A stretch of DNA of 64,000 nucleotides, from contig CP158635.1 of the NCBI GenBank assembly GCA_050273025.1, positions 17,236,001 through 17,300,000 on the forward strand, given 5' to 3'. This stretch comes from Cenococcum geophilum. Lineage: Eukaryota. Both the position numbers and the translations under genes were made by a program. Positions 1-64,000 of this stretch are shown here, one piece after another. The notes under the pieces were generated by a model. The model saw only the letters and a list, made by a program, of their open reading frames with translations, did no database searches and was not told where the DNA came from. Numbering within the stretch: position 1 is the stretch's first letter; each line of letters opens with the position of its first letter.

Positions 1-3000
1 TTTCTTAATTACTACTAGCATCTATTCTTCTTATAGTCTCTTTAAAACCCATTTAACGTGTTCCCCGTGTTCTTCCTTAATTATTAAGTAAATAATAATA
101 TTATTAAGATATACTATAACAAATTCATCTAAGTGTTCCCCTAATACGTTTTTAATATACTTTTAGAACGTTACTAGTGCGTTTATAAGCCCAAATTGCA
201 TAACTAATGGTTTATATAGTCCTTCCTTTAACCTAAAAGCTGCCTTTTATTTATTACCTTCCTTAATCCTAATCTAATAGTACGCCTATCTTAGATCTAT
301 CTTTATAAAGATTTACATATTACTTATCCTATCTTAGATTTCACTAATTAAGGGTAAAGGATACCTATTCTTCCTAGTAATGCTGTTTAACTATCTATAG
401 TTAATATACAGCCTTAGTTTACTATTTTTCTTTAGTACAAATAGTACTGGATAACCCGCTAATAACTGCGATGGTCTAATATATCCCTTCCATAGATTTT
501 CCTAGATAAACTCTTTTAACGCTCTACCTTCTTCTTTAGTAAGCTTATAGATTAGAAAAAACTTTAGACTTATTCCTAGTTTTAACTCTATCTTATAGTT
601 CTATACTATATACTTTAATAGCTTTTTACTTTCCGGTAACTATAGTTTCTTACTATACTTATAGTATCTCTTTAGTATATAACTTAGTCCTTTTTCTATT
701 TCTTTATAGGTTGCTCCTACTTAGTACCATACTAACTTAGCTTATTATTATATCTTACAACATTAAGTATCTCTAATATTAACCTAACCTATAATTTAAT
801 TAATTCTTAGATTGTATTTCTGTAACTAAGGTATACCTAATACTGCCTTATCCCGTCCTAATAGTAGGATATTAAAAGATATCTTAATTTATCTCCCTTT
901 AATAGTTATCTAAATAGGTCCTATTTTAAGATTAATAATCCCTCCTCTATAGGTTATTGGATCTCCTAAAATTATAACTAATAGGTAAGGTTGCTCCTTT
1001 TATCTATAAGGTAGCCCTATTCTCTTAACTGCTACTAATAAGATATAGTTTTATATTGCTCTACTATCTATTAGCGCTTTAAACTACTAATCTTACTAAT
1101 TAATCCGTAAATTTAGGTATTATCCTTAAATTCCTTTAAGGGTCTAAGGCTCTACCACTAGCTCCCTCTAATCCTATAGGCCTCTACTTTTCCTAACTAT
1201 TGGCTACTTAATCCTAGTACACTTAGCTCACTCTTTAGCTAATGCCTAGTTCGCTTTTTATCTTTAATATACTATAGATATATATTTTTTAGGCATTCCC
1301 ACCACTATTATCTATCTAAGTATTCTTCTATAAGGAATCTTCCTAGTTAAAGTACTAAACTCCCTTCCTCTTAGACCTCTACTGGATACCATCCATATAT
1401 ATATTTAGCATTCCTATACTATTACTTATCTATTATCCAGTACATCCTTATAAAGTATTTCTAATTCTTTTCCTTTGGATTCTTATGCATTTCGTATATA
1501 TTGTCTACGCACGCAATCCATAATAACGTATAGTATGCTAGGTGCTTTAGGTTAACTCTTAGCTCGTTTTTATTCTTAAGTTTAAACCTTTATTATACTA
1601 ATCTAAACGTTATAACTTTATTCGCAGGTACTAAGATATATCTTTTACTTCTCTAGTCCTCTAAACGTTCCTTTAGATCCTTTAATATCATAATTAAGGC
1701 TCCTTTAATATGCGTTATGGCCTTCTCTATAATCGGGTAGTTCTAGATAACTTTTTTATTTAACTATATATAGAAATCTTCCCACTTATTATTATGCCTT
1801 TGCCTATACTACTTTTAGTATAGCTACTAAAGTATATACAGCTTATCCGTAAGGAAGTATCTTCTTATTACTATATTATGATAGCCCTTTATATATCGTT
1901 CCTCGAACCTAGTTAGAATCCCTAGATCCTCTTTATCTTCCAATTCGGTAAGCCACTTAGCTCTTAGTGTGCCTGCTCTCGGCCTATTGGTGATTTTTCA
2001 TACTAGTACTCTGTCCTTCGTACGTCCTAATGTACTAGATCTTCTATCTAGTTTCTGTTCTTACTATACGATAATTCTTTACCTAAACTCTTTTATAGTT
2101 TCTTTTGGTTTGCGCCTTATAAGTAAATCCTTAAAGTCTTTATGCTTTTTAATCTTAGTATTAACTTTTTAATCTTTAGGCTAAACACTGTGTTCCCCTA
2201 GTAAGTCTTTTAGGTCTATATATCTATCTCCTAGTTTAATTGCTATTTGTGCTGTAGATTCTCTAATCTATAAAGAAGCTCCTTACCCCTTACCTATAGG
2301 TGTCCTAATTTGTACTCCAAATTCTTAGTCCCTTAGATTCTTTAATCCTAAGCTTGCTTCTAACTTAAGCTTAGCTCCCGCTTTAGTCCAACTAGGCGTC
2401 CGTAGTGTTCTTATCTTATCTTAAGAGTCTTAAATCTCACTTATCTCGTCTTAAGAGTCTTATACCTATAGGAACTTCTATTTTAAGCTTATTCGTATAG
2501 TTCTAAACTAAGCTACTACCCTGCTCCATCGGTTTTCGTCCGTTATAGGTCCTTAGGTATACCTCATCTCGTCTTAAGAATCTTAGTTGTCTCTCATCTC
2601 ATCTTAAAAATCTTAAGCCTTTGGCCTTTTACCTTTATTAAGTACCGAAGTAGTTTACTGTCCTACTTCTCTTACGTCTCGCAAAGCAATAGACATCGTG
2701 TCTAGTGGGGTTTTAATCCCTACTAATATTCCCTATTCTATAGTAGAATTATTCTCTACTTTTAGTATAACATCTCTAAGGTCTGCTCGCTCCTAGTAAG
2801 CGGCCCTTATTACCTTATTATTACAGAATATTTCGCCTAGGTCGAATTCATCGTCCTTAATATTTAATCTGCGAACTAGTTCGTTGGTTCCTCTATATCC
2901 TACAGGTGCTAGCTCTTATAGCTAATAGCTTACGCCGTACTTAGCGTCCTTATAAATTTAGTATGCGTTATTATAACAAAACGCAAAACTTCTAATTAAA

Positions 3001-4611
3001 CATTCTTTTATTCCTTATAGCATATTATCGTCCCTTTATACGTGTATATCGTCTACTGGTCTTATGCCTTTTACTATATAGTGACTCTGCCCACTTCTAC
3101 AGTTTCTGACGTAATGACCCTATTTTCCGTAATTTATATAAGCTCCTTCTTTAAACCATTTCTTTTGTTATAGAGTCCGCCTGAATATCTTCTGCTGTTA
3201 AGATCCCTAATTCGGCCTCTACTCCTTAGACTTTTAATTACTTAATCCTTATCCTCTAGGTTTCCATAGTTTGCTCTATCTCTTATAGGCTTCTTTAGTA
3301 CCACTTAGGTCCATTAGCTCTGCGCTATACTATAGTTTCTAACTTAGCTTTTGTTATTACATACTTTACGCCTTATATAACTGTAGAACTCTGTCCTAGC
3401 CTCTCTTAGCCTGTTCCCTTTAGTAGATCTAATTATTAATCTTAATCGCCTAATCTATTAGTTCCCTTAGGGTATCCGCATCTTTTATTAGGATGATCGC
3501 GTCCTAGACTTTAGCCTTAAGTCCCTATTTATACTATGCTATAAGCGCCCTATTATTTTACTTTACTTATATTGCTAGTGTCTAGAACTATATTGTATAC
3601 TTAATTGCTAAAGTTTGTTGCACGAGGTTCTAGAGTTTTCTTTCTACTATAGTTGTTTCTTCCGGGTCTCTAAATATCTGCGTTAGTTATTCTATAAATC
3701 CTTCCTAACTTAAGAATATAAATCGCACGTCTTAGTTAGTGGTTATTATTCCGTTTACCTATATCTCTGTAAGGTAAGGTTTAAACTACTTAAGTACTTT
3801 CCCTGATAAGAATAGTCCTATATAGGCTATCCGATCCACAGGTATAGGTAACTTTACTCCCTTTTATAAGACCTTAAAATGCATCTACGTAAGGAATCCT
3901 TTAAGCTTTAACCTCTCTCCAGTGAATCTCTTAATTAATAGTAGCTTAATTTTTGCTGCTCCTATTCTGTTAAGTCTTTCTTCTAACACTATATTGTTAG
4001 CTATTAGCTAGTCAACTATTTCCTATAGCTGTTTGACCGTCATAGGTTGCTATAAGTCAGTATCCGCTATACTAGTATTACCTCCTGTCCTTAAAGTAGT
4101 TACTGCCGTTAATGGCGTTATAGTGGCTGCTTTTGGTGGCATATTATTTAACTTCTTATATTAATACCGTAACTAGGTAGTAATTATATAACGGAACCTA
4201 GTAGTAAGAACTACGGTAGGTTCGTTATTGGGCTAGGTATATAGGAAATATAAGTATAAAAGTTAACAACGTAATAATAACTGGTAGAGTGGTTGCCTAA
4301 TAGATTAACTCTAATTGTATTCTGAGAATTACTACAAGGAAGGAACTATCTAGGTAGGGACTAAGGGTCCTTAAATACACAACCGTACTCCTAAGAAAGT
4401 TATTGCTCTGTCTGCTCTGTCTGCTCTATTTGCTTTGCGACAGATCTTATAGATTATATAGATTATACAGATTACATCACGTGACTCTGCCTACCATTCC
4501 TCGTCATATGGTTCTACGGGTTCCATTTTGGACCGTGCTTGTATTAACCAACTAGCTTCTTCCGACTCTTCTCCAAGTAGTCGTAACATTGTACTTAAAG
4601 CGTCCGTAACA
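1..4611 (-). mobile_element. Ty3/Gypsy chromovirus copy G1 (5' half; runs off the left window edge)
   Basis: 5' LTR 4187-4611 (TGTTACGG start on -), gag ATG at 4142, CCHC knuckle near 3110-3145, protease near 1050-1080, RT start at 1-540. Colinear with the + copy at 53884-61855. Inserted into copy G2. Confidence 0.93.
4187..4611 (-). repeat. 5' LTR of G1 (425 bp)
   Basis: Reverse complement of LTRs 53884-54308 and 61431-61855; TG...CA termini, one end RIP-changed. Confidence 0.92.
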
Positions 4612-7600
4612 TCTACTTTATCTTAAGAAAGTTTATAAGAAGGTTTATTCTAAGGAGTAAAAACTTATAAAATAAGGTTTATAGGAACTTAGTAATAAAA
4701 GAACGGATTCTCTTCTAATAGAGGAGAAAATAACTCTAAGTAGTTCGGCAGTCGCTCTTCCTAAGTCCCCCTTAGGTGACTTATTCTTTAGCGATTCTTC
4801 TTTATTAATATTACCTAACCTTTTCTCTTTTAATACTCCTATACCTTTCCTATAGCGTTCTTTAGGTTCTCTAGTAGTTCCTAGGTAGTCTTATTATAGC
4901 CTATCTACTTTACTTTATACTATATTTTATTATCTATATCCTTATAACTAACAATCTTTAAAACTTACTATTTATCTTTCTCTTATTCTTTATACGTGTC
5001 TACTTTATAAACTAGTGGCTTAATATTCCTATATACTAGCTCTAGCATTATAATATGCTATATAGGGTAGATCTTTATTCTAGCTAGTAGGTTTAACTTA
5101 AATATAACCGGTAAAATTTTCTATATAATTTTAAAAGGCCCTAATCTAATATAGTCCAACTTCTTACTTAGTTATTAACTCTTAAAATTTTTATATAGTA
5201 GCTATACTTTATCTTCCTCCTTAAGATCTAGTCCCTTAGATCTCTTAACATTATAGTACTTTTTTATCCTTTACTATACCACCTTAGCTGTTTCCGTAAG
5301 GTCTGCATAAAGATTTATTAAACTCTTTATTCTTTACTTAGCTATACTACTTATCTTCTTTACTTAACGTGGTAATAATAAGGTCCTTAGCTTATATCTA
5401 TAATTCGCCTTAAATAGTAACGTGCCTATTTCTTCTTATAGTATTATATTATATATAAACTATATAACTAGTAGTAGTAATACCTAATTATTCTATATGT
5501 AATTAATATAATGCCTTAAATACTACTTTAGTATCTAATTTAATCTTTCTATTTAACCGTCTGTCTATAAATAATATGCGGTAGAAGTTACTACTTAAAC
5601 TCCTTACTCTGCTAAGAATACTTCCTAAAATACTACTATAAATCTTAGATCTCTATCTAATATAATTTTGCTTAGTGCTTTATATCTTATAAATACTTCT
5701 TTAATATAGATTCTAGCGATATCTTCCGCTAATATTTCTTCTATATATGCTATAAAGTATCCCTACTTTATAAGCTTATCTACTATTACTAAAATCGTAT
5801 TATAATCTTGTCCGGTAATAGGATCTCTTAATTTTAGTAACTTAATAATAAAGTCCTATAATATAACCTCCTATAGTCTCTCTAGTATTTTAATAGGTTA
5901 TAGCTCTCTATATAGCTTATACCTTATTAGTTTATTCCTTTAGTAATCTAGATATTCTTTTATAACTTACCTAGCTAGTCCCTAGATTCCATTAATAATA
6001 TACTCTTCTTAAAGTCTTAATACTAAGCCTATAGCTCCATTATATCCTTAAGTTAGTCCCTTATAAAATAACTTAATAAATTCCTTTGCAATAGATCTTA
6101 GTATATATATTACTTCTTAATTCTTATACTACTCTAAGTCTGGATCTTCTACCTATATATCTTAGATCCCTTATATCCAATTACTTTCTAGTAAATTATA
6201 GATCTATTCTTCTTATATTACTATAATTTTTAGGTAATTATATCTAATTAATCCGTTTATGTCTTTTCGCAATAAAGCCCCTAATGGCTTTTTATTATTC
6301 TATAGTTCAGTCTTTCTATTTAGAGTATCTGCTTATGCATTTTCTATACCCTTAGTATACTGAATTTTAAAATGGTATTCTATAAGCATCTCTGCCTATC
6401 TAACCTGTCTATAATTAAGTTCTTTTATTATTAGGAACCCTATTAGGTTCTTATAATCCGTCTTAACTATAAATAGTTTTTCTATACCTTATAAGAATAA
6501 TCTCTATTTTTTTAGTACTGTAACTATACCTAATAACTCCTTATTATAGATGTTATAGTTTAGTTCTAGTAGTATTATCTTTTAACTGTAATATACTACT
6601 AGGTGCTATCTATCCTTATATTTCTATAGGAAGTACGCTCCTAGTATATAGTCTAATATATCCATTTCAACTACTGTCTCTAACTATGGTTAATAGATTT
6701 TAAGAACTGGCTCCTAGGTAAACAACTATTTGATTTTCTTAAACAGTTCCTTTTATTCCTCTCCCTATGCCCATAGTTCTTCCTTCTTTATTAGTCTTAT
6801 AAGTGGCTTAATATTCTTTAACTATTAAGCTATAAACCTTATGTAGTAGTTATAGAACCCTAAAAATAACCTTAACTATATTACATTTTCTAGTTCTTGC
6901 TAATTTACTATAGCCTTAATCTTCTTTAGATCTATACTAAGTTAGCCTAGTTTAATAATAAATCTAATAAAATCCATCTTCCTAGTAAAGAACTTGTATT
7001 TCTTAATTGCTACTAGCATCTGCTCTTCCTATAGTCTCTTTAAGACCCATTTAATATGTTCTCTATATTCTTCCTTACTTATTAAGTAGATAATAATAAT
7101 ATTAAGATATACCATAACAAATTAATTTAAGTATTCTCTTAACATATTGTTAATATGCTTCTAAAACGTTACTAATACATTTATAAGCCCGAATTGCATA
7201 ACTAGTAGTTTATATAGTCCTTCCTTTAACCTAAAGGCTGCCTTCCATTTATTGCCTTCCTTAATTCTAATCTAATGGTATACCTATCTCAGATCTATCT
7301 TTATAAAGATTTGCGTATTACCAATCCTATCTTAGATTTCGCTAATTAAGGGTAAAGGATACCTATCCTTCCTAGTAATGCTATTTAACTATCTATAGTT
7401 AATGTATAGCCTAAGTTTTCTATTCTTCTTTAGTACGAATAGTACTAGATATCCCGCTAATAACTATAATAGTCTAATGTATCCTTTTTAAAGATTTTTC
7501 TAGATAAACTCTTTTAGTGCTCTCCCTTCTTCTTTAGTAAGTATAATAGAGCCTTGTAGTAGGAACTACGGTAGACTTATTAATAGGCTAGGTATATAGG

Positions 7601-8070
7601 TATTATAAGTAAGTCAATAACGTAATAATAACTGGTGGAGTGGTTGCCTAATAGATTAACTCTAATTATATTCTGAGAATTACTATAAGGAAGGAACTAT
7701 CTAGGTAGGGACTAAGGGTCCTTAAATACACAACTATACTCCTATAAAATCCTTTTTATACGTAATATACGTGTTATACGTAAGGTATATAAGTTCCTCT
7801 TATTCCTCTCGTTTAATACGTAGCATATTATATAACCTTAGCTACTATTCCTCATTATATAGTTCTACGGGTTCTATCCTAGACCGTACTTATATTAACT
7901 AACTAGCCTCTTTTAACTTTTCTCCAAGTAGTTATAATATTGTACTTAAGGCGTCCGTAATACCATCTCCCTCCTCTCTATCTTCGTCCTTAAAGATACC
8001 TAGTATCTTTAAGTCGTTTACTAGAGGTATAATATCCATCTAATTAATTTAGTTAATATTGTTACTTATA

Positions 8071-8722
8071 ATACTTAAAGCCTCTTCTTTTTTATACGCG
8101 CAACGTCGTGCCCGTACTATTGCTATAATTTTATTACTTAGTAAAATAATACTATCTCTATATTCTTGTTATTCGAAAAAGGGGTTAGTTTATATTATAT
8201 TAGCGAGTCCTTTATCTTAACAGCCCTCTTCCTGTTTAGAGTATACTAGAGTAAACATTTAATCGTCTTACAATATTCGCTTTACTTCTAACGCTAAGTA
8301 TACGCGTCCTATAACTCTTAATAGTCTCTAAGTTCCCTAAGTAATTTATTATAGGGTCTTATATTTAATCTGCTACTATAAAGCTTAATAGTAACCTAGC
8401 GTAGGCCCTTATAGAGCTTAAGCGTTCTTAGGATGCGGAATAGAAGGCCCTAGATGCCCGTATTACGGCGTCTACCCGTTTACTTTATCTTAAGAAAGTT
8501 CGTAAGAAGGTCTATTTTAAGGAGTAGAAACTTATAAAATAAGGTTTATAGGAACTTAGTAATAAAAAAACGGATTCTTTTCTAACAGAGGAGAAAATAA
8601 CTCTAAGTAGTTCAGCAGTCGCTCTTCCTAAGTCCCCCTTAGGTGACTTATTCTTTAGCGATTCTTCTTTATCAATATTGCCTAACCTTTTCTCTTTTAA
8701 TACTTCTGTACCTTTCCTATAG
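8071..8722 (+). pseudogene. RIP-damaged antisense accessory gene of G3: Zn2Cys6-like plus coiled-coil protein; exons 8071-8299 and 8355-8722
   Basis: De-RIP reading MPKASSS...PCSRCSKEGLVCVALASPLSRQPSSCSECTRANIRSSCDVRS..DAE/WSRIQSAAAKLD...ARLLRLEKVRKKV. Same exon 1 length (229 nt) and intron length (55 nt) as in G4 and G5. Confidence 0.78.
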
Positions 8723-11700
8723 CGTTTTTTAGGTTCTCTAGTAGTTCCTAGGTAGTCTTATTATAGCCTATCTACTTTACTTTATACTATATTTTATCGT
8801 CTATATCCTTATAACTAACGATCTTTAAAACTTACTATTTATCTTCCTCTTATTCTTTATACGTGTCTACTTTATAAACTAGTGGCTTAATATTCCTATA
8901 TACTAGCTCTAGCATTATAATATGCTATATAGGGTAGATCTTTATTCTAGCTAGTAGGTTTAACTTAAATATAACTAATAAAATTTTCTATATAATTTTA
9001 AAAGGTCCTAGTCTAACGTAGTCCAACTTCTTACTTAGTTATTAACTCTTAAAATTTTTATATAGTAGCTATACTTTATCTCCCTCCTTAAGATCTAGTC
9101 CCTTAGATCTCTTAGTATTATAGTACTTTTTTATCCTTTACTGTACCACCTTAGCTATTTCCGTAAGGTCTGCTTAAAGATTTATTAAACTCTTTATTTT
9201 TTACTTAGCTATGCTACTTATCTTCTTTACTTAATATAGTAATAATAAGGTCCTTGGCTTATATCTATAATTTACCTTAAATAGTAACGTGCCTATTCCT
9301 TCTTATAGTATTATATTATATGCAAACTATATAACTAGTAATAGTAATACCTAATTATTCTATATATAATTAATATAATGCCTTAGATACTACTCTAGTA
9401 TCTAATTTAATCTTTCTATTTAACCGTCTGTCTATAAATAATATGCGGTAGAAGTTGCTACTTAAACTTTTTACTCTACTAAGAATACTTCCTAAAATAC
9501 TACTATAAATCTTAGATCTCTATCTAATATAATCTTACTTAGTGCTCTATATCTTGCAAACACTTCTTTAATATAGATTCTAGTAACATCTTCCGCTAAT
9601 ATTTCTTCTATATATACTATAAAGTATCCCTACTTTATAAGCTTATCTACTATTACTAAGATTACGTTATAATCTTATCCGGTAATAGGATCTCTTAACT
9701 TTAGTAACTTAATAATAAAGTCCCATAATATAACCTTCTATAGTCTCTTTAGTATTTTAATAGGTTATAGCTCTCTATATAGCTTATACCTTATTAGTTT
9801 ATTCCTTTAGCAATCTAGGTATTCTTTTATAACTTACCTAGCTAGTTTTTAGATTCTATTAATAATATACTCCTCTTAGAGTCTTAACACTAAGCCTATA
9901 GCTCCGTTGTGTCCTTAAGTTAGTCCCTTATAAAATAACTTAATAAACTCCTTTATAATAGATCTTGGTATATATATTACTTTTTAATTCTTATACTGCT
10001 CTAAGTCTAGATCTTCTACCTATATATCTTAGATCCTCTATATTTAATTACTCTCTAGTAAATTATAGATCTGTTTTTCTTATATTACCGCGATTTTCGG
10101 ATAATTATATTTAATCAATCTATCTGTGTCTTTTCACAATAAAGCCCCTAATGGCTTTTCGTTATTCTATAGTTTAGTCTTTTTACTTAGTATATCTACT
10201 CGTGTATTCTCTATACCCTTAATATACTAAATCTTAAAATAGTATTCTGTAAGCATCTCCGCCTATCTAACTTATCTATAATTAAGTTCTTTTATTATTA
10301 GGAACCCTATTAGGTTCTTATAATCCGTCTTAACTATAAATAGTTTTTCTATACCTTGTAAGAATAATCTCTATTCTTTTAGTGCTGTAACTATACCTAA
10401 TAGCTTCTTATTATAGATGTTATAGTTTAGTTCTAATAGTATTATCTTTTAACTATAGTATACTACTAGGTGCTATCCATCTTTATATTTCTATAGAAAG
10501 CACACTCCTAGTATATAGTTTAATACATCCGTTTTAACCACTATCTCTAACTATAGTTAATAGATTTTAAAAACTAGCTCTTAGGTAAACAACTATTTAA
10601 TTTTTTTTAAATAGTTTCTTTTATTCCTCTCCCCATACCCATAGTTCTTTCTTCTTTATTAGTCTTATAAGTGGCTTAATATCCTTTAACTATTAAGCTA
10701 TAAACCTTCTACAGTAGTTGCAGAACCCTAAGAATAACCTTAACTATATTATATTTTCTAGTTCTTACTAATTCACTATAGCCTCAATCTTCTTTAGATC
10801 TATACTAAGTTAGCCTAGTTTAATAATAAATCTAACAAAATCCGTCTTTCTGGTAAAGAACTCGCATTTTTTAATTACTACTAGCATCTATTCTTCCTAT
10901 AGTCTCTTTAAGACCTATTTAACGTGTTCTCTATATTCTTCCTTACTTATTAAGTATATAATAATATTATTAAGATATACTATAACAAATTTATCCAAGT
11001 GTTCTCTTAATATATTATTAATACACTTCTAAAATATTACCGGTACATTTATAAGCCCAAATTGTATAACTAGTAGTTTATATAGTCCTTCCTTTAACCT
11101 AAAGGCTGCCTTCTATTTATTACCTTCCTTAATCCTAATCTAATAGTACACCTATCTCAGATTTATCTTTATAAAGATTTGCACATTACTAATTCTATCT
11201 TAAATTTCGCTAATTAAGGGTAAAGGATACCTATCCTTCCCAGTAATGCTATTTAACTATTTATAGTTAATGCATAGCCTAAGTTTTCTATTCTTCTTTA
11301 GTATAAATAGTACTAGATATCCTGCTAATAACTGTAATAGTCTAATATATCCTTTTTAAAGATTTTCCTAGACAAACTCCTTAAGTGCCTATAACTCTTT
11401 TTCTGTTAACTTATAGGTTAGGTAGAACCTTAAACTTATTCCTAGTTTTAACTCTATCTTATAGTCCTATGCTATATACTCTAACAGCTTTTTACTTTCT
11501 AGTAACCATAGCTTCTTACTATATTTATGGTATCTCTTTAGTATATAACTTAATCCTTAATTAGTCTCCTTATATATTACTCCAACTTAGTACTATACCA
11601 ACTTAGTTTATTATTATATCTTATATTATTATATATCTCTAATATCGACCTAACCTATAACCTAATTAATCTTTAGATTATATTCCTATAACTAAGGCAT

Positions 11701-13767
11701 TCCTAATACTGCCTTATTATTCCCTAATAGTAATATATTAAAAGATATCTTAACTTATCTCCCTTTAATAGTTATCTAAATTGGTCCTATTTTAAGATTA
11801 ATAATACCTCCTCTATAGGCTATCAGATCTCCTAAAATTGTTACTAATAGATAAGGGTGCTCTTTTTGCCTGTATGGTAGCCCTATCCTTTTAACTACTA
11901 CTAGTAAAATATAGTTCCTTATTACTCTACTATCTACTAATACTTTAAACTACTAATCTTACTATTTAACTTTTAAATTTAGGTGTTATCCTTAAATTCC
12001 TTTAAGGGTCTAAGGCTTTACTACTAGCTCCCTTTGGTTCTATAGGCCTCTACTTTTCCTAACTATTAGCTACTTAATCCTATTATACTTAGCTTATTCT
12101 TTAGCCAATACCTAGTTCGCTTTTTATCTTTAATATACTATAGATAGGTATTCTCTAGATATTCCCACTATTGTTATCTATCTAAGCATTCTTCTATAAG
12201 GAATCTTCCTAGTTAAAGTATTAAATCTCCTTCCTCTTAGGCTTCTACTAGATGCCATCTATATATATACTTAGCATTCCTATACTATTATTTATCTATT
12301 ATCCAGTATATCCTTATAGGGTATTTCCGGTTCTTTTCCTTCGGATTCTTATATATTTCATATATATTATCTATATATATAATCCATAATAGCGTATAGT
12401 GTGCTAGGTACTTTAGATTAACTCTTAACTTATCTTCGTCTTTAAGTTTAAACCTCTATCGCACTAATCTAAATATTATAACTTTATTCGCAGGTATTAA
12501 GACGCGCTTTTTACTTCTCTAGTCCTCTAATTGTTTCTTTAGATCCTTTAATATTATAATTAAGGCCCCCTTAATATAATTTATTACTTTTTCTATAATT
12601 AGGTGGTCTTAGATAACTTTTTCATCTAACTATATATAGAAATCTTCCCACTTATTATTATGTCGTTGCCTATACCACTTTTAGTATAGCTGTTAAAGTA
12701 TATACGGTCTATCCGTAAGGAAGTATCTTCTTATTACTACGTTATAACAGCCTTTTATATATCATTCTTTGAACCTAATAGAAATCCCTAGACCCTCTTC
12801 TTATTCTAGTTTAGTAAGCCACTTAGCTCTTAGTATGCTTATCTTAGGTCTATTAGTAATTCTTTATATAGGTACTTTATCCCTTATACGTCCTAATATA
12901 CTAGATCTCTTATCTAGTTTCTATTCTTACCATAAAGTAATTCTTACTCTAAATTCCTCTATAGTTTCTTTCTTTTTACATCTTATAAGTAGATCCTTAA
13001 AGTCCTCTTACTTCTTAATCTTAGTATTAAACTCTCAATCTTTAGTCTAAACATCTTATTTAACTAATAAGTCCTCTAGGTCTATATATCTATCTCCTAA
13101 TCTAACTACTGTTTATATTATAGATCCTCTAATCTATTATAAAGCCGCTTACTTCTTACTTATAGGTGTCCTTATTTATACTCTAAACTCTTAACCCCTT
13201 AGATTCTTTAATCCTAAGCTTACCTCTTTCTTAAGCTGCGCTCCAGCCTTAGTCCAACTAGGCTTTACTAGTATTCTTATCTTGTCTTAAGAGTCTTAAA
13301 TCTCACTCATCTTATCTTAAGAATCTTATACTATTAAGAACACTTATCCCAAGCTTATTTATATATTCTTAAACTAAGCTACTACTCTGCTCTATTAGTT
13401 TACGTCCGTTATAGGTCCTTAAGCATACCTTATCTCTTCTTAAGAATCTTAGTCGTCTTTTATCTCGTCTTAAGAATCTTAAGCCTTTAGCCTTTTGCCT
13501 TTATCGAGTGGTAAGCTAGCACTAGCAGTTATCTACTTACTTAATTATCTTTAGATATTGCTCCTTCCGTCTTATAAAGCGATAGATGCTATATCTAACG
13601 GTATTATAATACCTATTACTAAACCTTACTCTATAGCGGTCTTAGTCTCTACTTCTATTACATTATTAAGGTTTAGATACCCCTAGTTAGTTCCTTTACT
13701 ATCCTTATTATTATTAATTAATAAGTACTCCAACTCCATTATTATTATTACTAATTATTATCTATAT

Positions 13768-16700
13768 CTACACAAAATGAGTAGTAACTAGGGTGTAGAT
13801 ATAAGAGACAGAAGCTCCGAATATCCTAGAGAAAGTGGAAACAGAAGAAGCGAGGAACGAAGGAGAGTCGAAGGACCCTCGCCGGGGGTCCGCCACCTAT
13901 CCATTATATAGTATAACTGCGGCAACACAAACCACCGCCTCGCAAGGCCCCTACTAGACAGTTTAGACCTAGAGAAACACTATATCCTTGCTATACAAGA
14001 ACCGTATTATAATACCTTTATACAATCGACATACTGCCCCCAAGGATTCTAGCTCCTATACGAACTAAAAGCAGCCATATACGTGTGCTTTATGATTAGC
14101 AAGGCTATTAGCCTATCCTTATGGTTATAGCAGGTAGTTAACCCAGATATTACAGTTATAACAATCCAAATATATAGGGGACCGGTACAAATTATTAATG
14201 TGTATAACCCTAGGGTTAAAGGGGTCCCACAAACAGAGAATATTATATCGGTAATAAGCTTACTAGAAACCGAAGGTATAGAGTCTATCCTACTAGGAGA
14301 TATGAACCTCCACTACCCGCGGTGGGGGGGCATCTATATTGCTGTAGATTAATAGTTAGAGTGCCTACTAAGAGCTATAGATATCTGGGGCCTTAAGCTA
14401 GCTACCCCCCTAGGAGCAATTATATGGCAATGAGGTACCGCTAGAAGTATAATTGACCTTATATTTATGGACGAAGGCCTATACTAGAGACTTAAAAGGT
14501 ATAACCCTAAAGAAGAATGGGCACTTACCCTAGACTATATCCCTATCTAGATATAGCTAGACCTAGATACTAAAGCGCAACTAAATAGAAAAGATACGTA
14601 ATAAGGAAGCTTAAGACAGACAGTTTCCTTAATGTAGTTAAACAACAACTCTAAGACCTAGAAGAAATCCACCCAATACTAAACGAGCGAGGCTTATTGG
14701 CCACCCCCGAGGAAATTAACCGAAGACTAGAAAGGATCTAGGCAGCAATTAAAAATGGGCTAAAAGAGCACTGCCCGATCTTAAAACTAGGCCCCTATAT
14801 GCGATACGCATGGTCTATATAATGTGTAGTTCTAGTTGCTAGCTAATGACGAGCAAGAAGGAAATATATAAGTAGCTATAACCCTAAAGACAAGAAATAA
14901 TATAAAGACATAAGAAACCAGCTAAAGAATACCCTAAAAAAAGAAGCAAGGAATAACTAGAGATAGTTTATAAATAAGTATACTTCTAACCCGAGCCTCC
15001 CCTATAATAAGGGCCTTTAGGCTATAGTAAAATGGGTAAAAAAAAAGGTAGGGCGCCTAGTAGAAGACCTACACCTACCACCCCTATAAAGAGTAGGAGA
15101 ATTATAGGCTATAAATAATAATAATAAAAAGGTAAAGATCCTTATAGAAAGGTTCTTCCCCTAACCGGCTTTAGTAAACCTTAGTAATATTACGGGCGAA
15201 ACACTAGTAACTTGCCTGTGGGTTAACAGCGATATAATAATAGAGGAAATGGCTAGAACTATTAGCCGCCTTTTAAATAATATAGTACTAGGACCAGATA
15301 GGATTCTAAATAAGGCCCTAAAAACCTATAGGCCACTTATAGCACCTTAGCTTACAGATATAGCTAGAGCATACTTTGCTATAGGCTACTACCCACAACT
15401 CGGAAGATCTATAATAACGGTTGTTTTATAAAAAGAAGGTAAAGTAGATTACTTAATCCCAGGAAGCTACCGCCCTATTGCCTTAGAAAACACCCTTAGT
15501 AAGATCTTAAAAAGGGTAATAATAGAACACATAGTAGATACGGTAGAGAAACACGCCCTACTACTATAAAGCTAAATAGGGGCAAGAAAGAACCGCTTAA
15601 CACTATTAGCACTTACGCTACTTGCTACTACTATTAAATCTATATAGGTAATGCGAAAGGACTTTATAGTATTAATACTTAGCCTAGATATTAGTGGTGC
15701 CTATAATAATATACCCTATAAGTGTCTCCTATATATCCTTAGGGTAAAGGGCTTTTTAGAATGGATTATATAATTTGTCTAAGGGTTTATAGGCTAGAAA
15801 GAAATATTACTAGTCTTTAGCGGATACCAGAGCCCCCCTATTATAGTTATAATAGGAATACTATAAGGATTACCCCTCTCGCCTATACTCTTCCTTTTCT
15901 TTATAAGCAACCTGCTTAACTCCTTTAAGAAAAGGGCGACTTAGGGGATAGGCTTTGTTAATGATATAAACCTAATTATATACAGGCTAATAGCCGTAGA
16001 GAATTGCAGAATACTAAAGAAAGCCTATAACACTTGTATAGAATAGGCAAAACGTTATAGAGTCTAATTCTCACCAGAGAAATACTAGCTAATCTATTTT
16101 ATAAGAAAACGTAACTAATCTATAGATTTCTAGTATATAATTCGCATTTAAGGCTTTAGGGGTTAACTAGTTTAGGGCCTAAGGGTATTAGGAGTATGGG
16201 TAGACAGTAAGCTCCGGTGGAGCGTATATGCGGCGTAAGCGGCCCATAAAGGCTAAGCATAGTTTATTGCTTTATCTAGGATTGTTAATTCTATATAGGG
16301 TCTATACTTCTAGAGGTCACGCCTACTATATATAGTAGTTGTCCGGCCAACTATAATATATAGATCTAATATTTGGGCCATTAGAGAAACTAAAAAGGGC
16401 CCCCCTAAATTACTTTTTAAACTACTTTAAAAGGTCTAAATAGCCTGCCTTTAGAGTATTATAGGCGGGTATAAGCAAACAGCCACAGTACTGCTTAAGA
16501 AGGAATCTAATATTCCCCCCCTATAGTTATATATTAAAGCCACTATAATATAAAGGACGTAAAATAAACGTAACTCTAATGTTATAAAGTACATTAAGAC
16601 ACGCCTAAGTAAACTATGGAGGGACCCTAGGGTGCCCTATAGGAGAATAAACCAACAACCCTAAAGTAGGGAAGAGATATTAGAGAAATAGGTAAAGAAA

Positions 16701-17601
16701 GTAGAAAAAAAATAGTGCCGCTTTAGGGCCTAGGCCTATATAGAGGAGGAAGGGAGACGTATAAGAGGTTAGTAAAGATAATAGTAAGATAGAGAAAGGA
16801 GCTAAAGTAGAATACGCAAGAACGCTGGGAAACTATTTACCGTAATGCAATACTGGTTGGACTAACGCTAGAGAGGTAAATGGGAGTTAAAGGTACAAAG
16901 GCTAACTTAGGTAAGACGAACCTAAGCTATAGTATAGTTAACGCTATAGGGGGTAAATACCTAAGGGCTCCAAGAAGGCCTAATAAAGGCAGAAAATATA
17001 ATAGTAACACTCTTAAGAATAGGAATAATAGGACTAAAAGATTGGCTTTACTGGGTAGGTGTCTTAGTAGGTAGCCTAAGATGCAAATATAGTTGGCTAA
17101 GATAGACACCAAAACACGTAATACTGCTATGCCCCCTACGCACTAATTAAGAAATAATGCTCTTAGCAGCTGGTATAGAGAACTATAATATACTGCTCTT
17201 AATATAAAAAGGCCTTAAGGCGGTTACCCAGTGGCTTATTAGTTAAAATGTGCTAAATTAGTTCTGGGTTGTAAGGGAAATGGTAATAAAAGGCAAGGGG
17301 GCAAGCAGTAGGTGCCCCCTAGTAACTCTACAGTAGTAGAGTAATAGTTTATAATACTAGCGCGTCCGTAGGCTTGTTACGGCAGTAGTAGTTCCTAAGA
17401 AGGTTAAATAGTAAGGTAGTAGAGCACTATAGGCGACTTATAGGCGCTAAGTAGGCGAGTTCTAAAAGGCGGGGAGATGGATTATGGGGTTTTCTCATTT
17501 TTCTTAAATAGAGTTTTCTCCCTATATATAAATAAGGAGTAGTCCGCGTGGGCCTAATAGGGATCTAAATCGGACGTTAAGTAATGAATTATTATTATTA
17601 T
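13768..17601 (+). mobile_element. 5'-truncated Tad1-like LINE (ORF2: APE endonuclease, RT, C-terminal Cys/His motif), RIP-inactivated
   Basis: ATG at 13777; motifs QYNCGN, ILAIQEP, LGDMNLH, GSYRPIALENTLSK, QGSPLSPILF, FVDD (de-RIP). (TTA)n tail. TSD TAATTATTATCTATAT at 13752-13767 / 17602-17617; empty site visible in G2 near 21744-21760. Confidence 0.94.
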
Positions 17602-20600
17602 TAATTATTATCTATATATTGCTATAATATCTTAATCCAGCTTATAAAGTTAATCTTATTCTTTATTTAACTCTTTAATTCCTTTAAGTCCCCTTAACCC
17701 TAGCTCTTATAGCTAATAGCTTATATTATACTTAGCGTCTTTATAAATTTAGTATATGTTATTATAACAAAACGCAAAACTTCTAATTAAACACTCTTTT
17801 GTTCCTTATAGTATACTATTATCTCTCTATATATATATATTATATACTATTAGTCTAGTTCCCTTTACTATATAATAACTCTAACTACTTCTATAATCTT
17901 TAGCGAAATAACCCTATTTTCCGCAATTTATATAAGCTCCGTCTTTAAACTATTATTTTTGCTATAGAGTCCGCTTAAACATCTTCCGCTATTAAGATCC
18001 TTAGTTTAGCCTATACTCCTTAGTCCTATAATTACTTAATCCTTAACTTCTAGGTTTTTATAGTTACTTTCCCTATCTTTTATAGGTTTTTCTAGTACCG
18101 CTTAGGTCTATTAGCTCTACACTATACTATAGTTTCTAATTTAGCTTTAGTTATTGTGTACTTTACGTCTTATATAACTATAGAACTCTATCCTAGCCTC
18201 TCTTAGCCTATTCCCTTTAGAAGATCCTATTATTAATCTTAATCGCTTAATCTATTAATTCCCTTAGGGTGTCCATATCTTCTATTAAAATAATTACATC
18301 CTAGACTTTAGCCTTAAGTCCCTATTTATACTATACTATAAGCGCCTTATTATTCCATTTAACCTATATAGCAAGTATTTAAAACTGTATCATATACTTA
18401 ATTACTAAAGTTTACTATATTAGGTCCTAAAGCTTTCTTTTTACTATAGTTATTGCTTCTAGGTCCCTAAATATCTATATTAATTATTCCGCGAATCTTA
18501 CCTAGCTAAAAAATATATATTGTACCTCTTAATTGGTAGTAGTTATTCTATTAGTCTATATTTCCGTTAAGTAGGATTTAAACCATTTAAGTACCTAACC
18601 TGTTAGAAATAGTCCTGCGTAGGCTATCTAATCCATTATTATAGCTAACTTGGCCCCTTTTTATATAACTTTAAAATATATTTACGTTAGGAATCCTTTA
18701 AGCTTTAATATCTCCCCTAAGAATCGTTTAATTAAAGGTAACTTAACCTTTACTACTTTAATCCCATTAAGTCTTTCTTTAAGTATTTAGTTGTTCTTAT
18801 TTAACCTATTAATAATTTCCTATAACTGCCCAACCGTAACTGGTTATAAGTTAGTATCTTATATACTTATATCTCCACTTAACCTTAAAGTAGTTGCTGC
18901 CGTTAACGGCGTCATAGTAGCTGCTTTTAGTAGCATGTTATTTGACTTATTAAAACCGTAACTATAGTAGTAATTGTATAATGGAGCCTTATAGTAGGAA
19001 CTACGGTGGACTTATTAATAGGCTAGGTATATAGGTATTGCAAGTAAGTTAATAACGTAATAATAACTGGTAGAGTAGTTGCCTAATAGATTAACTCTAA
19101 TTATATTCTAAGAATTACTATAAGAAAGGAACTATCTAGGTAGGGATTAAGGGTCCTTAAATACACAACTATACTTTTATAAAATCCTTCTTATACGTAA
19201 TATACGTGTTATATATAAGGTACATAAGTTCCTCTTATTCCTCTCGTTTAATACGTAGCATATTATATAACCTTAGCTACCATTCCTCGTTATATAATTC
19301 TATGGGTTCCATCCTAGACCGTGCTTATATTAACTAACTAGCCTCTTCTAACTCTTCTCCAAGTAGTTATAATATTGTACTTAAGGCGTCTGTAACAGTA
19401 AGCTTATAGATTAGAAAGAACCTTAGATTTATTCCTAGTTCTAATTCTATCTTATAGTCCTATACTATATACTCTAACAGCTTTTCACTTTCTAGTAACT
19501 ATAACTTTTTACCATACTTATGGTATCTTTTAGGTACGTAACTTAATCCCTAATTAGTCTCCTTATATATCGCTCTAACTTAGTACTATACTAACTTAGT
19601 TTGTTATTACATCTTATATTATTATATATCTCTAATATTAACCTAACCTATAACCTAATTAATCTTTAGATTATATTCCTATAACTAAGGCATTCCTAAT
19701 ACTGCCTTATTATTCCCTAATAGTAATATATTAAAAGATATCTTAACTTATCTCCCTTTAATAGTTATCTAAATTAGTCCTATTTTAAGATTAATAATAC
19801 CTCCTCCGTAGGCTATTAAATTTCCTAAAATTGTTACTAATAGATAAGGGTGCTCTTTTTACCTATATAATAGCCCCATCCTTTTAACTGCTACTAGTGA
19901 AATATAGTTCCTTATTACTCCACTATCTACCAATACTTTAAACTATTAATCTTACCATTTAACTTTTAGGTTTAGGTATTATTCTTAAATTCCTTTAAGG
20001 GTTTAAGGCTCTACTACTAGCTCCCTTTAGTCCTATAGGCCTCTACTTTTCCTAACTATTAGCTGCTTAATCCTATTATACTTAGCTTATTCTTTAGCTA
20101 ATACCTAGTTTGCTTTTTGTCTTTAATATACTATAAATAGGTATTCTCTAGATATTCCCACTATTATTGTCCATCTAAGCATTCTTCCGTAAGGAATCTT
20201 CCTAGTTAAAGTATTAAATCTCCTTCCTCTTAGACTTCTGCTAAATGCTATCTATGCATATACTTAGCATTCCTATACTATTGTTTATCTATTATCTAGT
20301 ATATCCTTATAGGGTATTTCCGGTTCTTTTCCTTTAGATTCTTATGTATTTTATATATATCATCCATACATGCAATCTATAATAGCGTATAGTATACTAG
20401 GTGCTTTAGATTAACTCTTAACTTATCTTTATCTTTAAGTTTAAACCTTTATCGCGCTAATCTAAACGTTATAACTTTATTTATAGGTACTAAGATACGT
20501 CTCTTGCTTCTCTAGTCCTCTAATTATTCCTCTAGATCCTTTAATATTATAATTAAGGCTCCCTTAATATAATTTATTGCTTTTTCTATAATTAGGTAGT

Positions 20601-22785
20601 CTTAGATAACTTTTTTATCCAACTATATATAGAAATCTTCTCACTTATTATTATGTCGTTGCCTATACTACTTTTGGTACAGCTATTAGAGTATATACAG
20701 TCTGTCCGTAAGGAAGTATCTTCTTATTACTGCGTTATAACAGCCTTTTATATATCGTTCTTCGAACCTAGTAGGAATCCCTAGATCCTCTTTTTGTTTT
20801 AGTTCGGTAAGCCACTTAGCTCTTAGTATGCCTATTTTAGGTCTATTAGTAATTCTTTATATAGGTGCTTTATCCCTTATACATCCTAACGTACTAGATC
20901 TTTTATCTAGTTTCTATTCTTGCTATAAGGTAATTCTTACTCTAAATTCCTTTATAGTTTCTTTCTTTTTGCGTCTTATAAGTAGATCCTTAAAGTCTTC
21001 TTACTTCTTAATCTTAGTATTATATTCTTAATCTTTAGTCTAAACATCTTATTTAACTAGTAAGTCCTCTAGGTCTATATATCTATCTCCTAATCTAACT
21101 ACTATTTATATTACAGATTCTCTAATCTATAGTAAAGCCGCTTGCTTCTTACTTGTGGGTGTCCTTATTTATACTCTAAACTCTTAACCCCTTAGATTCT
21201 TTAATCCTAAGCTTGCCTCTTTCTTAAGCTGCGCTCTAACCTTAGTCTAACTAGGCTTTACTAGTATTTTTATCTTGTCTTAAGAGTCTTAAACCTTACT
21301 TATCTTATCTTAAGAATCTTATGCCGTTAGAAACACTTATCCTAAGCTTATTTATATGTTCTTAAACTAAGCTACTACCCTACTCTATTAGTTTACGTCT
21401 ATTATAGGTCCTTAAGCATGCCTTATCTCTTCTTAAGAATCTTAGTCATCTCTTATTTTATCTTAAGAATCTTAAGCCTTTAGCCTTTTACCTTTATTAA
21501 GTAGTAAGCTAGCACTAGCAGTCGTCTACTTACTTAATCGTCTCTAGATATTGCTCCTTCCGTCTTATAAAGTAATAGATGCCGTATCTAACAGTATTAT
21601 AATACCCGTTACTAAACCTTGCTCTATAGTGGTCTTAGTCTCTACTTTTATTGCGTTATTAAGGTTTAGATACCCCTAATTAGTTCCTTTACTATCCTTA
21701 TTGCTATTAATTAATAAGTACTTTAACTCTATTGTTATTATTACTAATTATTATCCGCATATTACTATAATATCTTAATCTAGCTTATAGAGTTAATCTT
21801 ATTCTTTATCTAACTTTTTAGTTCCTTTAAGTCCTCTTAACTCTAGCTCTTATAGCTAATAGCTTGTACCATACTTAGCGTCTTTATAAATTTGGTATAT
21901 ATTATTATAATAAAACGCAAAACTTCTAATTAAACACTCTTTTATTCCTCGCAGTATACTATTATCTCTCTATACGTATATATTATATACTATTAGTCTA
22001 GTTCCCTTTACTACATAATAACTCTAACTACTTCTATAGTCTCTAGTAAAATAACCCTATTTTCCGCAATTTATATAAGCTCTGTCTTTAAACTATTACT
22101 TTTATTATAGAGTCCGCTCAAACGTCTTCCGCTATTAAGATCCTTAGTTTAGCCTATGCTCCTTAGTCCTATAATTACTTAATCCTTAACTTCTAGGTTT
22201 CTATAGTTGCTTTCCCTATCTCTTATAGGTTTTTCTAGTACCGCTTAGGTCTATTAGCTCTACACCATACTATAGTTTCTAATTTAGCTTTAGTTGTTGC
22301 GTGCTCTGCGTCTTATATAACTATAGAACTCTATCCTAGCCTCTCTTAGCCTATTCCCTTTAGAAGATTCTATTATTAATCTTAATCACTTAATCTATTA
22401 ATTCCCTTAGGGTATCCGCATTTTCTATTAGAGTAATTATATCCTAGACTTTAGCCTTAAGTCCCTATTTATACTATACTATAAGCGCCTTATTATTCTA
22501 TTTAACCTATATAGTAAGTATTTAAAACTATATTATATACTTAATTACTAAAGTTCGCTATATTAGGTCCTAAAGCTTCCTCTTTACTATAGTTATTGCT
22601 TCTAGGTCCCTAAATATCTATATTAATTGTTCCGCAAATCCTACCTAGCTAAAAAATATATATCATACCTCTTAATTAGTAGTAGTTATTCCGTTAGTCT
22701 ATATTTCCATTAAGTAGGGTTTAAACCATTTAAATACCTAACCTATTAGGAATAGTCCTACATAGGCTATCTAATCCATTATTAT

Positions 22786-22943
22786 CCCTTGCATAGATGG
22801 TGTGGATACAATTGTGGCCCGTGCATAACGTTAAAGAACATCACCTTTTGATTGTTGGGCGAGGCTCGCTTAATCAGATTTTCGTAACAGTAATTGGCCA
22901 AGCACGGGCCACCATCTTGAGCACGAATCCATCTATGCAAGGG
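22786..22943. mobile_element. 158-bp non-autonomous TIR element (MITE-1)
   Basis: Perfect 15-bp TIR CCCTTGCATAGATGG. Absent from the paralogous site in G3 (18631-18646), which shows a 2-bp AT duplication. Not RIPed. Confidence 0.93.
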
Positions 22944-23279
22944 ATAGCTAACTTGGCCCCTTCTTACATGACTTTAAAATATATTTACATTAGAAATCCT
23001 TTAAGCTTCGATCCCTCTCCTAAGAATTATTTAATTAAAGGTAACTTAACCTTTACTACTCTAATCCCATTAAGTCTTTCTTTAAGTATTTAGTTGTTCT
23101 TATTTAACCTATTAACAATTTCCTATAACTACCTAACCGTAACTAGTTATAAGTTAGTATCTTATATACTTATATCTCCACTTAACCTTAAAGTGGTTAC
23201 TGCCGTTAACGGCGTTATAGTGGCTGCTTTTAGTGGCATATTATTTAACTTATTAAAACCATAACCGTAGTAGTAATTA

Positions 23280-23699
23280 TATAACAAAGCCTTATAGTAG
23301 GAATTATGGTAGACTTATTAATAGGCTAGGTATATAAGTATTATAAGTAAGTTAACAACGTAATAATAACTGGTGGAGTAGTTGCCTAATAGATTAACTC
23401 TAATTATATTCTAAGAATTACTATAAGAAAGGAACTATCTAGGTAGGACTAAGGGTCCTTAAATACACAACCGTACTCCTATAAAATCCTTCTTATATAT
23501 AATATACGTGTTATACGTAAGGTACGTAAGTTTCTTTCGTTCCTCTTATTTAATACGTAGCACATTATATAACCTTGGTTACCATTCCTCGTTATATAGT
23601 TCTATAGGTTCCATCCTAAACCGTGCCTATATTAACCAACTAGCTTCCTCTAACTCTTCTCTAAGTAGTTATAGCATCGTACTTAAAGCGTCCGTAATA
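23280..23699 (-). repeat. 5' LTR of G2 (420 bp)
   Basis: Colinear with the G3 LTRs. Confidence 0.9.
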
Positions 23700-24266
23700 T
23701 AAAGGTAGCCACTTTTCCTAGTTATCTTATAGGTAGGAGCAGTATATTTATAGGTATTATTCTATAATCGCGTTTATAATTTTAGTTTAACTATTTATCT
23801 CTAGATAAAATATAGTTAAGAGTTATATTTATATACTTAATTATTTATATAAAGCTTGCTAGAAGTCTAAAATAAACTAGCTTCCGTAGTTAAATATTAT
23901 TAAATTAAGAAGTCTATATAGCTTAAAGACGTTTTTAATAAAACATTCGGCTACCAATATTATATTAATTAAGTCTATAGGGATTATATATCGCATTTTT
24001 ATAAAATGGTTAATAACTACTATAACATTTATAAACTTATTACTATTAGGCAGGTTAACTATAAAGTTAATTAAGATATCTTATTATCTTTATATTGGAA
24101 TTAGTAACAGTTAAAGTACTCCTTACTTTTTTATATAAAAGGTCTTTTAATATACGCATATTCTATATACTTAAACGTATTTTCGTATATAGTTATATAT
24201 TATAGGCCAGTAATATACTTATTAAATAATCTTATAGGTCTTTATATAGCTAAAATGCCCTACTAT
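23700..24266 (-). pseudogene. Older Gypsy family C, fragment 1: integrase
   Basis: De-RIP motifs GH..KT....YYWP, PLPIP..RW.DISIDFVVDLP, LHGLP..IISDRGSQF, YHPETDGQTE, DWEKWLPL. Confidence 0.85.
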
Positions 24267-24705
24267 TATTACGGACGCTTTAAGTATAATGTTATAACTA
24301 CTTGGAGAGGAGTCGGAAGAAGCTAGTTAGTTAATTTAGGCACAGTCCAGGATAGAGCCAGTAGAGCCATGTGACGAGAAATGGTAACTAAGGTCATATG
24401 ATATAATCTGTATAATCTATAGAATCTGTGTAATCCGTAACAGAGTAGACAAAGTATACGTACCTCACGTATAAAGGGGATTTCTTAGAAGTACGGTTGT
24501 GTATTTAAAGGACCACAGTCCTTACCTAGATAGTTCTCTCCTTTATAGTAAATCTATTGGGCAACCACTCCACTAGTTATTATTACGTTGTTAACTTCTT
24601 ATTTACCTATATACCTAGCCTATTAATAAGTCCACCGTAGTTTTTACTATAAGGCTTTATTATATATTTACTACTAAGGTTATAGTATTAATAAAGTCGA
24701 ATAAT

Positions 24706-27700
24706 ATACCACCAAAAGCAGCCACTGCGACGCCATTAACGGCGGCAACTACTTCGAGGTTAGGTAACGACACTAGTATAGTAGATACTAACTTATAGCA
24801 ACCTATAACGGTTGGACAGTTATAAGAGATAGTTGACCAGTTAATAGAAAATAATGCGATATTGGAAAATAGGATTAACGGGATAGGTGCAGTAAAGGTT
24901 AAGTTACTATTGATTAAAAGATACTTAGGAGAAAGATTAAAGCTTAAAGGATTCCTTACGCAAATGTACTTTAAGGTAGTATAGGAGGGAGCAAAGCTAG
25001 CAACACCTATGGATTAAATAGTATATACAGGACTGTTCTTAACAGGAAGAGCACTTAAATAGTTTAAGCCTTACCTTATAGAGATATAAGTAAATGGAAT
25101 AACAATAATAAACTAAGAAGTACGGTTTATATTTTCTAGCTAGAATGGATTTATGGAGCGACTTATATAAATATTCGGAGACCCAAAGGCAGTAACCACG
25201 GCGGAAAAAAAACTCTAAGACATTACGTAACGAACCTTAGCAATTAAGTATATAATATAGTTCTAAACATTAGTAATATAAGTAGAGTGGAATAATAGGG
25301 CGCTTATGGTATAGTATAAACAGGGACTTAAGGCTAAAGTCTAGGACGTGATTATCTTAATAGAAGATGCGGACACCCTAAGGGAACTAATAGATTAAGT
25401 AATTAAGATTAACAATTGGATCTACTAAAGGGAATAGGCTAAGAGAGGCTAGGATAGAGTTTTACAGTTATATAAGGCGCAGAGTACGTAATAACTAAAG
25501 CTAAGTTAAAAACTATGGTATAGCGCAGAGCTAATAGACCTAAGTGGTACTAAAAAAACTAGAAGATAGAATACACGACTATGGAAACCTAGAGGATAAG
25601 GATTAAGTAATTAAAGGTTTAAGGAGTAAAGGCCAAACTAGGGATCTTAGCAGCAGAAGACGTTTAGGCGGACTCTATAGTAAGAAAAATGGTTTAAAGA
25701 AGGAGCTTGCATAAATTACGGAAAATAAGGTTATTATATTAGAGACTGTAGAAGTAGGTAAAGTTACTACGCAGTAAAAAGAATAAGACTAGTAGACGAT
25801 ATATATATAGAGGGATAATAATATACTATAAGAAACAAAAGAATATTTAATTAAAAGTTTTACGTTTTGTTATAATAACACATACCAAATTTATAAGGAC
25901 GCTAAGTACGGCGTAAGCTATTAGCTATAAGAGCTAGTACCTATAGAATATAGAGGAACCAATGAACCAGTTCGCAGATCGGACATTAAGGACGATAAAT
26001 TCGACGTAGGCGAAATATTCCGTAACGATAAGGCGATAAGGGCTACTTATTAGAAGTGAGTAGACCTTAGAGATATTATACTAGAGGTAGAGGATAATTC
26101 CACTATAGAATAGGGAACATTAGTAGGGATTAAGACCCTACTAGACACGATATCTATCGCTTTGCGAGACGTAAGAGAAGTAGGATAGTAAACTACTTTG
26201 GTACTTAATAAAGGTAAAAGGCTAAAGGCTTAAGATTCTTAAAACGAGATGTAAGACGACTAAGATTCTTAAGACGAGATAAGGTAAGCTTAAGGACCTA
26301 TAACGGACGATAACCAATAGAGTAGAGTAATAGCTTAGTTTAGTAATATACGAATAAGCTTAGGATAAAGTTTCCTAAAGGCATAAGACTTTTAAGATGA
26401 GATAAGTAAGATTTAAAACTCTTAAGATAAGATAAGAATACTAAGTAAGCCTAGTTGGACTAAGGCTGGAGTAAGGCTTAAGATAGAAGTAAGCTCGGGA
26501 TTGAAAATCTAAAGGGGTTAAGAATTCGGAGTATAAATAAGGACACCCACGAACAAGAGGTAAGAGGCTTCTTTATAAATTAAAGAATTTATAGCGTAAA
26601 TAGTAATTAGATTAGGAGATAGGTATATAGACCTAAAAGACTTACTAGGAGAATATAGTGTTCGGCCTAAAGATTAAAATGTTAATACTAAGATTAAGAA
26701 GTAAGAAGACTTTGAGGATTTAAGCGTAAGACGCGAACCAAAAAAAACCATGGAAGAATTTAGATAAAGAATTACCGTATAGTAAGAATAGAAACTAGAT
26801 AAGAGATCTAGCATATTAGGACGTATAAAGGATAGAGCACTAGTATAAAGAATTACTAATAGACCTAGGGCAGGCATATTAAGAGTTAAGTGGCTTATTA
26901 AACTAGAAGATAAAGAGGATTTAGGGATCCCTACTAGGTTTAAAAAACGATATATAAAAGGCTGTTATAACGTAATAATAAGAAGATACTTCCTTACAGA
27001 CAAGCCGTATATGCTTTAGCAGCTGTACTAAAAGTGGTATAGGTAAAGGCATAATAATAAGTAGGAAGATTTCTATATATAGTTAGATAAAAGAGTTATC
27101 TAAGACCACCTAATTATAGAGAAGGCTATAACTTATATTAAAGGAGCCTTAATTATAACGTTAAAGGATTTAGAGGAACAATTAGAGGACTAGAGAAGCA
27201 AGAGACGCATTTTAGTACCCGTAAATAAAGTTATAACGTTTAGATTAGTATAATAAAGGTTTAAACTTAAAGATAAAGACGAGTTAAAAGTTAACCTAAA
27301 GTACCTAGTATACTATACGCTATTATAGATTGCATATATAGACGATATATATAAGATATATAAGAATCTAAAGAAAAAAAATTAGAAATACTCTGTAAGG
27401 ATGTACTAGATAATAAATAAGTAATAGTATAAGAATACTAAATATATGCACGGATGGCATCCAGTAAAAGTCTAAGAGGAAGGAGATTTAATACTTTAGC
27501 CAGGAAGATTCCTTATAGAAGAATGCTTAGACGGATAATAGTAGTAGGAATGCCTAAAGAATATATATCTATGGTATATTAAAGATAAAAAGCGAACTAG
27601 ACATTAGCTAAAGAGCGAGCTAAGTATAATAGGATTAAGCCGCTAATAGTTAGGAAAAGTGGAGGCCCACGGAACTAGAGGGAGCCAGTAGTAGAGCCTT

Positions 27701-30700
27701 AGACCCTTAAAGGAATTTAAGGACAATACCTAAATTTATAAGTTAATTAGTAAGATTAGCAGTTTAAAGCGCTAATAGATAGTGGAGTAACGCGGAACTA
27801 TATCTTACTAGTAGTAGTTAAGAGAATAAGATTACCTTATAGACAGAAGGAACAACCTTACCTATTAGTTACGATTTTAGGAGATCTAATAGCCTATAGA
27901 GGAGGGATTATTAATTTTAAAATAGGACCTATTTAGATAACCATTAAAGGGAGATAAATTAAGATGTCTTTTAATATCCTACCATTGGGACGGGATAAGG
28001 CAGTATTAGGCATGCCTTAGTTATAGGAATACAATCCAAAAATCAATTAAATTATAGGTTAGGTTAATATTAAAAATACTTAACGCTATAAGATGTGACA
28101 GTAAACTAAGTTAGTATAGTACTAAGTTAGAGTAATATATAAAGAGACTAAGCGAGGCTTAAGTTATATACTAAAGAGATACTATAAGTATAGTAAGAAA
28201 CTATAGTTACCGGAAAGTAAAAAGCTGGCAAATTATATAGTATAGGACTATAAGATAGAGTTAGAACCGGAAATAAGTCTAAGGTTTTTTCTAACCTATA
28301 AGCTTACTTAAGAGGAGGCAAGCGCACTTAAAGAGTTTGTCTAAGAAAACTTACGAAAGGGATATATTAGACTATCGCAGTTATTAGCGGGATATCTAGT
28401 ACTATTCGTACTAAAGAAAAATGGAAAGCTTAGGTTATATATTAACTATAGATAGTTAAATAGCATTACTCGGAAGGATAGGTATTCTTTACCCTTAATT
28501 AGCGAAATCTAGGATTGGATAGATAACGCGTAAATCTTTATAAAGATAGATCTAAGATAGGCATACTATTAGATTAGAATCAAGGAAGGCGATAAATAAA
28601 AGGCAGCCTTTAGGTCAAGAGAAGGACTATATAAGCTATTAGTTATACAATTCGGATTAATAAATACACCTATAACGTTTTAGAAACGAATTAATAGCGT
28701 ATTAGGAGAACACCTTAATGAGTTTATTATAGTATACCTTAACGATATTATTATCTACTTAATAACTAAGAAAGAATATGGAGAATACGTTAAATAGGTC
28801 TTAAGGAGACTATAGGAAGAATAGATACTAGTAGTAATTGAGAAGTGTAAGTTCTTTACCAGGAAGACCGACTTTGTTAGATTTATTATTAAACTAGGTT
28901 ATATTAGTATAGACCTAAAAAAAATTGAAGCTATAGTGAGTTAGCAAGAACTAGAGAATGTGACGCAGTTAAGGTTATTTTTAGGGTTTTGCAACTACTA
29001 CAGAAGGTTTATAGTATAATAGTTAAAGAATATTAAACTATTTACTAGGCTTATAAAGAAAGAGAAACTATAGGTATAGGGAGATAAATAAAGAAAGTTG
29101 TTTAAGAAACTTAAGGAGTTATTTACCTAAGAGCTAATCCTTAAGATCTATTAACTAGGACTAGATACGGTTGTAAAAACGGACGTATTAGACTACGTAC
29201 TAGGAGTATATTTACTATAAAAGTATAAGGACGTATAGCATCCAGTAGCATACTATAGTAGAAAGATAACACTACCAGAGTTAAACTATAACGTTTATAA
29301 TAAGGAGTTATTAGGTATAATTATAGCACTTAAGGAATAGAGAGCATTCTTACAAGGCGCAGAGAAACTATTTATAGTTAAGACGGATTATAAGAACCTA
29401 ATAGGGTTTTTAATAATAAAAGAACTTAATTAGAGATAGGTTATATGGGTAGAGATGCTTACAGAATACCATTTTAAGATTTAGTATACTAAGGGAACTG
29501 AAAATGTAAGAGTAGACGCACTTAGTAGAAAAGCTAAACTATAAAATAATGAGAAACTATTAGGAGCAATACTACGCAGAGATAAGGATGGATTAATCAG
29601 ATACAATTACCTAAAACTAGCAGTAACTTAAGAGGATAACGAACTAAGAAGAGTCTATAAGATACTAGGAAGCTTTTAGGCATAAAGAATTCTAAAGGCA
29701 TAGCTAGAAGATCCATAAATGGATATATACGAAAATCAAAAAGTAAAGTATATCCTAAAAAGCATAGCAGAGTATTTTATAGAAGATTTCTATAAGGAAA
29801 TAACTTAAGGACATAATAGGGCAACAGGCTTAGTGTTAAGACTTTAAGAAGAATATATTATTAACGGAATCTGGAATATTATAAGAAAAGTAATAAAGGA
29901 ATATTTAGATTGCTAAAGGAATAAATTAATAAGGCATAAGCTATATAGAGGGCTATAACCTATTAAAATACTAGAAAGACCATAGGAAGTTATATTATGG
30001 GACTTTATTATTAAGTTACTAAAGTTAAGAGACCCTATTACCAGATAAGATCACGACGTAATCTTAGTAATAGTAGATAAGCTTATAAAGTGGGGATACT
30101 TTATAGCATATATAGAAGAAATATTAGCGGAAGATATTGCTAGAATCTATATTAAAGAAGTGTTTGTACAATATAGAGTACTAAGTAAAATTATATCGGA
30201 TAGAGATCTAAGATTTATAGCAGCATTTTAGAAAGTATTTTTAGTAGAGTAAGGAGTTTAAGCAGTAACTTCTACCGTATATTATCTATAGACAGACGGT
30301 TAAATGGAAAGATTAAATTAGATGCTAAAACAGTATCTAAGATATTATATCAATTATATATAGAAAAATTAGGTATTGCTATTACTAGTTATATAGTTTG
30401 TATATAATATAACACTACAGAAAGGAATAGGCATATCACTATTTAAGGCAAATTATGGATATAAGCTAAGAATATCGTTATTACTATAGTAAGCAAAGAA
30501 AATAAGTAGCACAGCTAAAAAAAGAATAAAGATACTAATAAATCTTTATATAGACCTTATAGAATTAGTAAAAAGGGTATAAAAGAGAATAAAAAAGTAC
30601 TATAATGCTAAGAGATCTAAGGGACTAGATCTTAAGGAGGGAGATAAAGTATAGCTATTATATAAAAATTTTAAGAGTTAATAATTAAGTAAGAAGTTGG

Positions 30701-31100
30701 ACCACGTTAGGCTAAGACCTTTTAAAATTATATAGAGGATTTTACCGGTTATATTTAAGTTAAACCTATTAGCTAAGATAAAGATCTACCCTATATAGCA
30801 TATCGCAATACTAAAGCCAGCACACAGGAATATTAAGCTACTAGTTTACAAAGCAGACACGTATAGAGGATAAAAAGAAGACAAATAGCAAGTTTTAAAG
30901 ATTATTAGTTATAAGGACATTAACGATAAAATATAGTATAAGGTTAAGTAGATAGGCTATACTAAGACTACCTAGAAGCCACTAGAGAATTTAAAGAATG
31001 CTATAAGAAAGGTATAGGAGTATTGGAAAAGATTAGGTTAGGTAGCATTAATAAAAAAGGATTACTAAAGAATAAGTCACCTAAGGGGGACCTAAGAAGA
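24706..31100 (+). pseudogene. gag-pol of G4 (Gag-CCHC, PR, RT, RNase H, IN, chromodomain), many RIP stops; end approximate
   Basis: CINCGKQGHYARDC near 25708; ALVDSGATRNYI near 27770; YLDD near 28735; YYSRK..PELNY..KELL near 29250; chromodomain ..YEVKW.GY.ETTWEPLENL near 30875-31000. Confidence 0.9.
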
Positions 31101-31652
31101 GTAGTTACTGAACTACTTAGATTTGTTTCCTTCTCTATTAGAAGAGAATCCGTTTTTTTATTACTAAGTTCCTATAAACCTTATTCTATAAGTTTCTACT
31201 TTTTAAAACGGACCTTTTTACAAACTTTCTTAAGACGGAGTAACCGAGCGGACGCCGCAATACGGGCTTTAAGAGCCTTCTACTCTATATCCTAAGAACG
31301 TTCTAACTTAGTAAGGGCTTAAGACAGTTTACTATCTAGCTAAGCAGTAGCAGATTAAATATAAGACCCTAAGATAAATTAGTTAAGAAACTAGACAACT
31401 ATTAAGAGTAATAAGTTACGTATATTTAGTATTAGAGATAGAGCAAACGTTATAAAACAAATAAATATTCGCTTTAGTGCACTCCGCGTAAAAGAACAGT
31501 TATCGCGAAGATGGACTCGCTAACGTAATATAAACTAACCCCTTTTTTAAACAGCGAGAATATAGAGACGGTATAATCTTACTAAGAGACAATATTGTAG
31601 CAATGGTATAAGACCAACGAGCTGTAGACGAAAAAGGAGGAGCCTTTAGTAT
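31001..31652 (-). pseudogene. RIP-damaged antisense Zn2Cys6-like plus coiled-coil gene of G4; exons 31652-31424 and 31368-31001
   Basis: Same structure as in G3 and G5. Cys2 (TGT) and Cys5 (TGC) codons intact. Intron (G)TACGT...ACTAAT...TAG. Confidence 0.78.
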
Positions 31653-32181
31653 AATAAGTAAAGATGTTAACCAAATTGATTAGACGGATATTATACCTCT
31701 AGTAAACGACTTAGAGATATTTAGGATCTTTAAGGACGAAGATAAAGAGGAGGGAGATAGTGTTACGGACGCTTTAAGTACAATATTACGACTACTTAGA
31801 GAGGAGTCGGAAGAAGCTAGTTAGTTAATTTAGGTATAGTCTAAGATAGAGTCGGTAGAGCTATATAATAAGAAATAGTAACTAAGGTTATATAATATAA
31901 TCTATATAATCTGTAGGATCTATATAATCCGTAATAGAGTAGATAGAGTATACGTACCTTACGTATAAAGGGGATTTCTTAGGAGTATAGTTGTGTATTT
32001 AAAGGACCACAGTCCCTACCTAGATAGTTCTCTCCTTTGTAGTGAATCTTAGAATATAATTAAAGTTAATCTATTAGGCAACCACTCTACCAGTTATTAT
32101 TACGTTGTTAACTTCTTATTTACCTACATACCTAGCCTATTAACAAGTCCACCGTAGTTCCTACTATAAGGCTTCGTTATA

Positions 32182-32929
32182 ACTATAAAGAAATTATATA
32201 TAAATTTAAGTATCTTAAATCGTAAGGGTTTAGAATTCGGGACTACAATCTTCTATTAATAGTATAACCAATTATTATATATTTTATATTTAGCGAGTGT
32301 AATATCCTTATATTACCGTTTCCCTATTTAAATCGCTTTTATTATATTTACTATCTAAGGGTTATTTTTATATTTATGCTCTATTAATTTATTAATTTCC
32401 GATTTATTCCTATTAAGCTTTATATTTAAAAATATAGGGCGTAGTTTCTTAAAGCGTTTAGGGGGTAATAGAATTTATAATTAATTTATAATCTCTTTAT
32501 TAAAAGCGTTTGTAGGTAAGTCCTATAATTATTATATTAATAAATTAGACTTTTAATTAAGTTTACTAGGTTAATATATAATCTTAAAGTTAAATTATAA
32601 AAGGTATTCGGCCTAATAAATTTAACGTTATATTAATTGCTTTATAGTTATAAAATACTATAGGTTTTTATAGTCCGTTAATACGCGTATTAGGAATAAT
32701 ACTCCTTTAAGTTCTAAACGCTATTATTTAAAGCATCTAATAATTATAAGTAGTTCCTTATTATATATCTTATAGTTTAATTTAGTAGGGGTAAGTTTCT
32801 AGGAGAGAAAGGCTACTAGGCGTAGCTAGCCGTTCTTATTATATTATAATAATACTCCTTCTAGTATATAATTAGACGAGTTTATTTTAATAATATATTT
32901 AAGTCTAGATTAAAGTAGGTAAGAATTAA
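32182..32929 (-). pseudogene. Older Gypsy family C, fragment 2: RNase H / linker
   Basis: De-RIP SSDYVLGGVLSQ..ENGQLRPVAFLSRKL.PAE.NYEIYDKELLAI. Confidence 0.85.
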
Positions 32930-35691
32930 TAATAATAATAATAATTTATTGCTTAACGTCCGATTTAGATCTCTATTGGGCCCATACGGACTACTCCTTA
33001 TTTACATATAGGGAGAAAACTCAACTTAAGAAAGACTCAACTTGAGAAAACCCCGTAATCTATCTCCCTACCTCTTAGGACTCGCCTATAAAGCGCCTGT
33101 AAGGCGCCTATAAGTTACCTATAGTGCTCCTACTACCTTACTTTTTAACCTCTTTAGGAACTACTGCTGCCGTAACTAGCCTACGGATGCGCTAGTATTG
33201 GATACTTTACTCTGCTACTATAGAGTTATTAGGGGGCGCCCATTGCTCGCCCCTCCCACCCTTTATTGTTATTTCCTTTATAACCCAGAACTGGTTTAGT
33301 ACATTTTAGCTAATAAGCTACTAGGTAACCGCCTTAAGGCCTTTTTATATTAAGAGCAGTATCTTATAGTTCTTTATGCTAGTTACTAAGAGCATTACTT
33401 CTTAGTTAGTGCGTAAGGGGTATAATAGTATTACGTGTTTTAGTGTCTGTCTTAGCCAGCTATATTCGCATCTTAAGCTATCTACTAAGATACCTACCTA
33501 ATAGAGCTAGTCTTTTAGTCCTATTATTCCTATTCTTAAGAGCGTTGCTATTATATTTTCTGCCTTTATTAGGCCTTTTTAGAGCCCTAGGGTGTCTACC
33601 CCCTATAGCGTTAACTATGCTACGGCTTAGGTTCCTCTTACCTTAGTTAGCCTCTGTACCTTTAACTCCTATACACCTCTCTAGCGTTAGTCTAGCTAGT
33701 ATTGCATTGCGGTAGATAGTTTCCTAGCGTTTTTTCATGCTCTACTTTGGCTTCTTTCTCTCTCTTACTATTGTTCTTACTAGCCTTTTATATATTTTCC
33801 TTTCTCCTCTATATAGGCCTGGGCCCTAAAGCAGCACTATTTTTCTTCTACTTTCTTTACCTGTTTCTCTAATATATCTTCCCTACTTTAGGGTTATTAG
33901 TTTATTCTCCTATAAGGCGCCCTAGGGTCCCTCTATAGTTTATTTAGGCGTGTCTTAATATACTTTATAATATTAGAGTTGCGTTCCTTTTACGCCCTTT
34001 ATATTATAGCGGCTTTAATATATAGTTATAGGGGGGGAATATTAACTTCCTTCTTAAGCAGAGCTATGGCCGTTTGCTTATATCCGCCTATTATACTCTA
34101 AAGGTAGGCTGTTTAGACCTTTTGGAGTAGTTTAAGGAGCGATTTAGGGGGGCCTTTCTTAGATTCTCTAATGGCCCAGATACTAGACCTATATGTTATG
34201 GTTAGCTAGACAACTGCTATATATAGTAGGCGTAACCTCTAAAAGCATGGACCCTATATGGAATTAATAATCCTAGATAATATAATGTACTATACTTAGC
34301 CCTTACGGGCCGCTTACGCCATATATACGCTCCACTGGAGCTTACTATCTACCTATACTCCTAATACTCTTAGGCCCTAAACTAGTTAACCCCTAAAGCC
34401 TTAGATATAAATTATGTGCTAGAGATCTATAGATTGGTTGCGTTTTCTTATAAAATAGATTAGCTGGTATTTCTTTAGTGAGAATTAGACTTTATATCGT
34501 CTTGCCTATTCTATATAGGTGTTATATACTTTCTCTAGTATTCTACAATTCTCTACGGCTGTTAGCCCGTATATAATTAGGTTTATATTATTAATAAAGC
34601 CTATCCTCTAAGTTGCCCCTTTCTTAAAGGAGTTAAGCAAGTTGCTTATAAAGAAAAGGAAGAGTATAGGCGAGAGGGGTAATCCTTGTGGTATTCCTGT
34701 TGTAACTATAATAGGGGGGCTTTAGTATCCACTAAAGACTAGTAATATTTCTTTTTAACCTATAAACCCTTAAATACATTATATAATCTATTCTGGGAAG
34801 CCTTTTACCCTAAGGATATATAGGAGACGCTTATAGGGTATATTATTATAGGCGCCACTAATATCTAGGCTAAGCATTAATACTACGAAGTCCCTTTATA
34901 TCGCCTATGCAGATTTAATAGTAGTAGCGAGTAGCGTAAGTACTAATAGTGTTAAGCGGTTCTTTCTTGCCCCTATTTAGCTTTATAGTAGTAGGGCGTG
35001 TTTCTTAGCCGTGTCTACTATATAGTCCGCTATTACCCTTTCTAAGATCTTACTAAGGGTATTCTTTAAGGTAATAGGGCGGTAGCTTTCTGGGAGTGAG
35101 TAGTCTGCTTTGCCTTTTTTACGTAGGATAAACGTTATTATAGCTCTTCCGAGTTTTGGGTAGTAGCCTATTATAAAGTATACTCTAGCTATATCCGCAA
35201 GCCAAGGTGCTATTAGTGGTCCGCAGGTCTTTAGGGCTTTATTTAGGATCCTATCTGGTCCTAATACTATATTGTTTAAAAGGCGGCTAATAGTTCTAGC
35301 TATTTCTTTAGTTGTTATATTACTGTTAACCCTTAGGCAAGTCACCAGTGCTTCGCCTATAATATTACTAAAGTCTACTAAAGCTGGTTAAGGAAAAAAT
35401 CTTTCTATAAGGATCTTTACCTTCTTATTATTGTCGCTTATAGCTAGTAATTTACCTAGTTTTTGTAGGGGCGAAAGGTATGGGTCTTCTACTAGACGTC
35501 CCGCCTTTTTCTTTGCCTATTTCGCTATCCTTTAAAGACCTTTATTATGGGGGAGGCTCGGGTTAATAGTATGCTTATTTATAAACCGTCTCCAGCTATT
35601 CCTTACTTCTTTTTTTAGGGTATTCTTTAGCTAGTTTCTTGTGTCTTTATATTATCTCTCGTCTTTAGGATTATAGCTGCTTGTATATTTT
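32930..35691 (-). mobile_element. 5'-truncated Tad1-like LINE (RT and 3' end)
   Basis: Reverse complement of ~14862-17600; (TAA)n tail at left; TSD TAGGTAAGAATTAA (32916-32929 / 35693-35706). ORF 34983-35345 is an RT fragment. Confidence 0.93.
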
Positions 35692-36879
35692 ATAGGTAAG
35701 AATTAAAGTAGTTATAAAACGATATTTTAAGTTATTAAAAACTTATTTATATTTAGTAGTCTATTTAAATCTTATATTCTTCCTTATTAAGTTTACTAAT
35801 AGTTAAATAATTTTTAAGAAGTAATTAATAAATTAATAACAGAAATTTGCGAATCCTAGAAATCCTTAGATATTTTATATACTACTAGGACTTTCCTAGT
35901 TTATAATTGCAGCGATTTTCTTAGGGTCTATTTAATTCCATTATAGGATATAATTAGGCCTAAATATATAACTTTAGATGCGTGGAACTTATATTTCTTA
36001 ATATTATATTATAAGCCTATGTCTTATAGGCGTTTAAGGACTATTTAGATATACTTTTAGTACTTAGAAAGTAAAGATAAATAGATTAATATATTATTAA
36101 TATACGCAGTAATAAATATATTAAGGAATTTGCGAAGTGTATTATTAATATATTACTAAAATATACCGGGACCGTTTTTTATACTAAACGGCATTACTAG
36201 GTATTTAAAAAGTCCCTATTATATACAGAAAGCTATATACTTCTTATCTCCTTTATAAATACAGATTTAATTAAAGGCAGCGACTACGTTAAGCTTTATA
36301 AAGTATTATACTTTTACTAAGCAGTTAAGCGTTTCTTAAAGTAGAGAAATTAGATATTGGTTTTAAATTATAATTATATTTAGGGCTTAATAATTAATAT
36401 AGAACCTTAAGCCTTCTTTAGGTTTTTTAATGAATAGTATAGGTAAGGTAAATAGTAATTAACTAGGGCGAATAAATTTTTCCCTAGGTACTCTTTAAGG
36501 TATTATTATATTATAAGCAGCTCTTCTTATAATATACCGTATAACGGGCCAAACTTTAGCGTTATACTAGGTTTAAGTTTTATTTTAAAATTGTGCTTAT
36601 CTTAATACGGGGGTAGTTAGTTTATAAATTATTTCTTAAACGTATTAATTAAATCGTAATATTCTTTAGGTATAAGAGGTTAGAGGTTAATATATTGCTT
36701 TAGTTCTAATACCTTCTTAATATCTTTTAGTATTATAGTAAAGATCCTATAATCTTGTTTTCTTGCTAATAAATAAAAGGGTGCGGCTTATATTATATAA
36801 ATTTTAAGGGGTTTTAATATATTACCTTCGCGTTCTTTACCGCGATTAGTAGTTATAACTTTATTATATTGGTTTAAGG
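35692..36879 (-). pseudogene. Older Gypsy family C, fragment 3: reverse transcriptase
   Basis: De-RIP IRPS.SPFASPVLFVKKP.GGLRFCVDYRALN.ITIKNRYP, YLVMPF, AYIDDILIY. Confidence 0.87.
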
Positions 36880-38348
36880 TGTTGGTTATATAAGGGGATA
36901 TTACGTAGCTACGGTTTGTAGATAGTATAATAATTGTTCTTTTATATATTAGGGAGGGCAAGGAGCTTAAGGCTCCTCGCCACGCTACTACCGCGGCGAT
37001 ACGTGACGGCAACTTGCCGCACGTAACGGCAACTTGCCACCCGTAATGGCAATTTGCCTTATATAGTAACCACTTGCCTTTATTCCCAACACTAGCAACT
37101 CTTCTTTTATAGTTGCTATCTATATATATATATATACCGCTTAACTAGCGTAGTAAATATTAATCCTTTTTACTTACTATTGCCATTATAATATAAGTCT
37201 CGCTATCCTAAAATTTGCCTCTTAGCATATAGTACTTTCTTACTTAGGAGTTATAGGTAGATATCTTATTTAAAGGGCCACTAAGGCGCTAGTAGTAAGT
37301 AAGCCAATAGCAATTTTCTATCCCAGGGATGAAAAATCCTAATTAGCTAGGTTAAGTTAGGGTCTATAGAATATTATACTCTAAAAAGTTTTAGTAAGAG
37401 AATCTAACTAATTAGATAACTTTAACCGCTGGTTAAAGTTCCTAGATATCTTAAGACCTTATATAACTAAGAAATTTCTAGGGACTTCCTTTTAACCTAA
37501 CCTTTAACTTATATATATAAAGTATTTATATTAATAAACGTCTCTAATACCTTATTTAGGTTTGCCTTTATTATTATATCTACTAGGTTATCTTAGCTAT
37601 TAATTTATTAAATCTTAAAGAGTTTTTAACGCTTATAGGATTACTAAAGTACTATAATATTAATTATAAGGCACTTCCTTTTTATAGTATTAAGCTTAAC
37701 TAAACACTTATAGAGGGAATATAAGTTAGTGTATATAATTATAGGGATAATAGAAAGTTTAAGTTAATCTATAATTATCTTTAGGGTAGTTCTAATTATA
37801 ATTATTATATTAACTCCGCTAACTATTCTATATATCTCTAACGCTAAAACACTTTAGGTAATGCGCTTGCTCTTAATTAAGCTCTAATAAATAAGATTGC
37901 TATAGATTATAAAGTTATTCTCTTTAGTAAATTTATTTGTAATAATAATTTTATATCCTAACTAGGAGCTAAAATCTTTATTATTTATAAACAATCTATT
38001 AATAAATATAAAGAGCTTAGTAGTAGGAAGATTAATAGGTATATAAAGTAGTCCCTAATTAAAATAGTTTATTTACTAGAAAAGACGCTTATTTAGGGTA
38101 AGGATATTATCCTTAGTTAATTCCTAGTATTAGATAGCAACAGAGAGATTAAATAAAGCCTTAGGTTAATAGATAGAAGTAATATAAACTTCGCAAGCGC
38201 GTTACTCCATATATCCTTACTTTAGAGAATTAGCGTTAATAACGTTAATCTTTTTACCTTAACCCTTCTAGCGTAGAGCAATAGAATCCTTGTTTAGGGA
38301 GAGGATGCATCTATTAAAAAGTAATAGTATTATTAAACTAAGCTTTTC

Positions 38349-41300
38349 TGTTGGGAATAAAGGTAAGTGGTCACTATATGAGGTATATTGCCACTACGTA
38401 TGGCAAGTTGCCGTTACGTGCGGCAAGTTGCCGTCACGTGCCGCCGCGGCACTAGCGTAGTGAGGAACCTTAAGTTCCTTACCCCTTTCTTTAAGAATTA
38501 ATAATAAGAATAACAATTATTATACTATCTATAAACTATAGCTATATGATATCCCCTTATATAACTAATACTAATTAGTGGTTAACTTTACTATTATACT
38601 ATAGAGCAGCTAGGTATTCCACTAAGAAGAGATAAGCCACTATACTAGTGCTACTTGTGCTAAAGGAAGCTGTCTTTTAAGGTTAGAACTGGTTCTAAAC
38701 CTTAAATAGAACTCTTCCACGAATCTAAGGATTTAAAGGCTAGAACTAGTCTTAAGCCTTTCTAAGATTATAGATTCTTGCATCTATTACGCAGAATAAT
38801 ACGCTTTATAAGTCTTTGTAATTTAAGGCTAGAACTAGTTTTAAGCCTTATAATCGCAAATATATGTTACGAACGCGTACTAAATAATAAATATATATTA
38901 CAAACGCGTACTAAATAATAATCCCTACGCCAATAACACTTCCCTCCCTCTAAAAATATGGCTATGCCTACTTTAAACGACTAGGAAGACTCCTTACTAC
39001 TAGGGGTAGCTTTATACGCGAAACTTATTAATAAAAATTAGAATGAATTTACCTTTAATATAATAACTTATACCGTAAAATAAGTTAATAGCTTTCTTCT
39101 ACACTATATTATATTCTACTAAAGTAAATACTACGCTGATATATAGCTATAGGAATATTTTAGGAAGGATTTTATAGGATAGACCGCTAATACCTAGGCA
39201 CTTAGTAATATTAATATTGTTTAGGATTTTTAAGACTTTTTTTTATAGGAACGGGGTATACGTTACTAAGAATAGTAACCTAATTACTAGTAATATTTAG
39301 GCCGTTATTACTAGTATAAAAGAACTAGTATAGACAAAAGCTAAGATTATATATTAACTATAAAAACCTAGAACTAACCTATATTCTTTAAAAGGCAATT
39401 TTAATTTGGAATAAAAACCCTAAAACGCTACTCTCCTACCTAAAGGTACTCTCCTACCTAGAGGTACTCGTCCTCTACCTCCGCCACCTTTAGCTCCTCT
39501 ACTCTAGCTAACTAGTAACCCTCTACTATAAGATGTTATAAATCTAATAAAGGTATATTTGGATAAAGAGAAGAAGTTTAGAGGAGAATTATATAATATA
39601 CTTAGAGTAAAACTATAGGTCTTCTATAACTGTTGTAATAAGGTTAGAATTTAATACTACTAGTACTACTATGCTTTCTCTATTATATTAAAGGGACGGG
39701 CAGTAATATTCTATTATAACTATATTATGGGTAAAAACTATAGCTTTAATATAATGCTTTAGCTTACTAGAGCCTATTTTAAGACTAATAAGAATTACTA
39801 ACTTTATATATCTAAATGGCGAGAGATTATATTTTAGAGAGTTATTGCTTCTAACCTAATAAAGACTTATTTAAAGTGCCTTTAACTACTCTTTAATAAA
39901 CTTTAGAAAATCTAATATGGACTTACTAAAACTTACTAAAATAAGAACAGCCTAAGGGACTAGGTTATCTTAGTATACTATAGCGTTTTTAAGTATAACT
40001 TAGCGCTATATAAACCTATAAATACGTTTAAAGGAGTATATACCAAGCTACGCTCTATTATAGGTACTATAATACAAATATAAGAATCTTAATAGCTTTA
40101 TACCAAAAACCCTACCTAACTAAGTATTCCTAACTAATATAATTATAACTAGACTAATTAAATATATAGCGGCCGTAGTAGGGAATACGGTAAAGGGTAT
40201 AATTAATATTAACTATAAGGTAATTATAGAGGTCCTTATAGAGGTTTATTTTAAAGTAATTGCTAGAAGAAGTGCTATATTTATAAGAAGCTAAATTACT
40301 AGTTAACTAGATACTCCCTTAATAAGTGAAAAGAGGTATTTAATAAGTTCCGTTAAAGTATAAGAAATATTAGAAATCGCGAGGTTACTATGGCCTACTT
40401 TTAAAGCTTTCTGGTTTAATATAAAGGCGTAGAAGATCTTAAGGGTAAGGTTAATAAAACTAAATAGCTCCTTATAGATATAGAAATTAAAAACTACTCT
40501 CCTAACTAATACTTTACTAAGTATGGTAAGGTAGATAGTATATAAACTATTACTATTCTTAATAACCAATCTACGCTCCATTCTATTATAAAGTTAAATA
40601 TCTTTAATAAGCTAAAGGAGAGCTCCGCGTTCTCCTTTAATAATAGATACTTAGTAAATATCTTCTATAGTATTATACTAGATACTAGAGCCGCAGGAGT
40701 ATCTATAGTAGAAGAACCTTAAGTTTAAGCCCTTTAGCAGCTTAATAACTCTGTTTAAATTAACTATTTAACGGCAGGCTAATATATGATTTGTTTTAGT
40801 AAGGGTACTATAATCTCTCTTAGCATAATTAGGGTTTAAACCCCCTTAGGATATATTACTTTCTATATTATTCCTATAAATACTCCGTTTCTATTTTATA
40901 TTAAAGATATAAATTAATTAGGTATTAGGCTTAATAACCTTAAAAATATACTTATTTAGGGAGATAATTAGGTGCCTATTATGCGCAAGTAGGGTTACCC
41001 CTAGTTACTTCTTTATTAACTAAAAAAGAGTATTGCTTAGAGCTACTTAACTAAGTTAGAATTACGCCAACTATACTATTGTTTTAGCCACCTATCTATT
41101 TATTAATTACTTAGGGTTCTTTAGTAAGTAGGCTATAAAGTTAAGGTTAAAGCAATTAAGCATTTTATAAAGTACTACTATTACTACTAAATAAACCAGA
41201 AGTCCCCTAGCCGATTTAAGTTTACCCTTAAAAATAACTATAACTTTAACTTCTATATTATCGTTAACGTTATATATCTTAGCAGTAAGCTAGTACTTTA

Positions 41301-44300
41301 AGTTATTAACTTTTTAATTTCCTTCTAAGCCGCATAATTTTTAAAGGATATATTAGCTAGGAACGTATAGGATACCCTTTAGTTATATTAGATTAATATC
41401 TACCTAGGACCCCCTAATTAAATTATCCATAATATAGGAGAGAACTTCTTATCTATAGAGTTTTAATAATAGATAAAGGTAATAGTAATTAAGATTAAGG
41501 AAGTCCCCGTTAAGGCGTATAATAGTATTAAAAAAGTGGAGTAATATTACACGCTATTACGCCGCGTATATAAGATTATCTCTTTAGAACTAAAGGACGC
41601 TAGTAAAGAACTTACCTTGCAAATAGCTATTAAAGCTATTAATAATTCCGCTGGCCTAGATAGACTTATACCTATATTACTAGTCTTTAGCGCCTACCCT
41701 TAAATAACTAATAATTCTCTACTATCTCCCTCTATTATATAATAAGCTGAGGCTATTTATAAGGTAATAAAGGAGGTATAATGTCTCTACGTTATACGCT
41801 AGGTTAATAACGTATTAGGAATAAGAAATAGCCTAAATACCTTAACTATACTTAATCTGCCACTCTAGTCTAAAGTACGCGTATGGCGTAAAAAGGGAGG
41901 ATGGTTAGGCCTATATTAACTTATTATAATTAATAGTTAAACTTATACTATTTAAATGCCTTATAGACCTACTTAATTCCGTTTAACTATTATTAAGCCT
42001 TACTATAAAGATAATAATTCTAAGCCTTTATAGGATACCCTAGAAGATACCCTAAAAGAGAACTATAATTAATATGCTTTAGAAAACAACTACAATCCTA
42101 ATATAATTGTAGTAGATGCGCTATAACTATAACGCGGTAGAGGTCGCCTAAAGGGATTATAAAATTGCTAACATCTTATTAATTTTAAAGAATAATTTAT
42201 TGCCGCCATTAAGAATAGAGTTAAGTTATTAATGGCCTTTATAACAGCTAAAGAGAAGGCTAACTTTAAGCTCGCAAAATAGCTCTAAAAGGAAGATTAT
42301 ATTATAACCCTAGGAGTTCCTTTCTAAGTATTTAATAAGCAGGAGATCGACGGTCTTATTATAAGAGGAGTCTTTAAATTTAAGAAGTATAACCCTACTA
42401 AGTTTAATAAAGTTCGTATCTTTAAGTTAAGAATAGTTAACGAGATTAAAGGTAAAGCTACTAATACCCTATTTAAGAAATTAAGGCTTGTTATCTAAGG
42501 TTATAACGATAATAGTAAGGAGGTAATTCTTACGCAATCTCCTACGATTTAATAAGCTAGTTAGTAAATTATTATTACGCTAGCTCCCTCCTTAATAAAG
42601 AATAAAATAGCGGTTTATTTATAAGATATTACTTAAGCCTACACCTAATTAGAGACGTACCTTTAGCGCTTAATATTAGCATACCTTCTAGAGCAAATTT
42701 ACTACTAGTATCCTAAAGATACAATTATAGTTGTGCTTAAGCCATTATATAGAATTATAGAGGTAGGAACTTACTAGTAGGCTACCTATAGCAAGCACTA
42801 TAAAGAGAAACTTTTAATAACTACTTCTATATTTAATCCCTGCTTCCTTATTATAACCACAGGAACTCTATTTAGAATTATTGGCATATAAACTAACGAT
42901 ATAATTATCTTAGGGGACGACTAATTCTTAGCTCTTAAAGAAGATAAGCTAGTAAAGGCAAATCTTATAGTAAAGCTAAAAGAAAAGCTTAATTTAATAA
43001 CACTATTACTCTTTAATAGATGCATCCTTTCCCTAAATAAGGATTCTATTGCTTTACGCTAGAAGGGTTAAGGTAAGAAGATTAACGTTATTAACGTTAA
43101 TTTCCTAAAGCAAGGATATATGGAGCAACGCACTTACGAAGTTTATATTACTTCTATCTATTAACCTAAGGCTTTATTTAATCTCTCTGTTACTGCCTAA
43201 CACTAGAAACTAACTAAGGATAACGTTTTTGCCCTAAATAAATGTCTTTCTTAGTAAATAAACTATCTTAATCGGGGACTACTCTACGTGCTTATTAATC
43301 TTCCTACTACTAAGCTCTTTATATTTATTAATAGATCGTTTATAAATAATAAAGATTTTAGCTCCTAGTTAGGATATAAGATTATTATCGCGAACGAATT
43401 TACTAAAGAGAATAACTTTATAATCTATAGTAATCTTATTTATTAAAGCTTAACTAAGAGCAAGCGCGTTACCTAAAGTGTTTTAGCGTTAGAGATATAT
43501 AAAATAGTTAGCGGAGTTAATATAGTAATTGCAATTAAAACTACCCTAAAGATAATTATAGATTAACTTAAACTTCCTATTATCCCTATAATTGTATACA
43601 CTAACTTATATTCCCTCTATAAGTGTTTAGTTAAGCTTAGTACTATAAAGAAAAAGCGCCTTATAATTAATATTATAGCACTTTAACAATCCTATAAGCG
43701 TTAAAAACTCTTTAAGATTTAATAAATTAATGGCTAAGATAATCTAGTAGATATAATAATAAAGGCAAACCTAAATAAGGTACTAGAGATGTTTATTAAT
43801 ACAAATACTCTATATATATAAGTTAAAGGTTAGGTTAAAAGGAAGTCCCTAGAAATTTCTTAGTTACGTAAGGTCTTAAAATATCTAGGAACTTTAACCG
43901 GCGGTTAAAGTTATCTAATTAGTTAGATTCTCTTACTAAGACTTTTTAGAGTATAATATTTTATAGACCCTAACTTAATCTAGCCAATTAGGATTTTCTA
44001 TCCCTGGGATAGAAAATCGCTATTAGCTTACTTACTACTAGCGCCTTAGTGGCCCTCTAAATATAATATCTACCTATAACTCCTAAGTAAGAAAGCACTA
44101 TATGCTAAGAGGCAAATTTTAGGATAGCGAGACTTATATTATAATAGTAATAGTAAGTAAGAAGGATTAATATTTATTACGCTAGTCAAGCGGTATATAT
44201 ATATAGATAGTAACTATAAAAGAAGAGTTGCTAGTATTAGGAATAAAGGCAAGTGGTTACTATATAAGGTATATTGCCACCATATATAGCAAGTTGCCGT

Positions 44301-44456
44301 TACATGCGGCAAGTTGCCGTCACGTGCCGCCGCGGCACTAGCGTGGTAAGGAACCTTAAGTTCCTTACCCCTTTCTTTAAGAATTAATAATAAGAACAAT
44401 AATTATTATACTATCTACGAACCGTAGCTACGTGATATTCCCTTATGTAACCAACA
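38349..44456 (+). mobile_element. Full-length Ty1/Copia (GalEa-like) element C2
   Basis: 222-bp LTRs 38349-38570 and 44235-44456; TSD TTTTC (38344-38348 / 44457-44461); purine tract before the 3' LTR. Confidence 0.96.
38958..43863 (+). pseudogene. Copia gag-pol of C2 (order PR-IN-RT-RNase H), RIP-inactivated; boundaries approximate
   Basis: DTGAAG (40681), RQLHRRFGHP, VEAHNSIGKVERYH, KSRLVIQGY, RDITQAY, GMQTDD, FVDGSFANN, TDSYSLYE..KLGT.KEKRL.ID, NPAD.MTK (de-RIP). Confidence 0.88.
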
Positions 44457-45152
44457 TTTTCCTTTAGCTTTACTATAAGATTTGCCTTTACTAGCTTGTC
44501 TTCTTTAAGAGCTAAGAATTGGTTGTCTCCTAAAATAATTATATTATTAGTTTATATACTAATAATTCTAAATAAAGTTCCTATAGTTGTAATAAGGAAG
44601 CAGGGATTAAATATAGAAGTAGTTATTAAAAGCTTCTTTTTATGGTGCTTGCTGTAGGTAGCCTACTAGTAAATTCCTACCTCTATAATCCTATATAATG
44701 GCTTAAGCACAACTATAATTATATCTTTAGGATACTAATAGCGAATTTACTCTAAAAGGTATGCTAATATTAAGCGCTAAAGGTGCGTCTTTAATTAGGT
44801 ATAGGCTTAAGTAATATCTTATAAATAAACCGCCATTTTATTCTTTATTAAGGAGGAAGCTAGCGCAATAATAACTCGCTAACTAGCTTGTTAAATTATA
44901 GGAGACTATATAAAAATTACCTCCTTACTATTATTATTATAGCCTTAAATAATAAGCCTTAATTTCTTAAATAGGGCGTTAGTAGCTTTGCCCTTAATCT
45001 TATTAACTATTCTTAACTTAAAGATGCGAACTCTATTAAACTTAATAGGGTCATACTTCTTAAATTTAAAGACTTCTCTTATAATAAGACTATTGATCTC
45101 CTACTTATTGGATACTTAAAAAGGAGCTCCTAAAGTTATAATATAACCTTCC

Positions 45153-45598
45153 TGTAACGTAGCCCGCCTCTACGTCGCCATACGGCCAAAAAGACTGAGA
45201 GTGCTTGCGAACTTATCGTAAGCGCGGCGGGACCTAATATATATACTCTTACAATTGCCCTTTTCTCTGCGCGCTCGTTCCCGAGCGCTCGCAAAAATTC
45301 CTCTATACGCCCGTTTGGGCCTCTATAGGGATTAAATGCCAAGAGTATTACTATATTAGTTAGTCCCTAGTAATATAAGCAATCGGAATCTCCACTAACG
45401 CCTTATCGTATAAATGCGCGTTAGACTGTACTAGAGCGAAGTGACTAATAGGGATCGAACCCACAACACCTGGCCCCAGTAAGTTCGCAAGCACAATTAT
45501 AACGTGGCCTGCCTCCACGTCACTATACGGCCAAAAAGACTAAGAGTGCTTGCGAACTTATTGTAAGCGTGGCGGGACCTAATATATATACTCTTACA
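45153..45598 (-). mobile_element. TRIM (terminal-repeat retrotransposon in miniature), 446 bp
   Basis: Two 101-bp LTRs (45153-45253, 45498-45598; TG...CA); TSD CTTCC on both sides, single GGAAG at the empty site in C2 (42291-42295); PPT AGAGAAAAGGG on - next to the left LTR; 244-bp internal region. Confidence 0.93.
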
Positions 45599-48500
45599 CT
45601 TCCTTTTAGAGCTATTTTGTAAGTTTGAAGTTAGCCTTCTCCTTTGCTGTTATAAAGGCTATTAATAACTTAACTCTATTCTTAATAGCGGTAATAAATT
45701 GTTCTTTAAAATTAATAAGATATTAGCAATTTTATAATCCCTTTAAATAACCTCTGCCGCGTTATAGTTATAGCATATCTACTATAATTATATTAGAATT
45801 ATAGTCGCCTTTTAGAGCATATTAATTATAGTTCTCTTTTAGGGTATCTTTTAGGGCATCCTATAAAGGCTTAGAATTATTATCTTTATAATAAGGCTTA
45901 ATAACAGTTAAATGGAATTAAGTAGGTCTGTAAGGCATCTAAATAGTATAAGTTTAACTATTAATTATAATAAGTTAGTATAAGCCTAACTATCCTCCCT
46001 TTTTACGCTATACGCGTACCTTAAACTAGAGTGGCAGATTAAGTATAGTTAAGGTATTTAGGCTATTTCTTATTCCTAGTATATTATTAACCTAGTATAT
46101 AGCATAGAGACGTCACATCTCCTTTATTACCTTGTAAATAGCCTTAGCTTATTATATAATAGAGGGAGATAGTAAAGAATTATTAGTTATTTAAGGGTAG
46201 GCGCTAAAGACTAGCAATATAGGTATAAGTCTATCTAGGCCAGCGGAATTATTAATAGCTTTAATAGCTATTTATAAGGTAAGTTTTTTACTAGCGTCCT
46301 TTAATTTTAAAGAGATAATCTTATATACGCGGCGTAATAGCGCGTAATATCGTTTTACTTTTTTAATACTATTATATGCCTTAATAGGGACTTCCTTAAC
46401 CTTAATTACTATTACCTTTATTTATTATTAAAACTCTATAGATAAGAAGTTCTTTTTTATATTATAGATAATTTAATTAGGGGGTCCTAAATAGATATTA
46501 ATCTAGTATAATTAAAGGGTCTCCTATACGTTTCTGGCTAATATATCTTTTAAGAAACGCGCGGCTTAAAAGGAGGTTAAGAAGTTAATAACTTAGAGTA
46601 CTAGCTTACCGCTAAGATATATAATATTAACAATAATATAAAAGTTAAAGTTATAGTTATTCTTAAGGGTAAACTTAAATCGGCTAGGGGACTTCTAGTT
46701 TATTTAGTAGTAATAGCAATACTTTATAAGATGCTTAATTACCTTAACCTTAACTTTATAGCCTACTTACTAAAGAACTTTAAGTAATTAATAAATAGAT
46801 AGGTGGCTAAAATAATAGTGTAGTTGGCGTAATTCTAACTTAGTTAAGTAGTTTTAAGTAATACTCTTTTTTAGTTAATAAAGAAGTAACTAGGGGTAAC
46901 CCTACTTACGCATAATAGGTACCTAATTATCTCCCTAAATAAGTATATTCTTAAGGTTGTTAAGCCTAATACTTAACTTATCTATATCTTTAATATAAAA
47001 TAGAAATAGAGTATTTATAGAAATAATATAAAAACTAATATACCCTAAGGGGGTTTAAACCCTAATTATACCGAGAGAGATTATAGTACCTTTACTAAAA
47101 TAAATTGTATACTAGCCTACCGTTAAATAGTTAATCTAAATAAAGCTATTAAGCTACTAAAGGGCTTAAACTTAAGGTTCTTTTACTATAGATATTCCTA
47201 TGGCTTTAGTATCTGGTATAATACTATAGAAGACATTCGCTAAGTATTTATTATTAAAGGAAAATATAGAGCTCTCCTTTAGCTTATTAAAGATATCTAA
47301 CTTTATAATAGAATAGAGCGTAAATTGGTTATTAAGGATAGCAACGGTTTATATACTATTTACCTTACTATACTTAGTAAAGTATTAGTTAGGTAAGTAG
47401 TTCTTAATTTCTATATCTATAAGGAGCTATTTAGTCTTATTAACCTTACCCTTAAGGTCTTCTACGCCTTTATATTAAACTAGAAAGCTTTAGAAGTAGG
47501 TTATAGTAACCTTATAATTTTTAACATTTCTTATACTTTAACAGAACTTATTATATGCCTCTTTTTACTTATTAAGGGAGTATTTAGTTAACTAGTAATT
47601 TGGCTTCTTATAAATGTAGTATTTCTTCTAGTAATTACTTTAAAATAAACCTCTATAAGGACCTCTATAATTACCTTATAGTTAATATTAATTATACCCT
47701 CTTCTATATTCCCTACTACGGCCACTATATATTTAATTAGTCTAGTTATAATTATATTAGTTAGGAATACTTAGTTAGGTAGGGTTTTTGGTATAAAACT
47801 ATTAAGATTCTTATATTTATATTATAGTACCTATAGTAGAGCGTAGCTTAGTATATACTTTTTTAAATATATTTATAGGTTTATATAGCGCTAAGTTATA
47901 CTTAGAAACGTTATAGCATACTAAAATAACCTAGTCCCTTAGGCTGTTCTTATTTTAGTAAGTTTTAGTAAAGCTATATTAGATTTTCTAGAGTTTATTA
48001 AAGAGTAGTTAAAGGCACTCTAAATAAGTCTTTATTAGGTTAGAAGTAATAACTCTCTAGAATATAGTCTCCCCCCATTTAGATATATAAAGTTAGCAAT
48101 TCTTATTAGTCTTAAAGTAGGCTTTAGTAAGCTAAAGTATTACATTAAAGTTATAGTTTTTACCTGTAATATAGTTATAATAGAATATTACCGCCTATCC
48201 CTTTAATATAACAGAGAAAGCGTAATAATACTAGTAGCGTTAAATTCTAACCTTATTATAACAGTTATAAAAAACCTATAGTTTTACTCTAAGTATATTA
48301 TATAGTTCTTTTTTAAACTTCTTCTCTTTATTTAAATATACCTTTATTAGATTTATAACTTCTTATAGTAAAGGCTTACCGGTTAGCTAGAGTAGAGGAG
48401 GTAAAGGCGGAGTAACTCTAAGTAGGAGAGTACCTTTAGGTAGGAGAGCAGCTCTAGGTAGGGGGTTAGTATTCTAGGGGTTTTAATACGAATTAAAGTT

Positions 48501-49571
48501 GCCTTTTAAAGAATATAGGTTATTTTTAGGTTTCTATAGTTAATATATAATCTTAGCTTCCGTCTATATTAGTTCTTCTATACTAGTAATAACGGCCTAA
48601 ATATTGCTAGCAATTAGGTTACCGTTTTTAGTAATATATACCTTATTCCTATAGAGAAAGTCTTAAAAGTCCTAAACAATATTAACGTTACTAAGTACCT
48701 AGGTATTAGCAGTCTATCCTATAAAATCCTCCCTAAAATACTTATATAGTTATAAGTCGGCGTAATATCTATTTTAGTAGAATATAATATAGTATAGGAG
48801 AAAGCTATTAACTTATTTTATGGTATAAGTTATTATATTAAAGGTGAATTTATCCCAATCTTTATTAATAAGTTTTGCGTACTTAGCTACCCCTAGTAGT
48901 AAAGAGTCTTTCTAGTTATTTAAGGTAGGCGTAGCCATGTTTTTAAAGAGAGGGAAGTATTATTAGTGTAGGGATTGTCGTTTAGTACGCGTTCGTAATA
49001 TATATTTATTGTTTAGTACGCGTTTATTATTTAATACGCGTTTATTATTTAGTACGCGTTTATTATTTAGTACGCGTTCGTGACGTATATTTGCGGTTAT
49101 AGGGCTTAGGACCAGTTCTAGCCTTAAATCGCGAAGACTTATAAAGCGTATTGTTCTACGTAATAGACGCAAGAATCCGTAATCTTAGAAAGGCTTAGGA
49201 CTAGTTCTAGCCTTTAAATCCTTAAATTTATAGAAGAATTCTATTTAAGGTTTAGAACCAGTTCTAACCTTAAAAGACAGCTTTCTCTAGCACGAGTAGC
49301 ACTGGTATAGTAGCTTGTCTCTTCTTGGTGGAATACCTAGCTATTCTATAGTATAACAGTAAAGTTAACTACTAATTAGTGTTGGTTACACAAGGGGATA
49401 TCACGTAGCTACGGTTCGTAGATAGTATAATAATTATTCTTTTATATGTTAGGGAGGGCAAGGGGCTTAAGGCTCCTCGCTACGCTACTGCCGCGGCGAT
49501 ACGTAACGGCAACTTGCCACCCGTAATAGCAATTTGCCTTATATAGTGACCACTTGCCTTTATTCCTAACA

Positions 49572-51182
49572 AAGGTTTATAATAAGGGCAATTTATATTA
49601 TTTTAAATTTAAATAGTTATATATATGTTTATAGGGTAAGTAATATTTTAAATAATAGCTTAGGCAATAGGTTATATAGAACTTAAGTATTTCTTTAACC
49701 TAGCTAATTAAAGGGTTATGTTATTTTAGCTATTTATATCTAAGTATTACTTTATAATACTTTAGGGGTATTATAAATAGGGAAATATATTTAAGGTATT
49801 TACTTATCCGCAATTTTATAAGAGCGTAGTACGTTAGTTTACTATATATTAAGGGTTTACTATTAAAGCCTTATAGGCCTTAAGGCTTATTAAGTTTCTT
49901 TAAATTTAGGTATTAAGTTTTTGCGTAGTTCGTATTAATAAAGCCTATACTAGTAGCTCCGCTATCTATTAGGATTTATACCTTCTTTTATTTTTTAAGT
50001 ATTTAAATTTCGCTAAGTATATTAAGGGAGTTATATTATATATTAGCGCTAGAAGAGCCTAAATACTTATACTCTTCCACTTTTTATCTTAAGGCGTAAC
50101 TTGGCCCTAGAATAATTTATTTTCTAAGTTAAGTAAAGGTAAGATACTTTATAGTAATTAAGTATAATTTATAAAATAAGTATAATTTAAGGACTAAGAG
50201 GAATTATAGCGGACCTTTTTAAAGGGGTAAGTTTAGTAATTCCTTTAAATATATCCCTTTTTACTATATCTAAAGCATTCTCTATTTATAGCTCGTGTTC
50301 TTTATTTATTAGTTCTTAAGGGTATATAGGATTAAGTAGCGTTAAGGTCTATAGAGTTATATATAGGGCTTTTAGGTTTTAGAGATAGGTCGCGCTTTAG
50401 GGTATATACCGGTTTCGTAGAGTTTTAGATATAAGGTATAGTTAGCTTTAGAAAATAAGTCTATTTGTTATCCCTTGGCCCGTCAGCGTCCAACGAGTAG
50501 TGGTCCGTACGCGAATACCAATTTCAAAACAACAAGTGTACTTACCTACTACAATGCAGAATACAGTTCTACAGGAAGGGTAAGTGCTAGCAACTTTATA
50601 TCAAGCGACTTAACTCCTAAAATTAGGCGTGTATATCAAATTATTACAAATTAAAAGCGTTATGTTCCTCAGTACGGGCGTTAAATTCAGCGCGGTTAAC
50701 TGGCTAGTTCTTATCGATAACCGTTAGACGCGAATTGACGGGCCAAGGGATATTAAAGGTCCTTATTAATTCGTTAATATATTATAGCAAATTTAGGTAA
50801 GTTTTTTAGTAATTCCCTACCTACTAACTAGGCTCTAATTTTATCTAAAATAGCTTATTAAAGAGTAACAACTTTAGCAGCTTTATTTTAATCTAGCTTA
50901 CTAATAAAACCTAAAAATTCTAAAAAAGCTAGTAAAGTCTTAGTTCCGTTATTATAGTTTCTTAAGTTTTATAATAGCTATATATTCGCGGCTAGCGTTA
51001 TTATATATTAATTTTAGTAAAGAGATAAAGATTTTAAAGTTAATAAAGGTGCTATTATAGAAGAATAGGTCTATAGTTTATATAGCGTCTTTACTTAAAT
51101 AAGATATTCTATAGCTAATTTTGCTAGCTTTAGTAGGGTATTAGTTATAGTTTATTAAAAGTTTAAGGCGGAGCTTAATTAT
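49572..51182 (-). pseudogene. Older Gypsy family C, fragment 4: protease and gag (contains MITE-2)
   Basis: IDSGAT.IGFIDTNYA near 49920-49970; gag-like ..YDDASREY.A..KL.KL.QRN.DF near 50930-51010. Confidence 0.75.
50472..50749. mobile_element. 278-bp non-autonomous TIR element (MITE-2)
   Basis: Perfect 14-bp TIR CCCTTGGCCCGTCA, AT on both sides, not RIPed; same CCCTTG terminus as MITE-1. Confidence 0.9.
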
Positions 51183-51686
51183 TGTCACAGTACGTGCCGA
51201 CTGTCAAGGTACGAAGTACGAGGTAACTTATCAGCATTTTGTTGGGGTGCTAAGATCCTAAAGGCCTCCTGACAGGATTTTGACTTTCCTGGAGGTCCTG
51301 ATTGTTTTAGTAGGCTCCTAGCAGGCTTCTGGCAGGCTCCTAGCAGGATTTTGATTTTCCTAATTGTTCTAGTTGTCCTGACAGGCTCCTAGTAGGATCT
51401 TTAATTTCCTAATCGTCCTCTTACGGTCCTGTTAGGGTCCTAATAGGAAACTAGTATTTCCTAATTGTTCCTAACAGGCTCCTAGCAGGATCTTAATTTT
51501 CCTAATCGTCCTGTTAGGTTCCTGACAGGATACCCCTAAGCGACACCCCCCCCCCCAAAGCGACACCTCCTATGCACACCCCTTAAGACACCCCCCCAAT
51601 GCGACACCCTCCCCACTGTAATACCCCCCCTAATAGGATACCTCCCCCCTAATGCGACACGACCCTATGTGCGCGTGCGCGTGACA
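51183..51686. repeat. Putative 504-bp LTR-like segment (TGTCAC...GTGACA) with internal repeat arrays
   Basis: Abrupt composition change at 51183 and 6-bp inverted termini. No partner or TSD in the window. Confidence 0.45.
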
Positions 51687-51819
51687 CACAGTGCTATTAG
51701 GTCCCCGCTATATTCCCAATAGCCTACACGTGCCTCTGCCAAGTTACCCCCTTTACAGTCACCCCATTCTTTACCCTTCCTTATATCCTCCCTTAGGAGG
51801 CACTAGAACGGCAGCCAGC

Positions 51820-52610
51820 AGAGGACCGTCGCCAAAACCAGACGACCGTCGCCAGAACCAGACGACCGTTATAAGAACTAGACGACAACCTTTCGAACAA
51901 CCAGCTAGCGAAGACCACGAACAATTCAATTGATCGATTAATCGAATTTAATATTGGCCTATTACCGAATCGTATCAAGGCCTCCTAGGGAGGCACCCTA
52001 GATAACTACCGTTCGAATGTACAGCTAGCGAACGGCCATAGAGAACGACCTGGATTAATTAGAGCCTTCGATCAGGCCGACCTCTCCCCTAAATTAAATT
52101 AGATACTGACATAGGCAGGCAGGCAGGTAGGTAGGTAGGTAGGTAGGTAGGTAGGTAGGTAGGTAGGTAGGTAGGTAGGTAGGTAGGTAGGTAGGTAGGT
52201 AGGTAAGTAGGTAGGTAGATAGGCAGGTAGGCAGGCAAGTAGGAGAGGACCGTTGTCAGAACCAGACAATAATCGTTCGAACGACTAGCCAGCGAACACC
52301 ACGATCGATTCGATCGATCGATCGAATCGAACTAGAGCCTTAATATCAGCCTATTACCGAATTAAATCAAATCAAGGCCTCCTAGGGAGGCACCCCAGAT
52401 GACCACCGTTTAAACGTACAGCCAATGAACGCCCATGGAGAACGATTCGAATCAATACAATTAATCGCAATCGAATTAAGCAGAGCCTTCGATCGGGCCG
52501 ACCTCTCCCCCGAATTACAGATATAGACAGGTAGGCATAGACAGGTAGGCACGACAGGCACAGGCAGGCATAGATAGGTAGGATAGGCAGATAGGCAGGT
52601 AGGCAGGCAC
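51820..52610. repeat. Diverged tandem duplication (~425-bp unit), each unit ending in an AGGC/AGGT-rich tract
   Basis: AGAGGACCGT..AACCAGAC, GCCTATTACCGAAT, ATCAAGGCCTCCTAGGGAGGCACC and AGAGCCTTCGATC.GGCCGACCTCTCCCC each occur twice in the same order. Confidence 0.8.
52113..52238. repeat. (AGGT)n/(AGGC)n microsatellite
   Basis: Directly visible tetranucleotide run. Confidence 0.95.
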
Positions 52611-53883
52611 TAGGCCTAGTTAGGAAATCAGCACACGGCCGGCGGATTATCGGGAACACCACCAATCGACGATTTAGAGCCTCCGCGAGAGGCTCCTTAG
52701 TTAATCGCCCGACGCCCGAGCGATTATAGAGCTCTATAACAGACACAGGCGGTAAACAGGAGAGATTTATTTAGATTATTTAGATTATATATAATTAAAA
52801 TTAATTTTGTATTTTTTAACTAGCTGCAAATACTGGAGTGTTAATATACCTTATTAAAAGGAGCTCTTGCTGCACCCGGCCTAAAAAGACCAAAACCAAC
52901 CAAAAGAACCCTGAAAAACACCCAGAGAATCCCCCTGAGATGCATGCATCGCAGGGGAGGCACACGTTAAACGACGGTGGCTCGCACTTACGCGCGACCG
53001 CTAGAACTACGCCTAGCAATGGCCCTCTATAATAAAGACGGGCGAATACCACACTATAAAGCGGAAATACCTTTATTAAGAAGGCATCTAATAAAATATA
53101 AAGCCTATTAGACGCGTTTAGTATCTAGAATTATAGGGGAGTAACTATTAGCTATAATAAACTAATATAGCTAGTAGAATAGCTCCGCTAGTCTAGTAAA
53201 CCTTAGGCGCCCCTTTAGTAAACCCTTAATTAAATCCTCTAACGGCTAAGTAAAATTAAAAATAAGTATAACCCCCCCTTATCAGCGAACCGTACCTAGG
53301 CCGCCGTAGCTACGCTTTTATAGCATAGGGAACCCACCTCCCTTAAGTTAATAACCGGGTATATAATTATAATATAACCAAATACAGAATAAGCAGAGGG
53401 GCTTAGGGGATAATTAGAAATAGAAGTCCTTATAAAGATACGTAAAGAGGTTTATAACGCTATTATAGTCCAATACCTTAAGAGCGGAGATATTAGAGTT
53501 ACCCTAAAGGACTAATAGGCAAAGGAATAAGCCGTAAGGGTAGGGGATAGGCTAGAAGAACGTATTAGTATAAAAGTACTTCGTAAGGATTACCTAGTTA
53601 AAGTCCTAGTGGTTTTTATAAGCCTTAGGGTAGAAAAGGGACGCTAGGCGGACAATATAGCAATTATATAGGAGATAGTAAGATAAACGGAACACCTTAT
53701 ACTAGGACTTAAAATCACCTAAATCTAATAGCTTTAATAGGAAAATATAAACTAAGTATATAATAAGAATAATAAGAGGATATAAGGGTCGCTAGAAACT
53801 TGCTAAGGAGACGCTAAATAAATACATGGCTCCCTTATCGTTAGTATATATATACTAGGAATGCAAAAACTCCTTATCTAAAA

Positions 53884-56800
53884 TGTTACGGACGCTTTAA
53901 GTACGATGTTACGACTACTTGGAGAAGAGACGGAAGAAGCTAGTTGGTTGATTTAGGTATGGTCTAGGATAGAGCCGATAAAACCATATAATGAGGAATG
54001 GTAATTAGGTCACGTGATATAATCTATATAATCTGTGTAATCTATATAATCTATAATAGAGTAGATAGAGCAGATAGAGCAGATAAAGCAATGACTTTCT
54101 TAAGAGTACGGATGTGTATTTAAAGGACCATAGTCCCTACCTAGATAGTTCCTTTCCTTGTAGTAATTCTCAGAATATAATTAGAGTTAATCTGTTAGGC
54201 AACCACTCCACCAGTTATTATTATATTATTAACTTTTATACTTGCATTTCTTATACACCTAGCCCAATAATAAGCCTATTGTAGTTCTTGCTACAAGGTT
54301 CCGTTATACAATTACTACCTAGTTACGATATTAATATAAGAAGTTAAACAACATGCTACCAAAAGCAGCCACTATAATGCCATCGACGGCAGCAACTACT
54401 TTAGGGACAGGAGGTAATACTAGTATAGCAGATACTGACTTATAGCAACCTGTAACGGTCGGACAGCTATAGGAAATAGTTAACTAGCTAACAGCTAATA
54501 ATATAGTATTAGAAGAAAGACTTAACGGGATAGGAGCAGCAAAGATTAAGCTATTATTAATTAAGAGATTTATAGAAAAGAGGTTAAAGCTTAAAGGATT
54601 CCTTATGTAGATATACTTTAAGGTCTTATAAGAGGGAGTGAAGTTACTTATACCTATGGATCGGATAGCCTACGCAGGACTATTCTTATTAGGAAAAGCA
54701 CTTAAGTGGTTTAAACTTTACCTTACGGAGATACAGGTAAACGGAATAACGACTACTAACCAAAATATGCGATTTATGTTCTTAAGTTAGGAAGAATTCG
54801 TAGAATGACTTACGCAGATGTTTAGAGACCCGGAAAAAACAACTATAGCGGAAAGAAAACTCTAGAACCTTATATAATAAACTTTAGTAATTAAGTATAC
54901 AATATAGTTCTAGACACTAGTAATATAAGTAAAGTAGAATAATAGGGCGCTTATGGCATAGTATAAACAGGGACTTAAGGTTAAAGTCTAGGATGTAATT
55001 ATCCTAATAAAAGATGCGGATACCCTAAGGGAACTAATAGATTAGGTAATTAAGATTAATAATTGGATTTACTAAAGGGAACAGGCTAAGAGAGGCTAGG
55101 ATAAAGTTCTATAGTTATATAAGGCGCAGAGTACGTAACGATAAAAGCTAAGTTAGAAATTATAGTATAGCGTAGAGCTAATAGACCTAAGTAGCACTAA
55201 AGAAACCTATAAGAAATAGAGTAAACTATAGAAACCTAGAGGATAAGGATTAAGTAATTAAAGGTCTAAGGAGCAGAGGCTGAATTAGGGATCTTAATAG
55301 TAGAAGATATTTAGGCGGACTCTATAGCAAGAGAAATGGTTTAAAGAAGGAGCTTATATAAATTGCGGAAAATAAGGTTATTATATTAGAGACTATAAAA
55401 GTAAGTAGAGTTACTACGTAGTAAAAGGCATGAGATTAGTAGACGATATATACGTATAAAGGGACGATAATATACTGCGAGGAATAAAAGAATGTTTAAT
55501 TAGAAGTTTTACGTTTTGTTATAATAATATATACCGAATTTATAAGGACGCTAAGTATAGCGCAAGCTATTAGCTATAAGAGCTAGCACCTATAGGATAT
55601 AGAGGAACTAATAAACTAGTTCGCAGATTGGATATTAAGGACGATAAATTTAACCTAGGCGAAATATTCCGTAATAATAAGGTAATAAGGGCCGCTTACT
55701 AGGAGCGAGTAGACCTCGGAGATATTATACTAGAGGTAGAGGATAATTCTACTATAAAATAGGGAATATTAGTAGGGATTGAAACCCTACTAGATATAAT
55801 GTCTATTGCTTTGCGAGATATAAGAGAAGTAGGACAGCGAACTATTTCGGCACTTAATAAAGGTAAAAGGCTAAAGGCTTAAGATTCTTATAGCAAGATA
55901 AGAGATAACTAAGATTCTTAAAACGAGATAAGGCAAGCTTAAGGACCTATAATAGATAATAACCAATAGAGCAGAGTAGTAGCTTAGTTTAAAAATATAT
56001 AAATAAGCTCGGGACGGAAGTTCCTATAGGTATAAGATTCTTAAGACGAGATAAGTAAGATTTAAGACTCTTAAGACGAGATAAGAACACTAAGTAAGCT
56101 TAGTTAGACTAAGGCTGAAGCTAAGCTTAAGTTAGAAGTAAGCTCGGGATTAAAGAACCTAAGGGGTTAAGAATTTGGGGTATAAATTAGGACACCTATA
56201 GATAAGAGGTAAGAAGCTTCTTTATAGATTAGAGAATCTACGGTATAAATAGTAATTAGACTAGGAGATGAATATATAGACTTAGAGGATTTACTAGTTA
56301 AATAAAGTGTTCGGACTAAAGATTAAAAAGTTAATACTAGGATTAAAAAGTAAGACGACTTTAAGGATTAGAGCGTAAGGCGTAAACTAAAAGAAACTAT
56401 AGAAGAGTTTAGGTAAAGAATTATCGCATAGTAAGAATAGAAACTAGATAAGAGATCTAGTATATTAGGACGTATAAAGGATAGAGTACTAGTATAAAGA
56501 ATTACTAATAGACTAAAAGCAGGTATACTAAGAGCTAAGTAGCTTACTAAACTAAAAGATAAAGAGGATTTAGGGATTCTAATTAGGTTTAAGGAACAAT
56601 ATACTAAAGGCTATTACGACGTAGTAATAAGAAGATACTTCCTTACGGATAGACCGTATATACTCTAGTAGCTATACCAAAAGTAGTATAGATAAAGGCA
56701 CAATAATAAGTGGGAAGATTTCTATATATAGTTAGATAAAAAAGTTATCTAAGACCACCCGATTATAGAGAAGGCCATAACGTATATTAAAGAAGCCTTA

Positions 56801-59800
56801 ATTATAACATTAAAGGATCTAAAGGAACGTTTAGAGGACTAGAGAAGTAAGAGATATATCTTAGTACCTATAAATAAAGTCGCAATATTTAGATTAGTAC
56901 AATAAAGGTTTAAACTTAGGGATAAAGATAAGCTAAGAGTTAACCTAAAGCACCTAGTATACTATACGTTATTATAAATTGCGTATATAGACGATATATA
57001 CAAAATGTATAAGAATCTGAAGGAAAAAAATCGGAAATACCCTATAAGGATATACTAGATAACGGATGAGTAATAGTATAAGAATGCTAAATATATATAT
57101 AGATAGCATCCAGCAGAGGTCCAAGAGGAAGGAAGTTTAGTACTTTAACCAGGAAGATTCCTTATAGAAGAATGCTTAGATAGATAATAGTGGTAGGAAT
57201 GCCCAGAGAACACGTATTTATGGTATATTAAAGATAAAAAGCGAACTAGGTATTAGCTAAAGAGTAAGCCAAATATACTAGGATTAAGCAGCTAATAGTT
57301 AGGAAAAGTAGAGGCCTATAGGACTAGAGGGAGCCAGTAATAGAGCCTTAGACCCTTAAAGGAATTTAAGGATAACACCTAAATTTATAAATTAATTAGT
57401 AAGATTAGCAGTTTAAAGCGCTAATAAATAGTAGAGCAACGCGAAACTATATTTTACTAGTAGCAGTTAAAAGAATGGGACTACCTTATAGACAAAAGAA
57501 GTAACTTTACCTATTAGTTATAATTTTAGGAGATCCAATAACCTATAGAGGAGGGATTATTAATCTTAAAACAGGACCTATTTAGATAACTATCAAAGGA
57601 AGATAAATTAAGATGTCTTTTAATATTCTACCATTAGGACGGAACAAGGTAGTATTAGGTATGCCTTAGTTATAGAAATATAATCTAAGGATCAATTAGA
57701 TTACAGGTTAGGTTAATATTAAAGATACTTAACGCTATAAGATATAATAATAAGCCAAGTTAGTATGGTACTAAGTAGGAGCAACCTATAAAGAAATAGA
57801 AAAAGGACTAAGTTATATACTAAAGAGATACCATAAGTATGGCAAGAAACTATAGTCACTAAAAAATAAAAAGCTATTAAAATATATAGCATGGGACTAT
57901 AAGATAGAATTAGAACTAGGGACAAGTCTAAAGTTCTTTCCAATCTATAAGCTTACCAAAGAAGAAGGTAGAGTATTAAAAGAGTTTATCTAAGAGAACT
58001 TATAAAAAGGATATATTAGACCATTATAGTTATTAGCAGGATATCCAATACTATTTATACTAAAGAAAAATAGCAAACTAAGGCTGTGTATTAACTATAG
58101 ACAGTTAAACAGCATTACTAGAAAGAATAGGTATCCTTTACCCTTAATTAGCGAAATCTAAGATAGGATAGGCAATACGCAAATCTTTATAAAGATAGAT
58201 CTAAGATAGGCGTACCATTAGATTAGGATTAAGAAGGGCAATAAATAAAAGGCAGCCTTTAGGTTAAAGAAAGGACTATATAAACTATTAGTTATATAAT
58301 TTGGATTTATAAATATACTAGTAATATTCCAGAAGCGTATTAACAATGTATTAGGAGAACACTTGGATGAATTTGTTATAGTATATCTTAACGATATTAT
58401 TATCTACTTAATAACCAAGAAAGAACACAGAGAATATGTTAAATGGGTTTTAAAAAGACTATAAGAAGAATAGATGCTAGTAGTAATTAAGAAATGCGAG
58501 TTCTTTACCAGGAAGACCGATTTTATTAGATTTATTATTAAACTAGGCTAACTTAGTATAGATCTAAAGAAGATCGAGGCTATAGTAAATTGGTAGGAAC
58601 TAAAGAACGTTATATAGTTAAAATCATTCCTAGGGTTTTGCAATTACTATAGAAGGTTTATAGCGCAGTGGTTAAAGAATATTAAGCCATTTACGAGGTT
58701 AATAAAGAAAGAAGAACTATAGGCATGGGGAGAGGAGCAAAGAGAACTCTTTAAGAAAGTCAAAGAGTTGTTTACTTAGGGGCTAGTTCTTAAGATCTAT
58801 TAACTAGGACTAGAGACGGTTATAAAGACGGATGCATTAGACTATACACTAGGGGCATACTTTATATAAAGGTATTAAGATAGATGGCACCTAGTGGCAT
58901 ACTATAGTCGAAAGATAACACCACTAAAATTAAACTATAACATCTATAATAAGGAGTTATTAGGTATAGTTATAGCATTAAAGAAATAGAGAGCATTCTT
59001 ATAAGGCATAGAGAAACCATTTATAGTTAAAACGGATTATAAGAACCTAACAGGATTCCTAATAATAAAGGAACTTAACTAAAGACAAGTTAAATAGGCA
59101 GAGATGCTTACAGAATACTATTTTAAGATTTAGTATACTAAAGGTACAGATAATACGCGGGCAGATACTCTAAGCTGTAAAGCTAAACTATAAAATAAGA
59201 AAAAGCTATCGGGGGCTTTATTATAAAAAGATATAGACGGATTAATTAGATATAATTATCCAAAAATTATAGTAACTTAAGAAGATAATAAACTAAAGAA
59301 AGTCTACAAGATACCGGAAAGCTTTTAGGCATAAAGAATTCTAGAAGTATAGCTAGAAGATCCACAAATAGATATATACAAAAATCGAGAAGCGAAGTAT
59401 ATCCTAAGAAGCATAGCAGAACAGTTTATAGAAGACTTCTATAAGGGACTAACTTAAGGATATAATAGAGCTATGGGCTTAGTGTTAAGACTCCAGGAGA
59501 AGTACATTATTGACAGAATCTAAAGGATAGCTAGAAAAGTTATAAAGAAATATTTAGATTACTAAAGGAACAAACTAATAAGGTATAAGCCATATAGAGG
59601 GCTACAACCTATTAAAACACTAGAAAGACCATAGGAGGTTATATTATAGAACTTTATTATTAAGTTACTAAAATTAAGAGATCCTATTACCGGATAAAAT
59701 TATAACGTAATCTTAGTAATAATAAATAAGCTTACAAAGTAGGGATACTTTATAGCCTATACGGAAGAAATATCAGTAGAAGATATCGCTAGAATCTATA

Positions 59801-61855
59801 TTAAAGAAGTGTTTATAAAACATAGAGCACTAAATAAAATCATATTAAATAGAAATCTAAGATTTATAGCAGTATTCTAGGAAGTATTCTTAGTAGAGTA
59901 AGGAGTTTAAGCAGCAACTTCCACCGCATACTATCCGCAGACAGACAGTTAAACGGAAAGATTAAATTAGACGCTAGAGCAGTATCTAAGGCATTATATT
60001 AATCACGTATAGAATAATTAGGTATTACTATTACTAGTTATATAGTTTACATACAATACAACACCTTAAAAAGGAATAGGCACATTACTATTTAAGGCAA
60101 ATTATGGATATAAGCTAAGAACATCGTTATTACCACGGCAAGTAAAGAAAACGAGTAGTACAGCTAAAGAAAGAATAAAGACATTAATAAATCTTTATAT
60201 AAACCTTATAGAATCAGCAAAGAAAGTATAAAAAAGAATAAAAAAGTACTATAATACTAAGAGATCTAAGGGACTAGATCTTAAGGAGGGAGATAAAGTA
60301 TAGCTACTATATAAAAATTTTAAGAGTTAACAACTAAGCAAGAAGTTAAACTATATCAAACTAGGACCTTTTAAAATTATATAAAAGATTTCACTAGTCA
60401 CATTTAAGTTAAACCTACTAGCTAAAATAAAGATTTACCCTATATAGCATATCGCAATACTAAAGCCAGCACATAGGAATATTAAGCCACCGGTCTATAA
60501 AGCAGACACATATAGAGGATAAGAAGAAGACAAATAGTAAGTATTAAAGATTGTTAATTATAAGGACATTAACAACAAAATATAGTATGAGGTTAAGTGG
60601 ATAGGCTACACTAAAACTACCTAAGAGCTACTAGAGAATTTAAAAAATGCTATAGAAAAGGTATAGGAGTATTAGAAGAGATCAGGTTAGGCAGCATTAA
60701 TAAAAAAGGATCACCAAAGAATAAGTTACCTAAGGGGGACCCAAGAAGAGCAGTTGCCGAACTACTTAGATCTATTTCCTTCTCTATTAAAGGAGAGTCC
60801 ATTCTTTCATCGCCTAGTTTCTATAAACCTTATTCCACAAGTTTCCACTCCTTAGAACGCACCTTCTCGCGCACCTTCTTAAGACGGATTAACCAAGCGG
60901 AAGTAGCCAAACGAGAGTCTAGAGTACGTTATTAAGCATTAGCGGCCTCTCTCTTAGCATCCTAAAAACGATAAAGTTTAGCTAGAGCGACTAACAGCTC
61001 GTTATCTAGCCGCGTAGCAGCAGATTAAATATAAGACCCTAAGACAAATTAATTAGGGAACTAGAAGACTATTAAGAGTTATAGGACGCGCATACTTAGC
61101 GTTAGAAGTAGAGCGAATATCACAGGACAATCGCATATTTACTTTAGTGCACTCTAAATAAGAGGATAGTTATTAAGATAAAGGACTCGCCAGCGTAATA
61201 CAGACCAACCCCTCTTTTAAATAACGAGAACATAGAGACGGTATAATTTCACCAAGAGATAGTATTATAGCAATAGTACGAGACTAATAAACTGTAGAAG
61301 AGGATAAAGGAGCTTTAGGCATTATAAGTAACAATATTAACTAAATTAATTAGACGGACATCACACCTCTAGTAAACAACTTAGAGATATTAGGAATCTT
61401 CAAGGACGAAGATAAAGAGGAGGGAGATAGTGTTATGGACGCTTTAAGTACAATATTATAACTACTTAGAGAAGAAACAAAAGAAGCTAGTTGGTTAATT
61501 TAGGTACGGTTTAGGATGGAGCCGATAGAACCATATAATAAGGAATAGTAATTAGGTTATATAATATAATTTATATAATCTATATAATCTATATAATCTA
61601 TAATAGAGTAGATAAAGCAGACAGAGTAGATAGAGTAATGACTTTCTTAGGAGTACGGATGTGTATTTAAAGGACCACAGTCCCTACCTAGATAGTTCCT
61701 TTCCTTGTAGTGATTCTCAGAATATAATTAGAGTTAATCTATTAGGCAACCACTCCACCAGTTATTATTACGTTGTTGACTTTTATACTTGCATTTCCTA
61801 TACACCTAGCCTAATAACAAGCCTATTGTAGTTCTTGCTACAAGGTTCTGTTATA
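53884..61855 (+). mobile_element. Full-length Ty3/Gypsy chromovirus copy G5
   Basis: 425-bp LTRs 53884-54308 and 61431-61855; TSD TAAAA (53879-53883 / 61856-61860); gag ATG at 54353; PPT at 61416-61430. Confidence 0.96.
60650..61322 (-). pseudogene. RIP-damaged antisense Zn2Cys6-like plus coiled-coil gene of G5; exons 61322-61094 and 61038-60650 (205 aa reconstructed)
   Basis: ATG intact; Cys1, 3, 5 and 6 codons intact; exon 2 has a 21-nt in-frame insertion relative to G3 and G4. Confidence 0.8.
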
Positions 61856-64000
61856 TAAAAAGGAATAATTATAAATGGCCTTATATATAATATAAGGCTC
61901 TATAACTATAGACTACGCCTAAAATAATACTATCGCTATATATAATAGGGATATACCTAATCTATATACGCAGTATAGGTATACTACGGCTACTATATAG
62001 GCCCCTACAATATAAGATATTGCCTAAATTAAGACTAAATAAAATATATAAACTGCTACTAAAGTATATATAAGGCGTAGAAGAGAGAAGACTATATTAA
62101 ATATAGGAGATAGAAGGTAAGGGCTTAATAGCTGCGGGAATAACTATACGCTAGGTTATATAAATGGAAATAATAGGCGATAAGCTAGGGGGACGTAGGT
62201 ACCTTTTTAGCGTTTCCTACCTTTAATACTAGAGGGCTAGGCTAGCTATCCCAAGCCTTAACGGGCTAGAAGTAACGCTGCGCGATATTACTAGACTAAT
62301 TAGGGATATAAGGGTTATAGGGGACACAAGGGAGAGGACGCCCTATAGAAAGACCCCTATAGACAGTAATAGTAGGCTTAAGACTAGGATAATTAAGAAT
62401 TAGACTTAATGCGGTAAATATAATATTTATAGCCGACCTATAAAGGGTATATAGCTAACTAGTAAGAATAGGGGAAGAACTGGTAATAATAATAGATTTA
62501 GATATAGAAGCGCTAATAGGAATACAAGATATGGGAATAGAAAGCTCTATATAAAATAAGTAGTAACTAGGGTGTAAATATAAGAGATAAAAGCTCTAAA
62601 TATTCTAAAAAAAGTAGAAATAAAAGAAGTAAGGAATAAAGGAGAGTTAAAGGACCCTTGCTAGGGGTTCGCTACCTATCTATTATATAGTATAACTACG
62701 GCAACACAAACCACTACCTCGTAAGGCCCCTACTAGATAGTCTAGACCTAGAGAAATATTATATCCTTGCTATATAAGAGCCGTATTATAATACCTTTAT
62801 ATAATTAATATACTGCCCCTAAGGATTCTAGCTCCTATATAAACTAAAAGCAGCTATATATATATGCTTTATAATTAGCAAGGCTATTAGCCTATCCTTA
62901 TAGTTATAGCAGGTAGTTAACCTAGATATTATAGTTATAATAATCTAAATATATAGGGGACTGGTATAAATTATTAATATATATAACCCTAGGGTTAAAG
63001 GGGTCCTATAAATAGAGAATATTATATTAGTAATAAGCTTACTAGAAACTAAAGGTATAGAGTTTATCCTATTAGGAGATATAAACCTCTACTACCCACG
63101 GTAGGGGGGTATCTATATTACTGTAGATTAATAGTTAAAGTGCCTACTAAGAGCTATAGATATCTGGGGCCTTAAGCTAGCTACCCCCCTAGGAGCAATT
63201 ATATGGCAATAAGGCACCGCTAGAAGTATAATTAACCTTATATTTATAGATAAAGGCCTATATTAAAGACTTAAAAGATATAACCCTAAAGAAGAATAGG
63301 CACTTACCCTAGACTATATCCCTATCTAGATATAGCTAGACCTAGATACTAAAGCGTAACTAAATAGAAAAAGATATATAATAAGGAAGCTTAAGATAAA
63401 CAGTTTCTTTAATATAGTTAAATAATAACTCTAAGACCTAGAAAAAATCCACCTAATACCAAACGAGCGAGGCTTATTAGCTACCCCTAAGGAAATTAAT
63501 TAAAGACTAAAAAGGATCTAGGCAGCAATTAAAAATGGGCTAGAAGAGCACTGCCCGATCTTAAAACTGGGCCCCTATGCGCAACACGTATGGTCTATAT
63601 AATATATAGTTTTAGTTACCAGCTAATAATAAGTAAAAAGAAAATATATAAGTAGCTATAACCCTAAAGATAAGAGACGATATAAAGATATAAGAAACTA
63701 GCTAAAGAATACCCTAAAAAAAGAAGTAAGGAATAACTAGAGACGGTTTATAAATGAGTATACTTCTAACCTAAGCCTCCCCTATAATAAGGGCCTTTAG
63801 GCTATAGTAAAATAGGTAAAGAAAAAGGTAGGGCGCCTAGCAGAAGACTTATACCTACTACCCCTATAAAGAGTAGGAGAATTATAGGCTATAAATGATA
63901 ATAATAAAAAGGCAAAGATTTTTATAGAAAGGTTCTTCCCCTAACTAGCTCTAGTAGACCTTAGTAATATTATGGGCGAAACACTAGTAACTTACCTGTA

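Follow-up and report, generated by a model that had tools for sequence, protein, structure and literature searches.

Much of the window, a 64,000-nucleotide stretch of Cenococcum geophilum DNA, is filled by copies of an element of approximately 8 kb with LTRs of about 425 nt. The G+C content of the window is 27-42%, only two stop-to-stop frames of at least 120 amino acids are present, and repeat copies differ from one another overwhelmingly by C>T and G>A, a pattern that fits repeat-induced point mutation in a fungus. A further repeat, termed here the host repeat, occurs twice (36880-42986 and 42978-49571) in an inverted and circularly permuted arrangement with 88-91% identity, and its portion from 38572 to 42986 matches no Pfam family in six frames. 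Inside the host repeat, some 1.7 kb (36879-38571) is flanked by inverted repeats of about 210 nt, which are 81.6% alike and hold tandem motifs of the GGCAACTTGCC type; in all probability this segment is a DNA transposon of the non-autonomous kind. At 51860-52607, where the window is richest in G+C, two direct repeats 324-364 nt long and 71% alike, with their starts 384 nt apart, lie beside an open frame of 132 amino acids. The present analysis concerns a 446-bp LTR element on the minus strand, within the second copy of the host repeat. Table 1 presents its features along with those of its surroundings.

Table 1. Coordinates, within the window, of the 446-bp element, its empty site and the neighboring 8-kb element.
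Feature	Position	Strand	Remarks
Target-site duplication GGAAG	45603-45599 (upstream) and 45152-45148 (downstream)	-	5 bp, both copies perfect
5' LTR	45598-45498	-	101 nt; TG...TA; final ATA here, ACA in most copies (C>T)
Presumed TATA box TATATATA	45590-45583	-	LTR bases 9-16, in U3; putative promoter function
U3 arm of LTR palindrome	45568-45561	-	GCTTGCGA in intact copies, GCTTACAA in the window copy
Presumed self-primer TAAGTTCGCAAGCAC	45560-45546	-	LTR bases 39-53; core TCGCAAGCAC at 45555-45546
U5 stem-loop ACGTGG-AGGCAGG-CCACGT	45520-45502	-	Immediately upstream of the PBS
Spacer ATT	45497-45495	-	Between 5' LTR and PBS
PBS GTGCTTGCGAACTTA	45494-45480	-	Starts 3 nt past the 5' LTR; 15-nt perfect complement of own LTR
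Hairpin region past the PBS	45479-45448	-	Holds T-arm/B-box-like GGTTCGATCCC at 45461-45451
Hairpin GCGCTCG-GGAA-CGAGCGC	45288-45271	-	Directly before the polypurine tract
Polypurine tract	45270-45254	-	GCAGAGAAAAGGGCAAT here; GCAGAGGAGAGGGCAAT in most copies
3' LTR	45253-45153	-	101 nt; TG...CA
Empty site	42291-42295	+	Single GGAAG, no element; inverted paralogous copy of the host repeat
8-kb element copies	53884-61858, 24269-32181, 1-4612, 7535-13504, 17700-23700

The two LTRs enclose an internal domain of 244 nt and differ from each other at nine positions, all of them transitions. No stop-to-stop frame of at least 120 amino acids lies in the element region of the window. An initial annotation of this DNA had described the 15-nt complement between the PBS and the LTR, three bases past the 5' LTR, together with a polypurine tract, a target-site duplication, an empty site and an absence of gag and pol; every coordinate it gave is exact and each of these features is borne out by the sequence. 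The same annotation had placed the complementary LTR segment about 20 nt downstream of the TATATATA box, a distance that measures 23 nt from the end of the box to the start of the presumed self-primer. The box is TATATATA in the main family of copies described below and CATATATA in four diverged ones. Judging from its spacing to the box, the self-primer is presumed to be the 5' end of the element RNA. Its sequence is present again in the 3' LTR (45215-45201), and the U3 arm of the LTR palindrome, which is identical to the first bases of the PBS, is able to pair with it.

Searches for a relationship with tRNA were negative. A TGG start, as expected of a PBS for a tRNA 3' end, is absent from the first 20 nt past the LTR. 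ARAGORN identifies no tRNA in the window or in the 31 metagenome loci that carry the element, and Rfam returns no tRNA match, its two matches being at chance level and to unrelated families. The GGTTCGATCCC motif past the PBS is a perfect match to the consensus of the tRNA T-arm and polymerase III B-box; a tRNA origin for it was nevertheless rejected given the ARAGORN and Rfam results and the loss of the motif from the diverged copies L014, L021 and L023. The hairpin before the polypurine tract has the arms GCGCTCG/CGAGCGC in the main family and GCGTTCG/CGAACGC in L007, L014 and L021, one pair having changed on both sides; in L023, the left arm is further altered to GCGTTTG.

The host repeat is very abundant in the DNA sequencing runs X1 and X6. 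Contigs of the DNA runs that omit the element join 45142 or 45147 to 45599, and loose ends run from flank to flank. These two observations establish that the element is missing from most copies of the host repeat. Since its insertion, the window copy, along with the host repeat around it, has accumulated a great many C>T and G>A changes that resemble repeat-induced point mutation.

The complement between the LTR and the PBS stands well apart from what shuffled sequence yields. Between the LTR and the 25 nt that follow it, the longest complement is 15 nt, compared with a maximum of 13 nt (reached once) and a usual length of 5-6 nt among 5000 dinucleotide-preserving shuffles of the LTR, of which none reach 15 nt. 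A chance origin of the 15-nt complement is excluded. On the plus strand of the window, a 15-mer with a perfect reverse complement no more than 150 nt upstream occurs at one other place only, 22929-22932, where the match is the terminal inverted repeat of a short insert. A match to the 15-mer with three mismatches at 38186-38200 was judged to be chance. The short insert itself (22786-22943) is 158 bp long, carries perfect 15-nt terminal inverted repeats (CCCTTGCATAGATGG and CCATCTATGCAAGGG), interrupts a copy of the 8-kb element and appears by eye richer in G+C than its surroundings; it looks like a MITE.

Only one copy of the element is found in the window, the remainder of which shows it nothing beyond short AT-rich similarity matches, with no helper seen. 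Additional copies were recovered from metagenomes with a scan pattern made of the ATT spacer, the PBS and the next six bases, so that the PBS is fixed in the recovered loci. The scan gave 31 loci on 31 contigs from two metagenomes, and each of them aligns to the element up to the point where its DNA runs out; at none of them does the DNA continue into a coding element or a helper. The ATT spacer is invariant at 31 of 31 metagenome loci, as the search pattern, which included ATT, dictates. A PBS-free pattern consisting of the LTR only had no match in either viral_contigs or genome_contigs.

Eighteen of the metagenome loci and the window copy make up a set of 19 complete copies, which measure 421-470 bp and have LTRs of 101-102 nt. 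Perfect 5-bp duplications, all at different sites, flank 16 of the 19; in one other copy the duplication has a single-transition mismatch and in two the flanks are unmatched. The LTR pairs of the complete copies differ at 0-10 of 101 positions, with two pairs being identical. The family has therefore transposed as a miniature, in some cases recently, and from its identical LTR pairs it looks recently active. One locus, L008, has lost the polypurine tract and has in its place (oriented positions approximately 920-945) a second copy of the 12 bases found just before the 5' LTR; the LTRs are identical nonetheless and GATAT stands at both ends, so that the insertion may be rearranged or in tandem.

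Parts of the 446-bp stretch are present in 20 of the 24 sequencing runs listed. For the DNA runs X1 and X6 and the RNA runs X5 and X21, contigs or reads were mapped to the element plus flanking sequence. Over this combined region, X1 contributes 2531 contigs and X6 contributes 659, under two organism labels. Many of these contigs are 10-15% different from the window copy, and at one internal position the same alternative letter is shared by up to 23 of them. Most of the variable positions show A or T in the window copy but G or C as the prevailing letter of the contigs, which identifies the window copy as a mutated member of the family.

To what extent the primer and the PBS remain paired across the family can be judged from 27 sequences that include a 5' LTR (26 loci and the window). 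LTR bases 40-53 form standard pairs with the PBS in 98% of the cells of this comparison (14 pairs by 27 sequences). The 10-bp core TCGCAAGCAC/GTGCTTGCGA is paired in 26 of the 27, the exception being L006, a heavily mutated copy. The initial annotation had made its reading depend on the complementarity being conserved among copies, and conserved it is, over 14 bp in most and over the core in nearly all. LTR base 39 is C in most copies and T in the window copy; the usual duplex is therefore 14 bp long, and the fifteenth pair of the window copy results from a C>T change. In L014 and L021, both LTRs read ATATCGCAAGCAC and only the 10-bp core can pair. Since these two copies have perfect duplications and LTR pairs just 1-2 differences apart, 10 bp would seem to have sufficed for their transposition, and the point at which their complementarity stops suggests a primer about 10 nt long.

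Changes on both sides of the primer/PBS helix occur at none of its 14 pairs, in a set where the PBS side is fixed by the scan pattern. The DNA-run and RNA mapping leaves the PBS unfixed, and among the 40 best-supported differences listed there, 45484 is the only one in the PBS interior. The variant at 45484 accounts for 462 of 56625 depth units in X1, is absent in X6 and is carried by 10 of 16 reads in the RNA run X21. Among the differences listed for X21, no compensating LTR change accompanies it, which leaves the 10-bp core and a mismatch. With an LTR of the L014 type, the variant would pair to give 11 bp. By analogy with other LTR elements, which restore the PBS from their primer, a self-primed element would be expected to renew its PBS in every cycle from the beginning of its own RNA, so that the two would stay matched along the primer.

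Predicted RNA structures agree with this pairing. When RNA from LTR base 40 to just past the PBS is folded, the minimum-energy structures of the window copy and four others all close the 5' end on the PBS, with z-scores of -4.2 to -5.4 and with none of 200 shuffles as stable. Inside the resulting loop, beside the PBS, is the U5 stem (ACGTGG/CCACGT in most copies), one pair of which is GC in 12 distinct rows, GU in five, UA in three and AU in one. The covariation score of this stem exceeds those of all 500 shuffles and all slid controls. In the Tf1 'pretzel' (bioRxiv 10.1101/2022.12.06.519325), the primer/PBS duplex is joined by two duplexes between PBS-adjacent and downstream LTR sequence, and the predicted U5 stem matches one of these two accessory duplexes. 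A possible third duplex, CUCAGU (after the primer) with ACUGGG (after the PBS), is paired in 93.9% of cells in the main family; it breaks in diverged copies, and its 3' side is fixed by the search pattern.

Element sequence is also present in RNA libraries. In the metatranscriptome X5, depth extends over 45141-45558 and is zero on both flanks. In the DNA runs, depth on the flank repeat exceeds that on the element many times over, and the uncovered flanks make DNA carry-over from the same organism an unlikely source of the X5 signal. Contigs of X5 are identical to the window copy over 79 and 117 nt. The end of X5 coverage near 45558 was considered as a transcript start and rejected, for contigs from the LTR are placed on the better-fitting 3' LTR. 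In the raw RNA of X21, 59 reads among approximately 9.3 million records cover the LTR and PBS of a diverged subfamily and, assuming the usual stranded library, run mostly in the direction of the sense RNA.

Turning to the 8-kb neighbor, one copy read through its stops matches the Pfam families RVT_1, RT_RNaseH, RT_RNaseH_2 and SH3_Tf2-1, and a Chromo match falls below threshold (E 0.099, 13 bits against a cut-off of 25.1). The neighbor is a degraded Ty3/gypsy element, possibly a chromovirus. It has a 9-nt self-complement in which GTAGTAATT, an LTR sequence about 50 nt past a TATTTAAA box, is matched by AATTACTAC where the LTR ends. The copy at 24269-32181 has TAGTAAAT/ATTTACTA instead, a compensatory A/T swap on both sides that sets two subfamilies apart. 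Judged by this complement, the 8-kb element probably self-primes too. It shares with the 446-bp element an ATT that follows the LTR, an end of the form CGTTA..CA and a purine tract rich in GAGGAG, whereas the primer pairs of the two are unrelated, their PBSs are placed differently and comparison of the sequences finds no internal similarity.

No helper with matching LTR, PBS or internal sequence, including the autonomous partner with matching LTR ends that the initial annotation envisaged, was found in the window or at the 31 loci. That annotation had taken the element for a miniature parasite of the self-priming chromoviruses around it. The data support its picture of a multi-copy, miniature, self-primed element. 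Dependence on the surrounding chromoviruses is conjectural; the 9-nt complement of the neighbor differs and the LTR ends are only loosely similar.

Taken as a whole, the element represents a non-autonomous, non-coding LTR family of TRIM structure that most likely employs Tf1-type self-priming, a reading in which considerable, if not complete, confidence can be placed. RNA polymerase II would start some 25-35 nt past the U3 TATA box, near LTR bases 40-44, and the first 10-14 nt of the RNA would fold back onto the PBS 3 nt past the 5' LTR. The foldback is predicted to close a U5 loop of about 50 nt that contains the conserved stem-loop. By analogy with Tf1, the RNase H of a helper reverse transcriptase would then cleave the RNA where the duplex ends, exposing a 3' OH from which minus-strand strong-stop DNA would be primed. 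The polypurine tract would prime the plus strand and a helper integrase would insert the cDNA, generating the 5-bp duplications that are observed. Gag, protease, reverse transcriptase and integrase would all be supplied in trans, probably by a Ty3/gypsy helper of the Tf1/sushi type.

A bolder extension of this mechanism, offered tentatively and thought rather unlikely, regards the family as a natural minimal substrate for self-priming. In this proposal, a leader of about 83 nt would be sufficient, the reverse transcriptase and RNase H of the helper would read shape alone, and the U3 copy of the PBS would be a decoy. The PBS-like U3 copy would form a hairpin with the 3' copy of the primer, and the U3-less 5' end of the RNA would stay free for the PBS. 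Recognition by shape alone is suggested by the lack of sequence relationship between the primer/PBS pair and that of the co-resident Ty3/gypsy element.

Other accounts of the same sequence have a lower standing than self-priming. The LTR segment could be kept for its palindrome, as a binding site for a dimeric factor or a hairpin at the U3/R border, with the PBS merely resembling the left arm and some other primer in use. The palindrome, GCTTGCGA-loop-TCGCAAGC, is found over 8-9 bp in the LTR of all subfamilies with the self-primer as its right arm, at its ninth pair L007 has A-T where L014 and L021 have T-A, and the latter two copies have an LTR changed beside the core and a PBS without the matching change. 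Yet the complement sits exactly where a PBS belongs, 3 nt past the LTR, and there is no other candidate PBS in a family that has transposed many times. As a covarying hairpin, the palindrome was set aside because its pairing is not above controls, 105 of 500 shuffles being equally paired. A role for the palindrome also supplies no primer and is compatible with self-priming; as a matter of speculation, pairing within it might keep the primer copy at the 3' end of the RNA covered. As a replacement for self-priming, the palindrome account is improbable.

Priming by a host RNA, either an internal tRNA fragment or another small RNA, would make the LTR match incidental. Internal tRNA fragments prime copia and Ty5. 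The PBS complement, however, presumably resembles neither a T loop nor an anticodon loop, and no TGG is available for a tRNA 3' end. A fungal precedent exists in the Helenus TRIMs, which prime from the anticodon-loop region of a tRNA (PMC10886601). Even with this precedent, a host primer would turn a 14-15-nt match to the element's own LTR, some 23 nt past a TATA box, into a coincidence that no shuffle in 5000 reproduced, and the account is very improbable. Were the window the sole source of data, its single copy might pass for a one-off internal deletion of a full-length retrotransposon or for an assembly artefact. The initial annotation had named a one-off deletion product as the outcome that would overturn its reading. 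This origin, to which practically no credence is given, is refuted by the 31 loci on as many contigs, all of them the same element, by the 19 complete copies of 421-470 bp, 16 of which have distinct duplications of their own, and by the many contigs across the four mapped runs that carry the element.

If self-priming is indeed the mechanism, the closest functional parallel is Tf1. Self-priming is established for Tf1 and has been proposed for Tf2, Tj1, Maggy, Skippy, CfT-1, Boty, Grasshopper, Afut1 and Tcn1 (PMC7175516, PMC4600332, PMC6934838, PMC6317226). The Tf1/sushi group includes Tf1 and Tf2 of Schizosaccharomyces pombe, Tj1, Tosmo1-3 and Tcry1 (PMC7175516, PMC4600332, PMC6934838, bioRxiv 10.1101/2022.12.06.519325). 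As in these elements, the PBS just past the 5' LTR of the 446-bp element is complementary to sequence within the LTR, downstream of a TATA box. The resemblance to Tf1 extends to the length of the duplex, which is 10-14 bp here and 11 nt in Tf1 (PMC7175516), to the U5 stem-loop beside the PBS and to LTRs that end in CA.

Several differences set the element apart. Members of the Tf1/sushi group encode a Ty3/gypsy polyprotein with a chromodomain integrase, whereas this element encodes nothing, lacks gag and pol, totals just 446 bp and has an LTR no longer than 101 nt. Its candidate for the third 'pretzel' duplex breaks in diverged copies, and the self-primer doubles as an arm of the LTR palindrome. 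For this element, the start of the RNA and its cleavage by RNase H are predictions. It is accordingly filed as an element that would work like the Tf1/sushi group and not as a member of that group.

By structure, the element is a TRIM. It is shorter than 1 kb, its terminal repeats of 101 nt lie within the range of about 100-250 bp typical of TRIMs, and its interior, bounded by a PBS and a polypurine tract, is non-coding. Like TRIMs, it has a 5-bp duplication and many copies, and it would be mobilized in trans; mobilization as such is demonstrated by the 16 of 19 complete copies with perfect and different duplications. Fungal TRIMs have been catalogued (PMC8549362). The difference lies in the primer: the PBS of a textbook TRIM is described in PMC6934838 as complementary to a tRNA, while the PBS here is complementary to the element's own LTR. 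The statement in the initial annotation that TRIMs are mostly tRNA-primed agrees with this source and with PMC10886601.

PMC10886601 describes Helenus as fungal TRIMs with 5-bp duplications and priming from a tRNA anticodon loop. The 446-bp element resembles Helenus in being a fungal TRIM with 5-bp duplications and unconventional priming, and it also has a tRNA-like motif. Helenus, Ajax and Cassandra have LTR parts derived from small RNAs (PMC10886601), whereas the T-arm-like motif of this element is internal and not in the LTR. In further contrast to these three, its LTR has a TATA box and not a polymerase III promoter, and its PBS matches the LTR and not a tRNA.

Full-text searches of the literature, with subscription journals and supplements outside their scope, found no description of a self-primed TRIM. 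Such an element is a modest variant that a known mechanism would lead one to expect, and it does not amount to a new one. Its existence has a bearing on how these elements are catalogued, for TRIM detection that requires a tRNA-complementary primer site would overlook or misclassify TRIMs that prime themselves, and such TRIMs may be common where fungal genomes are large and full of repeats. With cis signals only in its 446 bp, it offers a compact natural definition of what self-priming needs, namely a 10-nt core duplex and a U5 stem-loop along with a 3-nt spacer, and a small reporter for the activity of its helper's reverse transcriptase and RNase H could be made from it.

Follow-up and report, generated by a model that had tools for sequence, protein, structure and literature searches.

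Ty3/gypsy chromoviruses degraded by RIP in Cenococcum geophilum hold remnants of a conserved, spliced antisense gene for a six-cysteine protein

We analysed a 64,000-nucleotide stretch of the Cenococcum geophilum genome (contig CP158635.1, positions 17,236,001 to 17,300,000, hereafter the window), in which three long copies of a Ty3/gypsy element (G3, G4 and G5) and a truncated one (G2) were delimited (Table 1). G5 was annotated in most detail: its two LTRs differ by transitions only (41 of 41 differences), which is the signature of RIP, and the Pfam domains RVT_1, RT_RNaseH and SH3_Tf2-1 all lie in one + frame, while its - strand gave no Pfam match at E<=0.1. The chromodomain that closes pol was placed approximately; its counterpart in an un-RIPed relative (L002, see below) gives a partial Chromo match in Pfam (E 5.9e-4). 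The stop codon of the antisense gene described here lies inside or adjoins the end of this chromodomain.

Table 1. Ty3/gypsy copies in the window and parts of the antisense gene they carry. Limits of the gene in G3, G4 and G5 were obtained by projecting L002, an intact relative, onto the window.
Feature	Position	Strand	Description	Evidence
G5	53884-61858	+	full-length RIP-degraded Ty3/gypsy chromovirus: LTR-gag-pol-antisense gene-PPT-LTR	self-BLAST, Pfam
G4	24269-32181	+	Ty3/gypsy copy	self-BLAST, alignment
G3	13510-7542	-	Ty3/gypsy copy	self-BLAST, alignment
G2	7541-4621 plus LTR 4611-4184		truncated copy	self-BLAST, alignment
G5 5' LTR	53884-54311	+	428 bp	90.4% match to 61431-61858
G5 3' LTR	61431-61858	+		self-BLAST
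G5 polypurine tract (PPT)	61402-61430	+		purine-rich run adjoining TG start of 3' LTR
G5 pol chromodomain end	60590-60700, approximate	+		read-through translation; L002 equivalent
G5 exon 1	61322-61094	-	229 nt; start ATG preserved; encodes six-Cys domain; 3 RIP-type stops
G5 intron	61093-61039	-	55 nt; donor GT changed to AT (RIP); acceptor TAG kept
G5 exon 2	61038-60650	-	389 nt including stop TAG; encodes coiled-coil part and acidic tail
G4 exon 1	31652-31424	-	start codon now ATA
G4 intron	31423-31369	-	55 nt; branch-site-like CTAAC
G4 exon 2	31368-31001	-
G3 exon 1	8071-8299	+	start codon now ATA
G3 intron	8300-8354	+	55 nt
G3 exon 2	8355-8722	+
G2 remnant	4612-4855	+	last ~80 codons of exon 2, fused directly to LTR

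G3, G4 and G5 each have, on the strand opposite to gag-pol, a two-exon frame flanked by the chromodomain and the polypurine tract, with exons of 229 nt and 368-389 nt separated by a 55-nt intron; the upper value of exon 2 is that of G5, which carries a 21-nt insertion relative to G3 and G4. The limits projected from the intact relative are the same as those of the original prediction, in which the frame had been traced in G3, G4 and G5 and, partially, in G2. In G2, everything from the PPT through exon 1 and the intron into the early part of exon 2 is deleted. The gene is dead in the three longer copies: each has 9 internal stops (in G5, six RIP-type stops fall in exon 2), the splice donor is mutated in all three and the ATG survives in G5 only. 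The cysteine codons have decayed in a patchwork, with C1, C3 and C6 intact in G5 (where Cys 2 and Cys 4 now read Tyr), C2 in G4, C4 in G3 and C5 in both G5 and G4, so that each of the six is still present in at least one copy, as had been claimed along with the surviving start codon.

Searches with the G5 exons retrieved 18 short ORFs matching exon 1 (E 1e-19 to 2e-7) and 31 proteins matching exon 2. In all, 87 metagenome stretches encode a relative, from which 80 loci were retained; all homologues are metagenome records and no named fungal protein is among the matches. Two un-RIPed metagenome contigs, L001 and L002, hold the gene intact and antisense between the chromodomain and the LTR, each with a GT..AG intron: in L002 it runs from an ATG at 4034 through an intron at 4275-4329 to a stop at 4716-4718 and encodes 209 aa, and in L001 the product is about 200 aa long. 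The peptide that the original prediction had obtained by undoing RIP closely matches these relatives. As proposed there, the gene is real, has an intron, runs opposite to gag-pol and is situated past the chromodomain, ahead of the 3' LTR; it is also conserved. The spacing C-x2-C-x6-C-x13-C-x2-C-x8-C applies to every subfamily seen. When 89 near-full-length copies were aligned, every row running from the PPT into pol, the gene occupied a constant position in 89/89, including in subfamilies that diverge to ~46% protein identity (L043). The stop was TAG in all 89, the intron measured 55 nt in 88 and its acceptor was TAG in 85. Tyr is the RIP product of Cys; the six Cys columns contain Cys or Tyr only.

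The splice junction is visible in five intron-less ORFs (P0020, P0023, P0052, P0058 and P0061), which all show exactly the predicted junction, previously placed at SDAE/W. They sit on contigs of 921-1423 nt, which suggests that these contigs may derive from cDNA and that the antisense gene may be transcribed. Two further loci, L025 and L077, had looked like genomic intron-less copies in tblastn; on alignment the intron was present in both. The intron survives retrotransposition because, in the antisense orientation, splicing of the sense genomic RNA cannot remove it.

We then asked how the gene evolves. RIP makes no transversions. Across the 89 copies, transversion counts at antisense codon positions 1, 2 and 3 are 256/124/663 for exon 1 and 460/460/1036 for exon 2, an excess at third positions in both exons that goes beyond chance. 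A comparison of L001 with L002 gave the same picture, with exon 1 showing 8/3/27 differences and exon 2 14/15/39, next to 24/20/59 in a control region coding for pol only. Between these two elements, dN/dS was 0.062 for exon 1 and 0.224 for exon 2, compared with 0.115 for pol proper, and reached 1.32 for the pol frame lying over exon 2. A de-RIP consensus built from the 86 RIPed copies alone reads through 209 spliced codons without a stop and has every one of the six Cys. Judged from these substitution patterns, purifying selection acts on the antisense gene as strongly as on pol. Altogether, these results make it very probable that we are dealing with a conserved accessory gene of one ascomycete Ty3/gypsy chromovirus lineage, represented in the window by three RIP-killed copies and a truncated one. 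The gene is placed opposite gag-pol, with pol's chromodomain end on one side and the polypurine tract on the other; it has a single 55-nt GT..AG intron, and its product in intact elements, ~200-210 aa long, comprises a basic N-terminal arm, the six-Cys domain, a helix of ~75 residues and an acidic tail rich in Ser, Pro and Phe.

This layout was examined by AlphaFold2. In a 152-aa model, residues 77-151 form a helix with pLDDT 96-98; the Cys domain was poorly modelled, with pLDDT 51-69 in the same model and a mean of 55 (pTM 0.27) when modelled alone. The N-terminal arm carries a net charge of +4 and the tail of -6. Model and charges bear out the proposed succession of Cys cluster, long helix and acidic Ser/Pro tail, and the order of the parts, from basic arm and six-Cys domain through the long helix to the acidic tail, is one that would suit a dimeric regulator. 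Fungal zinc-cluster activators classically show the same order, a basic arm followed by the Cys cluster, a long helix and an acidic-hydrophobic tail.

Assignment of the six-Cys domain to the Gal4-type Zn2Cys6 family was not supported. In Gal4-type clusters, the cysteines are spaced C-x2-C-x6-C-x5..12-C-x2-C-x6..8-C and a basic run between Cys 2 and Cys 3 contacts DNA. The antisense protein shares with them the six Cys in a 2-6-n-2-n pattern, followed as in Gal4 by a linker, a coiled coil and an acidic tail; with a 2-6-13-2-8 arrangement, four spacers fit and the loop is one residue past that range. It differs from them in having no basic run between Cys 2 and Cys 3, a stretch in which L001, L002 and P0058 have a single Lys and a single Glu (A/S-K-E-G-L-V). 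No six-Cys sequence reached the curated cut-off of any Pfam family. Against a gathering cut-off of 21 bits, the best match to Zn_clus (PF00172) scored 17.0 bits (E 0.0063, L002) and the others 16.5, 16.5, 14.9, 13.6, 13.5 and 11.6; except for the weakest (L043, 11.6 bits), the alignments cover profile positions 16/18-33/37 of 39, and the matches of at least 13.5 bits lay only the second half of the profile on the first Cys triad. DUF3716 (PF12511, cut-off 22 bits) was matched, also below threshold, by five of the eight sequences that keep six Cys (20.1, 18.6, 17.4, 16.4 and 15.4 bits, E 6e-4 to 0.018), in alignments spanning profile positions 3/7-59 of 59; the other three (P0058, P0061 and L043) gave no DUF3716 match, and the RIPed exon 1 of G5 matched nothing in Pfam. 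A profile search of PDB sequences returned no zinc-cluster protein, only chance-level matches to C2H2 linkers (E >= 0.09), and a LEU3 match (E 1.7) in the PDB sequence search was taken as chance. Foldseek of the 152-aa model against the PDB found nothing with E <= 0.001; Gal4 (3coq_A, E 8.2) and Pho7 (6e33_A, E 8.8) appeared at values too weak to count as evidence. In the Atlas, the neighbours are Ascomycota and the first neighbour cluster carrying a Pfam annotation has DUF3716 on 28% of its members (score 0.77), which we treat as a lead only. By profile similarity, the six-Cys domain appears to resemble DUF3716 more closely than the Gal4 zinc cluster, under the thresholds of both.

What such a protein might do is open to more than one reading. 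It may bind zinc through its six Cys, pair through its helix and act as a nucleic-acid-binding regulator of the expression or copy number of its element, a possibility that we put forward tentatively. On this reading it would be made from an antisense transcript starting in or beside the 3' LTR, the LTR would contain an antisense promoter, and the protein might bind DNA and act as a transactivator. It is also a serious possibility that the protein is real and not a DNA-binding transcription factor, serving instead in RNA binding or chaperoning, in tethering to a host protein (for targeting or escape from silencing) or in multimerisation with Gag or integrase. The absence of a significant match to Zn_clus or to solved zinc-cluster proteins and the scarcity of basic residues inside the cluster speak for the latter, as does the nature of the best, sub-threshold match: DUF3716 is a fungal Cys-rich domain without known function that also occurs in two accessory proteins, REP9-1 and REP9-2, encoded by a Zymoseptoria tritici DNA transposon of the IS3EU type (PMC8232023). 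The two cases are alike in being DUF3716-related accessory proteins borne by transposons of ascomycetes, and differ in that the REP9 element is a DNA transposon whereas the antisense gene rides a retrotransposon. Against a function other than transcription stands the arm-cluster-helix-tail order, which is that of the classic fungal activators; moreover, Pfam detected no RNA-binding or other domain either.

A gene in this position is not of a new kind, since a precedent has been described: brtn, the antisense gene of Boty-like Gypsy elements (Zhao 2011, Virology 417:248, as cited in PMC8365987, PMC7264820, PMC4227169 and PMC5987419). According to section 5 of PMC7264820, brtn is an antisense gene that a chromodomain-bearing fungal Gypsy element carries after pol and ahead of the 3' LTR, so that both genes sit opposite to pol, ahead of the 3' LTR, in a Ty3/gypsy chromovirus of an ascomycete; this likeness is one of position and orientation. 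PMC5987419 reports a Monilinia transcript that matches a truncated Pol as well as BRTN, from which it follows that the two adjoin or overlap, as here. The supplements of PMC8365987 do not mention brtn. Literature searches found nothing on antisense Zn2Cys6 genes of LTR retrotransposons, nor, when searched by those words, on a Botrytis chromodomain retrotransposon with an antisense gene. Further afield, HBZ of HTLV-1 is an antisense, spliced bZIP gene between env and the 3' LTR that encodes a coiled-coil regulator, and resembles the present gene in its strand, its place before the 3' LTR, its splicing and its coiled-coil product. Additional antisense ORFs are also listed in PMC7264820 for the plant Ty3/gypsy elements RIRE2, Grande, Retand and PvRetro13, with the gene again on the opposite strand between pol and the 3' LTR. 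Both the plant elements and HBZ belong to other host kingdoms and show no sequence relationship to the fungal gene, nor would one be expected; they serve as analogies only.

What is new here is the state of pol. In both intact relatives (L001, L002), pol reads without a stop over the whole antisense gene and on into the LTR. This bears on the idea that the gene was captured from a host and rides along as a passenger of no use to the element, which would agree with the frequent origin of accessory ORFs of LTR elements from captured sequences (PMC7264820) and with the fact that the antisense gene has no known function. We consider this improbable: the gene keeps the same site in every aligned copy, down to subfamilies with about half of their residues changed, its dN/dS values (0.06-0.22) are near that of pol, and it is the antisense protein, not the stop-free pol frame overlapping it, that is conserved in the two intact elements. 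An open pol frame combined with a conserved antisense protein points to a long co-evolution with the element. Finally, it is scarcely credible that the gene is an artefact, either a mirror image cast by a genuine pol C-terminal extension or a by-product of reversing RIP, which takes stops out of every frame, for although pol is open through the region in L001 and L002 and de-RIP of just the three window copies cuts stops in all six frames, this reading is contradicted by the codon-position and dN/dS tests (between L001 and L002, 39/68 exon 2 substitutions fall at pol second, that is antisense third, positions, as do 1036/1956 exon 2 transversions in the 89 copies, and the pol frame over exon 2 evolves at a dN/dS above 1), the antisense exons stay free of stops in only 2.6-5.2% of synonymous shuffles that hold the pol-frame protein fixed, the Cys columns vary by RIP only, and the GT..AG intron has a branch-site-like motif and is removed in five database ORFs.

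Returning to the regulatory reading, the components above can be assembled into a more specific model, which as a whole we regard as unlikely. An antisense transcript would start at the 3' LTR and be spliced into an mRNA for a dimeric zinc-cluster-like regulator, which would attach to the element's LTR and adjust its sense transcription or its copy number, as a fungal counterpart of HBZ; the pol run-on would stay open for something other than the amino acids it encodes, for instance to spare the genomic RNA a long untranslated 3' region, and the DUF3716-like domain would have been recruited independently by DNA transposons and, if so, would be a general module of transposon control in fungi.

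To our knowledge, few LTR retrotransposons carry accessory genes, and hardly any of these genes has a known function. Because selection of the strength seen on pol, conservation across diverged subfamilies and a regulator-like layout come together in it, the antisense gene is a good candidate for a control factor that a fungal transposon encodes for itself. It is hidden from gene finders and repeat maskers, being antisense, spliced and, in intact elements, inside what appears to be a long pol ORF. The copies in the window are dead and uninformative on function; L001, L002 and the P0058/P0061 family provide sequences fit for expression. The stop-free pol frame over the antisense gene may represent dual coding.

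The window is AT-rich all along (GC 0.27-0.42) and consists of degraded repeats. In self-BLAST searches, using the region and the entire G5 copy as queries, the Ty3/gypsy family was mapped to G5, G4, G3 and the partial copy G2 (see the table), along with more fragments of the G5 LTR-element family. The two LTRs of G5 (53884-54311 vs 61431-61858) show 41 differences over 428 positions, every one a transition, which is a clean RIP signature (C-to-T/G-to-A mutation); since they are all RIP-type, LTR divergence is useless for dating. When stops are read as X, one + frame of G5 contains the Pfam domains RVT_1, RT_RNaseH, RT_RNaseH_2 and SH3_Tf2-1, while a Pfam search of its - strand gave no match at E <= 0.1. 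The pol frame has a chromodomain-like stretch at its end (~60.6-60.7 kb) and the polypurine tract (PPT) abuts the 3' LTR at 61430/61431; ~700 bp separate the chromodomain from the PPT, a long interval by the standards of fungal Gypsy elements. Directly left of G5 (50001-54000), GC rises to 0.38-0.42 vs ~0.3 elsewhere. The LTR at the end of G2 is also the 5' LTR of G1 (4611-1), the copy that follows; G2/G1 (4184-4621) looks like a tandem pair with a common LTR and a deletion at the joint. In G2 the antisense gene lacks its exon 1, its intron and the beginning of exon 2, so that its last ~80 codons are left, and the PPT is gone as well.

Read on the - strand from 61322, the antisense frame starts with ATG and continues as the original prediction described, interrupted by stops; G4 and G3 align with G5 along the entire antisense stretch. 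Projection of the gene onto the window shows every Cys codon intact in at least one copy, as had been claimed. The spliced reading contains 9 internal stops per copy in G5, G4 and G3, the start codon is kept in G5 only, and the intron donor GT has become AT in all three: these copies are relics, dead in this window. De-RIPing (undoing such changes) from the window copies alone yields an open exon 1 with six Cys and a frame-shifted second stretch with 3 stops remaining. This procedure cuts stop counts in every frame, and one pol-strand frame is also rather open, so that evidence from outside the window was needed.

Searching with G5 exon 1 (stops as X) matched 18 short ORFs (E 1e-19 to 2e-7). 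Each of these has Tyr in place of one or more of the Cys, and they are RIPed copies from other records. Exon 2 of G5 matched 31 proteins in a library of 1.84 billion representatives, including 5 with E <= 1e-10. When five un-RIPed exon-2 peptides were used to scan metagenome contigs, 87 stretches encoding a relative came up, and 80 loci were kept. Most are RIPed (GC 0.31-0.42 around the match); two, L001 and L002, are not (GC ~0.5). Both encode an intact gene of the same structure, and the 55-nt intron of L002 runs GTACGC...CTAG. L043, a locus of a more distant subfamily (~46% identical), still has all six Cys and an intron at the same position (donor GTACGT); its exon 2 is frameshifted. Several copies carry a CTRAY branch-site-like motif 12-15 nt before the acceptor. 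The antisense spliced gene is thus real in intact relatives, and its original description was right in detail.

Coordinates of the Gypsy copies, the antisense gene, the pol run-on and the parts of the antisense protein
Feature	Position	Strand	Remarks
G5	window 53884-61858	+	self-BLAST
G4	window 24269-32181	+	self-BLAST
G3	window 13510-7542	-	self-BLAST
G2	window 7541-4621; adjoining LTR 4611-4184		self-BLAST
Antisense gene, L002	ATG 4034; exon 1 to 4274; intron 4275-4329; TAG 4716-4718		209 aa, intact
Pol run-on, L002	3784-4761	-	
Pol run-on, L001	29-~950	-	
Pol run-on, equivalent in G5	window ~60650-61560	+	
Protein, N-terminal part	residues 1-33		basic (net +4), Ser-rich
Protein, six-Cys domain	residues 34-72		C-x2-C-x6-C-x13-C-x2-C-x8-C
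Protein, helical part	residues 73-158		71% Ala/Leu/Glu/Arg/Lys/Gln
Protein, tail	residues 159-209		acidic (net -6), 43% Ser/Thr/Pro; conserved Phe-rich motif, conserved C-terminal TP-x-PF

Selection was assessed between L001 and L002, which differ at 16-19% of sites in the antisense gene. By antisense codon position (1/2/3), exon 1 has 8/3/27 differences and exon 2 has 14/15/39; a pol-only control gave 24/20/59, and the intron showed no periodicity (5/4/2 by pol position). The 55-nt intron changes the phase between strands, such that the two strands share their third positions in exon 1 and, in exon 2, antisense position 3 pairs with pol position 2. Because the exon 2 excess thus falls on pol second positions, only the antisense frame can be the constrained one. 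Nei-Gojobori dN/dS estimates were 0.062 and 0.224 for antisense exons 1 and 2, 0.115 for pol proper, and 0.20 and 1.32 for the pol frame over exons 1 and 2, respectively.

We then aligned 89 copies (L002, 85 other locus copies and 3 window copies), chosen from 114 BLAST pieces because they cover 850 nt or more of a 1075-nt reference. Transversions, changes not produced by RIP, were distributed 256/124/663 by antisense position in exon 1 and 460/460/1036 in exon 2. The six Cys columns contain no residue other than Cys or Tyr (Cys/Tyr 32/57, 52/37, 40/49, 39/50, 78/11 and 57/32). Of the 89 copies, 15 have an ATG start codon and 73 have ATA in its place; a GT donor is present in 24, a TAG acceptor in 85 and the stop TAG in all. 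No copy has lost the intron, which is 55 nt long in 88/89 although exon 2 tolerates many indels; this constancy may result from splicing constraints or from the open pol frame of the opposite strand. With the intron removed, a de-RIP consensus built solely from the 86 RIPed copies is free of stops over 209 codons and has the six Cys. Altogether, these results establish a conserved, selected, spliced antisense gene.

Splicing is also mirrored in five database ORFs (P0020, P0023, P0052, P0058 and P0061), in which exon 1 is followed directly by exon 2 and the join (...SDAE-W-SRV...) is exactly the one that L002 predicts. They lie on contigs of 921-1423 nt, and none of the five has RIP-type Cys-to-Tyr changes; the intron is kept in all long genomic loci aligned. 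From these features we infer that the short contigs are probably assembled cDNA of the spliced antisense mRNA, and the intron-less, un-RIPed ORFs probably stem from transcripts of active elements. P0061 (239 aa) spans the entire protein and continues in frame upstream, through the PPT region into LTR-like sequence, which would fit, short of showing, a transcript start in or near the LTR.

On the opposite strand, the pol ORF of L001 and L002 has no stop after the chromodomain for ~320 further codons. It spans the antisense gene completely, intron included, passes the PPT and terminates 120-140 nt into the 3' LTR. When synonymous codons were redrawn according to the codon usage of the element, with the antisense protein held fixed, 1.0-1.4% (L002) and 4% (L001) of shuffles left the pol frame stop-free, a low share that persists when dinucleotide bias at codon junctions is modelled; in the reverse shuffle (pol frame fixed), the antisense exons were open in 5.2% and 2.6% for the two intact relatives. 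TpA is more depleted over the antisense gene (o/e 0.38 in L002:4034-4715, 0.58 in L001:258-903) than in the corresponding gag-pol sequences (0.67 and 0.71). Over exon 2 the amino acids of the run-on are not conserved, as their dN/dS shows, and in this frame the de-RIP consensus from the 86 RIPed copies retains 3 stops, as many as one of the other two pol-strand frames (3 and 12). These data, moderate in strength and drawn from two related elements, suggest stop avoidance rather than a conserved protein tail; one may speculate that an open run-on spares the genomic RNA, for example, a long untranslated 3' part.

Regarding the protein itself, AlphaFold2 (P0058 with 24 sequences) models residues 77-151 as a single helix (pLDDT 96-98) and the Cys domain at pLDDT 51-69; folded alone with 28 sequences, this domain reached a mean pLDDT of 55, so that no valid fold comparison can be drawn. 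With the longer, 152-aa model Foldseek returned nothing significant (Gal4 and Pho7 at E ~8). Pfam was searched with eight sequences that have all six Cys (L001, L002, L022, L043, P0058, P0061, P0062 and P0064). DUF3716 matched 5/8 along nearly the entire profile (15.4-20.1 bits, E 6e-4 to 0.018, cut-off 22). Zn_clus (PF00172) matched 6/8 (11.6-17.0 bits), and in 5 of these 6 only the second half of the profile aligns, to the first Cys triad. A PDB search with one sequence gave LEU3 at E 1.7, and a PDB profile search only C2H2-linker look-alikes. In a protein-language-model atlas, the domain adjoins Ascomycota clusters (scores 0.90, 0.89 and 0.86), and in the first neighbouring cluster with a Pfam family 28% of members carry DUF3716 (score 0.77), a proximity that serves as a lead only. 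The protein is best called DUF3716-like. Gal4-type Zn2Cys6 membership was not borne out, with a best score of 17.0 bits vs a cut-off of 21, and what stands of the zinc-cluster transcription-factor reading is the order of parts, the same as in fungal zinc-cluster activators, which makes it a reasonable model of how the gene may work. Tentatively, the protein would bind zinc, pair through its long helix, bind nucleic acid and thereby regulate its own element. The main rival, in which the same protein acts as an RNA-binding or host-protein-binding adaptor, is a serious contender, if short of probable. In passages of a study on Zymoseptoria, DUF3716 is also found in two accessory proteins of REP9, an IS3EU-type DNA transposon, and pycnidia formation changed when the expression of one of the two was modified (PMC8232023).

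The gene brtn was reportedly described for Boty-like elements by Zhao et al. in 2011. It is cited as an additional antisense gene between pol and the 3' LTR in Boty-like Gypsy elements of Botrytis and Sclerotinia (PMC8365987, PMC7264820, PMC4227169, PMC5987419), and a review gives the function of such antisense ORFs as unknown (PMC7264820). By position and orientation as described, brtn is the same kind of feature, and this kind of feature is already in print; literature searches on antisense Zn2Cys6 genes of LTR retrotransposons and, by those terms, on the antisense gene of Botrytis chromodomain retrotransposons found no paper. The finding is of value for its uncharacterised and well-conserved protein and for the overlap of the reading frames, and not for the relic copies.

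Follow-up and report, generated by a model that had tools for sequence, protein, structure and literature searches.

A conserved 55-nt segment in a RIP-mutated Ty3/gypsy chromovirus is very probably an intron of an antisense accessory gene

How can an intron be kept in a retrotransposon? In a retroelement it persists only if the genomic RNA leaves it unspliced, and a conserved antisense intron therefore marks a second, antisense messenger. The question is raised by a segment of 55 nt that interrupts an antisense reading frame in an LTR retrotransposon of Cenococcum geophilum, and that an initial annotation had read as a spliceosomal intron. The analysis presented here indicates that the segment is very probably a genuine U2-type (GT-AG) intron of an accessory gene lying opposite gag-pol, spliced from a separate antisense transcript.

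The window, by which we mean the whole stretch of 64,000 nucleotides that was analysed, consists of LTR retrotransposon copies nested in one another, and shows throughout the signature of fungal repeat-induced point mutation (RIP), being uniformly AT-rich with a G+C of ~0.27-0.42, a TA/AT ratio of 1.5-1.8 and a (CA+TG)/(AC+GT) ratio of 0.3-0.5. The host element of the 55-nt segment is a Ty3/gypsy chromovirus of ~8 kb, present in the window as three RIP-mutated copies (G3, G4 and G5), with G3, which runs from 7542 onward, in the opposite orientation to G4 and G5. Pfam searches of G5 with stops written as X returned RVT_1, two RNase H models and SH3_Tf2-1 in plus frame 0 only, with no family in the other five frames, while pol of the un-RIPed relative L003 also contains Integrase_H2C2, rve and Chromo (32.9 bits). 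Taken over G5 and L003, reverse transcriptase, RNase H, integrase and a C-terminal chromodomain lie in one pol frame, and G5 is bounded by LTRs, as in a chromovirus. The features of the three copies, with the exons named as the intron would define them, are as follows.

53884-61858, plus strand: copy G5, whole element
53884..54311, plus strand: 5' LTR of G5
58057..60474, plus strand: pol domains of G5 (RT, RNase H, Tf2-type integrase SH3) in plus frame 0, with X at stops
60650..61038, minus strand: exon 2 of G5 with its stop codon (60652-60650); long-helix region and conserved C-terminal motif; six RIP-type stops
~60923-60943, minus strand: 21-nt in-frame insertion in exon 2 of G5
61039..61093, minus strand: 55-nt probable intron of G5; begins ATGCG, acceptor TAG, donor changed by RIP from GT to AT
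61094..61322, minus strand: exon 1 of G5, with ATG at 61322-61320; remnants of the six-Cys motif; three RIP-type stops
61414..61430, plus strand: purine-rich tract of G5 adjoining the 3' LTR, by its position presumably the polypurine tract
61431..61858, plus strand: 3' LTR of G5, begins TGTTA; the antisense gene reads inward from here
24269-32181, plus strand: copy G4, whole element, sense strand plus
31001..31368, minus strand: exon 2 of G4 with its stop codon
31369..31423, minus strand: 55-nt probable intron of G4; begins ATACG, ends TAG
31424..31652, minus strand: exon 1 of G4
31763..32181, plus strand: 3' LTR of G4
7542..7962, minus strand: 3' LTR of G3; the sense strand of the element is minus
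8071..8299, plus strand: exon 1 of G3, start codon changed by RIP to ATA
8300..8354, plus strand: 55-nt probable intron of G3; begins ATACG, ends TAG
8355..8722, plus strand: exon 2 of G3 with its stop codon

The antisense interruption of 55 nt that had been annotated in G3, G4 and G5 was recovered in all three copies. In G5 it is found on the non-pol strand, 3' of the pol domains and ~340 nt inward from the 3' LTR, within an antisense gene whose start lies ~110 nt inside the boundary of the 3' LTR and whose end falls among the final codons of the chromodomain. The protein-like antisense frame 5' of the segment passes into the +1 frame 3' of it, where the stops are all TAA or TAG, and removal of the 55 nt fuses both antisense frames through T|GG. 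The annotated TAG ending and CTAA-like motif are likewise present, with TAG in 3/3 window copies and CTAA-like motifs 12-17 nt before the 3' end of the segment; the bases just 5' of it read ...AAGT in G5 and G3 and ...AAAT in G4. The antisense frame of G5 (205 codons) holds nine in-frame stops, six TAA and three TAG, and at all nine positions L003 and L001, the un-RIPed relatives described below, read CAA, CAG, CGG or CGT. The start codon is ATA in both G3 and G4, and the donor reads AT in 3/3 window copies. All three window copies are dead, with the donor changed by RIP from GT to AT and in-frame TAA or TAG stops. Over the stretch of the antisense gene they are 85% identical to one another and belong to one repeat family; they are therefore not independent, and alone they prove little.

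Copies outside the window were collected by a scan of JGI metagenome contigs, which gave 308 relatives, of which 80 loci were kept. The 84 sequences compared, drawn from at least four metagenome data sets and the window, comprise the three window copies and 81 segments from 78/80 loci, L041 and L063 having been dropped because neither reaches across the site. In 84/84 DNA copies the segment measures exactly 55 nt, and it is missing from none of them, and the antisense ORF was found in all 84, so that the gene is family-wide and no one-off transduction. Intron position +1 is G in 25/84 copies and A in 59/84, position +2 is T in 84/84, and the last two bases of the segment are AG in 81/84. In G+C, the copies with G at +1 stand at 0.406 and the 59 copies with A at 0.372, a difference in the direction expected if A arose from G by RIP in a TpG context. 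The initial annotation had explained the AT donor as a GT altered by RIP and had proposed a check for less-RIPed copies with a GT donor. That explanation holds, in that the copies that escaped RIP read GT. The un-RIPed loci covering the site are L003 and L001 (G+C 0.50 and 0.51, (CA+TG)/(AC+GT) 1.01 and 0.95, respectively), and their segments read GTACGC..TAG in L003 and GTGCGC..TAG in L001.

The un-RIPed loci also bear out the claim that splicing would restore the frame and create a Trp codon. The L003 junction is GCTGAGT|GGTCTC, exactly as predicted, and with the 55 nt removed both loci carry uninterrupted ORFs from the first Met, of 209 codons in L003 and 197 codons in L001, with Trp at the junction; left unspliced, the L003 frame meets a stop after 35 further codons. 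The segment thus has the GT 5' end, the AG 3' end and the restored frame of a U2-type intron. Seventy-eight copies, the three in the window and 75 loci, span the whole gene. Among these, exon 1 measures 226, 229, 232 or 241 nt and exon 2 takes 13 distinct lengths of 353-416 nt, and in 78/78 every change in exon length is a multiple of 3 and the intron remains 55 nt. The branch-point consensus is CTRAY, 10-30 nt before the acceptor, and the copies offer near matches only, the window family showing CTAAT, CTAAG or GTAAC, and L001 and L003 showing TTGAT. The donor hexamer GTGCGC and these candidate branch motifs are no more than approximations to the fungal consensus.

Proteins that read across the junction were sought with a profile of the three X-masked exon-2 translations against 1.84 billion proteins, to which two further searches were added. 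The first profile search gave 71 proteins at E<=1e-3, 17 of these at E<=1e-10, and the antisense protein shows strongly conserved blocks across these 71 relatives. Six proteins (P0001, P0006, P0075, P0076, P0078 and P0082) read ..A-E-W-S.. across the junction with the 55 nt absent; they come from JGI contigs of 921-1423 nt, which may be either RNA or DNA. P0075 has a Met start and the complete six-Cys motif, and P0078 (239 aa) extends to the conserved C-terminus. The contig of P0001 was absent from the scanned JGI metagenome contigs, though its sequence fits the search pattern. Other relatives are read-through of unspliced DNA, covering the 3' part of the segment in P0003, P0009, P0027, P0067, P0073 and P0118 and its 5' part in P0140 and P0141. 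The junction of P0064 is odd, reading ..AE-CT-FHV... All matches in the protein searches were unnamed JGI or ENA proteins, with no named NCBI or UniProt relative among them.

Selection on the antisense frame was assessed by counting differences between L001 and L003 by codon position. In exon 1, antisense position 3, which coincides with position 3 of the pol frame, differs at 26/77 sites versus 10/155 at positions 1 and 2 (p 3e-7). In exon 2, antisense position 3 differs at 39/117 sites versus 29/233 at positions 1 and 2 (p 7e-6); here it coincides with position 2 of the pol frame, and the third positions of the pol frame rank with the least variable ones (15/117). Since variation in exon 2 peaks at antisense position 3, which is pol position 2, the antisense frame is the constrained one. 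Within the intron 11/55 sites differ, without excess at pol-frame position 3, and between the two sides of the segment the antisense frame shifts its phase against pol by one, the step that a 55-nt intron demands. In both L003 and L001 the pol frame stays open past the chromodomain, through the antisense gene, the intron and the purine tract and into the LTR (7181->3453 in L003 and 4294->32 in L001). Over the antisense gene of these two loci it contains 0 stops, versus 2-12 in each of the four frames that neither gene uses. Pfam Chromo covers pol residues 894-942 of L003, and the antisense stop codon falls at pol residue 932, among the last codons of the chromodomain. The antisense gene does not, then, occupy a non-coding spacer; it sits within a tail of pol that is open but under weak constraint.

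Transcript-like data were examined by aligning, at 80% likeness, the runs X21 (raw RNA), X22 and X23 (presumed RNA) and X1 (DNA). The contigs aligning to the window number 34 for X22 and 51 for X23, versus 24,077 for X1; so few contigs on a highly repeated stretch suggest that X22 and X23 are not genomic libraries. X22 and X23 each yielded one contig of interest (718 nt with a depth of 8.5 in one, 748 nt with a depth of 25 in the other, ~13% diverged from G5), which covers 60626/60596-60901 and whose alignment breaks off again at precisely 61038, where exon 2 begins. Its next piece begins at 61187, and the joint skips 148 nt, possibly with letters between; the joint 61038->61187 has the ends CT..AC in plus-strand reading and so GT..AG when read on the minus strand, and the joint was not seen in the DNA run X1. 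By the listed piece lengths the unspliced form is too long for this contig, and the forms that fit are a 148-nt skip, or the 55-nt intron together with 93 nt too diverged to align at 80%. The acceptor is thus supported by transcript-like data carrying the window's own species label, with the donor side fitting either the 55- or the 148-nt form. From X21, 49 reads fell on the window, none of them informative at 61039-61093; ten reads at 60604-60705 all have first mates on the plus strand, from four start places, too few for a strand call.

Could the intron then be 148 nt long (61186->61039, donor GCGA|GTCCTT), or could both donors alternate with one acceptor? The joint in the X22 and X23 contigs, GT..AG on the minus strand, has the position that such an intron predicts, although letters may lie between its two sides, and 148, like 55, is 1 mod 3 and joins the same two frames. 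However, the extra 93 nt encode the second half of the six-Cys motif, conserved in P0064, P0075, P0078, P0140, L001 and L003, and show the coding periodicity of exon 1. The 55-nt junction is used in 6/6 clearly intron-less ORFs, and GTCCTT is, by the consensus, a poor donor. We consider a 148-nt form, alone or in alternation, very improbable. A shift in the other direction is harder still to credit: a donor at the GT two bases upstream (CTAA|GTATGC in G5) would make the intron 57 nt and leave the frame unchanged, and although 68/84 copies, G5 and G3 among them, have this GT and RIP need not be invoked, keeping the upstream frame leads to TGA and TAG stops and no conserved product. The A-E-W-S of the six intron-less ORFs needs the downstream GT, and the ORFs of L001 and L003 are intact only with 55 nt removed.

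A more radical reading would dispense with the antisense gene, taking the antisense frames as a shadow of the open pol tail and the intron-less proteins as DNA variants with a 55-nt deletion. As the pol frame has 0 stops across the region in L003 and L001, length variants in multiples of 3 could reflect pol alone, and the six JGI contigs could in principle be intron-less DNA. Yet exon 2 is most variable at pol second positions, that is, at antisense third positions (39/117 versus 29/233), the reverse of what a constrained pol would show, and a 55-nt deletion breaks the pol frame and appears in 0/84 DNA copies. The GT..AG ends exist on the antisense strand only, and the conserved protein blocks in the 71 database relatives are antisense as well. 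We hold this reading to be highly improbable, and retain the 55-nt U2-type intron of an antisense gene as the explanation of the locus.

On that explanation the persistence of the intron would follow from its orientation. In the sense genomic RNA it would read CT..AC, would not be removed by the spliceosome and would be inherited by every new DNA copy, whereas a separate antisense transcript, probably starting in or near the 3' LTR, would be spliced to give a protein of ~200 residues. The initial annotation had argued in these terms for survival in antisense orientation and a separate mRNA, and the retention of the intron in all DNA copies, with CT..AC on the pol strand, fits the argument.

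The predicted product, of ~200 residues, has a basic N-terminus, six Cys, a long helix of ~100 residues, an acidic linker and a conserved hydrophobic C-terminal motif. Its cysteines are spaced C-x2-C-x6-C-x13-C-x2-C-x8-C in P0075, P0078, L001 and L003. The Zn(2)-Cys(6) spacing is C-x2-C-x6-C-x5-12-C-x2-C-x6-8-C, and the middle loop of 13 residues is one above this range. AlphaFold2 models a single helix at residues 98-200 of P0078 with pLDDT 94-98, the model being confident for this helix only, and the helix holds the most conserved block of the family. With Pfam, Zn_clus (PF00172) scored below its cut-off of 21 bits in P0075 (13.6 bits, E 0.075) and in P0064 (9.4 bits); the X-masked RIPed exons of the window matched no family, with exon 2 giving just a sub-threshold LEM match (E 0.056). 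NCBIfam gave no meaningful match for the antisense protein, a profile search of solved structures gave no significant match (best E 0.17), and DUF3716 matched none of P0075, P0001, P0064 and P0073 at E<=10. The nearest ESM Atlas cluster (Ascomycota, score 0.91) is auto-named 'Zn(2)-C6 fungal-type domain-containing protein', which we take as a lead only.

With six similarly spaced Cys and, after them, a long helix that may serve as a dimerising coiled coil, the product resembles a zinc cluster of Gal4 type joined to a dimerising helix. It differs from the Gal4-type Zn(2)-Cys(6) family (PF00172) in reaching 13.6 bits versus 21, with half the profile matched, and in its 13-residue middle loop; we do not assign it to that family. 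Its most likely role would be that of a dimeric regulator that binds nucleic acid and acts on the element's own expression, an accessory factor like the HBZ of HTLV-1. A wider proposal, which we put forward tentatively and think rather unlikely as it stands, is that many ascomycete LTR retrotransposons encode a Gal4-like zinc cluster/coiled-coil regulator through a spliced antisense mRNA whose start lies at the 3' LTR, a fungal counterpart of HBZ, here in a gene of ~650-700 nt including the intron, set inside the open pol tail, with the DNA read on both strands and the antisense constraint the stronger.

The AT-rich, RIPed compartments found in many fungal genomes are made of elements of this kind, and the product, should it prove to be a DNA-binding regulator, would offer a way into the control that these elements exert over their own expression. 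The antisense intron offers a clean assay, by RT-PCR across the junction, for an accessory gene of a fungal retrotransposon. Lying entirely over an open pol frame, the gene is moreover a natural example of antiparallel dual coding whose two constraints are separable, and both this embedding of coding on two strands and the zinc-cluster-like product are worth following. A literature search that reached mostly journals outside subscription found no account of an intron in an antisense gene of a fungal retrotransposon.

Antisense genes near the 3' LTR are known from other retroelements. The HBZ transcript of HTLV-1 is spliced. It resembles the transcript proposed for our gene in being a spliced antisense retroelement transcript from the 3' LTR side that encodes a coiled-coil nuclear regulator. 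HBZ, an antisense gene transcribed from the 3' LTR, is mentioned in passages of PMC7264820 and PMC11963269. It differs in belonging to an exogenous animal retrovirus and in encoding a bZIP protein, with no sequence relation to the antisense product described here. In plants, passages of the same two papers describe antisense additional ORFs (aORF-3R), namely gene23 of Grande, RIRE2, TRP28 of Retand and PvRetro13, whose products are suspected nuclear or DNA-binding regulators and of which that of Grande uses its own promoter (PMC7264820, PMC11963269). Our gene shares with them, as far as those passages go, the antisense orientation, the position between pol and the 3' LTR and conservation in most copies (PMC7264820, PMC11963269), whereas the passages place the aORF-3R in plant hosts and mostly non-chromovirus lineages, with POL-3'LTR regions of 2.9-6.6 kb and unrelated proteins (TRP28). 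The word 'intron' occurs 0 times in PMC7264820 and PMC11963269.

The ORF found here runs antisense to gag-pol in the interval from the pol domains to the 3' LTR, which places the gene with brtn and the aORF-3R genes. This kind of gene has reportedly been known since 2011, brtn being said to have been described in that year by Zhao et al. (Virology 417:248). As the kind of gene is already known, the finding is a well-documented further member and no new class. In passages of PMC8365987, PMC7264820, PMC4227169 and PMC5987419, brtn appears as an additional antisense gene of the Boty-like Ty3/gypsy elements of Botrytis cinerea and Sclerotinia sclerotiorum. Compared by those descriptions, the two systems agree in being chromodomain Ty3/gypsy elements of fungi that carry, throughout the family, an additional gene antisense to pol, located after the pol domains and before the 3' LTR. 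Unlike what the Boty passages mention, the gene described here lies wholly inside the open tail of the pol frame.

In L003 and L001, un-RIPed relatives of the element on JGI metagenome contigs, the pol frame continues without a stop for about 300 codons beyond the chromodomain:

L003 3453-7181, minus strand: open pol frame
L001 32-4294, minus strand: open pol frame
about 60650-61560 of the RIPed copy G5: window equivalent of the open tail in L003 and L001

This stop-free tail spans the entire antisense gene along with its intron and the purine tract, reaching into the LTR, and the region is therefore open on both strands. In these un-RIPed relatives, the antisense gene's stop codon falls within the final codons that encode the chromodomain.

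Exon 2 of the antisense gene varies in length, with G5 carrying a 21-nt in-frame insertion (window 60923-60943) relative to copies G3 and G4. The inserted codons are present in L003 and absent from L001, which makes this an old in-frame length polymorphism within the element family. In the transcript-like contig aligned to G5 from each of X22 and X23, 30 different letters replace an 84-nt stretch surrounding the start codon of G5 (window 61282-61367). The expressed relative, if these runs guessed to be RNA are such, therefore differs from G5 towards the 5' end of exon 1.

Among the proteins related to the antisense product, P0064, encoded on a JGI contig of 2113 nt, reads ..AE-CT-FHV-RSAAA.. 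at the junction, as against ..AE-W-SRV-QSAAA.. in the six spliced ORFs (P0001, P0006, P0075, P0076, P0078 and P0082); it could be a spliced form that has diverged and carries an additional codon, or else the result of an imprecise deletion in the DNA. P0013 (JGI), another member of this family, carries the source name 'vacuolar-type H+-ATPase subunit I/STV1', probably a spurious coiled-coil match.

The window also holds further repeats:

4614-7541: truncated fourth copy of the same ~8-kb element
13767-15219 with 62546-63999: shared block
14862-17609 with 35690-32924: shared block

The fourth copy starts within exon 2 of the antisense gene, at the equivalent of 60884 of G5, and therefore contains neither the intron nor the 3' LTR. 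A large inverted pair of about 6 kb (36880-42986 versus 42978-49571, 88-91% identical) belongs to another RIPed repeat family.
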